From a virus: a stretch of 64,000 nt of DNA. This document shows positions 1-64,000 of this stretch, in pieces. A program made the position numbers and the translations under genes. The notes beneath the pieces are model-generated. The model saw only the letters and a list, made by a program, of their open reading frames with translations. It was not told where the DNA came from and did no database searches. The DNA is taken from the IMG/VR virus record IMGVR_UViG_3300018080_005419. One strand, written 5' to 3'. Every line of letters begins with the position of its first letter. Position 1 is the first letter of the stretch.

Positions 1-1089
1 ATTTTGCTCGTCTATTTCTGACCAAGCTCTTTCCATGGGTTTAAGGTGATCCAAATAGTCCAACATAACTACATCAATACGATTTCCCATTTGTTCCAGT
101 TCTACTAATACTTCTTCAATTTCGGCACAACTATGGAACTGTGGAAATTCTTGTATGAATATTTCCCCACACGTTTCTCCAAAATTTTTCAAGCCTTCTG
201 TGTAATTATCAATATCTTTCTCTGTAAGCTCATCCTTATTAGCCTTTTTAAGAACTCGATATGAAACCCCTGTAAACATGGATCCAAACTTATTTCCAGC
301 CTGTTCTTCAACTTCTTCGTTTACAACAAATAAAACATTTAATCCTACCTCTGCACACCCCATTGCCATTGAACGCATTAAGGTTGATTTGCCCACACCA
401 GTATGTGCAGTAATTAGTGTTAATTCACCCTTATATAGACCAGCATAAGAATCAAATGTTTTAAGGCCGGTTTGTAAGCAGGAATAAAACTCAGGATTTT
501 CAAGTTTGTTTCTAATTACTTCTAATTGCCATTCTGGATCTGACAAACGACGAACTGGTTTTCTTGTAAATACTCCAGATTTGATTTTGATCAGATCAGA
601 GTTTAGTTCTTGAATAGCTTCGTCACTTTCTCCTTTTAGAATTTTATGAACAGTTTTTTCAATTGCATCCATTGAACTCTTAGCTCTGAATTTCCTTTCC
701 AGATCTTGCATTAAATATTCAGGAGTATGTGGAATAGAATCAGCGCCGGTAATCATATGCCATTCGGCTCTGATTTTGGTATGATCTAGCTTTTTTAATG
801 TTTTCTTTTTACCTGATAATATTTCTACACTAATATCTTTAATACGATCTAATTCAGCCTCTAATACTGATTCTTTAAGGAGAGTGCCAGATTCTCTAAA
901 AATATTATACCCGAGTCTAAAAAGCCAGAGACGAGTATGGCTGGTGAATAATTCTTCTTTGACTTTAGAAAAATACTTACGCGAAACAATGATATTCGTA
1001 AATAAATACTTAAGTAGATATCTTTCTTCTTCTAATGTATCGTATATTTCTCTTTCTTCTTCTCTTTCTACATCACTCAATTCTGTCAC
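1..1089 (-). CDS. dnaB: DnaB-like replicative helicase (3' end runs off the window)
   Basis: Not in the ORF track; translated by hand. GTG start at 1089 behind an AGGAG SD, open to position 1. Walker A LITAHTGVGKSTL, Walker B VVVVDYLDHL, and the LQTGLKTFD segment typical of DnaB/RecA-fold helicases. Confidence 0.85.
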   Translation of the reverse strand, partial: MTELSDVEREEEREIYDTLEEERYLLKYLFTNIIVSRKYFSKVKEELFTSHTRLWLFRLGYNIFRESGTLLKESVLEAELDRIKDISVEILSGKKKTLKKLDHTKIRAEWHMITGADSIPHTPEYLMQDLERKFRAKSSMDAIEKTVHKILKGESDEAIQELNSDLIKIKSGVFTRKPVRRLSDPEWQLEVIRNKLENPEFYSCLQTGLKTFDSYAGLYKGELTLITAHTGVGKSTLMRSMAMGCAEVGLNVLFVVNEEVEEQAGNKFGSMFTGVSYRVLKKANKDELTEKDIDNYTEGLKNFGETCGEIFIQEFPQFHSCAEIEEVLVELEQMGNRIDVVMLDYLDHLKPMERAWSEIDEQN

Positions 1090-1101
1090 TAATTTTCTCT
1101 C

Positions 1102-1326
1102 CTACAACTGATAATTAAACCTTGTTTTGAGCCATTGATTAAATAGCTTTCTGCTCTTTGAAGATAGTGCGTGATTTCTATCAAATACCACTATCCCATT
1201 TACAATCACAGCCTTTATCCAAGGTTCCCAATTTTGCCCATCAAAGCCTATATCAGACAGATCATTTTCCAAAAATTGATCCATCGTTAGTTCTATTATA
1301 CCATTATTGTCTAAAAATTTTTCCAT
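1102..1326 (-). CDS. hypothetical protein (74 aa)
   Basis: ATG ORF filling the gap between the SNF2 and DnaB-like genes on the coding strand. Confidence 0.6.
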   Translation of the reverse strand: MEKFLDNNGIIELTMDQFLENDLSDIGFDGQNWEPWIKAVIVNGIVVFDRNHALSSKSRKLFNQWLKTRFNYQL

Positions 1327-1331
1327 ATCTT

Positions 1332-4300
1332 TTATAAATATTTAAGTGCTTCTTTCGCTCCAAAGGATTTAATAGCGCAAACTTGATCTACATTGTCTCC
1401 AATAGCCGCAGCAGAAAGAACATCCTTATCTTTTAATACCTTTCTTACATGGTCTTCTATTGTATTCAAACAAATAAAATTAATTACATTTACCACATGT
1501 TTTGTCGTAATTCTGTGCGCTCTATCCGTTCTCTGTTTCATAATAGCCGGAGACCAATTGTCATCGTAATGTAAAACATAAGATGCTTCCTGGAAATTAA
1601 GTCCTGTTGATCCTGCTTCATCCATAACACAGATATTTACTGTTGGATCTTCATTGAATTCTTTAGCAATTTGAGGGCGCTTTTTCTTGGATACTCTCCC
1701 TGTAATTTTAAAAGTTTTCCAACCATTCTTTTCAAATTCTACATACAATCTGTCTACCATTTGTTCAAACATAGAAAACACTAAAACCTTATTATTATTA
1801 GCAATAACTTCTTCTAATAATTCCATACAAGCATTAAATTTAGATCCAAATTCGGGATATTCATCGACAAGAAAAGGAGCATTACAAAATTGTCGCGCTC
1901 TTAAAACTGCTGTAATTACTTCTGCTTCTTCGGTGACTTTATGGGCTTGATTACGAATAGCATTATATATTTTTCTTTCCTCTGTTGACAATTCCACATA
2001 TACATTTTTAAAGATCTTTTCAGGCAGTTCTTTTGCTACTTCTTCTTTTAATCTTCTCAGAAAAAATGGCTCTATTGTTTTTCTTACCTCATCAACATTC
2101 ATATACCCAACAACTGCATTCCATTCATTTCTAATAGCATACTTGTCTAAGAATTTTCCTCTTGTCATAAATAAACCAGGAACAAGAAATTCAAAAATGC
2201 TATGTAGATCTTCTAGTTTTCCATCAATTGGAGTTCCTGACAATCCTATTCTAATGCCGTTTTCTGAAAGCTTAAGTTTCTTCATTACTTTGGATCTAGT
2301 TGATTTCCAATTTTTAAGCATATGAATTTCATCAACAATAATAATATCAAAATCATCACGTAAAACATCAGCATCATCAAAATCTCTTACTATTAATTCT
2401 GGATTAACAACAATAAAAAAGGCATCTGTATTCCAAAGCGTATCTCGTTTATCAGGAGAACCATCAACAATTACAAAATCTTCATTTGTCCAGAATTCCA
2501 GTTCTTCTTTCCAGTTATATTTAACAGAAGCAGGAGCAACAATTAAACATTTTTTTGCTTTATTAAATTTCTTTCTCCAGAGCGCCATTGCTATTGATTG
2601 CATACTATTATGCCCGAGAGCTAAATCTACCACATAATTAGATTCACCACTAATTTCAAAATCATATACATAATCATTATATTTTTCTTCTTTTATATCT
2701 TGAATTTGTAGCCATATATAATCTTCATAAATCATAGATTCTAATTCTTTAAGTGTTTCTTTAATTTCTTTTTTGTTATCTTTTAAATTCTTTTTCATAG
2801 CTTCTCGTCTAGCACTCCATTTGGATCGTGTAATATCAGGAATGCCATTTTTAATCACATTTTTAATTGTTTTTATAATTTTAATAACTGTTTCTGTTGA
2901 GGGATTTTGAGGTATGACTTTTTCCGAAACATGTACATATTCAATTCCACTAAGATTGTATGTAAAATCGCTAATTTTTAATAGTTTCCTTAATATGTGT
3001 CTGCATGGAATACTATTGGCAATATTTGTATTTTCTGTTTTGGAACATAGTTTATTTAATCTTTCATTTTTTCTTTTCGAAATAAATCCTATTTTTTCTT
3101 TAAATATCCTTGCATATTTTCCTCCTATGGTGATTCTCCAATATAATGCATTTCCCCACCTCGGAGTATATATTGTTTTATTATTTATAACTCCAACTAT
3201 TCCAAAACGTCTTAACATATAGTGCATAGATCTAATTATACTTTCTGATTTTGAAGATAATTCAATATTGTCCTTGTTACAACACCCCTCTGCTTCAAAA
3301 TAGTGTTGAATAAATGCCTTAGCAACACTTTCATTAGAATTAGTAATTTTTTCAGGAATAATTTTATCCCCCGAAAGAGAACCCCAACAATAATCTGGAA
3401 ATTTTTTCTTCAACCAATTTTTATATATTTTAGAAGTAATTCTTAAATAAGAACAATGATTTCTGTCTTCTTTGATAAGATGTATATTTGGATTTTCTTC
3501 AAATTTTAAGTCTTTAAAAATTTTTCGAAGTTTGATAAGAATAGATCTTTCTTTTTGAGAAATTGTAAAAGTGCTTGATTTATATTCGTGACCCTCTGCA
3601 ATTTGCCAAGCTAATAATATTGCACAATTTTTATTTATTTCCTCTTTACTATTACATGATGGAATTATTTTTGGAACTAATATCCAATCTCCAATTTTTA
3701 GATTTTTAGCTTTAATCCATTTATTTTCATTGTTCCAAAATAAATGTCTCAATCCGACCTCTATTTTAGATCCATCCTGAAGAGTAATCGATCTTATTTT
3801 TCTTACCTTTTCTCTATAAATATTTATCGCTTTTTGATATTTTGATTTTTGTTTTTTAATTCCCAAAACTTTAATTTTTGATAATTTTCTCCATTCTCCT
3901 CTTCCTTCTTTAATCGATGTATTTGGATCGCTATAGTTATCCCATATTTCTTCTAATGTTGTAGATCCGATATTTTTAACACAAACTCTACTATTTTTAG
4001 AGGCGCATTTGCCGAGTCCCATGGTATCCCCAAGAAGCAAACCATATTTTACCAGGGTGAAGAATTGTACACCTAGTTTTTGATAATTTCTTAGAGATAT
4101 TCCTTCTGGGGGACTAATACCTGGGATTCTTAAGGATATGGGATGATCTTTGAGTGCTGCCTTTTTAACTTTTTTAAGCTCTTCTATTCTTGCTACTTCT
4201 TGTTCTGTTATATCACCTATTCTTGGATCTAAAAAATCAAAGGGGATTTTATCTAATAACATTTCAAGATTAGGAATAGTAAAGAACCAAGCCCATCCTT

Positions 4301-4478
4301 TTGGCTCTCCCGGATGCCATGTACCTCCCAATCTTTTTAGGTTTTCCTTATCTGCAAATGGACTTTCTACAATAAGCAGATTTTCTTCTTCTAAATAAAA
4401 TAAACTTCTTGTGCCTGGAGCGTCGAATTTAATAGGCAATAATCCGCTCTTGGCCATCTTTTTGGGAGGCTTAGCCAA
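1332..4478 (-). CDS. SNF2-family (SF2) helicase/ATPase with an intein in motif I
   Basis: TTG start behind AGGAG. After removing the intein: LLLGDTMGLGK-SMQ (motif I), LIVAPASVKYNW (Ia), IIVDEIH (II), GLSGTPIDG (III), KVLVFS, GSTGLNFQEA, and QRTDRAHRI (VI). N-terminal DKENLKRLGGTWH segment resembles DUF5710-type domains. Confidence 0.9.
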   Translation of the reverse strand: MAKPPKKMAKSGLLPIKFDAPGTRSLFYLEEENLLIVESPFADKENLKRLGGTWHPGEPKGWAWFFTIPNLEMLLDKIPFDFLDPRIGDITEQEVARIEELKKVKKAALKDHPISLRIPGISPPEGISLRNYQKLGVQFFTLVKYGLLLGDTMGLGKCASKNSRVCVKNIGSTTLEEIWDNYSDPNTSIKEGRGEWRKLSKIKVLGIKKQKSKYQKAINIYREKVRKIRSITLQDGSKIEVGLRHLFWNNENKWIKAKNLKIGDWILVPKIIPSCNSKEEINKNCAILLAWQIAEGHEYKSSTFTISQKERSILIKLRKIFKDLKFEENPNIHLIKEDRNHCSYLRITSKIYKNWLKKKFPDYCWGSLSGDKIIPEKITNSNESVAKAFIQHYFEAEGCCNKDNIELSSKSESIIRSMHYMLRRFGIVGVINNKTIYTPRWGNALYWRITIGGKYARIFKEKIGFISKRKNERLNKLCSKTENTNIANSIPCRHILRKLLKISDFTYNLSGIEYVHVSEKVIPQNPSTETVIKIIKTIKNVIKNGIPDITRSKWSARREAMKKNLKDNKKEIKETLKELESMIYEDYIWLQIQDIKEEKYNDYVYDFEISGESNYVVDLALGHNSMQSIAMALWRKKFNKAKKCLIVAPASVKYNWKEELEFWTNEDFVIVDGSPDKRDTLWNTDAFFIVVNPELIVRDFDDADVLRDDFDIIIVDEIHMLKNWKSTRSKVMKKLKLSENGIRIGLSGTPIDGKLEDLHSIFEFLVPGLFMTRGKFLDKYAIRNEWNAVVGYMNVDEVRKTIEPFFLRRLKEEVAKELPEKIFKNVYVELSTEERKIYNAIRNQAHKVTEEAEVITAVLRARQFCNAPFLVDEYPEFGSKFNACMELLEEVIANNNKVLVFSMFEQMVDRLYVEFEKNGWKTFKITGRVSKKKRPQIAKEFNEDPTVNICVMDEAGSTGLNFQEASYVLHYDDNWSPAIMKQRTDRAHRITTKHVVNVINFICLNTIEDHVRKVLKDKDVLSAAAIGDNVDQVCAIKSFGAKEALKYL
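2607..4007 (-). mobile_element. Intein with LAGLIDADG homing endonuclease (467 aa) in the SNF2 helicase
   Basis: Starts CASKNSRV directly after GLGK and ends VYDFEISGESNYVVDLALGHN, followed by Ser. LAGLIDADG-like helices LLAWQIAEGH and FIQHYFEAEGC. Confidence 0.92.
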
Positions 4479-4505
4479 TTTCTTATACTCCTAATTTTTA
4501 TTTTC

Positions 4506-4847
4506 TTAAGCTATGATTTCAATAATTCCGTCATGAAAAGTATATACATGTTCGGAATCTTTGGTTACCTTTGCACGGTAGGGGTATTGAGCAGGTTCAA
4601 GATTTGTTGTTTGAGATGTTAAAATGTAATAATGCACAATGCCTTTCGTTCTATCGTAAAATATCGCTTCAGTTGGATTATCAGAACTCCATGTAATAAT
4701 AGGGTTGTCATAATCGGTTGGAAGTGTACTATCATATAAATACATTTCACAGGAAGCATAACCGCCAAGATCTAATGGTCCTGTTACAGTATTAATTTGA
4801 AAACATAAAGTTCTTGCATCGCCTTTTCTGATCACCTCTGTCTGCAT
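4506..4847 (-). CDS. BppU N-terminal-like (Ig-fold) virion-associated protein
   Basis: Pattern IRKGDARTLCFQI...LDLGGY..CEMYL...GIVHYYILTSQT..L....YPYRAKV...GIIEI resembles baseplate upper protein N-terminal domains. Recognised by eye. Confidence 0.5.
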   Translation of the reverse strand: MQTEVIRKGDARTLCFQINTVTGPLDLGGYASCEMYLYDSTLPTDYDNPIITWSSDNPTEAIFYDRTKGIVHYYILTSQTTNLEPAQYPYRAKVTKDSEHVYTFHDGIIEIIA

Positions 4848-4863
4848 CTAAATACTCCTAAAA

Positions 4864-5079
4864 TTAACCTGGATAATACGGGTTTCCTTTGTAGTCGTCC
4901 GAGATACTATGTCTTTCAAGAATCCAAGACCTTTCTGTTACTGGATCAAATCTCAACACATAATGTACAATAGGTTCTGCAAAAAACGACCTATTAATTG
5001 TAGTTGGATCCTCTGTTGTTCGAATATAAATAGTAGAATTGGAATAAATATCCTTTTCCTCTGGTGTCATAAAATCCAT
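4864..5079 (-). CDS. hypothetical protein (71 aa)
   Basis: ATG ORF tiled between neighbours; the downstream gene has its own GGAG SD. Confidence 0.6.
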   Translation of the reverse strand: MDFMTPEEKDIYSNSTIYIRTTEDPTTINRSFFAEPIVHYVLRFDPVTERSWILERHSISDDYKGNPYYPG

Positions 5080-5084
5080 TGTGA

Positions 5085-5612
5085 TTATTTCCCGAATGTG
5101 ACTTTAGAAGTGTTAGGAGTTCTATCAACACTACGTTCTACAAGATTAACAGCATCACTCCCTGAAGCCATCTTTCTTCGTTCTTTAAGCCAAGCTGTTA
5201 AAAGTCGAGCATCAAATTTTGGCTGAATATCGTCTTCAAATAATTCGCTATACATTTCTCCCAATCGTTCTTTTACTTTCCTTAATGTAATTCCAGGTCT
5301 AAGTTTGACTCCTTCTTCTGCTTTTACGATTTCGGGACCAAGCAATGCCTTTACTCTTAAAATATCAGTTGTAGATAAATCTTCTTTAATTTTGAAACTA
5401 TCTTCTGATAAATTTACCTTTGCCTTATGAACATTGCCGTAAAGCTCCACCGTTTCTCCTGAAGCTTTTACGGCATTGGGTTCGTTCTCAGCTGCAACTC
5501 TAAGCTTCTTTTTAATTTCGTCGCTTTTCTTAGTGAACTCTTTGATTTTAACTTTTAGATCATAACCTTCATCAATTTCATTAGCAAGTTGATGTGCTTG
5601 TCTTAATGCCAT
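5085..5612 (-). CDS. hypothetical protein (175 aa)
   Basis: ATG behind an AGGAG SD; charged, helical-looking sequence. Confidence 0.75.
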   Translation of the reverse strand: MALRQAHQLANEIDEGYDLKVKIKEFTKKSDEIKKKLRVAAENEPNAVKASGETVELYGNVHKAKVNLSEDSFKIKEDLSTTDILRVKALLGPEIVKAEEGVKLRPGITLRKVKERLGEMYSELFEDDIQPKFDARLLTAWLKERRKMASGSDAVNLVERSVDRTPNTSKVTFGK

Positions 5613-5653
5613 TTTCTATCTTCTCCTTTTTATCCGGAATTAGATATTTAATA

Positions 5654-6487
5654 TTATATCTCTTCCGGTGGCGTTTCTTCTGTTTCAATTGTCTCTGTTT
5701 CGACAATTTCTTCTTTTTGTGGCTTGTTTTCCATAGGTATAGCATTCCATCTAGAAGCTGATACCATACTCATCCACTCTTGATATTTACCTTTTTTAAC
5801 CTGAAATGTAAAAGCATTTGCAGGTCCGACTCTTTCGGCTACCTTATTTTGAATTGCTCTGTCTACTAAAGATTGGTCGAAAACTTCATCTGGCATTGAA
5901 TGTTTTGCTAATTCTATAAAACCATTAGAAAGTTCGCTGGGCATAAATTTCTTCTGAATTCCTGTACATACTACAGGAAGAGGGGCCTGAGTTCTTGCTG
6001 CTATCATTTGTGCCACAGGAGAAGTTACAGGGCGATAATTTGAAGGATAATTGCCATTATATTTGGTAATCTTTGTCCATAGCTCTTCAAATATCTTTTT
6101 ACTTTCGGGGGTGCTTGGATCTTCGTTTATTGGACCTTCTGATCGAGTGTCATTTATCTCTGTAAGCTCTCCTGAGACCTCTTTAAGGCTAAGGCTGAAC
6201 TCTGGACCTCTTTTTGTAATAATTAAGCTTGTGCCCTCTGTAAATGGCACAGAAAGGGTGTCTTCGCCAGCATCACCCCATACTATCCAGAGTTGTTGAC
6301 GTAAATTCTTTCTGACTTCATTGTTTTTAGAGGAATCATCAAGAAAACGCCAAAATTCTCGTGTAAATGTGCTAACTACTCCACCTCCAGAGTTGTTTTT
6401 TAAACTATTTGCGAATTCATTAGTTAACACAAAATGAATACTGCGCTTAACAGAAAAACGCATTCTTTTATGACTGTGTATTGGCAT
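5654..6487 (-). CDS. hypothetical protein (277 aa, acidic C-terminus)
   Basis: Long ATG ORF on the coding strand, 9 nt downstream of the thioredoxin gene. Confidence 0.75.
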   Translation of the reverse strand: MPIHSHKRMRFSVKRSIHFVLTNEFANSLKNNSGGGVVSTFTREFWRFLDDSSKNNEVRKNLRQQLWIVWGDAGEDTLSVPFTEGTSLIITKRGPEFSLSLKEVSGELTEINDTRSEGPINEDPSTPESKKIFEELWTKITKYNGNYPSNYRPVTSPVAQMIAARTQAPLPVVCTGIQKKFMPSELSNGFIELAKHSMPDEVFDQSLVDRAIQNKVAERVGPANAFTFQVKKGKYQEWMSMVSASRWNAIPMENKPQKEEIVETETIETEETPPEEI

Positions 6488-6496
6488 TTCTGTTTC

Positions 6497-6787
6497 CTAA
6501 GAAGCTGCAATCCCCGTAGAAATAGGTTCTGCTAGCGAAATAAAACTTTTGACGGTATTTTCGTCAATAAATCCTTCTATACTTTCTATTAATTCTCCAT
6601 CTGTGTCCAACAAAACAAAAGTTGGCATAATATTAACATTAAATTTCTGTGCCAATTCAATTTCGTTTGTTGGATCTAATTCTCGTACTTCGATTCCTGC
6701 CTGGGTTGCTACTTTTTTGACAATTGGTTTGGCCACGTCACATGCAGGGCAGTCTTCAGTAGAAAAAGCAAGAATCTCACACTTCAT
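6497..6787 (-). CDS. thioredoxin-family protein
   Basis: CxxC motif STEDCPACD, cis-Pro motif NIMPTFVLL, 96 aa, AAGGAG SD. Confidence 0.88.
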   Translation of the reverse strand: MKCEILAFSTEDCPACDVAKPIVKKVATQAGIEVRELDPTNEIELAQKFNVNIMPTFVLLDTDGELIESIEGFIDENTVKSFISLAEPISTGIAAS

Positions 6788-7037
6788 TGTTATGCTCCTT
6801 TTTCAGGTACGAAACAAATAGCAGAAATGAATAGATCTAAAGTCTCCAATCTATTGTAGGGGACGTACCTTTGGACAAGATATAAATATTTTTAGAATAC
6901 TCTCCTTTCCAATTGCTAATTAAATAACCTATGTCTTTGTTTGATTATACTTTGCAAGAGTCTTAATTTTTTCTCTTTTTTGTTTATTTTTCTATTTTCT
7001 TTTTAAAATTTTTAAAGACAATATTTTCATCTATTCT

Positions 7038-8888
7038 TTAAGAAGAAGAGCTAGAAGAAGAACTCGAACTTCCTGTAATTATTTCACTTGAACTTGAGGA
7101 ACTTGCTTCGGGTTGTAGCAATAAATCTAATTCTGGATCTGGATCATAATCTGGTTCTAACAACAATACCAATTCAGTTTCAAGCGTTGCAATAGAAGAA
7201 CTTGAAGAAGATGAGCTTGGTGTTGGTGGTATTATTGGAGAACTTGAAGAACTCGAACTTTCAGGAATTATTTCACTTGAGCTTGAAGAAGAACTCGAAG
7301 AACTTGGCTCTGGCGGAATAATTTGAGAACTTGAAGAACTCGAACTTTCAGGAATTATTTCACTTGAGCTTGAAGAAGAACTCGAAGAACTTGGCTCTGG
7401 CGGAATAATTTGAGAACTTGAAGAACTGCTTGAGCTTTCAGGTGGTATAAATTGTGAAGAAGAGCTTGAAGAAGAACTGCTTGAGCTTTCAGGCGGTATA
7501 ATTGGAGAACTTGAAGAACTCGAACTGCTTTCGGGTGGTGCAGGCTGTTCTGATGAGCTTGAAGAACTTGAACTCTCAGGAGGCACAAATTGTGAAGACG
7601 ACGATGAAGAAGAACTTTCAGGAATTATATAACTTGAAGATGAAGATGAACTTGAAGAGAATCCATAAGGAAGACCATGACCATCAACCCATTGAACACC
7701 ATCCCACCAATATGATTGTCCTGTTGTTGTATCATATTTCATTTCTCCTACAACAGTGCCAGTAGGAGGAGGAGACCAATCATCTGAAGAAGCACTTTGA
7801 GACGCTGTTACATTGTGTGGATTGTTTGTATTGATCCTATGAGCATTATTAGAAACAACATCACTATGATCTGTTCCTACACTTCCTCTATGAGTATTAT
7901 TTGAAACTACATCACTATGATCTGTTCCTACACTTCCTCTATGAGTGTTATTTGAAACTACATCGCTATGATTTGTTCCATCACTAGTTCTGTGTGTTGT
8001 ATTCAAAGAAATTGCAGATGTATTAGTTCCTATGTCTGTTGTGTTTTTATTGATAGCTCCGACTATAGAATCTTTTCCGTTAATAAAATATGTTTCAGCA
8101 AAAGAACTGGAAGAAGAGGATGAACTTCCAAATATAATACTTACTTCACTTAATTGTGTAGATGTTCTAGTATCTTCAAAAACAAATTCGCCTTGTGATT
8201 TAATAAGAGAAATAGACGAATTGGCATGAGATAAAGTTATTAAAGGAGAGGCAGAAGAACTTGAACTAGAAAATAAACTATAGACATCTACTGTCTCTGA
8301 TACGTCTAATCCTACTTCCATAGAATCAGTGACGATTAAATTGGTCTGAGTCCAAGTTGTGCTATGTGGATCTTCTGTTGTTCTTACATGTGCTGCCATT
8401 CCTATTACATATAATTTCCCAGTAGGATCAGTATTTAAATCTCCAGGATATCCACCTGTCAAATCATATGTCGCAATAAGAATATAATTTTGATTTGTAG
8501 CGTCAACAGGAGTAGTAGATGAATAAGTTTCAAATGCTTCGGGATCTTTATATAAACCGTTTGTAAATTTAATATAAAGATAATAAAAATTACCAGTTGA
8601 TAAACCTGTCCATTGTACCGAAGAAGAACTCTGAACCAAACCATCTCTTAATACAGCTTCCATTGAAATGCCATCTACAGGATTTAATAGAATAGAATAA
8701 CCAGATCCTACATTGTCTAATTTATAATATTCACCCTCTGCAATGACACCATTATTTACAATAGCAACACTTGCTTGAAGCAGATAATCAATAATATTCA
8801 TCTGCTCAATATTATTTTCCTGCAACAGCCGTTCCCCATCTGTTGCGATTGGAATACTGTATTTTTGACTACTTCCGTTATACGACAT
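7038..8888 (-). CDS. tail fibre-like protein with His-containing 17-aa repeats and a C-terminal poly-Ser domain
   Basis: First ~410 aa are collinear with the adjacent paralog (8909-10087). Lies at the distal end of the tail module and contains a YWWDGVQWV motif. Residues 411-616 are Ser runs separated by IIPPE-type spacers. Confidence 0.7.
   Translation of the reverse strand: MSYNGSSQKYSIPIATDGERLLQENNIEQMNIIDYLLQASVAIVNNGVIAEGEYYKLDNVGSGYSILLNPVDGISMEAVLRDGLVQSSSSVQWTGLSTGNFYYLYIKFTNGLYKDPEAFETYSSTTPVDATNQNYILIATYDLTGGYPGDLNTDPTGKLYVIGMAAHVRTTEDPHSTTWTQTNLIVTDSMEVGLDVSETVDVYSLFSSSSSSASPLITLSHANSSISLIKSQGEFVFEDTRTSTQLSEVSIIFGSSSSSSSSFAETYFINGKDSIVGAINKNTTDIGTNTSAISLNTTHRTSDGTNHSDVVSNNTHRGSVGTDHSDVVSNNTHRGSVGTDHSDVVSNNAHRINTNNPHNVTASQSASSDDWSPPPTGTVVGEMKYDTTTGQSYWWDGVQWVDGHGLPYGFSSSSSSSSSYIIPESSSSSSSSQFVPPESSSSSSSSEQPAPPESSSSSSSSPIIPPESSSSSSSSSSSQFIPPESSSSSSSSQIIPPEPSSSSSSSSSSEIIPESSSSSSSQIIPPEPSSSSSSSSSSEIIPESSSSSSSPIIPPTPSSSSSSSSIATLETELVLLLEPDYDPDPELDLLLQPEASSSSSSEIITGSSSSSSSSSS
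7238..7427. repeat. exact 87-bp tandem duplication (29 aa, QIIPPEPSSSSSSSSSSEIIPESSSSSSS) within the poly-Ser domain
   Basis: Identical units start at 7238 and 7325, with a partial third at 7412. Confidence 0.9.
7845..7997. repeat. three 51-bp coding repeats (17 aa, THRGSVGTDHSDVVSNN-type)
   Basis: Units start at 7845, 7896 and 7947 and are nearly identical. Confidence 0.85.
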
Positions 8889-8908
8889 CTATTTAAAAAC
8901 CTTTATTT

Positions 8909-10087
8909 TTATGCATGTGGATTTCCATCACAATCAACCCACTGAGAACCATCCCACCAATATGGTCTTCCTAGAGTGGTATCAAAGTTCATTTCTCCTA
9001 CAGTAGAACCAGTTGGAGGAGAAGTCCAATCGTTAGATTGTGCTGTTTGGGCTGCTGTTACGTTGTGAGGATTGCTTGTGTTAACTCTGTGTGCATTATT
9101 TAAAACAACATCTGAATGATCTATTCCTGCGCTTCCTCTATGCGTATTGTTTAAGACAACATCTGAGTGATCTGTTCCATCACTAGTTCTGTGTGTATTA
9201 TTTAAAACAACATTGCTATGATCTGTTCCGTTGCTTGTTCTGTGTATCGTATTTAAAGAAATTGCAGAGATATTTGTTCCTATATCTGCTGTATTTTTAT
9301 TGATAGCTCCGACTATAGATTCTTTCCCGTTATCAAAATCAGTTTCTCCAGTTTCGCTTAACTGGGTTGACATTCTTACATCTTCTAGAATAAATTCATT
9401 TGTCGCTTTTATTGAAGATGCTAAAGGATTTGCATGTGTTAAAGTTAATAATGGTTGAGTAGAAGAAATATCGGATTGTGTAATTGCCAAGCTATTGCCA
9501 ACATCTAATCCTACCTGTAACGAACCAGAAACTACTAAATTTGTTTGTGTAAGTGTAGAACTATGTGGATCTACCGTTTGATTAATATGCGTCAAAACAC
9601 TAGAGGTATAATTTTTGCCTTCAGGATTTGAATTTAAAGTTCCAGGATATCCACCTGTTAAATCATAAGTTGCTATATATAGATAGTTTGTATTATCTAA
9701 AGAAACTGGGGAAGTTAAAGACACCACATCAAAACTGGTAGAATCAGTATATAAAGTAGTGGTATATTTCAAATATAAATAATAAAAGTTCCCTGTAGAT
9801 AATCCTCCCCATGAAACTGTCGAAGCTGTATATGCCAATCCTCGTCTTAGTACTCCCTTAATTCCAACACCACCTACAGGATTTAGCAAAACAGAATAAC
9901 CAGCGCCGAGATCGTCACCTAAAGTAAAATTACCTTCTGCAATTACTCCATTATCAACAACGCTGGTTGCTGCTTGAATAACCCAATCAACCATATTTAT
10001 CTGCTGAATATTATCTTCTTGTGTTAACTCATCTCCGTCAATAGCAATAGGAATACCATAATATGGACTAGAACCATTATATGCCAT
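8909..10087 (-). CDS. tail fibre-like protein, paralog of 7038-8888 without the poly-Ser domain
   Basis: MAYNGSSPYYGIPIA versus MSYNGSSQKYSIPIA. Shares LSTGNFYYLY, YDLTGGYPG, NGKESIVGAINKNT, the 17-aa His repeats and YWWDGSQWVD. Confidence 0.7.
   Translation of the reverse strand: MAYNGSSPYYGIPIAIDGDELTQEDNIQQINMVDWVIQAATSVVDNGVIAEGNFTLGDDLGAGYSVLLNPVGGVGIKGVLRRGLAYTASTVSWGGLSTGNFYYLYLKYTTTLYTDSTSFDVVSLTSPVSLDNTNYLYIATYDLTGGYPGTLNSNPEGKNYTSSVLTHINQTVDPHSSTLTQTNLVVSGSLQVGLDVGNSLAITQSDISSTQPLLTLTHANPLASSIKATNEFILEDVRMSTQLSETGETDFDNGKESIVGAINKNTADIGTNISAISLNTIHRTSNGTDHSNVVLNNTHRTSDGTDHSDVVLNNTHRGSAGIDHSDVVLNNAHRVNTSNPHNVTAAQTAQSNDWTSPPTGSTVGEMNFDTTLGRPYWWDGSQWVDCDGNPHA
9095..9247. repeat. three 51-bp coding repeats (17 aa, THRTSDGTDHSDVVLNN-type)
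   Basis: Units start at 9095, 9146 and 9197. Confidence 0.8.
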
Positions 10088-10092
10088 TTTAT

Positions 10093-10344
10093 TTATACCT
10101 CCTCAATATTCATTTTTTGTTGTACACCTACTACATCTCCATCACCTATCGTGCTTTCTCCTATAACTGCGATAAAAGATCCGTTTCTTGTAATATAGCT
10201 AACACCTTGTAAATTTGTTGCTATATTTAATAAAGCAGGATTATTTGCTGATTGTCCAGCAACTACTTTTTCCATATCATCAATTAAATTTCTTCTAAAT
10301 GATGGCCGTCTTAGTCTTAAAGTGTTTCCAGATCCAAAACCCAT
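10093..10344 (-). CDS. hypothetical tail-tip-region protein (83 aa)
   Basis: ATG ORF behind AGGAG between the hub-like and fibre genes. Confidence 0.65.
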   Translation of the reverse strand: MGFGSGNTLRLRRPSFRRNLIDDMEKVVAGQSANNPALLNIATNLQGVSYITRNGSFIAVIGESTIGDGDVVGVQQKMNIEEV

Positions 10345-10360
10345 TTGTTAACTCCTTTTA

Positions 10361-13300
10361 TTATGGTACGTATGGCTCTATGCCACTAGTAGGAGGAATA
10401 ATAATTGGATTATCATTAGAATCGTATGTAATAGTTCCAGGAGCTTTTAATGTAGCCAATTGCAAATCAGTTGTAAATGATTTGGTAGTTGCATCAAATG
10501 TGTGCGTTATCCCCTGTATCCAATATAAATCATTAAATTTATCCCACAGTCTTATTCCCAAATTTCCAGGAATACTTGTAGTTCCTGTATAAAATATTTG
10601 TAAGGCTTGTCTGGCGAGAACTTTTGCATATTTTGCAAGCGCCTCTTTAGTCCAAAAAGAACTAGCAAGCGGATAGATAATCAATTTTTCCCAAGGAATA
10701 TGAGGAATTGTTTGTTGTGTCAGATCTGCGCCAACTGCAATGGGGAATAATGGGATTTGATCGCTACTTTTTTCATAATCTAAAGGATTTCTGTCTCCAT
10801 TATTGGCAACTGCAGCGGCATTATTTTGCTGAGCCAAAACTACTATTTTATTATAGAATTGTGAAAAGTCGGGGTTTTTAGATGTATTTATAATCCTAGC
10901 ATTAGGATAATCCCAATTAATAGGAGTAAAATACGAACTATCTGGTTGCCCGTATTGATCAAATTTATACAAATATAATTTTCCATCAGGTTGAACAATT
11001 GCATAATGTGTTGTATCTTCTGATGCTTCTTGGATTGCATCCCACAGAGAAGTTCCCGCTTTAAATTCATGTAAAACCTGTCCTAGTTCCGAAGAAGAGC
11101 TTAATTTGTCATCTGTTTTAGCATATGAATAATCTGGCTCTACATTTCCATATCCGCACATAAAATCAACAGTTTTTTTAACTGTTTCTCCATCAAAGAA
11201 AGGAGAATTGAGCAATTTCATTTCGTTTAATTTTTTATCTATTCCAAATATTGGTATTTTAAGAGTATGAGAATCAGAACTTTGATCATATCCGAAACCA
11301 TATCCGAATCCTTTAAAAAATGTTCCTTGATTTGATTCAATGTTTCTTCCTAACTTAAATCCGTATTTTTGAGTTCCTATAGCGTCAATTCCACTTTTTG
11401 ACATAATCATATCTAAGTCGATTTGGCCAATTTGCTGCAAACCAAAATCAGAACTGTTTCCATATATTTGATTAAGAGCAAATCTATCTAAAGTTAAAGA
11501 CCCACTTACGCTATCTAAATTATATGAAATTTGAGCATTAAGAATACAATCGGTCCAATTTGTCCCAAGATTAAAAAGAGGAATATTATCGTTGTGAATA
11601 TTATCAAAATTAATTTCTTCTTTTCTAACAACTGTGCATCCAAACATTATAATTGGATATCTTGAATAATTACATTCATTGAATCTTTCTATAATAGCAT
11701 TAAACCTTTTTTCTGCAGTTGGAGCGTTATCCTCATCAAAATTATATGTAGATCTATTACCCGATCTAATTGTAAATTTATATTCTAACATTGAGCCTTT
11801 TTTGTCGCTTATCATTTGTACTTTTGAAGCAGATACTGGTTCGCTAGGGTAATCAGTAAGATTTGTACTTTGCCATTCAAGAACGTTTCCTGCAGAATTT
11901 GTTAAATCAACGATAGGGCTTCCAATTGGCAAATTTGTTATTTTAACCTGATCTCCTGCAGAAAATGGGTTAGTCCCTGAAATGGTTACTTGGTTGATCG
12001 AAAATTCACTTATTCCATCCCAAGTTCTAGAATAACTTGTTGCATTTCTTTTAATATCTTCTTGTGTATAATCTGCAATACTTGCACTTTGTTTTTGAAT
12101 TTCCGCAGTCATACCATTTTTGCACCATAAAGGCCAAAAGACAAATGATGTATTTCCTGCTTCTTCAAGATCACTTTCTATAGGTAAATAAAGTGTTGCT
12201 TCAGAATGCGTTTGGAAAAATAGAGGAATATATGATATATGACCAGTTACATTAAATAAATCTACAGAAACCATGTCGCCAATAGCTATTAATCCATTTT
12301 TAGAGTCGTTTTCAGCTGTAGACATTATTTCAACAGATGGACCTACCTCAGTATCGCTTCCCCAATCAGAATCAGCAAAAGGACTTGTTCTCTCTCTATC
12401 GTTTTCTGGATAATCTGGATTAACTTGTTCACTATATAATGTCTCAATATTTAAAGCCGGATTTCTTTCGCAAAATTGAGACATTCTACCACTAACTTTT
12501 TTATCAAGACCATTCCAATTACCAACAGAAATATATAAACCATTAAATGAAGGAATAAAAGACAAAGCTATAACATTAGGATCTTCACCACCTGCTCCTT
12601 GTCCGCTTGTTGACACAGGAGGAGCGGGAATGTTAAATTCAGTTTCTTGATCAAATATTTTTAATTTTGCCGTATTGTTTTTATTAAGTTTTAAAACAAT
12701 ATTACTTGTTGCTTCTAAGTCACCCTTACTTGTTCCGGGATTTTTATTTTCGCCTAACCTAATTGTTACATCCCAAGGAGGGCTTTTAGTGGCGTTATCT
12801 CCTGAAATTTGTTCTTCTTGTCTTAAAGAAAGCAACAACATAAAAGAACCAAGTCTAGCATATGCATTGTCATCTTCATTGACAAAAGTTCCAACACTTG
12901 ACAATGCTACTTCATCTGCTGGCATTTCTAAACAAATTCCTTCGTCAATTCCAGAAGTAGCATTAGGAGTAACAAATATTTGATTCATTTTTTGTCGCAT
13001 GTCTGTACGAGCAACTAAAGGAGTTGTTTTATCTTTAGTGTCAAAATATTTTGGATCATATTCTTCTTCGTCATATTGAATAATTGCGGGATTTTCCTCT
13101 TGAGCTATTTTGGTTATTTTTCTTGCTCTCCAGGTCCATAGATTATTATTTAAAGTTGTTCCTGATGTTCCATCATTAGCAGCAGATGATTTCATTACAT
13201 TATTAATCAACTCTGCACGATCTGGAACTAACAGTGCATTAATGAGAGCACCATTTGATAATATTGAAAAACTGCCATTATATAAAATTCCTGTATCGCC

Positions 13301-13573
13301 ATTAAGCCAACTAGGAAAGTTTATAAAAGGAGGGATATGTTGCGAACTTACTTGTATTGGAGTTAGTCCATCCTGTTCTTTTTCCGTATCATAAATAGGA
13401 TCAACAAATAAAGTTTGCAAACCTCCTGCATCGCCTACAGTTTTATCTCTTCCATTAATAATTCTTAAATTATTATCATTAAAATTAATAGTATCAACTT
13501 TAGTTCTATATGCAACACTAACACCAGTAAAGTCTGGCAATTGAGAACCTGTTGTTAAATATGGATTTGACAT
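10361..13573 (-). CDS. large tail-tip / baseplate hub-like protein (1070 aa)
   Basis: Immediately follows the tape measure gene. C-terminal part (GTSLWDAIQEASED, IVQPDGKLYL, IPGNLGIRLWD, IQGITHTFD, SFTTDLQL) resembles hub/Tal-type architecture. Confidence 0.55.
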   Translation of the reverse strand: MSNPYLTTGSQLPDFTGVSVAYRTKVDTINFNDNNLRIINGRDKTVGDAGGLQTLFVDPIYDTEKEQDGLTPIQVSSQHIPPFINFPSWLNGDTGILYNGSFSILSNGALINALLVPDRAELINNVMKSSAANDGTSGTTLNNNLWTWRARKITKIAQEENPAIIQYDEEEYDPKYFDTKDKTTPLVARTDMRQKMNQIFVTPNATSGIDEGICLEMPADEVALSSVGTFVNEDDNAYARLGSFMLLLSLRQEEQISGDNATKSPPWDVTIRLGENKNPGTSKGDLEATSNIVLKLNKNNTAKLKIFDQETEFNIPAPPVSTSGQGAGGEDPNVIALSFIPSFNGLYISVGNWNGLDKKVSGRMSQFCERNPALNIETLYSEQVNPDYPENDRERTSPFADSDWGSDTEVGPSVEIMSTAENDSKNGLIAIGDMVSVDLFNVTGHISYIPLFFQTHSEATLYLPIESDLEEAGNTSFVFWPLWCKNGMTAEIQKQSASIADYTQEDIKRNATSYSRTWDGISEFSINQVTISGTNPFSAGDQVKITNLPIGSPIVDLTNSAGNVLEWQSTNLTDYPSEPVSASKVQMISDKKGSMLEYKFTIRSGNRSTYNFDEDNAPTAEKRFNAIIERFNECNYSRYPIIMFGCTVVRKEEINFDNIHNDNIPLFNLGTNWTDCILNAQISYNLDSVSGSLTLDRFALNQIYGNSSDFGLQQIGQIDLDMIMSKSGIDAIGTQKYGFKLGRNIESNQGTFFKGFGYGFGYDQSSDSHTLKIPIFGIDKKLNEMKLLNSPFFDGETVKKTVDFMCGYGNVEPDYSYAKTDDKLSSSSELGQVLHEFKAGTSLWDAIQEASEDTTHYAIVQPDGKLYLYKFDQYGQPDSSYFTPINWDYPNARIINTSKNPDFSQFYNKIVVLAQQNNAAAVANNGDRNPLDYEKSSDQIPLFPIAVGADLTQQTIPHIPWEKLIIYPLASSFWTKEALAKYAKVLARQALQIFYTGTTSIPGNLGIRLWDKFNDLYWIQGITHTFDATTKSFTTDLQLATLKAPGTITYDSNDNPIIIPPTSGIEPYVP

Positions 13574-13579
13574 ATTTCC

Positions 13580-16500
13580 TTATCCCATTTTTGCAGATAA
13601 TTGTTCTATTGATTGTTTTATTTGAGGAAGGAATCCGAGATTTTCTTGACTTACTACTAATAACGGATTTAAAATATCATAAATACTTATTAAACTTTCT
13701 GCTTGTTCTTGAAGTTTTGCCATTTGTTCTTCAAATTTTTCTCGATCTTCTTCTCTATTTTTATCTTCTTCCTTTTTAACATCATCGGGGGTAACTGGTT
13801 TCTCTTCCTTAGGGGCAATTGGACCTACTGGTGCTGTTGGCGCTGTTTCTGCTGGAACCATTGAACCTGCTGCTGTTGCTCCTGGTTTTTTCGCAGCAAG
13901 AACGTTAACACCTGTAACGCCTGCTGTTGGAACTCCTTCTGTTGCTCCTGTAGTTGCAACACCATATGCAAGTTGTTTTTGTTTGTTTGCCGGTACTACT
14001 TCTCCTGGTGCGACTTTTTCTGCCTTTTTACCTTTTCGTCCTTTATATGTTCCTCGCATTCTTTCTGCAAAAACTGTTTCAGTTCCAGCTGCTAATTGCT
14101 TTTTATAATCCTCGGAAGTTTCAAATTTTCCGTATCGTTCAGTAGCCCTTCCTAAAACATTTTCTCCTAATCCGGCTAATTGTTTTTCTAGTTCGGCCTT
14201 TTTAGCTGGATCGGTTTCAGCAGCAATTTGTTCCTTAAGTGACTTCTTTTTCTCTTCATCTTCTTTTTTAATTTGAGTAGTAAATTCCTTCATTTTTTCC
14301 TTTTTGATATCTCTTCCAGCTGTCATTCTTGCACCTTCCTTAAGTGCAAGTCTTCTGCGATCACGAATATGTCCAATGCCACCCTTGGCTTTTCCTTTAA
14401 GTACTTCAGATTTTGCCAAAGCTTCGTCGTATGATATTTCTCCTCTTTGGGCTGATTCTAATAATTTGTCAATTTCTCCAGCAGCACCTCTATGTGATAA
14501 AAACAATCCACTTCCTTGTGCCTCTGAAAAATCCTGAGTTTTAGCAGCAAGTTTTTTTGCTTTATTTTGTGCTTCAGCTGCCTCTTTCTTTTTTCTTCCT
14601 TCTTTTTGTCTTCCTAACGCTAATCTCGTTTCATCAGCAAGAGCTTTAGCCTCTAAAGATCCTAATATTCCTGATTCAGATAATGTTTCTCCTGTCATTT
14701 CATCCACAGTAGACAAACCAACCTCACTAGCAGCATGTTGAGCTTCCATATTAATATTTACATCTTTATCAATTTCTTTTTCTCTTTTATTTAATTTTGC
14801 AAGTTTTGTTTCTTGTGTTTTTTGTTTCTTTTTAGTTTCTTCTTGTTTTTTGTCTATATCCGGAGTTCCTTTAGATAATAATTTGACAGATTCTTCAGCC
14901 TTTTTTAACTGTTCCCAAACAATTTCGCCTTCTTTTAATTTTTTCTGAGCAATTTTTAAAACTGGTTCTAACAAACCTCCCCCCCCTGACTCTTTTACTC
15001 TATTTTTTATTTCGTCTACTTTTTTCTTAAGTGGTCCAAGCACATCTGATTTTGACTTTCCTTGTTTAATTCCAGAAACTATAGATTCTAATTGTTTAGG
15101 AGACACAAACCCCTTAATCCCCTCAGAAAATTCCGAGAGAGATTTTTCCGCAATTTTTTTGTTTTCTTCTGCTTTTTTGGTAAGTTCTTCCTTTTTTGCT
15201 TTTTCTTGCTGATCTAAATCTCTTGCTTGTGCATCTAATGCTATAAGTTCTTTTCTCGCTTTATGTCTTTCTTCTATAATTTTTGTTCTTTCTGCCTCTC
15301 TTTTTACCATTTTATCTTTAATTGCTGCAATTTTCTTTTTAAGTGCTACTAACTTTTCATCTCTTTTATTATTTTCTTCCGATATTTGCATGGCTTCTTC
15401 TGATAATTTTTGCGATTTATCTGTAAATTCTCCTATCACTCCTTCAGCACCTTCTGGAACTATCATTGGAGCCGCTGCTGTTCCTCCTCCTGTCATATTG
15501 GTATTCTTTCTTGGTTTTGTTGCTGGTTTTGTTGCTGGTTTTGTTCCTGTGGAGACACCAGCTATAGATTTCCAAGTTGAAGACAATGTGTTTTTGACTT
15601 GATTCGCCATATTACCCAAAAAGCCCGTTATATTACCACCTCTAGCCTTTTTAGTAACACGTTCAGGAGTTGCTCCTCCTAATGTTGCAGGCTTTCCTCT
15701 AGGAGGAGTAATTTGAAATGGTCTATTTGCTCGCACACCAGCTAAATTACTCATTTCATTTCTAAGATCTTGAACATCAGTTCTTAACCCTTTATTGGTT
15801 TCATTTAATGCATCAGTAGAAGATACAGATTTGTCAGTAGCTTCTTTAAGATCTTTGCTTGGCTTTTTTGTATCTTTCATTGCTGATTTAATAGCAGCAG
15901 CTGTCTGTATACTTGCTGCTTGTTGAGATTTTGTTTTAGCAGTTCCAGCACCACCAAGAACAATACCTCCAGGTCCAATTGTTAATCCTGTTCCTTTTCT
16001 TTGCGCTAATAAGTTTCTTTTAAATCCTCCAATTTTTCCAAGTTCTCCAATTGCGGTTCCTAACATCTTTTCCATTGTTGATCTTTGTGCCTGAAGAGTT
16101 TTCTTCGTGACTTCTGCTCTGGCCTTTACAAAATCTAATTCTCTTTCTCTTAATGCTGTAAGATTCATTCTTCCAGCAGCATATTCTTGTTGAGCAAAAT
16201 TAAATCTTTCTTGAGCTAATCCCGCTTGTTCCTGTGCATAACCAACAATTTCAGCTTGTTTCTCTAATACTAAAGCATAAGGAGCACCCATTTGTTCTAA
16301 AACATCTAATTGAACTTCTGACATTCCTCTTTCAGCAGCAACACGTTTATTTTCCAGTGTTAATAAATTTTCAAATGCCTGAACTCTCTTTTGAGCTAAT
16401 TCGTTCATTTTATTTTCTTTATCTAATCGTTTTTGCGTAATGGCAATTTCAGTTGCTCCTATTGCTTCTGTTAGTCTTCTTCTTTCATTAGGATCTTCTG

Positions 16501-19500
16501 TACCTTTTAATGATGCTTCTAATTTCTTTTTAGTATTTATAGCGTCATTGATTTGTATGTTTGCTTGCTCTTCTTCTATTCTTGCCCGTTTTTCAAGCAT
16601 TCTAACTGAATTTATAACCGCTTCGTCCATATTACCAAAACCAGCTTGCGCAAGACTTATTTGTTTCTCAAATCCTCCAACTGTTACATCTAATAATTTT
16701 GCTTCTCTATTTATATCTGATACTGATTTTGTTATGTAATCTAAATATGTTCCTAAAGATTTCATAGTATCTGTAAACGTTGCTTGTTTCGCCTTTTCAA
16801 ATCCAATTTGTTCAAAAGCATCTACACTTACTGTTGTTTGTCCGGTTTCTTTCATATAATTTAAAGCTTCTCTAGCTTGAGCCTTTTCGGGTTCTGCAAT
16901 ATCACTTTTTTCTAAATCTTTCAAGGCTTTATCAATACCAATTTCTGCCTCTCCCCACACATCTTTTAATTTCGAAGACAGTTTTTTAGTAAGCGCCCTC
17001 ATATTTTTTTCTTTAGTAGAGGCAAATTCAAATGATGATTGCATATTTTTACGAGTAGCATCCATTCCTTCCGACATTGCCATAAACGTCATTCCAAATC
17101 TAGATCCCATATCTTGAAATATTTTTGATGTTTCCAATTTAGTTGCAGAAATTTGCATTGCTTGACTAGAATCTTTTGCCATAGCATTTAAAAGATCCAT
17201 TGAAGATTTGACTTGTGTTTTTAAATTATCATAAAAGCCCTTACCTGCATCTAGTATTGGCTTAACAACATCTTTAGTATTTGTTGCTGCAATGCCTGCC
17301 GCACTTGCTTTAGCTAAGCTAGAAGCTTTTCTTTTAATTTCATCATATTCACCTTTTAATTCTGTTGTCCTTTTTGACATTTTATCAACAATATCTTTCC
17401 CTAATCTTTTGGTTAGAAATTCTTGAATCTGTTTCGGAGAAAATTTTCCAACTTTTTTCTCTGCTTTATTTAATTCCGCAAAAGCTTGTTCCACTTTGCC
17501 AGAATCAGCACCTATATCTGCATAAAACATATCCATTTTCTGTGTTAGTTTTTCGTTTTCGGATAGTCTTTTTTGTAACTCTTTCATTTTTGCTTGTGCA
17601 TTCTTGAGATTTTCACCCGTTGCAGATTTTAATATCTCTCTTTGTATACTTATTTCTTTTTGAATGTCTTCTCGTTCAGTATCAAGACTTATTGTGCTAC
17701 CTTGACTGCTCAAAGTGGACGACATAATTGCTTCAAATGCTGCTAACTCTTTCTTTTTGCTTTCCATCTCTTCTTGTGCTGCATCTGAACTTTTATTTAA
17801 ATTAGAACTTAAATTTTTTAAATTATTAATTTGCTCTTTCGTTAAAGATCCACTTTGTTTTGTTAAAGAAATAAATTCTTTAAATTCTTTTTCTCCTCCC
17901 AATGCTTCTTTAACTGATCCTTCATCTTTAAAACCCTTCGAAACTATCTGTTTTGCTGTTTCTTGACTTGCTTTATTTGCATCACTAAGACCTTTTGCAA
18001 GATTGACAGATTCTTCAACTGCAACACTAAAAGATTTACCCAACTCGTCTAATTTTTTACCAGCTTGCTCTATTTGTTTACCTCTTAAATTTTCAAATTG
18101 TCCTGCGTCCAAACCAACACCTAAAATTCCAGAAATATCTATAGGAGCACCAGCAAGACTAGATTTTATCTCCGCCATAATTAATCCAGGAGTTTTTCCA
18201 ATCATTTGAACTAACTTATCGAATTCTTGAGACAGTTTTAATGTTTCTTCATTAATTGATTTTTGTGCTTCTTGAAATGATGCATTTATAGCCCCCGGAT
18301 CCATATCGTCCATTTCATCTATATTTCTTTGTAAAACATTATTAATATCAGTTATTCTTCTGGCAAATCTAGATCTTACCGCCCTAGCAGAATCAGACAA
18401 AGAATCCAAAAATAACTTAGTGGATCCACCTAATTTTTGTTGAATTTCTGCACTAGTTTTTCCTAGGGCGGTTCTCATTTCATACATTTTAACAATAGGG
18501 CTTTTTGCTGCTGCATCTAAAGCTCCAATAATTGCTTGAAAATTACGAGCCGATTTAATTCGAGATTTCCCTATCTCTCTTAGTTTTTTAGCACTTTCAT
18601 CTATTGTTTCTTGAAAATCTCTCATGTTTAATTCGCCAAATGCTCTGCCCCCTTCTTCACTTTCAACTGCTCCAAATGCAACCATGGCACCCTTTAAATT
18701 TTCAACAGTTTGCGTTGCTCTAGTTTTGTAAATTGTTTCTAATTCTTTTTTAGCAGCCTCAAATTGTACATTATAAGAAAATAAAGATGTAGCAAGTCCT
18801 ATCAATCCTCCAGCAACTGCTCCGATAGCAGTACCTACACCAGGAGCAATTAAAGTCCCGACAAAAGCACCAGCACCGGCAAAACTTGCTGCTAAATGCA
18901 TACTGTTAGATATTAAATCTTTACTTGTTTTTTCCCACAGGTCTGCAGTTACAGAAACTTTGCCAGATAAAACATCTAAAGCTGTTCCATACGAATCAGC
19001 AACCCTTTGAAGTGTTGCCCCTGTTCCTAATCCTGCAGAAAATTTCTTAATGTCATCTGCTGATGCGCCCATAATAAATGAATGAGATCTTACAATTGCA
19101 GCATCCTTTTTAAGTTCATCAGTTACAGAATCAAATTTTTCTCCCATTGCTTTTATAACATTATAAGCATCCCATGCAGCCGCACCAACTGCTGCAAGAC
19201 CAGCACCAACTTTTGCAACTCCTACTGCAATTTTTCCAAATTTCCCCATTCCACCAACTGCTGGTCCTCCTTCTCCTCCATCTCCACTTTGTCTTACTGC
19301 ACTTTCGACCCTTGACAAACCTGCGGAATTACTTCTTGAAAATCCCCCAATTAAAGTATTAGCTAACCCTAAAGCAACTAAAGATCTTCCTGTAATATCT
19401 CCTACAGCTGTTAACGCTGTTAAAGATCCAGACATAGGAGTAAGCATTTTTCTAACAGTATCAGCAATATCTTCTTGAACCCTTATTGATTTTTGAATAT

Positions 19501-20509
19501 CTGTTTGTACTTCTGCCGCTTCTCCCCCTTCAATTCCTCCTAAAAATCCAGCTTTTATTGCTAAATCTACCTTTCCTTCTTTAGCAAGTGCATATAAAGC
19601 GGATGTCTGATCGTCAATTGAAGAAGAAAATTTCAAATCTTGTTCAACAGTTGGCATTTGCATCATTAATTCGCCAACTTGTTTTATTGCACTTTGCGCA
19701 GCAGAACCTTCTCCATATAAATTAACAATATTTTGTGCAGCAGTTTCAAGGTTAGAAGTATCTAATCCGCGTTTACCCATTGCTTCTAATGTAGGCAAAA
19801 AAGTTTGAAACTCTTTTCTTGTAGTTCCAATTGTACTACGAAGATTTTCTAAATCTCGAATTCCCCCAGGGGCAACTGTTGATACTTTTGAAACAGCGCT
19901 AAGTTGAACTTGATATTGGTTAAGTGTAGAGATCGAATCTCTGATACTTCTTGAGAGATTTCCTGCTTCTTTCCCTAAATATAAGATAGCCCCTGCTGTA
20001 ATAGAAGCCCCCACACCAGCTTTTTGTAAAGAACCACTTACAGAGTCTATTTGACTTTTAGCAGTACCCAATGTGCCAATAAATGTTCTAAAACTTCCGT
20101 TACCAGTTAAAACAGCATTAGCAAATTGACCCTGGAAAGAGCTTGCCCTTTCTACAGCTTCAGCATAATCTTGGTTTAATTGAATTGCTTCTTTTAAAGG
20201 TTTGTTGGCAGCGGATAATGCACCTCTAACATCGCCAAATGTTTTATATTGGTCGTTTAATTTTTTCTGGGAATTTTCAGCTGCATCAGCTAATTTATTT
20301 AATTGGTCTATTTGTGAACCTGTAGCTTTTCCTGATTTTCCTAATGCAGTAGCTTGATCTTTTATAGCTTTTTGAAAATCTGTTAATGATTTGTTGATTT
20401 TATCAATATTGTCAGCATTATCGCCCAAATGAGATATGGACTGAGATATTTGTTTTAGACGGTCATTGAATTTGTCTAAACTATCACTCTCAAAAATTTC
20501 TTCAGCCAT
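13580..20509 (-). CDS. tape measure protein (2309 aa)
   Basis: Very long Ala/Lys/Glu-rich helical protein with Gly/Ala hydrophobic segments (AGAGAFVGTLIAPGVGTAIGAVAGGLIG), between chaperone-like and hub-like genes. ATG at 20509 is preferred over TTG at 20515 on SD spacing. Confidence 0.85.
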   Translation of the reverse strand: MAEEIFESDSLDKFNDRLKQISQSISHLGDNADNIDKINKSLTDFQKAIKDQATALGKSGKATGSQIDQLNKLADAAENSQKKLNDQYKTFGDVRGALSAANKPLKEAIQLNQDYAEAVERASSFQGQFANAVLTGNGSFRTFIGTLGTAKSQIDSVSGSLQKAGVGASITAGAILYLGKEAGNLSRSIRDSISTLNQYQVQLSAVSKVSTVAPGGIRDLENLRSTIGTTRKEFQTFLPTLEAMGKRGLDTSNLETAAQNIVNLYGEGSAAQSAIKQVGELMMQMPTVEQDLKFSSSIDDQTSALYALAKEGKVDLAIKAGFLGGIEGGEAAEVQTDIQKSIRVQEDIADTVRKMLTPMSGSLTALTAVGDITGRSLVALGLANTLIGGFSRSNSAGLSRVESAVRQSGDGGEGGPAVGGMGKFGKIAVGVAKVGAGLAAVGAAAWDAYNVIKAMGEKFDSVTDELKKDAAIVRSHSFIMGASADDIKKFSAGLGTGATLQRVADSYGTALDVLSGKVSVTADLWEKTSKDLISNSMHLAASFAGAGAFVGTLIAPGVGTAIGAVAGGLIGLATSLFSYNVQFEAAKKELETIYKTRATQTVENLKGAMVAFGAVESEEGGRAFGELNMRDFQETIDESAKKLREIGKSRIKSARNFQAIIGALDAAAKSPIVKMYEMRTALGKTSAEIQQKLGGSTKLFLDSLSDSARAVRSRFARRITDINNVLQRNIDEMDDMDPGAINASFQEAQKSINEETLKLSQEFDKLVQMIGKTPGLIMAEIKSSLAGAPIDISGILGVGLDAGQFENLRGKQIEQAGKKLDELGKSFSVAVEESVNLAKGLSDANKASQETAKQIVSKGFKDEGSVKEALGGEKEFKEFISLTKQSGSLTKEQINNLKNLSSNLNKSSDAAQEEMESKKKELAAFEAIMSSTLSSQGSTISLDTEREDIQKEISIQREILKSATGENLKNAQAKMKELQKRLSENEKLTQKMDMFYADIGADSGKVEQAFAELNKAEKKVGKFSPKQIQEFLTKRLGKDIVDKMSKRTTELKGEYDEIKRKASSLAKASAAGIAATNTKDVVKPILDAGKGFYDNLKTQVKSSMDLLNAMAKDSSQAMQISATKLETSKIFQDMGSRFGMTFMAMSEGMDATRKNMQSSFEFASTKEKNMRALTKKLSSKLKDVWGEAEIGIDKALKDLEKSDIAEPEKAQAREALNYMKETGQTTVSVDAFEQIGFEKAKQATFTDTMKSLGTYLDYITKSVSDINREAKLLDVTVGGFEKQISLAQAGFGNMDEAVINSVRMLEKRARIEEEQANIQINDAINTKKKLEASLKGTEDPNERRRLTEAIGATEIAITQKRLDKENKMNELAQKRVQAFENLLTLENKRVAAERGMSEVQLDVLEQMGAPYALVLEKQAEIVGYAQEQAGLAQERFNFAQQEYAAGRMNLTALRERELDFVKARAEVTKKTLQAQRSTMEKMLGTAIGELGKIGGFKRNLLAQRKGTGLTIGPGGIVLGGAGTAKTKSQQAASIQTAAAIKSAMKDTKKPSKDLKEATDKSVSSTDALNETNKGLRTDVQDLRNEMSNLAGVRANRPFQITPPRGKPATLGGATPERVTKKARGGNITGFLGNMANQVKNTLSSTWKSIAGVSTGTKPATKPATKPRKNTNMTGGGTAAAPMIVPEGAEGVIGEFTDKSQKLSEEAMQISEENNKRDEKLVALKKKIAAIKDKMVKREAERTKIIEERHKARKELIALDAQARDLDQQEKAKKEELTKKAEENKKIAEKSLSEFSEGIKGFVSPKQLESIVSGIKQGKSKSDVLGPLKKKVDEIKNRVKESGGGGLLEPVLKIAQKKLKEGEIVWEQLKKAEESVKLLSKGTPDIDKKQEETKKKQKTQETKLAKLNKREKEIDKDVNINMEAQHAASEVGLSTVDEMTGETLSESGILGSLEAKALADETRLALGRQKEGRKKKEAAEAQNKAKKLAAKTQDFSEAQGSGLFLSHRGAAGEIDKLLESAQRGEISYDEALAKSEVLKGKAKGGIGHIRDRRRLALKEGARMTAGRDIKKEKMKEFTTQIKKEDEEKKKSLKEQIAAETDPAKKAELEKQLAGLGENVLGRATERYGKFETSEDYKKQLAAGTETVFAERMRGTYKGRKGKKAEKVAPGEVVPANKQKQLAYGVATTGATEGVPTAGVTGVNVLAAKKPGATAAGSMVPAETAPTAPVGPIAPKEEKPVTPDDVKKEEDKNREEDREKFEEQMAKLQEQAESLISIYDILNPLLVVSQENLGFLPQIKQSIEQLSAKMG

Positions 20510-20546
20510 ATCCAATTCCTCTACTTACAAATTTGATTCTGTTAAT

Positions 20547-21266
20547 TTATTGTCCTGCAGAATCAAATAATATTAACAATGTCTTTTCAAATAGGGTCAT
20601 AACAACATCCAATAATGCTGGTAATGTTCTAAATAATTTTTCTGCTGTTTCTGAATCCATTATTCCTGTTTCTGGGTCTTTTGTTATTTCTACCGGATTT
20701 CCTTCTCCGTCAACCATATCTGTTTCATTTAAGTGATTCATAAGGAAAAGATTTCTCAACATCATTCTGTTAATTACAAGCTCGCCAGATTGAGGAGCAT
20801 AAAACGATGCTGCTCTTCTGTATTTTTGCATATCATCGTAACAAATAGGTCTAAATTTAAATGTATAAGTGACAAAATTTAAAACTTCTAATTTATCTGT
20901 GTTAACCATTCCACTTTGAGTTACGCTATAAACAGAACCATCTTCAGAATCGAAAACAATATCTACTTTGATTTCCGTTAATTCTTCTCGATCAATAAAT
21001 AATTTTGGGAATTTAACTTTAGGCTTATTACTTTCTGTTTTTCCTTCTTGTTCTTTAAGAGAAATTCCATCAAAATTAGCAACCCCTTCTACTTTAGGGG
21101 CCGCAGAAACAGCATCTCCACTTTCAACAGAATTAACAGCCATTTCTCTGTCTTGATCGTGATTGCTTTCTGAAACATTGGGAGTAGAAATTTCTGGTGC
21201 TGCTGCTTCCGCTTCGTGTGCTTCTTTTCCTAAAACTTTTTCTTCATTTTTTTCTTCTGCTGACAT
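20547..21266 (-). CDS. putative tail assembly chaperone (paralog 3)
   Basis: Directly upstream of the tape measure gene. Motif FKFRPICYDDMQKYRRAASFY...SGELVIN is shared with 23224-23673 and 22209-23249. Confidence 0.55.
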   Translation of the reverse strand: MSAEEKNEEKVLGKEAHEAEAAAPEISTPNVSESNHDQDREMAVNSVESGDAVSAAPKVEGVANFDGISLKEQEGKTESNKPKVKFPKLFIDREELTEIKVDIVFDSEDGSVYSVTQSGMVNTDKLEVLNFVTYTFKFRPICYDDMQKYRRAASFYAPQSGELVINRMMLRNLFLMNHLNETDMVDGEGNPVEITKDPETGIMDSETAEKLFRTLPALLDVVMTLFEKTLLILFDSAGQ

Positions 21267-21287
21267 TTCTTTTTCTCCTTTTTTAAA

Positions 21288-22205
21288 CTACGCCAAACTT
21301 AAACTATATGGTATTTGTTCTGAAGCATTATCTGTGTAACTAGAAGGAACTCCTGCAAGTGTCACAGCAATTGAATAATTACCCATAGCATCTATACCAC
21401 CATAAGAAATCGAGGAACTGATTTGTATACTATTATCTAAAGTCATAGTAAGAGGAGAAAAAGATTCTGTTATTGCTAATTGAACTTTATCGTATTCTTT
21501 CAATTCAGTTAACATTTGTACAGTTAAATTAAAATCCCAAGGTCCTGTTCTAAAATAAGCAGGCAAATCAAAATCTTCATTGTTTAAATATTGAGGAGTT
21601 AGTGCTTGAGACACTGTAATTTCCCAACTAATAGTTTTTAAAGGATCTGTTCCATCTAAAGCTCCAGTATGCCAATAAGGAATTAAATCGGAAGTTTTAT
21701 AGATTTCGTTAAATTGTCCAGTTGCTGTAGGATGTTCTAATTCACCTTTTACATTTGTCATAAAACTAAGAGAAGCAGTTAATAAGGCTCCTTCTCCACA
21801 CGATAAAGTAAAAGAATTCCATCTACAACTAGGAATTTTCACATAAGAAAATTGTTCAGTTCCGATATAAACAGTAAAACTTTCTTTTCGCGCAGTTAAA
21901 ATCCAATTTAACAAACTTAAAGCATATTTTTTATCGCAATCAAAGCTTAAACTACCATTAATCGCTTCTACTCCGTCTGACAATAATACTTTAATTTTGC
22001 TAGAATTATCGTCAATCTCACCAATAGACGCCATATTCTGAAAAAATGAGGTTCTAGCTGTTGAATATTCTCCTGCTGTCATTAAAACATCTAATTGAGT
22101 GTGTCCCGATCCTTCTTCCCAATTAATGTTTGGATAATAGGGATTCGTGCCAAGGATTATCTTTCCTCCAACACTGTGTCCTAATCTATATGCACTAATA
22201 GCCAT
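21288..22205 (-). CDS. tail tube-like protein (paralog 3)
   Basis: Shares INGSLSFD, ASLSF, LIPYWHT and ISWEITVSQ segments with the two other tube-like genes. Confidence 0.6.
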   Translation of the reverse strand: MAISAYRLGHSVGGKIILGTNPYYPNINWEEGSGHTQLDVLMTAGEYSTARTSFFQNMASIGEIDDNSSKIKVLLSDGVEAINGSLSFDCDKKYALSLLNWILTARKESFTVYIGTEQFSYVKIPSCRWNSFTLSCGEGALLTASLSFMTNVKGELEHPTATGQFNEIYKTSDLIPYWHTGALDGTDPLKTISWEITVSQALTPQYLNNEDFDLPAYFRTGPWDFNLTVQMLTELKEYDKVQLAITESFSPLTMTLDNSIQISSSISYGGIDAMGNYSIAVTLAGVPSSYTDNASEQIPYSLSLA

Positions 22206-22208
22206 TTT

Positions 22209-23249
22209 TTATCTCTTACCTCTTCTTGCACCAATTACTTTGGCACCTTTTTGTGAAGGTTTAGAACCACTATCCATTTGCCTGATATGAATCTCGTTAC
22301 CCTTATTTGCTACAAATCTTATCATTGTTGAAACTCGATACGGTAAATTCTCTAAATCACCTCCAGATAAATAAAACTCCTTAGCCATAGCACTAGCTTC
22401 ACAATATAGTCTAATTCCTTCTGCTGGATTTGATACACCCTTACTATTCTTGGAAAATAATCTCTCACATTGCTGATCTAATACTTTTGTCTCATCATCA
22501 CTAATATCATTTAAGCGCACAAATTCACCAGCAATTATATCAAATAATCTGGGATGTATACTATGTTCAATCATATCTATAGATTTTTGAGTTAATCTTC
22601 CGTCTTCAAATTCTAGATCAATAGGTAAATTCCAAGATTTAAAACAACAAGAAAATGATAACTTCTTATATTCATCGTAATTCATTAAAAGTCTCATATC
22701 ATTATCGCTATTTGGTTCATAGATAAAGTGGTCTATTCTATTTTTAACTCCAACTGTAATGGGTTTAAATATGGCTTTGACTACTATTTCGTTTTCGTCT
22801 TCATATCCATCTATAGGTAAAATAGGCAAACTTTCATCTAAAGAAATTGTTAAAGGTCTAACTATAACCTGAGGCCAATTATTTTTAACATAACAATAAA
22901 CAACCACATCTCCATTTAAAGAATAATGCCTTTTCTTCCTTTCGTTAACCCTCTGTATAATCTTTAATTCTTGATGAGATACATGTTCTCTAAGAGCAGT
23001 TAATTCTCCAATAATACTTGAATGTTGTGATCTTCCTTGTTGTTCTGATACAAATTGTTCGTGTTGGCCAAATCTCTCTTTCAATTCTTTCTTAAATAGA
23101 TAATCCTTTTTAGCGTCTTCTCTAATTTGTTTTGATCGTGATTGTATTTCTTCACGAGTCATTTGTCTAGGTGGTGGAGGATTTAAACTCTCACCCATTA
23201 GAGATTCAGATTTTCTATTTGGTTTATTCGGCATTTTGTTTAATCTCAT
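22209..23249 (-). CDS. putative tail assembly chaperone-like protein (paralog 2, extended)
   Basis: Central AIFKPITV...NYDEYKKLSFSCCFKSWNLPIDL..EDGRLTQKS matches the chaperone-like motif. The start may instead be the ATG at 23234. Confidence 0.5.
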   Translation of the reverse strand: MRLNKMPNKPNRKSESLMGESLNPPPPRQMTREEIQSRSKQIREDAKKDYLFKKELKERFGQHEQFVSEQQGRSQHSSIIGELTALREHVSHQELKIIQRVNERKKRHYSLNGDVVVYCYVKNNWPQVIVRPLTISLDESLPILPIDGYEDENEIVVKAIFKPITVGVKNRIDHFIYEPNSDNDMRLLMNYDEYKKLSFSCCFKSWNLPIDLEFEDGRLTQKSIDMIEHSIHPRLFDIIAGEFVRLNDISDDETKVLDQQCERLFSKNSKGVSNPAEGIRLYCEASAMAKEFYLSGGDLENLPYRVSTMIRFVANKGNEIHIRQMDSGSKPSQKGAKVIGARRGKR

Positions 23250-23673
23250 ATCCTTCTAAAATTGCGTTCATTCTGGCTATAATTTCACTTACAACCCATG
23301 GATATAAATTCCTAAATAATTGAAAAGATTCGTCTACCAATGCTCCTTTATTGTGCGTTAATTTCATTTGTGGATCTATTTGAGAAAATGACCAATCCTT
23401 TAAAAGAAACTTAATTTTTAGATCATTAAATTTATCCGTATCAACATAAAATGTTCCGCTTTCTTTATGATATGTTGTTGCCATCTTTCTTAAATTGACC
23501 ATTGCGTTATAATCCCACATCCGAAACTCAACCCAATGCTCAACATTATTTCTAGATTCTTCAACTACGAATTTGACTCTCTTTCCGTCTGTCTCATTTA
23601 ATTGAAACCTTATCCTGAATGTTTCATCCTTTTGAAGTTGCCATTTAGACTTATAAACCGGAATATCAGCCAT
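23224..23673 (-). CDS. putative tail assembly chaperone (paralog 1)
   Basis: Follows tube paralog 2. VEFRMWDYNAMVNLRKMATTY..ESGTFYVD...LKDWSF. Confidence 0.55.
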   Translation of the reverse strand: MADIPVYKSKWQLQKDETFRIRFQLNETDGKRVKFVVEESRNNVEHWVEFRMWDYNAMVNLRKMATTYHKESGTFYVDTDKFNDLKIKFLLKDWSFSQIDPQMKLTHNKGALVDESFQLFRNLYPWVVSEIIARMNAILEGYEIKQNAE

Positions 23674-23705
23674 CTTATTGTTCTCCTTGTTAATTTAATT
23701 AATTT

Positions 23706-24713
23706 CTATACCCCAACAATATGAGGCATAGTAAAGTAACCATTTGCTTGGTAACTCATTTCTTGAATAGCACCAATACCACTAATATTTAATCCATCAG
23801 TAATTTGTTGCAATGGTTCGCTATATTCATCACCATCAATAGAGGCATCCATACGACCTAAATTAATAGACCTTGTTGTTGAAGGTCCCTTTATATTTAT
23901 ATTAGCGTTACGAAATTTTTCCGGCACAGAATATTGCCGAGAACCTGCATTTAATGGAGTTACAACAGTTACAAAGGTTACATTCAACACCACGGATGCT
24001 AGACCAATTTGTATCAAAGTTGGTCCAGGGTGTTGATCATCTCCTGATGCAGCAGCACAAGTCATTCTTCTAGTTACAGAATTATTCATTTCTAAAGACC
24101 AATTTTGAATTTGAATTTCTTCAGGTAATTCATCTCCATTTTCATCTTCAAATGTTAAATATGTCTGCCAATAAGGAATAGGTAATTGATATTCGGGGAA
24201 AGCAAAAGATATTGGTGATGTTCTATTTCCATCAATTTCGAATCCAAATCGTTGTCCTATATAATCTTCCCCCAATTCTAGATATCTAGTTGGAAGGTTG
24301 TATTTGTCAGCTTCCGGAGTAATACCGGGAATTAAATTTATATCAATAGATGCACTTAAAAAATTTCCTGGTCCTGTTGATAAAGAAATTCTACTCCAAT
24401 AAGCATCCCCATATTCCAATTCATTTTCTTTATTTGAATACCATAAAAATTCTTTACTTTGATCTCTATTAGGTATCCAGCCGTTTTCTTCTTCAAAAAG
24501 AACATCTATTAAATCAAAATTACAATCTATATTAAATCCACCCGTAATCTCATCGAAGTCAAAAGTGTGGACTCGATTTACGGCTTCACTTAGTGTAGGA
24601 GCAGCATAAGTACCTTCAGAAGCAATTTCTGGACGAGCATGATCAACAGTACCATCAGTTATTAGGTACTGTTTATTATCTAAAAGAATAATTCCTTCAT
24701 ATCCAAGTGCCAC
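23706..24713 (-). CDS. tail tube-like protein (paralog 2)
   Basis: GTG start 6 nt after GAGGAG. MALGYEGI versus MAMGYQGL; LPIPYWQT; QNWSLEMNN. Confidence 0.65.
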   Translation of the reverse strand: MALGYEGIILLDNKQYLITDGTVDHARPEIASEGTYAAPTLSEAVNRVHTFDFDEITGGFNIDCNFDLIDVLFEEENGWIPNRDQSKEFLWYSNKENELEYGDAYWSRISLSTGPGNFLSASIDINLIPGITPEADKYNLPTRYLELGEDYIGQRFGFEIDGNRTSPISFAFPEYQLPIPYWQTYLTFEDENGDELPEEIQIQNWSLEMNNSVTRRMTCAAASGDDQHPGPTLIQIGLASVVLNVTFVTVVTPLNAGSRQYSVPEKFRNANINIKGPSTTRSINLGRMDASIDGDEYSEPLQQITDGLNISGIGAIQEMSYQANGYFTMPHIVGV

Positions 24714-24777
24714 TTACATCTCCTCTATGGGGATTTTAACAAAACTCAAATAGGTAGGAAGGAAGGAGGTTTTTTGT

Positions 24778-24811
24778 CAGAGAGGGGATGGATTTATTCA
24801 CCCCCTCTCTG
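24778..24811 (-). other. strong RNA hairpin between tube paralogs 1 and 2, without a U-tract on the coding strand
   Basis: Minus strand: CAGAGAGGGGGTG-AATAAATC-CATCCCCTCTCTG (13-bp stem with one G-U pair), followed by ACAAAAAA. Confidence 0.6.
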
Positions 24812-24866
24812 TTTGTTGTAAATATCATAATTCCTTAATTTCTAGTTTTATTTAACTAGTTTTAGT

Positions 24867-26114
24867 TTATGCCTCGGTCATGATCATTGGGGGCAGAGAA
24901 AGATCAGTTCCACCAGCATAACCAGTAGGAGTATATGGAATATTGGGGTCAAGATTTGCAAGCAATCTGCCGCCAAGACCTTTCATGCCATAAGTTCTGT
25001 TAGTAACGTCATTCTGACCTCTAATGCCGTAGTCATCACTTTCAACAACAACAGCAGGAAGAGCAATTGTCAGATAATCACCACTACCAGCACCCGTACC
25101 AACAATCTCTGCTGTAAACTCTGTATTTTCTGCAGTTAAGTAAGGAGTAAATTCATCATATGCGCCACTGCCATCACCAAAGATCGGGTCAACAAGACCG
25201 TATGGATGGTAAAGTGTAACTGAACCTGTTGCATCAATTGATCCCTGAAGAACCGCAGAAGCACCACGAACACCACGACAGGTATACAGGACTTGAGTAT
25301 TATTAGTCTGATCGATTGACCATTCTACAGTTTCTGTTTCAATTCCTTGAATCGTAATCGGATCCCAGGTTACTCCACCGTAACGTTTCAAGTATGCGCG
25401 TGTTCTCCAATAAGGAATTGGGTCGAAGTTTGGCTGATTGTTATACTCAGGGTGAACTGGGTTCAGAGGATTGTTAGGACCTGAAATGCCAAATCTATCG
25501 TCAATGTAAGAAGCTTCACCAGGAGAAGTAAATGTTCTAAAGTCGGGATTTGCTTGCTGGAAAGGATCTGCCCAGGAAACTCCATATGGATTCGTGTTGC
25601 CAGGACCAAAGACCTGACGGAAAAGACCCACACTATTTAGAGAACCAGTAACAAATGATCCTGCACTTGTTGTCAGTGACATTCCCTGGTTCCATAGACC
25701 CATACGGCCACGACCTTGATTTACAACAATATCGGAACCTGTTCCTGTTCCATGATCGTTGTAATCTGCTGTTGTGTTTTGGCTAGGTCCATAGTAGTAG
25801 ACCCATGAGGCATCTGGCGTAATACGAGCGGCCCTTGAATATGCTCTGTATTCAATTACCCAGTCTCGAATAAGATTCCAGATATTTGCAGAAGCCTGAA
25901 GCTGGAAGTCCAATGAGCCTTCGTAACGAACAGCATTATCTGCATAGTTTACGTTCGTTGCGGCATTGTACCAACCAGCACCCCAAATCGCTTCGGAGTA
26001 GATAGGCTCCAGTACTAAGTTGATTGATGAACTCTCAATCAACAACGGCACGAAACCCTGTGTACCGTCTCGGTTGATTTCAATTTGGGCTAGGCCCTGA
26101 TATCCCATTGCCAT
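24867..26114 (-). CDS. major tail tube protein (paralog 1)
   Basis: AAGGAG SD; visibly higher GC and C-ending codon use than its neighbours, suggesting high expression. Motifs YEGSLDFQ, PIPYWRT, VEWSIDQTNN, GSIDATGSVTLY. Confidence 0.7.
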   Translation of the reverse strand: MAMGYQGLAQIEINRDGTQGFVPLLIESSSINLVLEPIYSEAIWGAGWYNAATNVNYADNAVRYEGSLDFQLQASANIWNLIRDWVIEYRAYSRAARITPDASWVYYYGPSQNTTADYNDHGTGTGSDIVVNQGRGRMGLWNQGMSLTTSAGSFVTGSLNSVGLFRQVFGPGNTNPYGVSWADPFQQANPDFRTFTSPGEASYIDDRFGISGPNNPLNPVHPEYNNQPNFDPIPYWRTRAYLKRYGGVTWDPITIQGIETETVEWSIDQTNNTQVLYTCRGVRGASAVLQGSIDATGSVTLYHPYGLVDPIFGDGSGAYDEFTPYLTAENTEFTAEIVGTGAGSGDYLTIALPAVVVESDDYGIRGQNDVTNRTYGMKGLGGRLLANLDPNIPYTPTGYAGGTDLSLPPMIMTEA

Positions 26115-26162
26115 AGTGGTGATCTCCTTCTATTCCGTAAGCGGAAGAATTTAATTTATTTT

Positions 26163-27062
26163 TTAGAGTTCAATGACTCTTTCAAATACGTTCTGAACCA
26201 TCAACACTTGGTTAAGAGTTGTTGTGCCATCAGTTACAGTTACGCTGTTGATCTTGGTATATCTATCAGTATCAGCAGCACCAATATAAATTTCATCGCC
26301 TGCTGTCATTGCTGGTACAATAACACTAACCGTAGTAGTATCACCATTGGGTTCTGTGACCATCGTAAATTCAAGCGTTGTAGTAGCATCCCAATCTGTA
26401 TAAGCATGAATTTTCATACGAGTGGCAGCAAAATTACTTCCATCGGCATTTACGGCTGATGTGCCAGTACCGAAATCTCCAAGATTGTTTAAAACAACCT
26501 GATTACTTGCTGCACCTGTAACTGTTGCAAAGGTAAATGGTGTTGGTGAATCGTAAAAAACATTTCTTGCTCTGAGTGTTGGACCGCCAGCATTGCTAAA
26601 TACTCTACGGAAATATTCTGAAACTCTAACGCCAGTACCAGCACTGACGATAGTAGGAATATTTGCATAGATGGTGCCTGTTCCATCAGATTCTTCAAGA
26701 TACTGGTTCCAACTTCCGGTAATTGCTCTTGTCCCAGCAGTTGTTGTTGCAGTATTGAAGTGAGTTGTCAAAGCTCCAATAATGCTGTACGAACTACTGA
26801 GCGCACCCATTGTACTTGTAGCTAAAGTAAATGGATCAGAAGTTGTGTTCCAAGCTTGGTCTGATGCTTCTGCTTGCGTCAGAGTGCTGGTTTCAATTTC
26901 TGCATCGCCATCAGGACAAACATGGCAAAATTCATAGAAATCTGTACCCCGAGTAGAGCCACTATCAGGAGATCCACTAACGGCAGCAAGCAGATTAAAA
27001 TAATAACGCTTGCCAATTCGATCACTGATGGCTAGAACATCTTTAGGATCAATTAAACCCAT
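26163..27062 (-). CDS. virion structural protein (Thr/Gly-rich, beta-rich)
   Basis: AAGGAGG 7 nt before the ATG at 27062. Codon bias like the major tube gene. Lies between the tail-completion-like and tube genes. Confidence 0.55.
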   Translation of the reverse strand: MGLIDPKDVLAISDRIGKRYYFNLLAAVSGSPDSGSTRGTDFYEFCHVCPDGDAEIETSTLTQAEASDQAWNTTSDPFTLATSTMGALSSSYSIIGALTTHFNTATTTAGTRAITGSWNQYLEESDGTGTIYANIPTIVSAGTGVRVSEYFRRVFSNAGGPTLRARNVFYDSPTPFTFATVTGAASNQVVLNNLGDFGTGTSAVNADGSNFAATRMKIHAYTDWDATTTLEFTMVTEPNGDTTTVSVIVPAMTAGDEIYIGAADTDRYTKINSVTVTDGTTTLNQVLMVQNVFERVIEL

Positions 27063-27132
27063 TTCCAATCCTCCTTAAAATTTACAAAGTTGCTTCTTAA
27101 CAAAGGAATAATAATAAAAGAAAAATGAATAA

Positions 27133-27741
27133 TTACGATTTTGCAGCACCATAAAATCCTGGAACTCTTGGATCGTATATGTGAGGCCAATGATCTAAGA
27201 AATAATGAGCAGGCAAAGGTTCGTGAATTTTACAGAACCAAGACATTGTAGCCTGTCTCAAAGTTCCAGCTTGAGCCGTTTTGTAGTTAATCGTCGTAAT
27301 TAAAGAATCTAAAAAGTTAATCGGCAGTAAAGTACCGTCAAAGTTATACTTATATTGTTGCTTGCCATACACATCAACAACAGCTGACTGCAATCTACGT
27401 GGATCATTTAGTACAATTTTTATCCTTCTCACAAGTCCGGTCGAAAATTCCACCGCCAAATCCCTATTCGCATTAATAACATTAAGTCGCAAATTTAGAT
27501 TAAACTGAGGTCTTTGGGCTTGAGTTGCGGCCCATTCATTATCTTCTGATTCTGGTTCAATTTCTAACAAAGGCATTACAGACATTGGCCTGTTATCGAA
27601 AATTCCTTTTTCTATAGATAATGGAAATTCTCTATCGGCAACCTCAAAATCGTATTGCCGAATATAATCTCTAAAAAATTCCTGCTCGTTGTAGAGAATA
27701 TGCATCAAGGTATCTACAACGTGCCCAGCATCTGTATACAT
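27133..27741 (-). CDS. putative tail completion/terminator protein
   Basis: Position in the head-tail module; PLLEIEPESEDNEWAAT....FNLNLRL pattern typical of terminator-type folds. Confidence 0.45.
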   Translation of the reverse strand: MYTDAGHVVDTLMHILYNEQEFFRDYIRQYDFEVADREFPLSIEKGIFDNRPMSVMPLLEIEPESEDNEWAATQAQRPQFNLNLRLNVINANRDLAVEFSTGLVRRIKIVLNDPRRLQSAVVDVYGKQQYKYNFDGTLLPINFLDSLITTINYKTAQAGTLRQATMSWFCKIHEPLPAHYFLDHWPHIYDPRVPGFYGAAKS

Positions 27742-27756
27742 TCAATTTTGTCCTCT

Positions 27757-28254
27757 TTAGGTATAACTTGGAGGTTCTGGTCTAACCATCGGAATTGCTC
27801 CAGGTGGCAAGAATCTACTAACATCTGCTCTCCACCTTTGTCCTTCCAATCGATCTGTCATTGATTTTGCTTGTTCTATAATTGTTAAAGCGTAATCGAT
27901 ATAATTTTGAACTGCTTCGTTAACATTGGCATCTAATTGTTGATATTCTGATTTTATCAATAAACCGGCAGTCCAATAACGAGCAGCTTCTTGTACTCTT
28001 CCTGGATATGTTAAAACCCAAACATTGTCTCTCCGGTTATAGACTCTCATTCTGGCAAGGGGAACAACATATAAAGGCATTAAGTGGTTATCAATTAATC
28101 TATCTACCTGTTCTTGATATCTTTGAACTTGTGCTGCATCTACTGTGCTTAATCTTCCACCTCCTATTTTTAAAGCTTTGACGAGTGGTTTAATGTGTGT
28201 ATCCCATTCGCCAGAGTAATAAGGTTCGCCGGTTGTAGGAGAAATAGTTGCCAT
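27757..28254 (-). CDS. putative head-tail connector (gp6/gp36-like)
   Basis: QEQVDRLIDNHLMPLYVVPL...YPGRVQEAARYWTAGLL pattern, and position. Confidence 0.5.
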   Translation of the reverse strand: MATISPTTGEPYYSGEWDTHIKPLVKALKIGGGRLSTVDAAQVQRYQEQVDRLIDNHLMPLYVVPLARMRVYNRRDNVWVLTYPGRVQEAARYWTAGLLIKSEYQQLDANVNEAVQNYIDYALTIIEQAKSMTDRLEGQRWRADVSRFLPPGAIPMVRPEPPSYT

Positions 28255-28260
28255 AATTAT

Positions 28261-29043
28261 TTATTCCTCAATTAAGATTTTACACCCTGTTTTATCAGCT
28301 AAAAACTGTATTAATTCATCTTTGCTTGCTTTTCCTAAACCATACATTCTTGAAGGCAGAGTCGCTTCTGATTCTTCTGTTTGTGTAAATTTCTTTCTTA
28401 CCTTTTTAGCTCTTGCAGGATTCTTTTTAACTCTCTTTTTCATCTTCTCAAACTCTTCTTCTTTCATGCGCTTTTCTTCTTCTTCTCTATCTTTAATTCG
28501 TTGAGCTTCTGAAACAAGAGCGCCAACACTTGAAGACATAGCATGATATTTTCTATCTTTATATTTTCCTCCACGGCCATATGTACTTATTTGTCCTCCC
28601 TTAATTCCAAAACTAATATCTCCAGCAGGAACATCTTTATCGCTTGGAATTGTTTCAGCAAGGTAAAAGCTTTTAATATCTTGTTGTCTGATTTGTTTCC
28701 GCTTTTCAACTTGAGCGTGTACACCAAAAAGCGCATCCAAGAAAAGCGCAATTTGTTCAAGTTTATCAGAACCCTTAAAAGTAAGAGGCTGACTTAGATT
28801 CATTGGGTTTTTAATTAAATCTTTTTCAGTAAAGACAGCACCACCTTCTCTGTCTTCTCCTGGGCCACCACTTGCTAATTTAGGAAATTCAAATGTGTAG
28901 AATTTATTTTCTTTTGGATGCAGAACAACGACAATATCACCTGGATCTGGAGTAATAGCCGCAATTACTACTCGTTTTCCAAGAATATCGGCAAGCATCT
29001 GAAAGGCGTCTTGTTTTGATGCAAGTTTAAGGGTGCCAGACAT
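28261..29043 (-). CDS. hypothetical protein with related N- and C-terminal motifs
   Basis: AAGGAG SD; LASKQDAFQMLADILGKRVVIA at the N-terminus and ASKDELIQFLADKTGCKILIEE at the C-terminus. Confidence 0.7.
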   Translation of the reverse strand: MSGTLKLASKQDAFQMLADILGKRVVIAAITPDPGDIVVVLHPKENKFYTFEFPKLASGGPGEDREGGAVFTEKDLIKNPMNLSQPLTFKGSDKLEQIALFLDALFGVHAQVEKRKQIRQQDIKSFYLAETIPSDKDVPAGDISFGIKGGQISTYGRGGKYKDRKYHAMSSSVGALVSEAQRIKDREEEEKRMKEEEFEKMKKRVKKNPARAKKVRKKFTQTEESEATLPSRMYGLGKASKDELIQFLADKTGCKILIEE

Positions 29044-29120
29044 TTACGTACTCCTTGCTCTCTGAAATACTTAGAAGACTACAAAATTTCTCATTCCTCC
29101 TTGTTAAATAGCAAAAATAT

Positions 29121-29163
29121 AAAGAAAAAAAGAACCTGCTCGCTATTTAAAGCAAGCAGGTTT
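29121..29163 (-). terminator. Rho-independent terminator
   Basis: Minus strand: AACCTGCTTGCT-TTAAAT-AGCGAGCAGGTT followed by CTTTTTTTCTTT, downstream of the 29204 gene. Confidence 0.8.
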
Positions 29164-29203
29164 AATATCCTTCCCCAACAAGCGTTTTCTTGAGGATTTT
29201 AAT

Positions 29204-29959
29204 CTATCTTCCGAACCATCTATTAATTCTAATTCCTCTTGTTTTTCCATATCCTACGAATTGTCCATGGAAACTACTTCGTCCACCACCCAATCGAATC
29301 GCATCGTAATAAACCCAAGTAGGAACGCTGACATAGGGCTCTTTCTTTAGTCCAGGAAGAACAACATCATTTAATCTAGAGACAGCATTTGATTTTGCCG
29401 TTTCTAATTGAGATAAAACGTTATCTGGGTCTGCAAATATAAGTCTAGTTCTCCATAACAACTCATCTATCATAAGCTTTTCAAGAGCCATAATATATGC
29501 TTGTTCTGCTAATGCTCCGTCCCATTTAGCCGGAGCACTTTCAAGAGTATAATTAGTTCCTGGTTCTGCAGCATTTAAAATATCTACTGAAATTTCTAAT
29601 AAAGCTGAAAGAATAGGATCAGGAAAATAATCAAATAAATAAGTAATATAAAGGGTTTCGCCACGTTCTAGGGTTGGATCTACATTAAACTTACCAAATT
29701 CTGTATCTACTACTGTTAATGTTCCAGCAGCAGCATCAACTCCTACCTGAAGAGCGTTTCTTGTTGCTTCAATTGGTGCATCAGGAAGCCAAGGAAACCA
29801 GATGCTTTGAAGAGCATTTGGATGATGATTTATCTCTTCATCATGCACCTTTAATTGACGATATCTCTCTAAGCGATAAGAGAGCATTTCATCAATTATT
29901 TTATTCTTCCTAGCACTACCAGTATCAGCACTAGGAATATAAGAGCCACTAAGAGCCAT
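29204..29959 (-). CDS. putative head-to-tail adaptor / neck protein
   Basis: First gene of the connector block. YFPDPILSALLEISVDILN...NYTLESAP..W.GAL is an adaptor-like pattern. Confidence 0.45.
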   Translation of the reverse strand: MALSGSYIPSADTGSARKNKIIDEMLSYRLERYRQLKVHDEEINHHPNALQSIWFPWLPDAPIEATRNALQVGVDAAAGTLTVVDTEFGKFNVDPTLERGETLYITYLFDYFPDPILSALLEISVDILNAAEPGTNYTLESAPAKWDGALAEQAYIMALEKLMIDELLWRTRLIFADPDNVLSQLETAKSNAVSRLNDVVLPGLKKEPYVSVPTWVYYDAIRLGGGRSSFHGQFVGYGKTRGIRINRWFGR

Positions 29960-30233
29960 TCTGGCTATTCCTGACTTGAATCATAAGTGAATACATACGT
30001 TCACGTTCTTGGAAAAATTTATGTGCTATTACTTTAGATTCTTCTAAGTGTCCAAAATAGGTATCTTTATGTCTTTTAAAATCGTCGGCATCAACAGAAA
30101 AATCAAACCATACTCTTGGTCTTCCATTTTCTGTTGTTACTGAAGTTCCTAAAAGTGGCACTTCTTTGTAGGCCAGATAAGCTGCAAAGTTTACGTCTGA
30201 GGTGCTGTGCTTATCTCCATCTGTTTTAGGCAT
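29949..30233 (-). CDS. DUF5659-like small protein
   Basis: TSDVNFAAYL....VPL......GRPRVWFDF pattern. Confidence 0.5.
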   Translation of the reverse strand: MPKTDGDKHSTSDVNFAAYLAYKEVPLLGTSVTTENGRPRVWFDFSVDADDFKRHKDTYFGHLEESKVIAHKFFQERERMYSLMIQVRNSQNGS

Positions 30234-30238
30234 TACAT

Positions 30239-30574
30239 TTACTCCTTATCTTCGTCTTTGTCTGCTAAATTTGAAGCTTCGTCCCAAGAATCGCAAACTT
30301 CCCCTTTATAATTAGGAACTACCTTTTTAGGATCACCCCATGTACTTTTAGTTCTCCTTCCGGCAGCAACATTATTTTGGGTCATTTGTTCCTTACGTTT
30401 TGCATCCTGAGATGGCCAGCCACCACCTTTTAAACAAAAAGACTTACCAGATAGTTCAGCATCTAAATCTCTTTTATACTGAACTCCATCAATCGTTTTC
30501 TTACTAGGGGCTTTACCTATAGGAAAATTTAAAATAATTCTTTCACCATCCTTGTTTTTATAGATGTATTCCAC
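30239..30574 (-). CDS. FmdB-like protein lacking the zinc-ribbon cysteines
   Basis: N-terminal YIYKNKDG where FmdB has YEYxC, and a FCLKGGGW motif. Only 2 Cys in the protein. Confidence 0.45.
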   Translation of the reverse strand: MEYIYKNKDGERIILNFPIGKAPSKKTIDGVQYKRDLDAELSGKSFCLKGGGWPSQDAKRKEQMTQNNVAAGRRTKSTWGDPKKVVPNYKGEVCDSWDEASNLADKDEDKE

Positions 30575-30587
30575 CTTGATCCTCCCC

Positions 30588-31844
30588 TTATTTTCTTCTT
30601 CTTAATAATTTACTTGCTGCATTTGATTTAGGGGGATCTTTTGGAGCAGGCGGCTCTATTCTTTCAATGGGCTCAACACCTTGGTCGCTGACACCCATAC
30701 CAGGAACTACTTCTTGTGGCATAATGGTTTCAAGATTAGGATTGTTTACTTGTGGATCTGCTATAGGAGCATTATTTCCAGATTTTGATCTTCGTTTTCC
30801 AACATCAGCATGTTTTTCACTTCTAATTTGTTGGATTCTTTGACTTCTTTCTTCTTTTGATACAGAAGTGACCAATCCTTCATTTAGAGAAGGTCCACTT
30901 ACTTCAGAATCATCACGAATTACAGGAAGTCCACGAATATATTGTTGTCCATTTTCATCCACTTTAATACTAGTATCTGCAATCTTTTGTCTGATTTCAT
31001 TTTGAATTTGACCAGACTTTTTAATATCCCAACTCTTTTGACCTGCCAATACTGGACTGAGAGGTTTTCCTGTTGCCGTTCTTGTTCTAACCTCTTCTCG
31101 CATCAAAGGAGAAGGATTAGAAGAACGGACAATCTGACCTTGTTGTGGACTGTCAGAATAATGCACTTCCATTTCTCTTTTCTCAGTTGGCTTCATTACA
31201 CTTACTTCGCTTGTAGGTGTAACATTAATAGGAGCTTCTTTTCTTGGTTTGGCCTTATGTGTATGTGAGATATCGATACTTTGAACGATATCTTGGTCAG
31301 AACGGTCAATCATATTTCTAACTCTTTGATCTTTTTCATCTCTAGTTTCAATATGTCTTCTTAATTGTGCTGCCTTCTTTTCTTGTTCAATTACTTGTTG
31401 TTGCTCGTATGCCTGACTTTCTTCTCCATATGGTTCAGCAGCACCGATACGAGCAGCAATTTCTAGATCTTTAACATTGTTGTATACTTCACCGTTAGAC
31501 TCACAACGCATTACTTTGTTTGCCCAGTCTACAGTAAAAATAGTACCAACAGAGAATCCTTCATTGATTAAACCAAATTGCATTTCTTTTGTTAGAATCC
31601 ACTGTGTTGGTTTTTCATCAGCACGGATAATAGATGATTGTTTAGGCATATTTTCCTTTTGTTCTAGGGTGTCTTCTTCTATAGATGTAGTTTCAGACTT
31701 ACGAGGTCTGCCTCTACGACGACCTGTTTTTTTCTTGGTCGTTTTCTTTTTGGTAGACTTTTTCTTGGAAGCTTTCTTTTTGCGGCGAGCTTTCTTCTTT
31801 GTTGTCTTTACTTCTTCATTTTCTTCTTTTTTCTTTCTTGGCAT
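30588..31844 (-). CDS. protein with a histone-H1-like Lys-rich N-terminus and AT-hook (418 aa)
   Basis: KKKARRKKKASKKKSTKKKTTKKKTGRRRGRPRKS; AAGGAG SD. Confidence 0.7.
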   Translation of the reverse strand: MPRKKKEENEEVKTTKKKARRKKKASKKKSTKKKTTKKKTGRRRGRPRKSETTSIEEDTLEQKENMPKQSSIIRADEKPTQWILTKEMQFGLINEGFSVGTIFTVDWANKVMRCESNGEVYNNVKDLEIAARIGAAEPYGEESQAYEQQQVIEQEKKAAQLRRHIETRDEKDQRVRNMIDRSDQDIVQSIDISHTHKAKPRKEAPINVTPTSEVSVMKPTEKREMEVHYSDSPQQGQIVRSSNPSPLMREEVRTRTATGKPLSPVLAGQKSWDIKKSGQIQNEIRQKIADTSIKVDENGQQYIRGLPVIRDDSEVSGPSLNEGLVTSVSKEERSQRIQQIRSEKHADVGKRRSKSGNNAPIADPQVNNPNLETIMPQEVVPGMGVSDQGVEPIERIEPPAPKDPPKSNAASKLLRRRK

Positions 31845-31918
31845 TTCAATTCTCCTTTTTTCTTTTTACTTTTATTTGCTAATCTATGTTAATTTCCCTA
31901 AAAATAAATTAGGGTTAT

Positions 31919-32284
31919 TTATTTTTCTTCGTCTCCAATTTCCTCCATATTGGTATGAAGCAATGTATATAATTCTGGATTGCTTTCAGAAATTTTGTTC
32001 CAGAAAGCAAGATCAACTAATGGTTTAGCAATCTTATTCTCTGTGCAATTTACCAAAGCTATAACATTCTCTGTTGAAGCTGTAATCATATGTTTAGCAA
32101 TTTCTTTCTTTTGTTCTTGGAGTTCTGCTATCTTTGTATCAATTTCATTTATTTGTTTAATCTCATTTGCGCATTTGTTTGTAAAATCAGACGTTTCTCT
32201 ATTAACAGCATCTTGGTCTATTTGATCAGCAATAGACCAAAGTGCTAAACGACGAGCAAGTTTTTTTTGTCTCTCTTGCTTCAC
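31919..32284 (-). CDS. hypothetical coiled-coil protein (121 aa)
   Basis: GTG start behind AAGGAAG. Confidence 0.65.
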   Translation of the reverse strand: MKQERQKKLARRLALWSIADQIDQDAVNRETSDFTNKCANEIKQINEIDTKIAELQEQKKEIAKHMITASTENVIALVNCTENKIAKPLVDLAFWNKISESNPELYTLLHTNMEEIGDEEK

Positions 32285-32377
32285 TTGAATACTTCCTTTT
32301 AATATTTAAATAGAAACACATAAAATTCTCTTATCAACTATGGCTAAACAATAAAAAAATAATGAAAATTTTTAAAA

Positions 32378-35300
32378 TTATCCGCACCCACCAAAGTAAC
32401 CACAAGAAGGACAAGTAGGACATTTATCAGTACCATCTGTCATAATAGCACCACATTGAGGACATGCAGGACGAATCATACTAGATAAAGTATTGTCATT
32501 AATATTGTCATCATTTTGTTGAGGTTCTATAACCTTTTGTTGTTTCTTTGGTTTATGTTCTTCTTTTTGCTTTTTTTCTTGTTCTTGTGGTAATTGAAAT
32601 TCTTTAAATATACTAGGGTCTTTTAAATATCCTTCATCATCAAAATGCATCAACATCAATCTAGCAATATAGTCTACTGGGCTTGTTACTCTACGTAGCT
32701 CATCTTTTCTTCCTGTAAATCCCTTAGGCTCAAATTCAACATTTATAAATTTCGAACAAAGATTTCCTAAAGACTCACCTCTCTGTAGGGCAATCGAGAA
32801 AGCAATAGACCAGCATTCAAGCATATTATTCAGAGAAGAACCAGGATTACCAAAGGTCAGGAAAAACTCACAAATACGCCCATCAGGATACAGGAAAATT
32901 TGAAGATATCCTTGAGCTTGTCCAATTTTAATTCTGAATCTTAGCCCTCTTAATAAATCTCCTGGTCTTCTTCTTTGACCCCAATTTCTTCTAGCTTCAA
33001 CAATATCCTGATTTGTAATGCCCAAGGTTTCTAAGACATGAACAATATCGATAGCATTCTCATTCTTTCTTCTTGCCATTTCATTAAAGAGATCGTTATT
33101 TGTTAATCTTGTTATAAGTTCTTCAGAGTTAATAGAAATATCGCCATTTTGTTTTATAGCCAGAGGAGCAGAAGCCTTACAGTTATCTCTATATATGGAA
33201 ATTCCCTTACAACCTAATTTATATCCCATCTTAAAAGCTTCTGAAATATCATCTGTTGTTGAGGATTCTGGCATATTGATCGTTTTTGAAATACCACCAG
33301 AAACAAACGATTGAAGAGCCGCTAACATCTTAATATGACCCTTCCAATGAATCGTACCTTCTTCACCCAATGGAGAGGCTGCACATTTAAAAATATCTAC
33401 ATGTTGAGATTTAATTGCAGATCCTTTTACATGACCTTTTTCTTGAATATCATTACAAATAGAATCAATCTGGTCTTGTGTATATCCCAAGTTCTTTAAA
33501 GAATCAGAAATACAATTATTTACAAGCTTCATCATTCCACCACCAGCCAATGTTTTATATGTTACTAATGCATAACAAGGCTCAATACCAGTAGAATCAC
33601 AACCCATAATCAGAGAAATGGTTCCTGTTGGCGCTGCTACTGTTACTTGTCCATTTCTATATCCAAAACTTCCTCCCATAGAAATAGCTTCATCCCAACA
33701 TTCTTTTGCTGCTTTAAACAATTCTTTTGTTTTAGAAGAATAATGATCCTTATCTAATAATGGCAATGGTTTAATTTTTAATTTTTCATATTCTCCAACT
33801 TTTTTAACAACATCTCTTCTGGATAAAGGTTCCATGTCTTCGTGTAATCCATATGCTGCTCTACGATGATTACGTATAGCCTTTAATATATATTCTCTAT
33901 TTCTGTCATATGCAGGAAAAGCACCTAAATGTTCAGCAATTTCAGCAGAAGTAGTATAAGAATGTCCTGTCATAATAGACATCAATGCAGCAGCTATATT
34001 CATACTAACTTCAGAATCATAAGGTTGACCCATCAGCATTAAAAGAGTACCTAAATTTGCAGGTCCTAATCCTGTATTCCTATATTTCCAGACATTATGT
34101 GCTACTGCTTCGGAGGGTAATTGGGCCATGTCATTTGTCAGATCTAAAACAATTTGCCACATACGGATGGCATGTTTATAATTATCTACATTGAAAGTTT
34201 GAGATTTAATATCGAAAAACTTTGCTAAATTAATAGATGCTAAATTGCATGCGGTGTCGTTCAGAGAAATGTATTCTGAGCAATTTGAAACCAACATTTG
34301 ATCAGTAAAAAAATTATGATGTTTAGGGACATTTAAATCATAAACATCTTCTGTGTTAGATATTTCATTTACTTCAATTATTTTACTTTGTTTAATTTTT
34401 AAATTTTTGTTTAAAGTATAAATAATTTCTTCTGTTAATTCTTTTGCTCTTACCCACCCATTATTTGTATAAACCTCATGATCTGGGGTAAGTTTTAATT
34501 TTCCTTTGTTTGTTTTGATAATAACTAATTTAGCATTTCTTCTTGTAACTCCTAAATTATGAGCTTTAGCAACAACAACATTACCCTTATCATCACAAGA
34601 CAAAACTTTTACCGTTTTACTCTTAATATTTTTGATTTTTACTTTCTTGACTTTATCTTTTTCATTAACAACATAGACCAATGTGTCACCTGCCAGACAT
34701 GGATTTGTAGAATAAATTCTCCCATCAGCAGCAAGAGTATTCCAATCATTCATTGTACTATTAAAATGAATTGCAGGATCAGCACATTTCCAAGCAGATA
34801 AAATCATCTCTTCCCAAATTTCTGATGCTTTATATGATTTGGCAGGCTTACAAAGATCGTTAAGTTTTTCATAATCAACATTTCCTAATTCATCTGTAAA
34901 TTGTTTTTTGTCTAATCTCCACCATGTATCCCAAACTTCGCCATCCTCTAAAGCTTCCATAAATTCGTGAGAAACCGCTACACTGTTATTTCCATTTTGA
35001 CCACTTACTGTTTTATATGCTTCTCCATTAAAATCAGATTCATATCCTGCTGCAATTAATGCTTTTGCTTTCTTTTCTTCTTGAGATTTCCATTTAACAT
35101 ATTCCATAATATCTGGGTGATCAACGTCAACAACAAGCATTTTAGCAGCCCGTCTAGTATTGTGGGTAAATACACCGTGTAAGTATCTTGTTTGACCTTC
35201 TTTGTTAATTGGCTTATCTATTATGCAAACTACAGCAAAGTTCTGTTTGTCTTCTTCTTCATTGTCAACAGAAAGATTGTATGTTGGCTGAACACCTATT

Positions 35301-36493
35301 GGAGAAACAAGGCTGACTATGCATTCATTAATCTCCCCATATCCACGACATTTATTTCCTTTTTCTAATTTAAATGCTTTTACATATTCACCACTTGTTA
35401 AAAGAAACGGATGATCAAAAGAAACATTATATTCTTGCCCATCTGTAAATTTAACGTTTACACATTCTTTGTCTTCTGATTGGAAAACTTCTTTGACTGG
35501 TCTTAGAACTGTTTGGGAAGTATCTTTATCCCAGGAATAAACACGAGGAGAAAATTCTGCTTCTGCTAATTGTTGAATAGTAAATACTCCCTCTTCAGTT
35601 GGGATTTTTGTATCGGCACATAAACAGATCCCTCCAGACTTAATACAATCTGCAGCACGATCAAAAATTCTCAGGAACGACATTAATCCAGAAGAAGTAC
35701 CACCACCAGATAACATTTCTCCATCTGCTCTTAGATTGCTAAAGTTTGTACCCGCCCCACTTCCTAATTTAAAAATTCTCGCTTCTTTTCTTAAGAGATC
35801 ATAAATACCACCTTCATCCAATAAGTTATCTTCCAATCCTAAAATAAAACATGCATGGGCTTGACTTCTAGAATAAAGATCTGGTGATTTATTTACAGTG
35901 CCATCATCAGTCGCATAACAGTGACCGCATGGATTTCCTTTAATTCCATAAGCCCACCAAATTCCAGTATTAAAAAATTGAGGGCTATTTGGAGCAGCCA
36001 TTTGATGATACAACATATAGACTATTTCATCATAAAAAGCCTGAGCATATTCTTCACAAGGCTCATTATCCTCATTATTAAAATAGCCCTTAAGACAACC
36101 CCAATATGTCCATGCTCCTGCTAATCTATTGAATACTTGCTTTACACTTGTTTCTCCATGACCTACTGTGTCTGTATCAGGTTCATCATCAGATATAGAA
36201 GGCAAAATCCATTCAGGGTAATTAGATATTTTTCCGGCAATCTCTTCTAAACCTTGTGGCAGTGCATATGATGATTTTGTTTTAAATGGAATACCCGATC
36301 TTCTGAAATACTTAGAAGCCATAATGTCTACAGTTTGCTGGCTCCAATGTGCTGGTGCTTCTATGTCATTTAATTCATAGAGAATATTATTTGATCTATG
36401 GTCTTTGAGTTGAACATTAAATTTTTTCCATTTCAAAGAATCAAATATGTTCTTACCTTTTAAATCCTGAGTAAAGATACGATTGATTTCCAT
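32378..36493 (-). CDS. nrdJ: class II (adenosylcobalamin-dependent) ribonucleotide reductase with two inteins, TSCPD domain and C-terminal zinc ribbon
   Basis: APNSPQFFNTG, QAHACFI, IKSGG-/-TRRAAKM, STNP-/-CSEY, RNTGLGPANLG, VAAPTGTISLIMGCDSTGIEP, SGGISKTINMP, KGISIYRDNCK, terminal CPQC...CPTCPSCGYFGGCG. Confidence 0.95.
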   Translation of the reverse strand: MEINRIFTQDLKGKNIFDSLKWKKFNVQLKDHRSNNILYELNDIEAPAHWSQQTVDIMASKYFRRSGIPFKTKSSYALPQGLEEIAGKISNYPEWILPSISDDEPDTDTVGHGETSVKQVFNRLAGAWTYWGCLKGYFNNEDNEPCEEYAQAFYDEIVYMLYHQMAAPNSPQFFNTGIWWAYGIKGNPCGHCYATDDGTVNKSPDLYSRSQAHACFILGLEDNLLDEGGIYDLLRKEARIFKLGSGAGTNFSNLRADGEMLSGGGTSSGLMSFLRIFDRAADCIKSGGICLCADTKIPTEEGVFTIQQLAEAEFSPRVYSWDKDTSQTVLRPVKEVFQSEDKECVNVKFTDGQEYNVSFDHPFLLTSGEYVKAFKLEKGNKCRGYGEINECIVSLVSPIGVQPTYNLSVDNEEEDKQNFAVVCIIDKPINKEGQTRYLHGVFTHNTRRAAKMLVVDVDHPDIMEYVKWKSQEEKKAKALIAAGYESDFNGEAYKTVSGQNGNNSVAVSHEFMEALEDGEVWDTWWRLDKKQFTDELGNVDYEKLNDLCKPAKSYKASEIWEEMILSAWKCADPAIHFNSTMNDWNTLAADGRIYSTNPCLAGDTLVYVVNEKDKVKKVKIKNIKSKTVKVLSCDDKGNVVVAKAHNLGVTRRNAKLVIIKTNKGKLKLTPDHEVYTNNGWVRAKELTEEIIYTLNKNLKIKQSKIIEVNEISNTEDVYDLNVPKHHNFFTDQMLVSNCSEYISLNDTACNLASINLAKFFDIKSQTFNVDNYKHAIRMWQIVLDLTNDMAQLPSEAVAHNVWKYRNTGLGPANLGTLLMLMGQPYDSEVSMNIAAALMSIMTGHSYTTSAEIAEHLGAFPAYDRNREYILKAIRNHRRAAYGLHEDMEPLSRRDVVKKVGEYEKLKIKPLPLLDKDHYSSKTKELFKAAKECWDEAISMGGSFGYRNGQVTVAAPTGTISLIMGCDSTGIEPCYALVTYKTLAGGGMMKLVNNCISDSLKNLGYTQDQIDSICNDIQEKGHVKGSAIKSQHVDIFKCAASPLGEEGTIHWKGHIKMLAALQSFVSGGISKTINMPESSTTDDISEAFKMGYKLGCKGISIYRDNCKASAPLAIKQNGDISINSEELITRLTNNDLFNEMARRKNENAIDIVHVLETLGITNQDIVEARRNWGQRRRPGDLLRGLRFRIKIGQAQGYLQIFLYPDGRICEFFLTFGNPGSSLNNMLECWSIAFSIALQRGESLGNLCSKFINVEFEPKGFTGRKDELRRVTSPVDYIARLMLMHFDDEGYLKDPSIFKEFQLPQEQEKKQKEEHKPKKQQKVIEPQQNDDNINDNTLSSMIRPACPQCGAIMTDGTDKCPTCPSCGYFGGCG
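34283..34699 (-). mobile_element. mini-intein (139 aa) inserted immediately before the thiyl-radical Cys of NrdJ
   Basis: NP|CLAGDTLV...LTPDHEVYT...DVYDLNVPKHHNFFTDQMLVSN|CSEY. No endonuclease domain; penultimate residue is Ser rather than His. Confidence 0.92.
35159..35626 (-). mobile_element. mini-intein (156 aa) in the NrdJ SGG-x-TRRAA loop
   Basis: GGI|CLCADTKI...VSFDHPFLL...PTYNLSV...GVFTHN|TRRAA. No endonuclease domain. Confidence 0.92.
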
Positions 36494-36517
36494 GCTTATC
36501 CTTTTCTAGAATTTACA

Positions 36518-36568
36518 CAAAAGAAAATAGTATCCCTTTAGAATTAAATATCTAATTGGGACACTATT
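36518..36568 (-). terminator. Rho-independent terminator upstream of nrdJ
   Basis: Minus strand: AATAGTGTCCC...GGGATACTATT stem (with an inner TTAGA/TCTAA stem), followed by TTCTTTTG. Confidence 0.65.
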
Positions 36569-36584
36569 AATTATAACTAAGTGA

Positions 36585-37637
36585 TTAAGGTGTTTCGGGA
36601 GGATTTTCTTGTATTTCTTCAACGTACTTCTCTACAACTTGAGGAGCCGGAACATCAGACAGATCAAGTTTAAGAGCTTTGTCACGTAATGCATCAACCT
36701 GTTTTGCTGCCAGACTAAGCAATTTCTCCACAAAGTCTGATTCATAGTTTCTTAAAAGACCAACCAAAGTCTCATTTAACTCTTGATTTTCCAGTATATT
36801 CATCAACGCAGTTTCAATATCATTAATTGCTCTCAGTTTAAAATCAGGAGATCTATACGAGAGAGTTAGCGAATCTGTAATTTGACGCCCCAGTCTCGAC
36901 AATATATCATAAAGATCTATATCAACCACATCAGAACCACGCATTTTATCACAAATAGCTTTCCCGATCATTCCAATTATTACAGTCTCGGGTTTCGACC
37001 GCATTTCTTCTAGCTTATCATATGCACCCTGAACCTCTACTTGTTGCATATCAAGAGAATTAAGAGCTTGAGCATCATTTATTTGTTTAATAGCATCGAA
37101 TACTTTTTGAGCACTTTCTTCTACAATTGCGTCTTTTGCCAGTTCTTTTGCTGCTTTAAGAATTCTTGCTGTTTTCTGATTAGTTACAGATTGGGGTCTT
37201 TCTACTGGCGCTACTTCTGCTTCCACTTCTTCTTCTTCAGTTTTAAGAGGAGACCCAAGAACTTCGTCTATTTTTTGCATTAATGCTGCTACCTCACTTG
37301 AATTAAATTGAGGCTTTGTTTGCGACTTATCTTTTGTTGAGGGAGCAGATGTAACCGGGTTTTTCCAATGTACTCTGACACCTAATTGATGAATATCGTC
37401 GTTAGGACCAATTAAAGAAGGTTGTACCCATGCAGCCATATATTGTTCTCTAAGTGTATTTCCACTACGATCTTTAATCACAGAAAATTCAACATCCCAA
37501 TCAAAAGAAGACTCGGGAACTTCTAATGTATATTCGGCTCCATGTCTTAAAGCAAGCTCATCGTTAAGAGGAGCCAGAATTTCCTGTTTGCAGAAAACCC
37601 AGTGTCTATTTGAAGCTTTTCGTCTGCGTAGTGCCAT
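36585..37637 (-). CDS. hypothetical protein (350 aa)
   Basis: AAGGAG SD, long ORF, no family recognised. Confidence 0.75.
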   Translation of the reverse strand: MALRRRKASNRHWVFCKQEILAPLNDELALRHGAEYTLEVPESSFDWDVEFSVIKDRSGNTLREQYMAAWVQPSLIGPNDDIHQLGVRVHWKNPVTSAPSTKDKSQTKPQFNSSEVAALMQKIDEVLGSPLKTEEEEVEAEVAPVERPQSVTNQKTARILKAAKELAKDAIVEESAQKVFDAIKQINDAQALNSLDMQQVEVQGAYDKLEEMRSKPETVIIGMIGKAICDKMRGSDVVDIDLYDILSRLGRQITDSLTLSYRSPDFKLRAINDIETALMNILENQELNETLVGLLRNYESDFVEKLLSLAAKQVDALRDKALKLDLSDVPAPQVVEKYVEEIQENPPETP

Positions 37638-37651
37638 TATTTAATTTCTCC

Positions 37652-38167
37652 TTAGCTTTTCCATTTCCAACCATAAAATGTTGATCTATAAACATCTGGT
37701 TTTACAAAAAATACATCTTCTCCAATTTCTTCAACATTAGGCAAACAATCCTGATCTAATCTTGTTGTCCAGTTTACTTGAGAACCTTTAAATGGACCGT
37801 CTTGGAAAACAGCTTCTCCATCTATAAATTTAACTTTTGCTTGTACTGGAATATCACTAAGCATAGGACGAATCTCAATTAAACATCTTTTCTTTTGTGT
37901 AGCGCTGGCATTATGTACTTCTATTCTATATTGCTTATTATATTTCCTTTTTAGTTTTTTAACTGCTCTACGAATATCGTTCATTAAACCATTACATTCA
38001 AATGTCCCGTGATTTGGATTCTTACATATAATAACTACACCATTTAAAGATGAAATTTGCGACATAACATCTTCAAATACATCTTTAGGAACTTTAAGAT
38101 ATTTTGCTGCTTTTCTGATTGTTTCTTCTTGCAGCATCATAGCTAGATATATTTTGCGTTTGGACAT
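37652..38167 (-). CDS. hypothetical protein (171 aa)
   Basis: ATG behind AAGGA; tiled in the operon. Confidence 0.7.
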   Translation of the reverse strand: MSKRKIYLAMMLQEETIRKAAKYLKVPKDVFEDVMSQISSLNGVVIICKNPNHGTFECNGLMNDIRRAVKKLKRKYNKQYRIEVHNASATQKKRCLIEIRPMLSDIPVQAKVKFIDGEAVFQDGPFKGSQVNWTTRLDQDCLPNVEEIGEDVFFVKPDVYRSTFYGWKWKS

Positions 38168-38180
38168 TTTATGAATCCTT

Positions 38181-38765
38181 CTAAAATAGCTGGAATAATA
38201 AAACTTTTTTGAAAAGATTAGAAAGAATTCCGCCAGTTTTCAATTCTTCTGTATTATTATCTTTAGGAATAACATCGGTACTGGATTTTCCTTTTGCTAC
38301 ATTAAGTCCCAAAGATTCTGCTAAATCATTAATAGAATTTTCACCCTTAATAAAAACATCTACTCCAGGAAGCATATTTTCAATTTGTTTAGCTCTTTTA
38401 ACTCTTCCTGTACTGACAATATATGGAATATCTTGATGCTCTTGGTCTAGATATTTAGCTAAAGAAAATCCATCAGCATTTTTTCCTTCACCTTCTAATC
38501 CCAAATCGATAACAATTGCTTTAACTTTATCTCCATTTCCATATTCTTCAATTCTCTTTTTTGCTTCACTTACATTTTTAGCGCTGACAATTTCAAATAT
38601 TTCGCCTCTAGAATTGAATAGTCTTTTAATCAATTCAACAGCTTCTTCTTTATCATCAACAACAATAAAAACACCTTCTCTTTCGTGTATTCTAATTCTT
38701 TTAGAGGCACGGAAATATTTCTGAAGTTCACTGTTCATTTGGGAAAAGTTTGTTTTGTTTTGCAT
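38181..38765 (-). CDS. single-domain response regulator (receiver) protein
   Basis: Acidic pocket FIVVDDKEE, phosphoacceptor AIVIDLGLEG...DGFSLAKYL, then VSTGR and the conserved Lys in VFIKGE. No DNA-binding output domain. Confidence 0.8.
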   Translation of the reverse strand: MQNKTNFSQMNSELQKYFRASKRIRIHEREGVFIVVDDKEEAVELIKRLFNSRGEIFEIVSAKNVSEAKKRIEEYGNGDKVKAIVIDLGLEGEGKNADGFSLAKYLDQEHQDIPYIVSTGRVKRAKQIENMLPGVDVFIKGENSINDLAESLGLNVAKGKSSTDVIPKDNNTEELKTGGILSNLFKKVLLFQLF

Positions 38766-38767
38766 TT

Positions 38768-39148
38768 TTATTCTCTTTCTCTATTGCACTCTCTCATTAC
38801 CTTTTCAATTTCAGTCAAAGTTTCAACCGCTTTCTTTTCTCTTACCTTAGATTCACGCAAAGCTCTTTTAACGGTTTCCATTGTTTTGGTTGATTCTCCA
38901 ATTAGAGCCACCATCTGTTTATATGCATCATTTAAATTTCTTTGTGCTTCTTTTCTCTCGCTTCTTTGTGTAAAATATAAATAAGCAATTGCTGAAGCTA
39001 ATATACTAATTACTCCACCAAATACTTTTAAATAAGTACTGTCTAATTGTGTTAACACCTGTTTTGTAACAATATCTGCTACAAATTGCGCAAAAACTTT
39101 TAGATCTGCTAGGCTTGTATTTGTTAGTTGTTCAATAGGTTCTGCCAT
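38768..39148 (-). CDS. single-TM membrane protein, holin-like (BhlA-type topology)
   Basis: One hydrophobic segment VFGGVISILASAIAYLYF followed by a charged coiled-coil tail. Confidence 0.4.
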   Translation of the reverse strand: MAEPIEQLTNTSLADLKVFAQFVADIVTKQVLTQLDSTYLKVFGGVISILASAIAYLYFTQRSERKEAQRNLNDAYKQMVALIGESTKTMETVKRALRESKVREKKAVETLTEIEKVMRECNRERE

Positions 39149-39158
39149 TTCAAATTCC

Positions 39159-41321
39159 TTATAAATCTAACAATTCTTGTACTTTAGAAACAAAATCTGA
39201 TAAATCAAATGGCTTATATAAAAATTCATCATATTCTGTTTCTTCTAAATTTTCTTGTTGTATTCTTCCGGTTAATATCATGACTTTTGGTTTTATTCCT
39301 TTACATTTAGACAATTTATTCAAAAATTCTATTCCAGTCATTTTGGGCATTTGTATGTCGGTTACAACTAATTCAAAAGGATTCTTCTCGTGTTCTTCAA
39401 GTGCTTCGTATCCATCATCTCCAGAAAAGACCTCATAATTATATGTTTTCAATGTTTGTGTTAAGAGCTTACATAATTCAAATTCATCGTCTAATACCAA
39501 CACTCTTTTGTTTTTGCCATTTTTAATAACAACAGTATTGCTTTTTTCTTCTTCTGTGTCTTTTTGAATTGGATTTTTGTTTTCATCTGATGGATTTTCA
39601 AATGTTAAAGTAAAAGTAGTACCAACATTTATTTCACTTTCAACAGATATTTCACCGCCATTCTTTTTCATTATCAAACTGCACATTGCCAAACCAAGTC
39701 CATTACCTGTAAATTTCTTTTGCGATTCTTCTCTGGCGAATGAACCCTTTGTGCTGAAAAATGGGTCAAATAATTTCTTTTGATCTTCTTCACTAATGCC
39801 ATGTCCAGTATCTGATATTTTTAAACATATGTTTTTGTCGTTGCTCTCTATATGAAATGAAACAGTTTTTTCAGGTCGATTATTTACAGCATGTCTTGCA
39901 TTTAGGACAATATTAAGAATTGCCTGTTTTACTTGGGCTGGGTCTGCAAATATAGTATATTGTTTTTCATTTGTCTTATCTGCAGAATCGAAATTGGATA
40001 TAAATTCTATTCCTTCACTTGAAAATTCTTTATGTACCAAGGATTTTGTATTCTCAACTAACTCCAACAAAGAAACCATTTTTTTGTTTATTCCATTTGC
40101 ATTTTCTCTTGCATAGTCTAGTAAACCCTTTGTAACCTCAGCGCCACGAGATATCATTTTTCTAACTGTTTTAAGACTTTCTAATGCTGTGTCTGAAATT
40201 CCTGGCATATTTAACACAATATCAAGATTACACATTGCTATAGAATTAATGTTATTATATTCATGTGCTATACCTGCTGCCAATGTACCTGCTGATGCCA
40301 AAGCAGCAGAACGGATAAGGGCTTTTTCAATTTCTTTTCTTTGTTCTACTTCTGCTTGCAGTTCTAAGAAGTGTTTTTGTTTTTCTTCTTTGTGTTTGAC
40401 TCTTTCTATTTCAACAATTTTTTCTATTTCTATATCGCGAACCAAAAACATAGCACCATCAACCTTTTCATCTCCGACAATTGGTGATATTTTTATTTTA
40501 ACATGAGTGTTTTTTCCACTAACAGATTCTAAAATAAATTGTTCTTGTGTGTCAATTTGCTCTGCATTGCCAATCACTCTTTCAAATATATTTTCAGTTA
40601 TATTGTTTTTAGCATCATTTTTTAAACTAATTATATTTCGAATATCTTTGTATAGAATCTCCTCATTAGATAGACCAAAAATTTCTTGAGCGATATTATT
40701 AACTCTTCGCACTCTCATTTTTCTATCAATAATAACAACACCTTCCATAGAAGATTGCATCATTGTTTCAAGATCGCACTCACATCGACCTAATGCTTCT
40801 TCTATTATTTCGCCTTTTTCAACAATTTTCACAAGGTCAGAAAAAGTGTGAACAAGCTCTAGACAATCAATATTGAAAGGCTGAGCACTTTTAAAAACAA
40901 AGCAAATAACTCCAACAACATAAGAATCTACAATAACCTTGCAACCCACTACTCCTTTAAGATTATTATCAATATTCACATTTAAAGCAGAAACATCGGA
41001 TGGTTTGTTATAGATCTTCTTACACACATCGATAATTGCACTTTTATCTTTTATATCTTTTGTTTTAGCTGACAGTTCAATTTCACCGTCAGATTTTAAA
41101 AATGCATAAAAAGCAGCTTCAGCATCTATTATACGTGCCATTATTTGAAGAGGCCCTGCTAATACTTCACCACATAAGTCAGGGCCATGTGGCAATTGGT
41201 TTTCTTGAAATACGCTTCTTCTATTTTGAAAACAGAAATTACAGGAGTGTTTTTCTCTATTTTTAAAGAATAGATAAACAACCAGAAATGTAAGAATAAT
41301 AGAAGTAACACAATAAAACAT
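39159..41321 (-). CDS. hybrid sensor histidine kinase (TM anchor, GAF-like, PAS, HisKA, HATPase_c, REC)
   Basis: H-box AAGIAHEYNN, N-box QAILNIVLNARHA, G1 ISDTGHGI, F-box FDPFFSTKG, G2 GNGLGLAM. PAS segment EGVVIIDRKMRVRRVNNIAQEIFG. REC domain VLDDE...TDIQMPKMTG...LTG...KPF. Confidence 0.93.
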   Translation of the reverse strand: MFYCVTSIILTFLVVYLFFKNREKHSCNFCFQNRRSVFQENQLPHGPDLCGEVLAGPLQIMARIIDAEAAFYAFLKSDGEIELSAKTKDIKDKSAIIDVCKKIYNKPSDVSALNVNIDNNLKGVVGCKVIVDSYVVGVICFVFKSAQPFNIDCLELVHTFSDLVKIVEKGEIIEEALGRCECDLETMMQSSMEGVVIIDRKMRVRRVNNIAQEIFGLSNEEILYKDIRNIISLKNDAKNNITENIFERVIGNAEQIDTQEQFILESVSGKNTHVKIKISPIVGDEKVDGAMFLVRDIEIEKIVEIERVKHKEEKQKHFLELQAEVEQRKEIEKALIRSAALASAGTLAAGIAHEYNNINSIAMCNLDIVLNMPGISDTALESLKTVRKMISRGAEVTKGLLDYARENANGINKKMVSLLELVENTKSLVHKEFSSEGIEFISNFDSADKTNEKQYTIFADPAQVKQAILNIVLNARHAVNNRPEKTVSFHIESNDKNICLKISDTGHGISEEDQKKLFDPFFSTKGSFAREESQKKFTGNGLGLAMCSLIMKKNGGEISVESEINVGTTFTLTFENPSDENKNPIQKDTEEEKSNTVVIKNGKNKRVLVLDDEFELCKLLTQTLKTYNYEVFSGDDGYEALEEHEKNPFELVVTDIQMPKMTGIEFLNKLSKCKGIKPKVMILTGRIQQENLEETEYDEFLYKPFDLSDFVSKVQELLDL

Positions 41322-41335
41322 ACTAAAACCTCACA

Positions 41336-41374
41336 AAATTAAAGGATCACCGCAAAAGGTTAACGATGATCCTT
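41336..41374 (-). terminator. probable Rho-independent terminator just upstream of the kinase gene
   Basis: Minus strand: AAGGATCATCG...CGGTGATCCTT (11-bp stem with one G-U pair), then TAATTTT. Confidence 0.55.
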
Positions 41375-41396
41375 GCAATTCTTTCTGTCTTATTTA

Positions 41397-42299
41397 TTAA
41401 TCTCGGACCTTAATGGTTTTCTTTATTAAATTGGAGAGATACTGCAAGGCTTCATTTGTGCTGGCAAAAGTTAATTCATCCTCATCTAAAAGACAATTAA
41501 GATATTGTTTTGCGTCTTCTTGGCTGCTAAAAATAATTTGCGATTGTCCATTTTCATTGTAATTATGAACAGATGCAACACGATCTACAATAACTGGCGT
41601 ATGTTTATTACCCATATAATCTAAGACGGGAACATTTTCTTTTTCAAAAAACGTTTGATTCAATTTCTTTTTAGCATCTGTTAATTGTTCTTGTTTTTCC
41701 TCTTCATTTTTAGGCTTTGGTTTATGATATTTTTTCTGATACCAATCTAAAACCAACTCAATATATTCTTTTATTTCTCCCTCTTTTAATTCTGGTTTTC
41801 TTTGCACAATAAAATCTATTGGTTTATCTATAAGTTCTGCAATTTGATCGCCAATATGTTGGTTTCCTTCTTCATCAACCCAGCCAAAATGCATAGCAGC
41901 AGTTTTTGGTTTACCTTTATTGGCAATTTCCCTATCTTTGCGATGGTATAATTCTCTAAGAATACTCTGCGCTCTCTTAATTTCTTTTCTGCGACTACGA
42001 GACAATCTTTTTCCTGCCCTGTTCAAATATAATTGGATTTTTGCAACTGCTGATTGAAATGTTGGAGCTTTGCGTTTTACTTCAATTGCGATTTCTTCTG
42101 CTGTATTATTGCCTGAAAAAGTACCTTCTTCCTCTTCAACAGTATCCCTAGTGGTGAGTTCCTGAATCCAACGGGGACCACCCTTGTGTATTTTCTTTTG
42201 ACTCTTGCTCTTACTTTTAGGAGTTTTCTTTTTGCTAGTGGTTTTCTTTTTACCTTTAGCAACCCTAAAACGGCAATGTTTATCTTCATCAAGCGCCAT
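41397..42299 (-). CDS. DUF3175-like domain protein
   Basis: PRWIQE...EEGTFS...AEEIA...TFQSAVAKIQLYLNRAGKRLSRSRRKEIKRAQSILRELY matches the DUF3175 pattern. ATG at 42299 lies behind GGAG. Confidence 0.6.
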   Translation of the reverse strand: MALDEDKHCRFRVAKGKKKTTSKKKTPKSKSKSQKKIHKGGPRWIQELTTRDTVEEEEGTFSGNNTAEEIAIEVKRKAPTFQSAVAKIQLYLNRAGKRLSRSRRKEIKRAQSILRELYHRKDREIANKGKPKTAAMHFGWVDEEGNQHIGDQIAELIDKPIDFIVQRKPELKEGEIKEYIELVLDWYQKKYHKPKPKNEEEKQEQLTDAKKKLNQTFFEKENVPVLDYMGNKHTPVIVDRVASVHNYNENGQSQIIFSSQEDAKQYLNCLLDEDELTFASTNEALQYLSNLIKKTIKVRD

Positions 42300-42424
42300 A
42301 GGTTTATCTCCAACAAGCATTAATGCAAATCTCTACATATATAATCTAGATTATAAAAGAAAATTAAAAATATTAAAGTGTTGTCGAAAATTATGTCGAT
42401 AAATTCAAGTTGTTAAAATTAAAA

Positions 42425-42433
42425 TGATAAAAT
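42425..42433 (+). promoter_or_regulatory. possible extended -10 promoter for the 3D-domain gene
   Basis: TGATAAAAT (TGn + TAAAAT) about 27 nt upstream of the start. Confidence 0.35.
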
Positions 42434-42459
42434 AGCTAAAAGAAAGGAATTTGTCAATT

Positions 42460-42852
42460 ATGTTTAGGATACTTGTTGGTTTTATTCTTATTTTGAGTTA
42501 TTCTGGCAATATTAATAATGATAAAAAGCCATATTATGTTGAGGTAAGGGCAACAGCATATTGTCCTTGTGAAAAATGTTGTGGAAAATTTGCAGACGGT
42601 ACAACATCAACAGGTAGAGACGCTTATTTACCAGGAATAGCAGTAGATCCAAAGAAAATACCCTTAGGAAGCCATGTGGATATTCCAGGATACAAAAGAG
42701 GCCCAAATAAAAATGGTTCTTGGATTTTATGTGACGATGTAGGTGGAAAAATTAAAGACTGGCATATAGATGTTCGATTTAAAACACATCAAGAAGCTTT
42801 AAACTGGGGTGTAAAAAGGGTTAAGATTCGAGTGCATCCTAAAGCAAACTAG
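42460..42852 (+). CDS. 3D (Asp-Asp-Asp) domain protein, MltA-like lytic transglycosylase fold, with an N-terminal signal/anchor
   Basis: VRATAYC....CCGK...GTTSTG, IAVDPKKIPLGSHVDIPGY, CDDVGGKIK..HIDVRF..HQEALNWG. Hydrophobic N-terminus. Confidence 0.88.
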   Translation: MFRILVGFILILSYSGNINNDKKPYYVEVRATAYCPCEKCCGKFADGTTSTGRDAYLPGIAVDPKKIPLGSHVDIPGYKRGPNKNGSWILCDDVGGKIKDWHIDVRFKTHQEALNWGVKRVKIRVHPKAN

Positions 42853-43222
42853 CTATTTTAAGGATTCTAGCCACTCTTTTATAGCGGTATTTAGGACGGA
42901 TATAACGATTAAAATATCTTCCTTTAGAGGGCGCTTCAAGTAACTTCTGTACTATTTCTTCTGGAACATTAGCGTACTGAAATATACCTCTTTTATGGAA
43001 TCTAATCTCCAGCAATCTTTTACGTTTATTATATCGAATACTATCTATTGTTCGTGAATCATTGCCTATTTCGAACTCTTTAAATCCTGTCCACTTTTCT
43101 TTAATCCAATCTTTAACTCTTTGTAGAATTCCGCCCTGAGCAATAATAATTTTAACATCACCAGTATAATCTGATGATGTCAAAAGTTTAGAAGACCTGA
43201 CTATATAAATTTCATTAGCCAT
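42839..43222 (-). CDS. KTSC domain protein
   Basis: SRTIDSIRYNKRKRLLEIRFH.RGIFQYANVPEEIVQKLLEAPSKGRYFNRYIR. Confidence 0.88.
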   Translation of the reverse strand: MANEIYIVRSSKLLTSSDYTGDVKIIIAQGGILQRVKDWIKEKWTGFKEFEIGNDSRTIDSIRYNKRKRLLEIRFHKRGIFQYANVPEEIVQKLLEAPSKGRYFNRYIRPKYRYKRVARILKIASLL

Positions 43223-43571
43223 TTGTGTTATTTTTATTTTCCCACTCCTCTGCCATCATTTGTTTTGCAAGCATTCTACCTACATAGCTTTCACGAGATA
43301 GTTTTGAGGCAATCTTTTTATATGGGTATTTATCAGGGTCACTTCGAATGTTTTTATAGAAGTATTTTCCGTATGATTCTGCATCTAATAAATTTTGAAC
43401 AGTTTTAGGATCTACATTTTCATATTGATACTCTCTGTCGCCTTTAAAGCGAATTTTAAGAATTTTTTTATTTTCGTCATATTGGATAGCTGTAATAGAG
43501 CTAGATCCCTCTAATTTCTTCCAATCCTTTATATCTTCAAGAGTCAATTTTGGTTTTTCATCATTAGGCAT
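43215..43571 (-). CDS. KTSC domain protein
   Basis: SSSITAIQYDENKKILKIRF.GDREYQYENVD...VQNLLDAESYGKYFYKNIR. ATG at 43571 lies behind AGGAG. Confidence 0.88.
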   Translation of the reverse strand: MPNDEKPKLTLEDIKDWKKLEGSSSITAIQYDENKKILKIRFKGDREYQYENVDPKTVQNLLDAESYGKYFYKNIRSDPDKYPYKKIASKLSRESYVGRMLAKQMMAEEWENKNNTNG

Positions 43572-43620
43572 AACTGTATCTCCTTGTTGAATCAATTGTT
43601 TAAGTGTCTTCTTCTAATGG

Positions 43621-43668
43621 ATAAAAAATAAAAAGAAAATGACAGTCTAAAATTGATTGTCATTTTCT
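43621..43668 (-). terminator. Rho-independent terminator
   Basis: Minus strand: AGAAAATGACA...TGTCATTTTCT followed by TTTTATTTTTT. Confidence 0.7.
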
Positions 43669-43695
43669 TAATATAAACTGTTATGTGAAAAAACT

Positions 43696-44013
43696 TTATG
43701 AAATTTTAAACTCTTCTCCTAATTTGTCAACTTCCACAACAATTTTAACAATCTCTGAATCATTTAAGAAAAAACAGCCAATTTTAATAGGTTTTCCAAA
43801 CAGATCTACTTTGCTGTCAAACTTCATATCAGTCCAAACTATATTGTCTTTTTGAAGGATAAAAATTCTTCCTTTGAAACTATCAGTAATAAAATCTTCT
43901 TCTACTTTATAAAAAGAAAAGTTATCTTTGAAATTATCTATGATTACTTTAGGAAGAACTATCTCCATCTTTCTCTCCAATCCAATCTCTAAATTTTTGA
44001 AACGCTTCTTCAT
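43696..44013 (-). CDS. hypothetical protein (105 aa)
   Basis: ATGA overlap with the tmk stop codon. Confidence 0.65.
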   Translation of the reverse strand: MKKRFKNLEIGLERKMEIVLPKVIIDNFKDNFSFYKVEEDFITDSFKGRIFILQKDNIVWTDMKFDSKVDLFGKPIKIGCFFLNDSEIVKIVVEVDKLGEEFKIS

Positions 44014-44630
44014 AGTTTAAAAATACTTTCGAGAATATTGTAAGTATCTTTTGCCACATCCTCAATCGACCTTGTTGCATCTACTAAATAAATATTGCTT
44101 CGTTGTTTTTGAAAATCTAAATATCTTTGCCTAACTGCTTCGAATAATTGGTCGCTCTTGCTCTCCATTCTGTCGCGTTTTTTCCCTGATCTTTCTCGGG
44201 CAACATTTACAGGAACGTCATATAGAATATACCAATCAGGCTCTAACCTTCCATTTAATACGGAACAAACTCTAAGAATATCAGCATCATCTTTCCAATC
44301 ACCAAAGACATATTGATAGACTTCTGTAGAAAGGTTATAACGGTCACAAAGAACATTTACTCCGCTACTTACTGCTGGTTCTATGTTTTCAGATAATAAT
44401 TGAGATCTTGCTGCTACATATAATAATAATTCTGCTTCTCTGCACATATTCGCATTTTTATTGTCTAACAGAACTTTTCTGATTTGCATTCCTACATCAG
44501 TACTACCCGGATCTACTTGTGCTGAAACAGGAAGTCCCTTATCTTCTAGAAATTGTTTCGCATGTGTTAACGCTGTACTTTTACCACACCCATCAATACC
44601 CTCAAAAACAATAAATTTTCCTCTATCCAT
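44010..44630 (-). CDS. tmk: thymidylate kinase
   Basis: FIVFEGIDGCGKST P-loop, ELLLYVAARSQL, VLCDRYNLSTEVYQ. Confidence 0.95.
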   Translation of the reverse strand: MDRGKFIVFEGIDGCGKSTALTHAKQFLEDKGLPVSAQVDPGSTDVGMQIRKVLLDNKNANMCREAELLLYVAARSQLLSENIEPAVSSGVNVLCDRYNLSTEVYQYVFGDWKDDADILRVCSVLNGRLEPDWYILYDVPVNVARERSGKKRDRMESKSDQLFEAVRQRYLDFQKQRSNIYLVDATRSIEDVAKDTYNILESIFKL

Positions 44631-45336
44631 GTTTCTTTCCTTTCTTTTTAGCTTTGGATGACCTTTTTAAATTGCCTTCTTCATCTCGTACAAATGGCAA
44701 TTGAAGTCTTTTAGCTAATTGATGCACTATCTTGGCAAAACCTTTAAAACTTCTACATGTGCTAACTAAACCATGCGGATCTTCAAATCGACTATCCTCA
44801 TTGTAAGGTTGTAGACGCTGAACTACATTGATACCTTCATTAATATAATCTTGAATAGTTCTTGGTTGATCTTCTATCGCTAAATCTGCTTCTATATGTT
44901 TGGCGATTGTTCCTTTATTTAAACCAGGACATAAGACAATATGTCCCCATTTAATGTGCTGATCTGGCTCTCTTAAAATAGTACAACCATTAAAGGGTAT
45001 TTTGTGTTTTTCGAAATATTGAATTGTCTTTCTTTTCGCAGATTCAGGACGACTAGATAAATAAATAATATCGTGTAATTTAAATAACTTTTGTAAAACT
45101 TTGGGAACATCTTTGTAGATATCAATAGAATCCCAAAATCCAATTTCAACAAACTCATCGAATGCTTGATAAAACTGATCCTTTGTAAGTTTTACTTCGT
45201 CGTTATATACAAAGTCCCATACAATATAATCTTTAAATTTATAAGCACATCGATATCTGAAATTAAGATATTCAACCATCAATTCGGCAAATCCACAAAT
45301 AACATTATCAATATCTACAAGCAACTTAAGTTTCAT
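44623..45336 (-). CDS. 5'(3')-deoxyribonucleotidase, HAD family (NT5C-like)
   Basis: LLVDIDNVI (DxD), YLSSRP, KG...ADLAIEDQP. Confidence 0.8.
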   Translation of the reverse strand: MKLKLLVDIDNVICGFAELMVEYLNFRYRCAYKFKDYIVWDFVYNDEVKLTKDQFYQAFDEFVEIGFWDSIDIYKDVPKVLQKLFKLHDIIYLSSRPESAKRKTIQYFEKHKIPFNGCTILREPDQHIKWGHIVLCPGLNKGTIAKHIEADLAIEDQPRTIQDYINEGINVVQRLQPYNEDSRFEDPHGLVSTCRSFKGFAKIVHQLAKRLQLPFVRDEEGNLKRSSKAKKKGKKHG

Positions 45337-45341
45337 TTTTA

Positions 45342-46214
45342 TTACTCTTTCTCTTTTGGTAAATCAAATGGCAATTTTGATGTTGTAAAACCAGCTGCCC
45401 CTTTATGTCCTCCTCCTCCATATTTTTCTGCAATTATCGAACAATCTACATGGAGTTGAGTTGAATATATAGAAAAAGTCCACGCTCTACTTCTGCCACA
45501 ATACTGAAAAGAAATCATCGCGTCATAATTTTTGTTTTTAAATATCTGAAATAAAAGAGAGCCTCCATCTCTTCGATTAGCAGCAATACAATTTAAACCT
45601 TCAAATTCTACTTCAAATGCGTATTCTTCTGCGTATTCTTTTCTATATTTTTCAATCGATGCTCTAACTCTTTCGCCAACTATGCACAACTCATCAACTT
45701 TCTTTTTTGCCGACTTACTATTATTTAACACTTCACTCCAAAAATGATTGCTTTCGGGATTTAAATTGGCATATTCTACAAAATCTAAAGCCGCAATTAG
45801 ATTTTTTGTTTGGTCCCCGTGTCTATATTTCCAAGCATCAAAATCTGAAACCAACTTAACAAATAAAGGAATATCTACTTTAGGATAGCAAAAACTCCAA
45901 GTTAAACGGCAAGCAGCTGGATCTGAACTACCTCTTTTCCCACCTAAAAACTCAAAATCTTTAAATTTGCGAATTGAAGAAGCATGGTGGTCAATCCAAA
46001 TAAAGTATGGAGTTAGATTGTGAATATGTTCAAATATTTCTACTTTGTCTGGAGAATAATCAACTACATAAACTTTTTCTTTTTTTGTAATTTTTTCGAC
46101 CGGGAAAGGAAGGTTGTATCCTACGGGAATAAATTTTTTCACTTTGAATTTCTTATTGACAATTGCCGCTGAAGTAATTCCGTCTAAATCGTTGTGATAA
46201 AAGCAAACCGACAT
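45342..46214 (-). CDS. DHH/DHHA1 phosphoesterase
   Basis: YHNDLDGITSA, VVDYS, WIDHH, SDFDAW, GGGGHKGAAGF. Confidence 0.9.
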   Translation of the reverse strand: MSVCFYHNDLDGITSAAIVNKKFKVKKFIPVGYNLPFPVEKITKKEKVYVVDYSPDKVEIFEHIHNLTPYFIWIDHHASSIRKFKDFEFLGGKRGSSDPAACRLTWSFCYPKVDIPLFVKLVSDFDAWKYRHGDQTKNLIAALDFVEYANLNPESNHFWSEVLNNSKSAKKKVDELCIVGERVRASIEKYRKEYAEEYAFEVEFEGLNCIAANRRDGGSLLFQIFKNKNYDAMISFQYCGRSRAWTFSIYSTQLHVDCSIIAEKYGGGGHKGAAGFTTSKLPFDLPKEKE

Positions 46215-46255
46215 CTTTTCTCCTTTCTTATATTATATTCCTGTATTTACATAAG

Positions 46256-46292
46256 TTAAAAGAAAATCCCCAGCATTGTTTCGCCGGGGATT
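46256..46292 (-). terminator. Rho-independent terminator
   Basis: Minus strand: AATCCCCGGC-GAAACAAT-GCTGGGGATT followed by TTCTTTT. Confidence 0.8.
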
Positions 46293-46319
46293 GAACAGAT
46301 TAATTTTAACATTTAACAC

Positions 46320-47474
46320 TTAGTTCATAGGAATGTCAAACTCTTCTATCCTCTTGTTCATATTGTCGAGATTGATGTCTTTAAAAATTAAACAAGGTCT
46401 ACATCCGTCTATTTCTGTTTCTAACGCTATCTTTCTATATTTGCTCAATTTGTCAGAATACCAAACATCTTTAAGAAAATCATCACAATTCAAAACGGAT
46501 ATACCCTCTTTCCACTCACATTCTCCTTCGGCAAAACTACAAGGAAAGAAGTCTCCATGAACATTAATATAAGAACTGAAAATTCCAAAAGATTCACAAC
46601 TCTCAGACATGGCAAGATATAACTTTTTATGCTCGTTCTCTATTCGCGAATTACGAACAAACTCATCAAACTTTGGCGCACTACACGAATCGAAACCTAT
46701 ACTAAGATCTTGAGACAAAGCACGATCTAATAATCTTTCAAACGAACTATTTGATAAAACACGAAAACCATTATCTTTTGCTCTACCTTTTGGTTTAAGG
46801 CCTAGAAATACTATACAATTTAGATTTCTTAGTCTTTGGTCTTTTTTGCTGTCTTCTAATACTTCATAAACAAATTGTTGTGTTTCTGCTGCTACTACTA
46901 TATGAATATTTATCTGTTCCATGCCCTTGTTTGTTAATAATTCAACTGTGTCATAACATATATTCTTATCTGTTTGAGATACACTAACGGCAATAGCACC
47001 AGCATATTGATTTAATTTTGTAGCTAAATCGTCGTCAAGATCTATTCCACTTAAAGTTAGATTTGGAATGATACCTGATTCACGAGTATATGACATAATA
47101 TTGAAAAGGTCTGGATTGGTTTTAAGGTCTGTAATTCCAAGAGCAATTTGAGTTAAACATTTAGGCATTTTATCTAAGATTTTCTTAAATGTTTCTAGAT
47201 TCATATTGGTAGGGAAATTTGATGTGTTGTCTTTATAACAGTATTTACATTTCTGACTACAACCCCCTGTACTAATTTCAATATCTAATATCTCTGGCCC
47301 TATAGGAGAGAATTTTGGGTTATCTTCTTTTGTCTTTCCCCATCTAGCAAAGAATCCGTTTGACTTGTTAAAAATATAATTATAGTCCGGACCCTTACAT
47401 TGTTTAGATTCCAATGTTTCCAGAATTGTATATTTTAAGGATGGGCAAATTTGATATTGGTAGACTTTATTCAT
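46320..47474 (-). CDS. radical SAM protein with a SPASM/twitch domain
   Basis: CSQKCKYCY (CxxxCxxC); C-terminal CESFGIFSSYINVHGDFFPCSF...CRPC. Confidence 0.9.
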   Translation of the reverse strand: MNKVYQYQICPSLKYTILETLESKQCKGPDYNYIFNKSNGFFARWGKTKEDNPKFSPIGPEILDIEISTGGCSQKCKYCYKDNTSNFPTNMNLETFKKILDKMPKCLTQIALGITDLKTNPDLFNIMSYTRESGIIPNLTLSGIDLDDDLATKLNQYAGAIAVSVSQTDKNICYDTVELLTNKGMEQINIHIVVAAETQQFVYEVLEDSKKDQRLRNLNCIVFLGLKPKGRAKDNGFRVLSNSSFERLLDRALSQDLSIGFDSCSAPKFDEFVRNSRIENEHKKLYLAMSESCESFGIFSSYINVHGDFFPCSFAEGECEWKEGISVLNCDDFLKDVWYSDKLSKYRKIALETEIDGCRPCLIFKDINLDNMNKRIEEFDIPMN

Positions 47475-48216
47475 TGTTTTTAAGAAATTCAGGCCCCATT
47501 AAAGCAATACATATATCTTCAACAGACTTAGTTAATTCTTTTTTTAACTCCTCTTTGTTTTTTGTATTTTTGCTATGTAGATTTTTAGCATTTTTAACTG
47601 CTTGTCTTAATTTATGCTGCAAAAATAAAAACTCTTTTTCATATTCTTCATCTTCGAATTTAAATTGATCTGTCGCTCTTTTCTCGTCTTTTTCTTTCTC
47701 TTTTAATTTTTGAGTATAACATTGCAAACAAACTTTCTTACCTTTATCTTCCCCTCTTGTTAAAATTACATATTCACCGTGGCATCCATTATTTTCGCAA
47801 TATCTATTATATAAAGGAGAGCATAAACGATAATGTATTGCTTTATCTGCATCGTAATACTCTTTTACTGCGGTTACATCATCACATCTTGGCCAATCAT
47901 CTTCTGGTAACGGTATTAATTCATCTATTAAATTAAAGGGATGATTGTTACAAGTGTTAACAAAATAAACATCTTTATCTTTGTATTTACCAGGAAAGAT
48001 ATGTGTGTCAAAATTTGTAGATAAAAAGGTAATTGCAGCATCTTTGGGTAGAATGTCTTTGACTATTTCCAAATTTTCTAATGTTTTCTCATCATATTTA
48101 AAGTCTCTCATCATCACCATAGACATCGCAATTTCAGTTGTATTTTTAACATTATTAACTGGAACCCGATATGATGCCGTAGATGAATTAGAAACAAAAC
48201 CCAATCTAATCTTCAT
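47467..48216 (-). CDS. protein with the MKIRxGFVSNSS N-terminal motif and a Cys-rich C-terminal part
   Basis: Starts MKIRLGFVSNSSTAS; CxxxxxxxCxxxxC...CxxC; overlaps the radical SAM start. Confidence 0.7.
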   Translation of the reverse strand: MKIRLGFVSNSSTASYRVPVNNVKNTTEIAMSMVMMRDFKYDEKTLENLEIVKDILPKDAAITFLSTNFDTHIFPGKYKDKDVYFVNTCNNHPFNLIDELIPLPEDDWPRCDDVTAVKEYYDADKAIHYRLCSPLYNRYCENNGCHGEYVILTRGEDKGKKVCLQCYTQKLKEKEKDEKRATDQFKFEDEEYEKEFLFLQHKLRQAVKNAKNLHSKNTKNKEELKKELTKSVEDICIALMGPEFLKNNE

Positions 48217-48824
48217 TTTCTTGACCTCTTATTGATAGGGATAAATGTCTTGGTATCCATTTTTGCTTTTACTTGTCCAAACGATACTGGATAATAATTC
48301 CAAGCATCTACTCCCACATCAAATGCTAGAACATTATCAAACTCTGGCAATTTCCCGTGACTATGGCCGAATAAATTCCATATACCAAAGTGAGATCGAT
48401 CCCAAACCCTCATTGCATAGTGGCTTAGAAATATATCTTGTTTATATACCCTAATCATTGATCCTTGATGTTTGCCAGTTATAGACTCAAACCCTCTAGC
48501 CTTTTGAACTGCTGATTTGTCGTGATTCCCTAGTACAAGGTGAATTTTCCCATTAAGTCGTTTGATCAGTCTTTCAATAGCTATTCTGTCTTTAGAAAGT
48601 ACAAAATCTCCAACATGATAAACAGTGTCTTCTGGTTTAACAACAGAATTCCAATTAGCAATAAGATCCTCTGTCATCTCAATACCACGTTGTTTTTTAA
48701 TCTCTTCTGAAACCCATCTTCCCCTTTCATCAATATCGCCTTCTTGCAACCATGGCCTTTTGCAATAAAGTATGATATTAGAGTGCCAAAAATGATGGTC
48801 CCCGGAGAAAAATACATCACTCAC
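48213..48824 (-). CDS. calcineurin-like metallophosphoesterase (phage type)
   Basis: FSGDHHFWH, VYHVGDF, LGNHD, LSHY, LFGHSHG, DVGVD. Confidence 0.9.
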   Translation of the reverse strand: MSDVFFSGDHHFWHSNIILYCKRPWLQEGDIDERGRWVSEEIKKQRGIEMTEDLIANWNSVVKPEDTVYHVGDFVLSKDRIAIERLIKRLNGKIHLVLGNHDKSAVQKARGFESITGKHQGSMIRVYKQDIFLSHYAMRVWDRSHFGIWNLFGHSHGKLPEFDNVLAFDVGVDAWNYYPVSFGQVKAKMDTKTFIPINKRSRK

Positions 48825-49053
48825 TTGTTTCTTCTTTCTTTAAAACAAACAAATTACAAGTACAGCGACCTTTTTCTTGAATGTCTTTTTCAAGCATAGG
48901 ACAAGGACATGGAGTTGGTTTTAATCTACAAGGACATAACCCACCCTTTTGATTCACTTTTTCTATAATTTTATCGGCTATATCTGACAATTCTAAGCTA
49001 AAATCCTCACACAATTTTTCGTAAAACTTTCTATCTCTTTCCAATTTATTCAT
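48817..49053 (-). CDS. ferredoxin:thioredoxin reductase catalytic subunit-like protein
   Basis: CPC...CPC...CTC triad: GLCPCRLKPTPCPCPMLEKDIQEKGRCTCNLF. Confidence 0.8.
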   Translation of the reverse strand: MNKLERDRKFYEKLCEDFSLELSDIADKIIEKVNQKGGLCPCRLKPTPCPCPMLEKDIQEKGRCTCNLFVLKKEETSE

Positions 49054-49060
49054 TCCTTTA

Positions 49061-50170
49061 TTAATGCCAAAGATGCGACGAAAATCTTCCTACACGACTT
49101 TGCGGATCCCAAGAATATGGCTCTCTTGTCGTGCCAAATATTTCCAGCCTCATTTTCTTAATTTCTTGTTTCCATTTAATTATTTCGTCTTCTTTAAATC
49201 CATAATCTTCAGGATTTTCTCCGTAAATAATATCCTTTAGTTCGGTAAAAGATCCAAACAATTTTTCAATTTGACCACGAGAAGGAAGAATTAATTCTGG
49301 ATGATCCTTTGAAAATTGTCTATATTGATTTCTTGTTTCTATTTTATTTTCTTTAAATGTCTCGATTAACAATTTCTTTATTCCTTTATATTCTTCTAAT
49401 TCTTCTTTTGCTTCTTTGTTGTCTTGAATATCGATAGCATTATTAATTTCTTCTGTCTTTTCTTTGGATTTTTCAACTTCTTCTTTGCTTAGTTCTTCTT
49501 GTATCTCTATCTTTATCGTCTCGTCAGGTTCTTCTTCGTTAACTTCTGTCTTTTCAAATAATATAGCATCAGTTACAATTTGAACAGTATCATTATTTTC
49601 GGGAATTATTTTTTCAGGGGTTTGCTGTACTTCTTTAGGCTTATCTTCTTCTATTTGTTTTGGAATGTCAATCGAAACAGATTCATCAGTATATATTATC
49701 TCTTTTAATTTAGAAAAAGAACCAAACAATTTCGATATTTTATGACAACTAGGAAGGTCTAATGTAGGATTGTTTTTAACAAATTTTCTGTATTGATCTC
49801 TTTTTTCTATTTTGTTTTCTTTAAAAATTCTTGTCAATTTTTCTTCTAAGGTTTCTTCTGATTTTTGCTCTGCTGTAATAATTGGAGTCTGAGTTTTTGA
49901 GGATTCTTTGGTTTTTTCAACAATTTCAGAAACAATTTTTGAAGCCAAATCTCTAAATGAAGATAAATTTTTCTTTTCTTCGATTTGAATTTTACCATTA
50001 ATCATTGCCTTCTTAAATTCAGCAAATGAGCCAAAATCTTTTCCAAGCACTGTGTCATTAGGAAGTTCCAACTCAGGTTTATTTCTTCTGAGAGCGCGAT
50101 AATCATCTCTAGTGTTTAACGAATTATTTTTCCATATAATCCTAAGTTGTTCAATTTTCTCAGGTGTCAT
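49061..50170 (-). CDS. protein with three homing-endonuclease-associated-like repeats and acidic linkers
   Basis: Three copies of N.I..R..YR.F....P.L.LPS...I.K.FGSF..LK. No nuclease motif seen. Confidence 0.65.
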   Translation of the reverse strand: MTPEKIEQLRIIWKNNSLNTRDDYRALRRNKPELELPNDTVLGKDFGSFAEFKKAMINGKIQIEEKKNLSSFRDLASKIVSEIVEKTKESSKTQTPIITAEQKSEETLEEKLTRIFKENKIEKRDQYRKFVKNNPTLDLPSCHKISKLFGSFSKLKEIIYTDESVSIDIPKQIEEDKPKEVQQTPEKIIPENNDTVQIVTDAILFEKTEVNEEEPDETIKIEIQEELSKEEVEKSKEKTEEINNAIDIQDNKEAKEELEEYKGIKKLLIETFKENKIETRNQYRQFSKDHPELILPSRGQIEKLFGSFTELKDIIYGENPEDYGFKEDEIIKWKQEIKKMRLEIFGTTREPYSWDPQSRVGRFSSHLWH

Positions 50171-50250
50171 TCTTTATTCTCCTAATTATTCCCCTCATCC
50201 TCCTTATATCCAAATCTTTACAAAACAATTCAAAGATCGGGCAAAAGAAT

Positions 50251-50278
50251 ATATTAACACATTATCCACATTTGGCAA
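50251..50278 (-). promoter_or_regulatory. possible sigma70-type promoter
   Basis: TTGCCA-N16-TAATAT with TG at the extended -10 position. The spacer contains TTATCCACA on the + strand. Confidence 0.35.
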
Positions 50279-50279
50279 G

Positions 50280-50822
50280 TTATTTTTTTAAAGCTTTTGT
50301 TACAATGTTCATCAATTCGTCTCTTTCCTTGCAACTAACTAAATGATATTCTTGATTATTTTCTTTGAGATAATTAAGAATCACGTTGTCCATTTCAATT
50401 GCTTCTTCTAATGTTTGATATCGTCCATGCGCTTCATATGGATTGTCTCTTCTATCTAAAAATATATTAAGACTTGGATATTTTTCTTCAAATGCTTGGG
50501 CTAATTCTACTAACAATTTCCATTTCTCAAATCCATAATTTTGAGCATAGCAAGTGGCCATTCCTACGGGGGAATCTGTTACAACAATTTCTACTCCATT
50601 TCTTAAAACTAGATCTTCCATTCTAATTTGTTTAGCTAACAAATATACCTGATCAAAAGAGGAAACTGCTATATTTTGATACGCCCAGCTCTTGACGTAT
50701 TCTTGAACCTGCTCCACATTGTATTTCATCTCTTTCAGACGAGCATAAACATAAGCTGCACAAGTAGATTTTCCTGATCCTGGACCGCCAAATAAACAAA
50801 TACGTCTTATGTTTGTGGTCAT
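50280..50822 (-). CDS. NadR/Ttd14-like AAA (P-loop kinase) protein
   Basis: ICLFGGPGSGKST, VQEYVK, VVTDSP, YEAHGRYQTLEEA. Confidence 0.8.
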   Translation of the reverse strand: MTTNIRRICLFGGPGSGKSTCAAYVYARLKEMKYNVEQVQEYVKSWAYQNIAVSSFDQVYLLAKQIRMEDLVLRNGVEIVVTDSPVGMATCYAQNYGFEKWKLLVELAQAFEEKYPSLNIFLDRRDNPYEAHGRYQTLEEAIEMDNVILNYLKENNQEYHLVSCKERDELMNIVTKALKK

Positions 50823-50824
50823 TT

Positions 50825-51367
50825 CTATTCCTTTTCTATATGTTTTGATAATAATTTGGTTATTCTTTTTAGATCATTTAATACAGTAAAATCATTTAAG
50901 TTTTTATTGATTCCATTCTTGATTAATTCTTCTGTCTTTGTTAATATTGATTTCGACTCAGACTCAATAACCTTAGTAAGATTGACTCCATTAGCAAAAA
51001 TGAACACTATTTTTTCACGAGCAATAGAAATCGAATTGGTTAAAACAAGCGCAAATTTCCCATGATATTCCTCAAAATCATATTCAAATTGAGCCATTGT
51101 TAAGTTTTCTTTTGTTTCTTCTTCAACTTCTATTTTTATTAGAAGACTATTAAGTAATTGTGCATAATTAAAATTGTTACTTAAAATTCTTTCAGATTTC
51201 CAATTACCAAAATTTAAAAGAGACAATCCACAATCACATTGATGAAATTCTACGTCACATTGGTCCATTGTACTCTCATATAATTGAACCATATCTGCTT
51301 GGCCACTTAACATTTTCCAAAAAATATAATTAAGGGCTTCATCTGTTGAATTTACTGTTGTGCTCAT
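50825..51367 (-). CDS. hypothetical protein (180 aa)
   Basis: AGGAG SD; tiled in the operon. Confidence 0.7.
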   Translation of the reverse strand: MSTTVNSTDEALNYIFWKMLSGQADMVQLYESTMDQCDVEFHQCDCGLSLLNFGNWKSERILSNNFNYAQLLNSLLIKIEVEEETKENLTMAQFEYDFEEYHGKFALVLTNSISIAREKIVFIFANGVNLTKVIESESKSILTKTEELIKNGINKNLNDFTVLNDLKRITKLLSKHIEKE

Positions 51368-51388
51368 TTCTTATTCTCCTTTTCTTCT

Positions 51389-52510
51389 TTAAATTGTTTT
51401 CCATACGTTTCTATTAACATAGTCAATATAACTCATAATTATTCTAACAACCTTCTTTGAAACATCTTTGCTATCATAATCCGGAACCATTCTAAATTGG
51501 TGTTTCTCCAAATAATGTTTACGAACAATTTCTATCGATTCAAATACTCTGTCATATTGCAAACCAGACATAATAATTGTACCTTGATCCATACCTTCTG
51601 GGCGTTCGTGGCTATCCCTAAGTGTTATAGCTGGAAATCTTAAAATGGATGATTCTTCTGTAATTGTTCCACTATCAGAAAGAACACAAGCAGCATGTTT
51701 TTGTAAATAGATATAATCAAAAAATCCAAGAGGTTTAATAAAATTAATTCTGGAATCTGTTATACTAAATCCATTTTCATCTAAACGTTTTTGTGTTCTG
51801 GGATGTGTTGAAATAATAATTGGAAAATCGTGATGCTTTGCTAACTTTTCTATTGTCGTTACTAGTTCATTCAATCGCAAAGGAGAATCGACATTTTCTT
51901 CTCGATGAATGCTGACAACAAAATAACTATTGTCTTTTAATTTTAATTTTTCTAATACACCTGATTCTGCTATTTTGTCTTTGTAGTGCTCCAGAACTTC
52001 AAACATAGGAGATCCAGTTTTCATTATAAATTGAGATTGGATTCCTTCAGATAAAAGATGTCTTCTCGCATGTTCAGTATAGACAAGATTAATGTCGCTA
52101 ATATGATCAACAATTCTTCGATTTATCTCTTCCGGAACGCACTCATCAAAACTTCTATTTCCTGCTTCCATATGAAAAATGGGAACTTTACATCTTTTAG
52201 CAGAAATAGCAGAAAGGCAACTATTTGTATCCCCTAAAATCAAAAGAGCATCTGGTTTTTCTTTTTTAAGAATTAGATAAGATTTCTCTATAATTTTACC
52301 TAAAGTTTCCCCCAAATTCGACCCAACAACTTCTAAAAAATGATCCGGCTTTCTAATCTTTAAATCTTTGAAGAATATTCCATTTAATTCCCAATCATAA
52401 TTTTGCCCTGTATGAATTAAAACGTGATTAGCAGTTTGATCAAGTTCTGCTACTACACGAGATAGCTTTATTAATTCTGGACGAGTACCAACAATAGTGG
52501 CAATCTTCAT
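51389..52510 (-). CDS. UDP-sugar 2-epimerase, FnlC/QnlB/WbjD type (WecB family)
   Basis: VGTRPELIKL, HTGQNYD, LILGDTNSCL, HMEAGNRSFD...PEEINR, HREENVD, SDSGTITEE, ERPEG. Confidence 0.92.
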   Translation of the reverse strand: MKIATIVGTRPELIKLSRVVAELDQTANHVLIHTGQNYDWELNGIFFKDLKIRKPDHFLEVVGSNLGETLGKIIEKSYLILKKEKPDALLILGDTNSCLSAISAKRCKVPIFHMEAGNRSFDECVPEEINRRIVDHISDINLVYTEHARRHLLSEGIQSQFIMKTGSPMFEVLEHYKDKIAESGVLEKLKLKDNSYFVVSIHREENVDSPLRLNELVTTIEKLAKHHDFPIIISTHPRTQKRLDENGFSITDSRINFIKPLGFFDYIYLQKHAACVLSDSGTITEESSILRFPAITLRDSHERPEGMDQGTIIMSGLQYDRVFESIEIVRKHYLEKHQFRMVPDYDSKDVSKKVVRIIMSYIDYVNRNVWKTI

Positions 52511-52524
52511 TTTATTTTATACCT

Positions 52525-53577
52525 TTATCTGAGCAATTCATCTTGATTCGCATCTTCAACCATAAGCCGATATTTTCTTAATAATTCGCAAGTACCAGTT
52601 AAATCTAAAGGATTATCCGCCGAACTATACTCTTTTGTTAAAGCTGTATTCTTCTCATTATTAAACAACTCAGGTAACATAGGGCCAATAACATAATAAT
52701 CTCCACGCGCAATAGTACGGCTTATTTCTTCTTCGGATACCATAATTTCATGTTGTTTTTCTCCGGGTCTAGTCCCAATAACTTTTATTTCTATTTGCCT
52801 ATTATCAATTAATGTTTTTGCTATATTCTGCATTGTAGCTGAAGATATACGCGGAATATAAGTTTCTCCAGCCTTCGCAGTTTGTATCGCACTAAATACT
52901 GTATCAACAGCCTTATTAAGAGGTAAGAGAAATCTTGTCATTTTTCCGTTTGTAATTGTAACAGGACCGCCACTTAAAATTTGATCATGAAATAGAGGAA
53001 TTACAGATCCTCTAGATGCGAGAACATTACCATATCTAACACATACAAAACGAGTCTTTTTGCTTAAAATATTGGCAGATATAAACAATCTTTCTTGTAT
53101 GGCTTTTGACATTCCCATAACATTTACAGGCTTACAGGCTTTATCTGTACTAACACCAACAACAACCTCACTATGATAATCACTTTCTTCTATTGCACGA
53201 ATTAGATTGTAGACTCCCTTACAATTAGTTAAAACTGCTTGATATGGAAAATATTCACATGTAGGAACTTGTTTAAGAGCCGCCGCATTAACAATAATAT
53301 CTGCATCTCTAACTGCCGAAACAATATCAGGATAATTGCGAACATCTCCAATTCTAAACTCTAAAGCATTTTTAAAATTATTAAAAATTGTTTCGTCAGT
53401 TGTAATCCTTCTATTTAAATATTCAACCCTCATCTTATGTTGTTTTGCTTCGTCTCTCGAAAATACAATAACTTTCTTGGGTGTTCCTTGCTCACCTGTT
53501 AATACACGTTTAACAAAGGTTTTCCCTAAAGATCCTGTTCCTCCAGTAATCAATATTGTTTTATCTTCAAAAATCAT
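52525..53577 (-). CDS. fnlA: UDP-GlcNAc 4,6-dehydratase/5-epimerase (FnlA/WbjB/CapE type)
   Basis: LITGGTGSLG, FSRDEAKQ, AAALKQVPTCEYFP, STDKACKPVNVMGMSKA, RYGNVLASRGSVIPLF, MTRF, RPGEKQHE. Confidence 0.9.
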   Translation of the reverse strand: MIFEDKTILITGGTGSLGKTFVKRVLTGEQGTPKKVIVFSRDEAKQHKMRVEYLNRRITTDETIFNNFKNALEFRIGDVRNYPDIVSAVRDADIIVNAAALKQVPTCEYFPYQAVLTNCKGVYNLIRAIEESDYHSEVVVGVSTDKACKPVNVMGMSKAIQERLFISANILSKKTRFVCVRYGNVLASRGSVIPLFHDQILSGGPVTITNGKMTRFLLPLNKAVDTVFSAIQTAKAGETYIPRISSATMQNIAKTLIDNRQIEIKVIGTRPGEKQHEIMVSEEEISRTIARGDYYVIGPMLPELFNNEKNTALTKEYSSADNPLDLTGTCELLRKYRLMVEDANQDELLR

Positions 53578-53585
53578 AATTTCCC

Positions 53586-54449
53586 CTAATTTGAAAGTTT
53601 ATTTGCTAATTCTGAAATCATTTCGTTCCATGATGGGATATTGTAGTTACTTTGCTTTTTAAATAGGTCACAATTCAAACTTCGATCACAATAAAAATCT
53701 TGGTCTGGTACAATTTCAATATTTAGATTCATTGCTTCTTTTATTTGAGAAAGCAGATCATATTTAGAAATTAGTTTACTTGAGATATGAATTAATCCTT
53801 TTAGATTCTCTTCGTTTTGAATAATATGTTTTATAATTCTTGACAATTCATATGTAGTAAATCCAGAAAAAATAGCATTCTTGAATCCTTTAACTGTTTT
53901 TTCTTGTTGACTTAAAAACCATTCCAACAAGCCTTTTTTACGACAAAGTTCTGGCCCAATAATAGATGTTCTAATTGTAAGATTCGGCTCTCCTATTTCT
54001 CCAATATATTTAGACTTGCCATAGATATCTTTAGCATCTGATATATCTGATTCTAAATAGTTACCTTTTTTTCCTGAAAAAACACAATCTGTACTTAAAT
54101 GAATCAATCTAAATTTGTACTTTTGAGATAATAAAGACAACTGATGAGGAAAAAGACCATTTACTTTAATATTTATAATTGGATCAGATCCTTCTTCTCT
54201 TTGCTTAATAATCCCAACACAATTAACTACAACATTTGGGCAAAAATTTTTAAATATTTGCTCAAGTTTATTATCATTTATATCAACATTGTCAAATGCA
54301 TTGTAAAATTTAAAAATACCATTATATTTTGGGTCTGACAAACCTTTATGGAGAGTTGCCTTTACATTAATATTATGATCTTCTTCTAAACATAAAAATA
54401 ATTGATGTCCTAACATTCCTCCGCCGCCAACAACTAAAACTTTGTCCAT
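53586..54449 (-). CDS. RmlD-family NAD(P)H reductase (QnlA/WbvR-like)
   Basis: VVGGGGMLG, NCVGIIKQ, HLSTDCVFSG..G.Y.ESD..DA.DIYGKSK, RTSIIG, FSGFTT. No C-terminal cupin domain. Confidence 0.85.
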   Translation of the reverse strand: MDKVLVVGGGGMLGHQLFLCLEEDHNINVKATLHKGLSDPKYNGIFKFYNAFDNVDINDNKLEQIFKNFCPNVVVNCVGIIKQREEGSDPIINIKVNGLFPHQLSLLSQKYKFRLIHLSTDCVFSGKKGNYLESDISDAKDIYGKSKYIGEIGEPNLTIRTSIIGPELCRKKGLLEWFLSQQEKTVKGFKNAIFSGFTTYELSRIIKHIIQNEENLKGLIHISSKLISKYDLLSQIKEAMNLNIEIVPDQDFYCDRSLNCDLFKKQSNYNIPSWNEMISELANKLSN

Positions 54450-54699
54450 TTTATTTTCCTTATCTACAATTAAACAAACAAATTCTGATTTTATTGTATC
54501 CGTTTAAAATTAGTTCTAATTGTCAAAATGCAGAAATTTAAGATCTTTCTTTTAATCTTAATATTGCGACTTGTAAGCCAATTAAGTCGTTTTATATTAA
54601 TCACTTATAAAAAAAATAGAAAAACTTCATAAAAGTTTAAAATTTTTCAGTATGATTTTGTCTATAAGATCAGAAAATATTGCTAAAAAGGAGAAGATA

Positions 54700-55461
54700 A
54701 TGAAAAGAAACGCATTTACACTTGTCGAATTATTAGTTGCACTTTCGATTATTACCCTTATGATGGCTTTTTTGCTACCTGCACTACATTCAGTAATTGA
54801 AGAAGCATACCAGATCCAATGCATTAATAATCAAAAACAACTAGCATTGGGAGTTTTATCTTTTGCTGATGATATGCGAGGTCAAATCCCAGGCAATACA
54901 GCAGATAGTACTCAAAATGAACCAATGAAACGAGATTGGCTACGTGGGGCATATTATTACGGAAGCGATCCTACATCTGAGGGAATGCTAGCTGCTCCAC
55001 ATGAAGGAACTATCTTTCCATATATAGAAAACGGAGAAGTATATCTCTGTCCAAAAGTTCAAAAAGGTGCTATTTTTGAAAAGGATTGTGGAAATGGCAT
55101 GTTTGATTACAGTATGTTCCTTGCCTTTTCAGGAGCATATATTCGAAATATGCCCAAAGAAATGAGATATAATTTGGGCGGTGCTTATATTGAGAACTTA
55201 CATGTTCCTTTATTTATAGAAGAAAACGTCAATAACAAATTAAACCAATCTGTAGAAGGCGGCTTTGCATGGCAAGATTCTATTTCGCCTCGTCATAGAG
55301 AAAACTCCACTATAAGCAAAATTGATGGGTCTGCTAGAATACAAAAAATGAATCTTATCAAAAACATGAAGGTTCAAAATATTCAAATGCATACTCTTGA
55401 CGGTCGCTGGTTAACTGTTAATCAAAGAGGAGTCAAATTTGGAGATTGGAATAGTAGATAG
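54700..55461 (+). CDS. prepilin-type N-terminal cleavage/methylation protein with H-X9-DG motif (DUF1559-like)
   Basis: ATG at 54700 behind AAGGAG. MKRNA|FTLVELLVALSIITLMMAFLLPAL...A..IQCINNQKQL, and C-terminal RH-RENSTISKI-DG. Confidence 0.88.
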   Translation: MKRNAFTLVELLVALSIITLMMAFLLPALHSVIEEAYQIQCINNQKQLALGVLSFADDMRGQIPGNTADSTQNEPMKRDWLRGAYYYGSDPTSEGMLAAPHEGTIFPYIENGEVYLCPKVQKGAIFEKDCGNGMFDYSMFLAFSGAYIRNMPKEMRYNLGGAYIENLHVPLFIEENVNNKLNQSVEGGFAWQDSISPRHRENSTISKIDGSARIQKMNLIKNMKVQNIQMHTLDGRWLTVNQRGVKFGDWNSR

Positions 55462-55511
55462 ATTATAAATGCATTTAATCGTCAATAATTTTTAAAGGGC
55501 GTTGATCATTT

Positions 55512-56285
55512 CTATAATGTCCCTACTCTTCTATAATTAAATATCTCATGCGTAATGTCCACATACTCTGGGTCATATTTATAACATACGTCGGAATTGT
55601 TTTTTGCATGACCGACTTTACTACAATGTCGAAGTTCTCGTTTTTTTAATTCATGATGTGTTGAATAAGTCATTTTTTTACCAAAGGACGGTTTTAACCA
55701 ATTCCACAAATTTACTTTTGATTGTTCATCTATATTTACGCTTACATTTTGCGGATAGGGGGCACTTACTGTACCTTTACATGGCAAATCATGTACATGT
55801 ATTGTGTTTCTTCGGAATGGTAATGCTAATGTGTTGAAAAACAAAGAACAATCATGAAACCCACCAAAACGGTCAAACATGGGAAAAAAATAATCTAACA
55901 AACTATGATGTATTATTTTCAGATGATTATTAGTTTGTGTGTTATTAGAAATTAGCCCAGGAATTCTTTTTTCTGTATTCGTATTAAGTAGCGTCATTAT
56001 AGCAGGATAGTATTCTTCTAAAAGTTTATCAATCTTCTCCTCAACTTCCTCTTGCTTTATATCGAATACGACATCATAGTCCATGAAAACATAATAATCA
56101 AACTCTTTCTGAATATGTTCTGACAAGTAATTACGATTATATGCCCAACTCGCTCCTTTATTAAAACTCATTGCATTTTTATCTTCACTTAAATATGTAA
56201 CATACTGCACTTCACTTTTTTTGAAAATATTGTGGATATAATCAATCCGTTCATTTGGTGATATATATAAAACACATTTTTTCAT
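55512..56285 (-). CDS. glycosyltransferase-like protein (DxD)
   Basis: SWAYNRNYL...FDYYVFMDYDV resembles a GT-A core. Translationally coupled to glf. Confidence 0.5.
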   Translation of the reverse strand: MKKCVLYISPNERIDYIHNIFKKSEVQYVTYLSEDKNAMSFNKGASWAYNRNYLSEHIQKEFDYYVFMDYDVVFDIKQEEVEEKIDKLLEEYYPAIMTLLNTNTEKRIPGLISNNTQTNNHLKIIHHSLLDYFFPMFDRFGGFHDCSLFFNTLALPFRRNTIHVHDLPCKGTVSAPYPQNVSVNIDEQSKVNLWNWLKPSFGKKMTYSTHHELKKRELRHCSKVGHAKNNSDVCYKYDPEYVDITHEIFNYRRVGTL

Positions 56286-57379
56286 ACGATTTCTTTCCTG
56301 CTTTTATCTAATGCTGATTTTACTACATGGTGCATATCATAATATTTATAGTCCGCTAGTCTTCCTCCAAAAATATATTTATTATTCGCTCTAGCTTCTT
56401 CCTTATATTTATTAAAAATAATAATATTTTGTTGATCTTCTAGTGGATAGTATGGGCACTTATTTCTATCCCACAATACAGGATATTCATAAGTTACTAT
56501 AGTTTCCCCTTTCAAATCATTCTTTTCAAAATGTTTGTGCTCCACTGACTTCGTATATTTGACATTATGCTGAGGATGAGACATAACCGCACACCCTTGA
56601 TAATCATCAATGTTCATAATTTCAAATTTTATATCAATCGTCTTATACTCTAATTCGCCATATTTGTAATTAAAGAACTCATCAATTGGACCAGTATATA
56701 CAATTTTACTGGACATAGTTTCCCACATACCCCTATCTTTCAAAAAATCTGTTTCTAAACGCACATCAATACCTTTGAGAATTTCTTCAAACATCTTTGT
56801 GTATCCACCTATCGGTATACCTTGATAAATATGATCATAATAATTCTCATTAAAGTTTGTTCTTATAGGAAGACGCTTGTATATAGAACTGGGCAATTCT
56901 CTCAAAGGTTTATTCCAATGTTTTTCTGTATAACCTCTATAAAATAATTCAGTAATTTCCTTCCCCACATGCGAAAGCAACCAATCTTCTGCATTATCAC
57001 ATTCATCGTTCGGTTTACATACCTCTTTGAGTTTAGCTTTTGCTTTCTCTGGGGTATTTACTCCCCATATTTTATTTAAAGTATTAAGGTTTATAGGAAG
57101 AGAATATATTTCCCCACTACAATTTGCCTTTACGCAATTTACAAAACTATTAAATTCTATAAATTTATTGACATAATCCCATACTTTTAAATCACTAGTA
57201 TGGAAAACGTGTGAGCCATACATATGAACATTCACACCTTTTATGTTCTTAGTGTAGCAATTGCCAGCGATATGGTTTCGCTTTTCTATCACAAGACACT
57301 TAAAACCACTATCCGTTAATTGTCTTGCAAATATAGAGCCAAACAATCCAGCACCAACAATAACATAATCATATTTCAT
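56282..57379 (-). CDS. glf: UDP-galactopyranose mutase
   Basis: IVGAGLFG, EKRNHIAGNCY, HMYGSHVFHT, QGIPIGGYT, YTGPIDEFF, EHKHF, YYP, GGRLADYKYYDMH. ATG at 57379 overlaps the upstream stop. Confidence 0.95.
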   Translation of the reverse strand: MKYDYVIVGAGLFGSIFARQLTDSGFKCLVIEKRNHIAGNCYTKNIKGVNVHMYGSHVFHTSDLKVWDYVNKFIEFNSFVNCVKANCSGEIYSLPINLNTLNKIWGVNTPEKAKAKLKEVCKPNDECDNAEDWLLSHVGKEITELFYRGYTEKHWNKPLRELPSSIYKRLPIRTNFNENYYDHIYQGIPIGGYTKMFEEILKGIDVRLETDFLKDRGMWETMSSKIVYTGPIDEFFNYKYGELEYKTIDIKFEIMNIDDYQGCAVMSHPQHNVKYTKSVEHKHFEKNDLKGETIVTYEYPVLWDRNKCPYYPLEDQQNIIIFNKYKEEARANNKYIFGGRLADYKYYDMHHVVKSALDKSRKEIV

Positions 57380-58265
57380 TATATTTACCATTATTTACAT
57401 AATCCTCTAATGCATCCTCCCAATGTCGCATTATATTTTGCCCCAACATGTCTAACTTTAAGTTTATCAATTGCTCAGATTTGGGTCTAGGTGAAAAATA
57501 CTCCTTGATAAAATAATCAGAATCAACCTTGGTTAATTTGATATCAAGTCCTAATAGTTCTATTAATTTTTTTGCTGTTTCGTATCTAGATGCTTTGCCT
57601 TTATTAACAGAATTATAAACACCATATGGTAACTTATTTTCTATTATATTATAAATACTCCTAGCAAAATCCTTTGTGTATGTAGGTGTTCCTAATTTAT
57701 CAACAACAACAAATATTTCCTTCTTCCCGGAATTTATTTGTTTTGTAATCTTGCTGATGAACTTCTTGTCTTTCTTTCCGCCACCAAACATCCACCCTGC
57801 TCGTATCACATAACACCGAGTCACTCTATTTACAATCGTATTTTCAGAATGTTGTTTACTATTTCCATATACACTTAACGGAAATGCCTGTTCGTATTCG
57901 GTAAAAACTTCTCTTTTGCCATCGAATATACCAGCAGTCGAAATAAACACATAAATACACCCAAGCTCATTACATATATCACCCAAATATTCGGCAGAAT
58001 TCGTATTTGTACTATAGGCTTCTTTTATGTGGTTCTCACAATATTCAAGGTCAGTCAAAGCAGCTAGATTTATCACAATAGTTGGGTTGAACGTGTTAAT
58101 AGTTTTGTACAGAAAACTCAAATCATTTATATCACCATATTCAATCCATTCTTCATTATCATCAATATCATAGCACAAAAGTTCGTTGTCTTTCTTGAAT
58201 TCTTCATACACATACGAACCAAGCATCCCACCACATCCTATTATAAATATTCTTTCATTTTTCAT
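57369..58265 (-). CDS. RmlD-family (dTDP-4-dehydrorhamnose reductase-like) protein
   Basis: IIGCGGMLG, NLAALTDLEYCE, FISTAGIFDG, PLSVYGNSK, RAGWMFG, DKLGTPTY. ATG at 58265 lies behind AAAGGA. Confidence 0.88.
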   Translation of the reverse strand: MKNERIFIIGCGGMLGSYVYEEFKKDNELLCYDIDDNEEWIEYGDINDLSFLYKTINTFNPTIVINLAALTDLEYCENHIKEAYSTNTNSAEYLGDICNELGCIYVFISTAGIFDGKREVFTEYEQAFPLSVYGNSKQHSENTIVNRVTRCYVIRAGWMFGGGKKDKKFISKITKQINSGKKEIFVVVDKLGTPTYTKDFARSIYNIIENKLPYGVYNSVNKGKASRYETAKKLIELLGLDIKLTKVDSDYFIKEYFSPRPKSEQLINLKLDMLGQNIMRHWEDALEDYVNNGKYNEI

Positions 58266-58266
58266 T

Positions 58267-58743
58267 CTAAGTTCCTTTGTCATTTTTTAAAATTATATTA
58301 ACCATCTCCCTAAATGCACCATCTCCTCCGCATACCTGTAGTACTTCGCACACAGCCTTTACCTCTTCTACCGCATCTATTGGACAAAAGGAGTTCCCCG
58401 CCAGCGTTAAGATTTCTAAGTCTGGCAAATCATCACCTAAATAAACCACTTCAGACCATTTAATATCATTATCTCGGATAATCTTCTTAACTACGTCGAG
58501 TTTTCCATTCGGATCAATCCCTTGAATAATGTAATCTAAATTTAACTTTTTATATTTACTATTTAATATTTCCTTTGCTGAATCACAACTAATAATTCCA
58601 GTCTTTATTCCGCGTTTTTGCAAATCTATAAATCCAACACCATCTTTCATGTTAAATGTTTTTGAACATACGCCATTGCTATCTATAGTCACTCTTCCAT
58701 TAGTAAGACAACCATCACAATCTGTAAGAACTAACTTTATCAT
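58267..58743 (-). CDS. KdsC-like HAD phosphatase (3-deoxy-ulosonate phosphate phosphatase)
   Basis: LVLTDCDGCLTNG, FNMKDGVG, YLGDDLPDL, DAVEEVK, GGDGAFRE. Confidence 0.88.
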   Translation of the reverse strand: MIKLVLTDCDGCLTNGRVTIDSNGVCSKTFNMKDGVGFIDLQKRGIKTGIISCDSAKEILNSKYKKLNLDYIIQGIDPNGKLDVVKKIIRDNDIKWSEVVYLGDDLPDLEILTLAGNSFCPIDAVEEVKAVCEVLQVCGGDGAFREMVNIILKNDKGT

Positions 58744-59423
58744 AATTTTCTCAAATCAACGAAACTTCCGGAATCATAATTATCAATGTCATCTATAAAT
58801 GTTATTATTTTTTTTGCTATTTCTTCAGGAGACTCTATCATGTTTTCGTCCTTCTTCTTTTTAAAATCAACAACACTTGGAACAATATTCTCATCAGTGT
58901 TATAAACTTCTTTTTGCATATCTGTATCTATTAGACCAGGAGATATAGATATAAAATGCGTGTCTTTATTTTCACAAGCATAAATTTGAATCAACATCTT
59001 CAAACTTGCTTTTGATAAAGCATAATTTCCCCACCCATATCGACATTTGTTTGCGGCTCCAGAAGATATGCAAACAACATTTTTTATTTTTACTCTTTTT
59101 AGTAATTCGTCTAATATTATTTTTTGAGAAAAAAGATTAATATCTAATATATTTTTTAAACTATCAACCTTAACATTCTTTTGTGGATTTAATCCTCCTA
59201 AGATCCCAGCATTTAAATATAATATGTCTATATCTTTATCGAAATTAAATAAACATTCTTCTAATTTTTTATGATCTTGCATATCAACTTTAAAGTGAAC
59301 ATCTATTTTGTTTGTCGGCTCTGTACGACTAAGACCAAAGATTGTATCATTGTTCTTAACATAATAATTTGCCACAGCCTTTCCTAAACCTCTACTGCAA
59401 CCAGTAATAAATATATTCATCAC
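58740..59423 (-). CDS. short-chain dehydrogenase/reductase
   Basis: ITGCSRGLG, LNAGILG, ISSGAA, YALSK (YxxxK), SPGLIDTDMQ. Confidence 0.88.
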   Translation of the reverse strand: MMNIFITGCSRGLGKAVANYYVKNNDTIFGLSRTEPTNKIDVHFKVDMQDHKKLEECLFNFDKDIDILYLNAGILGGLNPQKNVKVDSLKNILDINLFSQKIILDELLKRVKIKNVVCISSGAANKCRYGWGNYALSKASLKMLIQIYACENKDTHFISISPGLIDTDMQKEVYNTDENIVPSVVDFKKKKDENMIESPEEIAKKIITFIDDIDNYDSGSFVDLRKL

Positions 59424-60376
59424 TTTCTCCTTTCAAAATCGTTTAATAATTCTTTAGTATAAACATCTTTAAAAAAGACATCTAAACTCCTACAAAAATC
59501 AATAAATTCTTCTAATGGTAAATTCATTTTTTGTGCTTGGCTAGCATATGCTTCGCATATTCCAAAGACACCAGTAGTATAAAAATAAGGCGAAAAATCC
59601 TTCTTTAAAATAGCATAATATTTGTTTATAAATTTAACTAGTTCTAAGCGGTTATTGTCATCATTAAGTACATGCTCAAGTTTTAAATTTCCGGCTCCTT
59701 TACCTATTCCGTGAATTGTTACATCAGTTATGTCAACACCTTTTCCTTGTAATTCTAAGAAATTAGAATACTCCTTTCCTGTATGATTATGGAAATGGAA
59801 TCCTATCTTTTTATTCGTAGATTTCAATTCATCAACTACATCTTTAAACAAAATATCGAAACATTCTCTTAAATTTAAATTTCCATGAGTATCTGCGAAA
59901 TAAACATAATCAAGATCACTCTTTCCAACTAAATAACATTTTTCTTTAATCTCTTTAGTATTATAATTAGATATATTAAAAAGATTTATTGATACTTTGA
60001 GACCAGTGGTTTCTTTTAATTTTTCCCCAAAATTTAAAGCTTTTTCTACATCTTGTTTTCTGGAACACATTCTTATTATTCTAATTATATCTTGATCTTT
60101 AGTGGGATATTCTTTTAGATCTTTTGTGCAATAATGATAATCTATCATAATAGATACGTTTCGGTCTTTTCGACCATCCACAACTTCTTTAACTGTATCC
60201 ATATTTAGATTAAAAAAGGGAGTAGTATATTTGTTTGTTTGTTTCCAATATCCTAATTCAATAATATCAATTCCTATTTTTTGCATTAATGCGTAATATT
60301 CTTTTGCCATATTTATAGGCCAGTCAAAAGAAACAGAATGACCCCCATCTCTTAGTGTACAATCAAGAATTTTCAT
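59420..60376 (-). CDS. DRE-TIM / HMGL-like metal-dependent pyruvate aldolase
   Basis: ILDCTLRDGGH, IELGY, YFADTHG, GFHFHNH, GIGKGAGNLKLE. Confidence 0.88.
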   Translation of the reverse strand: MKILDCTLRDGGHSVSFDWPINMAKEYYALMQKIGIDIIELGYWKQTNKYTTPFFNLNMDTVKEVVDGRKDRNVSIMIDYHYCTKDLKEYPTKDQDIIRIIRMCSRKQDVEKALNFGEKLKETTGLKVSINLFNISNYNTKEIKEKCYLVGKSDLDYVYFADTHGNLNLRECFDILFKDVVDELKSTNKKIGFHFHNHTGKEYSNFLELQGKGVDITDVTIHGIGKGAGNLKLEHVLNDDNNRLELVKFINKYYAILKKDFSPYFYTTGVFGICEAYASQAQKMNLPLEEFIDFCRSLDVFFKDVYTKELLNDFERRK

Positions 60377-61029
60377 TTTTGTCCTTTTACTTTGTTTAAT
60401 AAAAACAGTTTTGCCAGCGCGTAGTCCTGTTCATAATCTATTTCCAAACTCTCAGGAAAGGATAATTTAAAAAAGAATGGATTGACACCTATTCTATTTT
60501 TTTGCTCCATAAATGTTTTTTTTGTAAATATAAAAAAAGCGCCATTCTGAAATATAATAGGATCTAAATCTTGAGTTCTTTTTACCATATTATAACCAAA
60601 ATTTATAGGTTTAATCTCTTTATCCGACTTTAAATAAGCAAATTCTTTATGTATGGTGCAAGATAATACAGAATCATATTCTCCAATTAATCTAGAAGCT
60701 TCTAAGATGGTTTCTAGTTTTAAAAACGGAGATGTTACATGAGGAGTAACTATAATCTCATTCTCATCTTGCACATGCTCGTTCAAAAAATCTTCTATCA
60801 TACTTAAAACCGGACTACTAGGTCTTTCTTTTTCCCATAAAATATGCTTTTCTTTTCGCTCTATAATTATAAATTTACCTTCAACTCTTTTGCTATCAGT
60901 ATTAACGTATGTTTTATTATCAGGCAATCTATCAAGCAAATGTTTATATAAGAATTTTTCTCCAAGCATACGAAAATTTTTATCAGGGACTCTTTCCGAT
61001 TGATCTTTAATTATTACGAAAAACTTCAT
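60373..61029 (-). CDS. acylneuraminate (CMP-ulosonate) cytidylyltransferase, NeuA-like
   Basis: IIKDQSERVPDKNFRML, VNTDS, HVTSPFL, RTQDL....QNGAFFIF, SLEIDYEQDY. Confidence 0.88.
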   Translation of the reverse strand: MKFFVIIKDQSERVPDKNFRMLGEKFLYKHLLDRLPDNKTYVNTDSKRVEGKFIIIERKEKHILWEKERPSSPVLSMIEDFLNEHVQDENEIIVTPHVTSPFLKLETILEASRLIGEYDSVLSCTIHKEFAYLKSDKEIKPINFGYNMVKRTQDLDPIIFQNGAFFIFTKKTFMEQKNRIGVNPFFFKLSFPESLEIDYEQDYALAKLFLLNKVKGQK

Positions 61030-61064
61030 TTCAATTCCTTTTCTCTTTTAACAATTGGTAAAAA

Positions 61065-61493
61065 TTACTTATATGTCATGATGATTTTTCTATCTCTTAT
61101 CGGATCTAATTCTATAAAAAATATCGATTGCCATTTTCCTAACATTAATTTTCCATCTTGTACAGGAATAGTTTCAGATGTATTAAAAAACAAAGATCTC
61201 ATATGAGCATAAGCATTGATTCTTTCATCTATAGGAGCTTCTGGTCTTAAAGAAACTAAATCATGTGCATACCTTCTATTATTGGGTTTATGCTTTGGAA
61301 AAGTTTTATCTAAAAACCATCTAATGTCTACATGATGAAGAATTTCGTTTTCCAAAACTCTTAACGAACATGTAGTGTGCGCTGTAAAAATATTTACTAG
61401 CCCATCTCCCTTCTGATCAACAACAAAATCTTCAACTTTTTTTGTAATATTGGTGAAGAGTTTGTCTGTGCTTATTTCGATTATCTTTCTCAT
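61065..61493 (-). CDS. yjbQ: YjbQ/UPF0047-family protein
   Basis: FTAHTTCSL..LENE, Y.HD, NAYAHMRS, IPVQDGKLMLGKWQSIFFIELD..R.RKI. Confidence 0.85.
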   Translation of the reverse strand: MRKIIEISTDKLFTNITKKVEDFVVDQKGDGLVNIFTAHTTCSLRVLENEILHHVDIRWFLDKTFPKHKPNNRRYAHDLVSLRPEAPIDERINAYAHMRSLFFNTSETIPVQDGKLMLGKWQSIFFIELDPIRDRKIIMTYK

Positions 61494-61494
61494 A

Positions 61495-62181
61495 TTATTC
61501 CTCTTTATATAAATTCGCTTTTTTCAAATCAATAAATTCAAATAAGCCTTTTAATATTTGAGATTTATCATTGCAGTTAAAGACTTTAATTTTATTTTGA
61601 TTTGACCATTCACTTAAATGTTTCCATGTTTTTAAATTTATATTTATGGTGGCGATCCTCAATGGATTAAAATTTTCTGATTCTCCTTGATATCCATCCC
61701 ATGCATATTGTCTTTTGGAATCTTTAATTATTCCCTTTGTAAATTCTTTTGGAGACTTTCCATTATAATGCCCGTCAAATCCTATTAAATATATTTCTTC
61801 ATAACTTTTATTTATAGCTATTTGAACACAATTAGCTGCTGTGTGACCTACATTTCGAAATGGTTTTTCTTTAGTGTAGTGCTCTAAAGTCATCTTTCTC
61901 CAAACACTAGAATCTACATAGGTTACTTTTGGGATATCTTTTAGTTCTTTGTTTAATGTAAAATATTCTTCACAATCTCCACTCAAAAAAAAATCTTTAT
62001 GTCCCTTATGATTATATTTAGTCATTTTATCATCAAAACAACCCCAATAAGTAGGATACCACCCTAAATCTTTATAAAATTTATAAGCATTGTTCATACC
62101 AAAAGAATCTATCTTTAATCGTTTAAAATCTACCTCTTTTAAAGATGGACCATTTCCCATTATTAGAATTCTTTTAGTCAT
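61495..62181 (-). CDS. CstII/GT42- or Maf(DUF115)-like ulosonic acid transferase
   Basis: ILIMGNGPSLKEVDF...FGMNNAY...YPTYW, and YEEIYLIGFDG. The N-terminus resembles Campylobacter CstII (IIAGNGPSLKEIDY). Confidence 0.7.
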   Translation of the reverse strand: MTKRILIMGNGPSLKEVDFKRLKIDSFGMNNAYKFYKDLGWYPTYWGCFDDKMTKYNHKGHKDFFLSGDCEEYFTLNKELKDIPKVTYVDSSVWRKMTLEHYTKEKPFRNVGHTAANCVQIAINKSYEEIYLIGFDGHYNGKSPKEFTKGIIKDSKRQYAWDGYQGESENFNPLRIATININLKTWKHLSEWSNQNKIKVFNCNDKSQILKGLFEFIDLKKANLYKEE

Positions 62182-62199
62182 TTATTTCTCCTATTTTAA

Positions 62200-63054
62200 T
62201 TAGTTTTCTAAAATATAGTTACATAAATTACAGAATAAATTCTTATAATTTCCATACGAATTTTTATTTATTTCATTATTATGTTTCTGACAAATTGGAT
62301 GTCCTGCATACCAATGATAGCCTATTGTTTCCTCAGGAAGAGTTTCGGGATCAATATCATGAGAAAATGCATATGTTATTTGTGTAGAATTATACGGATA
62401 AACTAAATTCATAGGTATATTATAAAACTTCAAATTTGGATACTTCCTGATTGCTTCTTCTAGTACTTTTGCAGGTCCTACTTTATACAAATTATAAATA
62501 TTTAAAACTCCTGCTGACTGATAATTTTTACTATGAAATGATTTAATATTATTTTTAAAAATATCTCCATAAAAATCATTATTGCCAGCAGAGAACAAAA
62601 ATCCAATAGACAAATGGCATGTTTGACAAATTCCAGTATCATAATTATTATCATTAATCTGTTTTAACCAATCACTTAAAGAACGATGATACAATATATC
62701 CATATCCGAATAAATTCCACCCTCTTTAGCTAACATGTGAAATTTAAACATATTGCTTAATTGCGAAGGGGTAATTATTTTATAAAAATCTGAGGACAAA
62801 ATTTCCTGTGGTATCTCCCATTCCTTTATTTCAACATTCAATTTTTTAATTTCATCAATATAATTTTTTTGTTTGTATTTAAAGAAATCCTGCTCATTGT
62901 GGTTATTCCATGTTTTTTCTGTATTTAATTGTGTATTGTAATATAAAGTTATTTTAAAGTCCGGATTGTATTTCGCAAAAGAAAATAACGTCATATATCT
63001 CATCCATGACATTTTTTCATTACCCCAATAAAAGAATATTCTCTTAGGAATCAT
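62200..63054 (-). CDS. glycosyltransferase, GT32/OCH1-like (DxD)
   Basis: MIPKRIFFYW, SNMFKFHMLAKEGGIYSDMDI. Confidence 0.8.
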   Translation of the reverse strand: MIPKRIFFYWGNEKMSWMRYMTLFSFAKYNPDFKITLYYNTQLNTEKTWNNHNEQDFFKYKQKNYIDEIKKLNVEIKEWEIPQEILSSDFYKIITPSQLSNMFKFHMLAKEGGIYSDMDILYHRSLSDWLKQINDNNYDTGICQTCHLSIGFLFSAGNNDFYGDIFKNNIKSFHSKNYQSAGVLNIYNLYKVGPAKVLEEAIRKYPNLKFYNIPMNLVYPYNSTQITYAFSHDIDPETLPEETIGYHWYAGHPICQKHNNEINKNSYGNYKNLFCNLCNYILEN

Positions 63055-63790
63055 ATATTTGTTTCCCCCATTTACGAATTAAAATTTCCCTATTGATTGA
63101 TACTCTTTTTTGCATTTCATGTTTGGGTAAAGAAAATCGTTCATGTTGTTGATGACATACCACTAAAGGAACCAATCTACTAGGAATATTATTCGACTTA
63201 ATTTTGTTGGCAAAATCTCTGTCTTCTGAGGCAATTCCATTAATAAATTCCTCGCTGAATCCTCCAATTTTTTCAAATAGATCTTTATGCAATACCGAAC
63301 AAAAATGAAATAACCTTCTATTCCAACGTGGATGAACATACCAATTCTTTGTAGGATTTATAGTGTATTTCATATCCTCAAAGGTCTCAAAATCATTTAC
63401 ATTTATTACCGATTTGCAAAAACAAATATAGTATTGATCAGGATTCTCTTCTAGGAGATCATCAAAACCTTTTAAAACATTTGCCTCATGTAAAACCTCT
63501 GGGTTCGTCAAAATCAAAAACATTCCCTGACAATGAGATGCTCCAACATTAAACATTCCTGCAGGATTATAACAATTTTCTCTGGTGTATGATATTAGTT
63601 TGATATTAGCGTGACCCTCTATCACCTTCCATAAATCTTCGTGTTTTTTTTGATCCTTTATGTTTTTCATATCTTCTATAATGATAATTTCATAGTCGTT
63701 TCGATCAGCATAAAAATGATGAAAAGTTGTAAGAGTATTTTTTAATTGTTGCGAACGATTATAGTAAGGCATCAACATTGAATATTTCAT
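63044..63790 (-). CDS. glycosyltransferase family 2
   Basis: SMLMPYYNR, YEIIIIED, NVGASHCQG.FLILTNPE, FEKIGGFSEEF..GIASEDRDF. Confidence 0.85.
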   Translation of the reverse strand: MKYSMLMPYYNRSQQLKNTLTTFHHFYADRNDYEIIIIEDMKNIKDQKKHEDLWKVIEGHANIKLISYTRENCYNPAGMFNVGASHCQGMFLILTNPEVLHEANVLKGFDDLLEENPDQYYICFCKSVINVNDFETFEDMKYTINPTKNWYVHPRWNRRLFHFCSVLHKDLFEKIGGFSEEFINGIASEDRDFANKIKSNNIPSRLVPLVVCHQQHERFSLPKHEMQKRVSINREILIRKWGKQIYDS

Positions 63791-64000
63791 TTTTTGCGAC
63801 TAGCTCCAACCCAAGGAAATTCAACCAATGGGATTTCTTCAATGCCAAGAAAACCGCATAGCTTTTTCCATTTATCTATATTGCTTAATTTGGAGTCTGT
63901 AATATCAATTTGAAGAAGTTGATCTTGCTTATCATCAAAAAAACGCCCAATTTGTATTTGATGCTTTATGTATCCATTTGAAAAAGATTCTTCATTAAAA
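63787..64000 (-). CDS. sulfotransferase-like protein, C-terminal fragment (5' end beyond the window)
   Basis: Hand translation: ...YIKHQIQIGRFFDDKQDQLLQIDI...KWKKLCGFLGIEEIPLVEFPWVG...*, matching the Sulfotransfer_4-type C-terminus (W..LC.FLG...P...FP). The TGA overlaps the GT2 ATG. Confidence 0.6.
   Translation of the reverse strand, partial: FNEESFSNGYIKHQIQIGRFFDDKQDQLLQIDITDSKLSNIDKWKKLCGFLGIEEIPLVEFPWVGASRKK

Follow-up and report, generated by a model that had tools for sequence, protein, structure and literature searches.

A phage-borne hybrid histidine kinase and its adjacent stand-alone receiver, kept together in two lineages of very large phages

The stretch of phage DNA analyzed here (64,000 nucleotides; referred to as the window) raises the question of whether a phage can possess a kinase-receiver switch of its own. 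That is, we asked whether the kinase and the receiver encoded in it are intact, whether they belong to the phage, and whom they may serve. An earlier note, made from the sequence alone, had described a membrane-anchored hybrid kinase and a stand-alone receiver in one transcription unit among phage genes. Both open reading frames were found, and they lie on the minus strand in the following block of genes and hairpins.

41342..41374, minus strand: hairpin with a T-rich run after it, in the interval from the DUF3175 gene to the RBS of the kinase gene (read from the sequence)
39159..41321, minus strand: hybrid sensor histidine kinase P0001, 720 aa (ORF, Pfam, family alignment, profile-to-PDB search)
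38768..39148, minus strand: 126-aa single-TM protein P0002 with a coiled C-terminal tail (ORF, TM pattern)
38181..38765, minus strand: stand-alone receiver P0003, 194 aa (ORF, Pfam REC, 24-member alignment, model)
37652..38167, minus strand: 171-aa protein, tightly spaced downstream (ORF)
36585..37637, minus strand: 350-aa protein, encoded at the end of the closely spaced genes (ORF)
36526..36568, minus strand: hairpin and T-run after the 350-aa gene, with a conserved GTTATAGTAT-like motif before it (RNAfold)

The genes of the block are separated by gaps of 10, 2, 13 and 14 nt. The boundaries of the putative transcription unit were set only from this spacing and from the predicted hairpins, and a scan with sigma-70 promoter and terminator consensus sequences gave sites that were no commoner than chance. 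A hairpin equivalent to that at 41342..41374 was seen at five of six orthologous loci, and it may be a terminator or an attenuator. The hairpin at 36526..36568 was predicted by RNAfold on six orthologous intergenic regions, and any function of it is putative.

The block sits on a 280,011-bp (280-kb) contig of an uncultured phage, ENA ERZ27256796 k141_362108, between thymidylate kinase (Tmk) on one side and a class II RNR on the other. A gene for a 2311-aa tape measure (match to phrog_167, E 1e-10) lies about 19 kb from the block, and the contig also carries tail-tube and minor-tail matches, DnaB, an SNF2 helicase with an intein, and inteins in the class II RNR. A prepilin-type gene of the DUF1559 kind hints at a host from the PVC group. 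The GC content of the block is that of the surrounding window. There was no close DNA relative of the window among 50,697 phage records. The identical kinase was found on five contigs from independent ENA and JGI assemblies, and at least nine diverged contigs, also from independent assemblies, keep the same gene order with kinases that are 41-47% identical. In every sufficiently long contig, this order is DUF3175, kinase, 126-aa gene, receiver, 171-aa gene, 350-aa gene and RNR. The survey of kinase-receiver synteny in related phages that the earlier note had proposed thus found the gene order preserved. Taken with the five contigs that share the identical kinase, and with no cellular ortholog found among the genomes searched, this synteny rules out host contamination and misassembly, and the claim that the block is phage-borne stands.

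The kinase was then divided into domains as follows.

41259..41321, minus strand: N-terminal TM anchor, residues 1-21, predicted N-out/C-in (conserved hydrophobic segment)
40821..41177, minus strand: GAF-like alpha/beta sensor domain, residues ~49-167 (AlphaFold model and Foldseek)
40431..40775, minus strand: PAS domain, residues 183-297 (Pfam PF00989 and PAS fold in the model)
40002..40310, minus strand: DHp (HisKA-like) helices, with H353 in AHEYNN at codon 40263-40265 (alignment to CckA 5idj)
39597..39944, minus strand: CA (HATPase_c); N, G1, F and G2 boxes are present, as is an ATP-lid insertion specific to the family (Pfam)
39180..39503, minus strand: fused receiver domain, residues 607-714, with D655 at codon 39357-39359 (Pfam)

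The single TM segment and the basic flank C-terminal to it are kept in all six orthologs examined, and the topology was deduced by the positive-inside rule. Pfam matched the PAS domain (PF00989, 30 bits against a cutoff of 22.6), HATPase_c (residues 460-575, E 2e-22) and, as Response_reg, the fused receiver (residues 607-714, E 3e-20). The membrane anchor, the PAS domain and the REC domain of the earlier description were thus confirmed. The kinase is essentially without a periplasmic part, and therefore envelope sensing, if there is any, would have to occur through the membrane or the 126-aa partner.

The Pfam HisKA model gave no match to the window kinase at E<=0.01. The family profile aligns residues 338-572 to the DHp-CA structure of CckA (5idj, E 2e-25), which is the best solved-structure sequence match of the phage kinase, and in this alignment AHEYNN falls on the AHDFNN of CckA. 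In the family alignment of 10 members, H353, E354, N356 and N357 are invariant. The reading of H353 as the HisKA histidine is therefore borne out by the alignment to 5idj and by this invariance. The four boxes of the CA domain, which the note had called full, are likewise invariant in the same 10 members (N box LNARHA, G1 DTGHGI, the F box, and G2 GNGLGL), with N474, D504, G506, G508, F518, F522, G539, G541 and G543 as the invariant residues. In the fused receiver, D611 and D612 are invariant, and all full-length members have D655, T684 and K703. That is, the window kinase possesses both the His-bearing DHp helix and the Bergerat-fold CA domain of HisKA-type kinases, and also the C-terminal fused receiver with an Asp pocket of a hybrid kinase.

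The N-terminal region (residues 38-300) was modelled with AlphaFold (m89fc511b775e, pLDDT 79.5) as an alpha/beta sensor domain, a long helix and a PAS domain. The Foldseek search with this model returned tandem GAF-PAS and PAS-PAS sensors, the best overall being the GAF-PAS region of DhaR(N) (4lrz), and Pfam gave no match for the first domain. The sensor fold of the domain that the note had called GAF-like was thus obtained in the model, but it could not be separated from a PAS-like one. We regard GAF-like as a reasonable label in this sense.

The stand-alone receiver consists of an N-terminal basic helix, a REC core, and a disordered tail with a terminal hydrophobic segment; its start at 38765 is backed by N-terminal conservation. 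Its score with Pfam Response_reg was modest (39.3 bits against a cutoff of 30.2). The residues D37, D38, D87, T119 and K140 (the codon of D87 is 38505-38507) are all invariant across 24 family members of 40-56% identity, so that the note was right in listing the DD, D, T and K of a receiver. The predicted structure (pLDDT 80, core >90) has the (beta-alpha)5 fold, and many solved receivers were matched to it by Foldseek at target TM-scores of 0.70-0.78. The protein is atypical in that Gly replaces the usual Pro after the conserved Lys (K140-G141), and in that the usual switch position, three residues N-terminal to this Lys, is V or I in the family and not aromatic. The Lys-Pro pair and the aromatic switch on beta5 are common in receivers and do not define them. 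A recent duplication of the fused receiver of the kinase was considered as the origin of this protein and rejected, since BLASTP detected no similarity between the two. No DNA-binding output was found in the 194 aa; REC was the sole domain found, and the tail is predicted to be disordered. Because it is without an output domain, the stand-alone receiver would have to act by protein binding.

We next describe how far this pair extends. Relatives of the receiver were absent from 185,579 species genomes. The best cellular kinases were at most 34% identical to the window kinase, and over DHp-CA-REC only; the NCBIfam equivalog scores of the kinase were all far below their cutoffs. A quick maximum-likelihood tree built from 72 kinase cores placed all 10 phage kinases in one clade with an SH-aLRT of 98; support in this quick search is by SH-aLRT only, and some of the rows taken as cellular are metagenomic proteins and thus only putatively cellular. 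Kinase-like matches occurred in 96 of the 50,697 phage records. The kinases of Acinetobacter phage MD-2021a and Microcystis phage MaAM05, the two annotated top matches that were inspected, lie among ordinary bacterial genes and were rejected as phage examples. In BFVD, no more than 19 receiver-like folds of viruses turned up, most of them from giant viruses of eukaryotes. These numbers agree with the statement of the note that complete two-component systems are rare in phages.

A second lineage was recovered from IMG/VR only when the queries were the alignment of the kinase family and a degenerate DNA pattern made by hand; the IMG/VR searches with the one kinase by itself, or with alignments of the receiver, gave no match. 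In this contig, IMGVR_UViG_3300029288_000063 (253 kb; 253,102 bp), a 525-aa PAS-HisKA-HATPase-REC kinase shares 33% identity with the window kinase and matches Pfam HisKA (E 4e-7), and a 195-aa receiver starts 20 nt downstream of it. The two receivers align with an hhalign probability of 99.8% and both carry the motifs FRSSRK, PGVD-KG and IPxD. The second receiver keeps the equivalents of D37, D38, D87, T119 and K140, and is without the hydrophobic tail; its kinase is without TM, and the 126-aa gene is not there. No other gene is common to the two loci, and the GC content is 33% for the window phage versus 48.6% (49%) in the second-lineage contig. These results show that the kinase and the receiver have been passed on side by side, as a pair, in two deeply separated lineages of phages that have nothing else in common locally.

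The catalytic residues are intact and conserved in the two lineages, and therefore these phages probably sense the state of the cell by a switch of their own. We think it likely that the kinase and the receiver are functional and cognate. We also lean toward the view that they form a two-component module specific to phages, which selection has maintained in a lineage with genomes of about 250-280 kb and which signals by the mechanism proposed below. The pair is deeply conserved, is missing from cellular genomes and recurs in two unrelated giant-phage backbones, and this suggests that its job is for the virus itself. If so, it would offer a tangible entry point to how phages of this size tune infection to the state of the cell, and also a kinase-receiver pair that is probably insulated from bacterial systems.

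All steps of the mechanism are drawn from domain homology. The kinase would be tethered to the inner membrane through a single helix at its N terminus, with the remainder in the cytoplasm. Its GAF-like and PAS domains would read an intracellular or membrane-proximal cue, maybe together with the 126-aa protein, and the cue would set the balance between autophosphorylation at H353 and phosphatase action. The HE-x-x-N motif, which is typical of bifunctional HisKA kinases, is present in the phage kinase. The phosphoryl group would then pass to D655 of the kinase itself and to D87 of the stand-alone receiver, which may work by binding a phage factor, a host factor or the kinase. As a speculation, the decision under control could be, for example, the timing of late functions or of lysis according to the energy or redox state of the host.

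Hybrid kinases normally require an Hpt to reach a second receiver. The note had seen neither an Hpt nor a DNA-binding output, and Pfam agrees: both kinds of domain were absent from the window ORFs of >=100 aa (64 kb) and, by precomputed Pfam calls, from the region within +/-10 kb. PF01627 and PF10090 had no match in these ORFs, in the +/-10 kb calls, or in the 21 kb around the second pair. Because no Hpt was seen, transfer to D87 would be either direct from H353 or by way of an Hpt located elsewhere in the phage or the host. The direct route, with the fused receiver as a competing sink or regulator, is plausible to us, with the balance slightly against it. A hybrid kinase without a nearby Hpt thus lends itself well to asking whether transfer is direct or relayed.

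The module may be still more specialized. That is, it may be a private, insulated phosphorelay in which a virus-specific kinase reads the physiology of the infected cell and its own receiver gates a viral developmental decision (late transcription via divergent sigma-like factors, or lysis timing), with the 126-aa protein as a co-sensor in the window lineage. We offer this version only tentatively. If it is true, the sensory decision circuit is owned by the phage and not borrowed from the host.

The pair may instead act on the host, the kinase feeding or draining a host phosphorelay (Hpt or ChpT-like) and so reprogramming cell-cycle, envelope or stress responses, with the phage receiver as a sink or modulator. 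The hybrid layout normally hands phosphate to an Hpt, and none is visible at the phage loci; moreover, the DHp-CA region is most like that of CckA-type kinases, which are bifunctional and stand atop multistep relays. The phage kinase has the same PAS-DHp-CA-REC layout as CckA-type kinases and the common H-box pattern A-H-(E/D)-(Y/F)-N-N, and NCBIfam CckA models are among its top matches. It scored 150.8 and 141.9 bits with the CckA equivalogs NF046020 and NF046026, whose cutoffs are 1000, and therefore it is not a CckA. It also differs in its sensor (one TM and a GAF-like domain), in an ATP-lid insertion of ~9 residues that is common to the second-lineage kinase, and in being phage-encoded and in a clade of its own. 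The CckA-ChpT-CtrA/CpdR relay of Alphaproteobacteria ends partly in CpdR, a single-domain receiver that acts by protein contacts; in contrast to that relay, no ChpT or Hpt gene was seen beside the phage pair.

A precedent for action on the host is the Clostridioides difficile phage phiCDHM1, which carries and transcribes an AgrC histidine kinase; its genome has no response regulator, and AgrC was proposed to act via host AgrA (PMC3901668). That AgrC is of the agr-type, peptide-sensing and recently host-derived, and it is accompanied by AgrB and AgrD, whereas the window phage has its own dedicated receiver and its family has no close cellular relative. The kinase and its special receiver were co-inherited in two deep lineages that differ in GC content and presumably in host; this argues for the receiver as a core partner and counts against an action through host relays. 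In addition, the kinase is far from any cellular kinase, and recognition of host partners would not predict such divergence. We therefore consider action through host relays unlikely.

The 126-aa gene, which the earlier note had passed over, is a member of the conserved cassette of the window lineage, lying between the kinase and the receiver in every contig of it. Its product has a TM segment at ~39-60 with an acidic N flank and a basic C flank, and no match in Pfam, PHROG or NCBIfam; it contains no His, which rules it out as an Hpt. From position, topology and co-occurrence, it is a candidate accessory protein of the kinase. Intramembrane-sensing kinases such as LiaS (with LiaF) and SaeS (with SaePQ) have almost no extracytoplasmic part and a small membrane protein encoded alongside. 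The window cassette resembles them in layout, without sequence relationship.

The same protein might be a holin or antiholin of a lysis-timing switch, fired under the control of the kinase and the receiver. It is small, single-TM and charged in its tail, it appears to be translationally coupled to its neighbours, at distances of 10 and 2 nt, and this reading would also take in a wall-hydrolase-like gene with a 3D domain, which is conserved nearby, 3 kb upstream and on the opposite strand, as the nearest gene of this kind. Against it, there was no PHROG or Pfam holin match, and the C-terminal tail is predicted, from the basic flank that follows the TM, to lie in the cytoplasm beside the cytoplasmic helices of the kinase. 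Furthermore, the second lineage is missing the 126-aa gene together with the kinase TM and the hydrophobic tail of the receiver, a joint absence that a membrane co-factor of the kinase fits better than a lysis gene. A lysis switch thus seems improbable to us. Finally, that the pair is recently captured host DNA, a misassembly or a decaying pseudo-system without function is hardly credible, since, although several database records labelled as phage with kinase matches resemble bacterial DNA and composition alone is no bar to capture, the identical kinase recurs in independent assemblies, the synteny with phage genes persists in relatives at only 41-47% identity, the GC content of the block fits the window, the catalytic residues are invariant, and no cellular ortholog was found among the genomes searched.

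Returning to the phage-specific module, we compared it with signalling genes of other viruses. Phages eavesdrop on host signals using borrowed receptors. The searchable literature, including a jumbo-phage review and the huge-phage paper, yielded no account of a complete kinase-receiver pair that is specific to phages. The latter makes no mention of kinases; the uncultured huge phage LR756501 (735 kb) encodes, among phage-like hypothetical genes, an unannotated and undiscussed 737-aa PAS-HisKA-HATPase-REC protein, which is only 25% identical to the window kinase over CA-REC and has no adjoining stand-alone receiver. Alteromonas phage V22 has a CheY-like, receiver-only protein listed as a signalling auxiliary gene (PMC7289586), a lone receiver without a kinase and of a different family from that of the window. 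Phaeoviruses (EsV-1, FirrV-1) and other giant eukaryotic viruses possess hybrid kinases that are thought to sense activation cues (PMC12993054); these belong to unrelated kinase families of eukaryotic viruses, and no conserved partner receiver gene has been described for them.

The two remaining genes of the block were considered as Hpt or output components, and this assignment was unsupported. The 171-aa protein had no Pfam, PHROG, NCBIfam, PDB or Atlas match, and its family alignment contains no invariant His; the 350-aa protein had no Pfam, PHROG, NCBIfam, PDB-sequence or Atlas match, and its family comprises only 18 representatives among 1.84 billion proteins. In the distant relative L013, the 171-aa gene follows a non-receiver gene and the 350-aa gene adjoins RNR; in L011, the 350-aa gene is present without kinase or receiver. 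Because they occur in L013 and L011 without a detectable adjoining kinase or receiver, the two genes are neighbours of the cassette and not members of it.

Three tightly packed ORFs lie on the minus strand at window positions 38181-41321, as follows.

39159-41321, minus strand, ORF, 720-aa kinase
38768-39148, minus strand, ORF, 126-aa protein
38181-38765, minus strand, ORF, 194-aa receiver

ENA and JGI assemblies gave five contigs that carry the identical kinase, up to 280,011 bp in length. The window encodes a 2311-aa tape-measure protein, tail-tube and minor-tail proteins, DnaB-like and SNF2 helicases, a class II ribonucleotide reductase (RNR) with an intein, thymidylate kinase and NT5C, and it gives a virion structural protein match. 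The GC of the signalling block equals that of the flanking sequence. The earlier note had proposed a survey of kinase-receiver synteny in related phages; in relatives with kinases at just 41-47% identity, the genes stood in the same order, namely NT5C, Tmk, KTSC, 3D (reverse strand), DUF3175, kinase, small TM gene, receiver, ~165-aa gene, ~350-aa gene and RNR. Furthermore, a pattern scan across metagenomes gave nine contigs of the window's lineage (3/9 already known), and the kinase, TM gene and receiver were present on all nine wherever the length sufficed. Contamination and chimerism are therefore excluded as the source of the block. That is, the block is phage-borne, as the earlier note had held.

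Pfam detected PAS (183-297), HATPase_c (460-575) and Response_reg (607-714) domains in the 720-aa protein, and its HisKA family gave no match. The kinase family profile aligned residues 338-572 with the CckA DHp-CA structure 5idj (E 2e-25), and AHEYNN of the kinase fell on AHDFNN of CckA. Among ten aligned family members (41-47% identity), H353, E354, N356 and N357 around the H box, N474 of the N box, D504, G506 and G508 of G1, the F box, G539, G541 and G543 of G2, and D611 and D612 were all invariant, and D655, T684 and K703 were kept in every full-length member. The hybrid kinase originally read from the DNA, with His in AHEYNN, the N/G1/F/G2 boxes and the REC Asp, is thus borne out by conservation. 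The H box reads H-E-x-x-N, a pattern that in HisKA kinases goes with phosphatase activity besides kinase activity.

Since the kinase N-terminus contains one conserved hydrophobic helix with a basic flank on its C-terminal side, the protein should be membrane-anchored, with only a few of its residues outside the cytoplasm. The AlphaFold model of residues 38-300 (pLDDT 79.5) showed an alpha/beta sensor domain, a long helix and a PAS domain, and its best overall structural match was the GAF-PAS region of DhaR. The label "GAF-like" given to the sensor domain is therefore acceptable, but GAF is not separable from PAS there. No recognisable cofactor motif was seen in the PAS domain.

The 194-aa protein matched Pfam Response_reg with 39.3 bits against a cutoff of 30.2. 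A database search with the receiver family profile found 25 proteins, all of one tight family, and D37, D38, D87, T119 and K140 were invariant in 24/24 aligned members (40-56% identity), which agrees with the DD, D, T and K previously assigned to a stand-alone receiver. The N-terminal basic motif YFRxSxRxRI and the C-terminal IPxD were likewise invariant. In the model (pLDDT 80, core above 90), a standard receiver fold is preceded by an additional N-terminal helix and followed by a disordered tail; it resembled solved receivers generically. The receiver is atypical in having Gly after the conserved Lys and a non-aromatic switch position. Comparison with the kinase's fused receiver rejected its origin as a recent duplicate of that domain.

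The 126-aa protein has one TM helix at about residues 39-60, an acidic N-terminal part, and a basic, coiled C-terminal part. It contains one invariant Cys and no His, and was thus ruled out as an Hpt.

A second lineage was found on a 253-kb IMG/VR contig (IMGVR_UViG_3300029288_000063; GC 48.6%). It encodes a 525-aa PAS-HisKA-HATPase-REC kinase that shares with the window kinase the ATP-lid insertion and, over residues 336-712 of the latter, 33% identity. A 195-aa receiver lies 20 nt downstream; it matched the receiver family profile with an hhalign probability of 99.8% and has the family motifs N-terminal FRSSRK, PGVD-x-x-x-KG and IPxD. Apart from this pair, the 21-kb region of the second lineage and the 64-kb window have nothing in common. 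Because the pair is co-inherited in two backbones and its catalytic residues are invariant, there is strong comparative evidence that kinase and receiver form a working, cognate pair. The second-lineage kinase lacks the TM helix as well as the GAF-like part, no small TM gene is present, and the receiver has no hydrophobic C-terminal tail. The joint absence of three membrane-related features is a sign, from two lineages only, that in the lineage of the window the kinase, TM protein and receiver all work at the membrane. A third lineage with the pair may be represented by the 6-kb contig Ga0172381_10020204 (GC 42%), at whose edge (positions 3-221) there is a partial member of the receiver family (E 8e-21).

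No Hpt is visible near the window pair, as initially noticed, nor was one found near that of the second lineage. Since it is missing, three routes of phosphotransfer remain. Phosphate could pass directly from H353 to D87, with the fused receiver serving as a competing sink or regulator; it could pass via an Hpt encoded elsewhere in the contig, roughly 216 kb of which lies beyond the window; or it could pass via a host Hpt. The receiver output must be protein contact.

The receiver family had no relative in 185,579 species (one genome each). Cellular kinases of many phyla aligned to the DHp-CA-REC core only, with at most 34% identity, and every NCBIfam equivalog scored far under its cutoff, the top ones being AtoS, a generic subfamily, EspC and CckA. 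A quick ML search over 72 kinase cores placed the ten phage kinases in a single clade (SH-aLRT 98); the sequences taken as "cellular" in this tree include metagenomic proteins of uncertain source.

An exact-phrase literature search on kinases and regulators encoded by phages or viruses found no paper. In a jumbo-phage review nothing beyond a divergent receiver, never tied to kinases, is mentioned, and such genes go unmentioned in the huge-phage paper. Partial precedents are the AgrC kinase of phage phiCDHM1, whose genome has no regulator (PMC3901668), the hybrid kinases that phaeoviruses and other giant viruses of eukaryotes encode (PMC12993054), the lone CheY-like gene of Alteromonas phage V22 (PMC7289586), and a previously unremarked hybrid kinase of a 735-kb phage (LR756501). 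The two annotated top "phage" kinase matches, Acinetobacter phage MD-2021a (CAKLQH020000001.1) and Microcystis phage MaAM05 (MW495066.1), sit amid ordinary bacterial genes (lrp, rhtB, MFS transporters; aspS, coaE, rnhC), and these records may, wholly or in their kinase-bearing parts, not be phage DNA.

Downstream of the receiver are a 171-aa and a 350-aa ORF, preceded by gaps of 13 and 14 nt. Wider gaps set off the five genes, 75 nt towards DUF3175 upstream and 91 nt towards RNR downstream. Terminator-like hairpins occur just 5' of the kinase RBS in 5/6 loci and 3' of the 350-aa gene in 6/6, a placement that would fit a five-gene transcription unit; a consensus scan for promoters and terminators gave no more sites than chance. 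Directly past the 350-aa stop (window 36526-36584, minus strand) is a conserved GTTATAGTAT-like motif, followed before RNR by a strong hairpin and T-run in 6/6 loci; together these could be a terminator, promoter element or leader structure.

The 171-aa and 350-aa proteins (window 36585-38167, minus strand) each belong to an orphan family with strong conservation. That of the 350-aa protein is very rare (18 representatives in a set of 1.84 billion proteins) and has an almost invariant N-terminal part of ~130 residues, and RNR still adjoins it in one distant relative. Both homologs precede RNR in the distant relative L013, where the upstream gene is a non-receiver, and in another, L011, the 350-aa homolog stands in a different gene context without signalling genes. 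Because the 350-aa family occurs without signalling genes in these two, both proteins are probably co-transcribed neighbours and not signalling components. A motif E-A/L-L/I-Q-x-L-x-x-L/K-...-I-x-V/I closes the DUF3175 protein and an unrelated 260-aa protein (window 41397-41468 and 28261-28330, minus strand); the motif also occurs near the N-terminus of a 143-aa gene at the would-be site of the signalling cassette (L013:120-551).

The RNR gene (window 32378-36493, minus strand) carries intein-type insertions (Intein_splicing, PT-HINT). In four relatives (L004, L006, L008 and L009) RNR is broken into 2-4 ORFs by inteins and LAGLIDADG and Vsr-like endonuclease genes, and the interruption pattern differs from phage to phage. 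The SNF2-type helicase gene (1332-4478, minus strand) is split by an intein that contains a LAGLIDADG endonuclease. A large minus-strand cluster for sugar-nucleotide and glycan biosynthesis (51389-63790) encodes, among others, UDP-GlcNAc 2-epimerase, CapD-like dehydratase, RmlD-like reductases, UDP-galactopyranose mutase, HAD, SDR and HMGL-like enzymes, a cytidylyltransferase and glycosyltransferases. Among the few plus-strand genes is one for a DUF1559 protein with a prepilin-type N-methylation motif (54652-55461). Planctomycetota and other PVC bacteria have a greatly expanded complement of such proteins, and the gene is a possible hint of the host. Two tandem KTSC-domain genes (42839-43595, minus strand) are followed on the opposite strand by a 3D-domain (wall-hydrolase-like) gene (42451-42852), an arrangement kept in all relatives. 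In one relative (L004, 7968-8351, plus strand; also L005), the second KTSC gene is replaced by an additional receiver of 127 aa (Pfam E 2.5e-18), with Arg at the conserved-Lys site and apparently no Thr/Ser.
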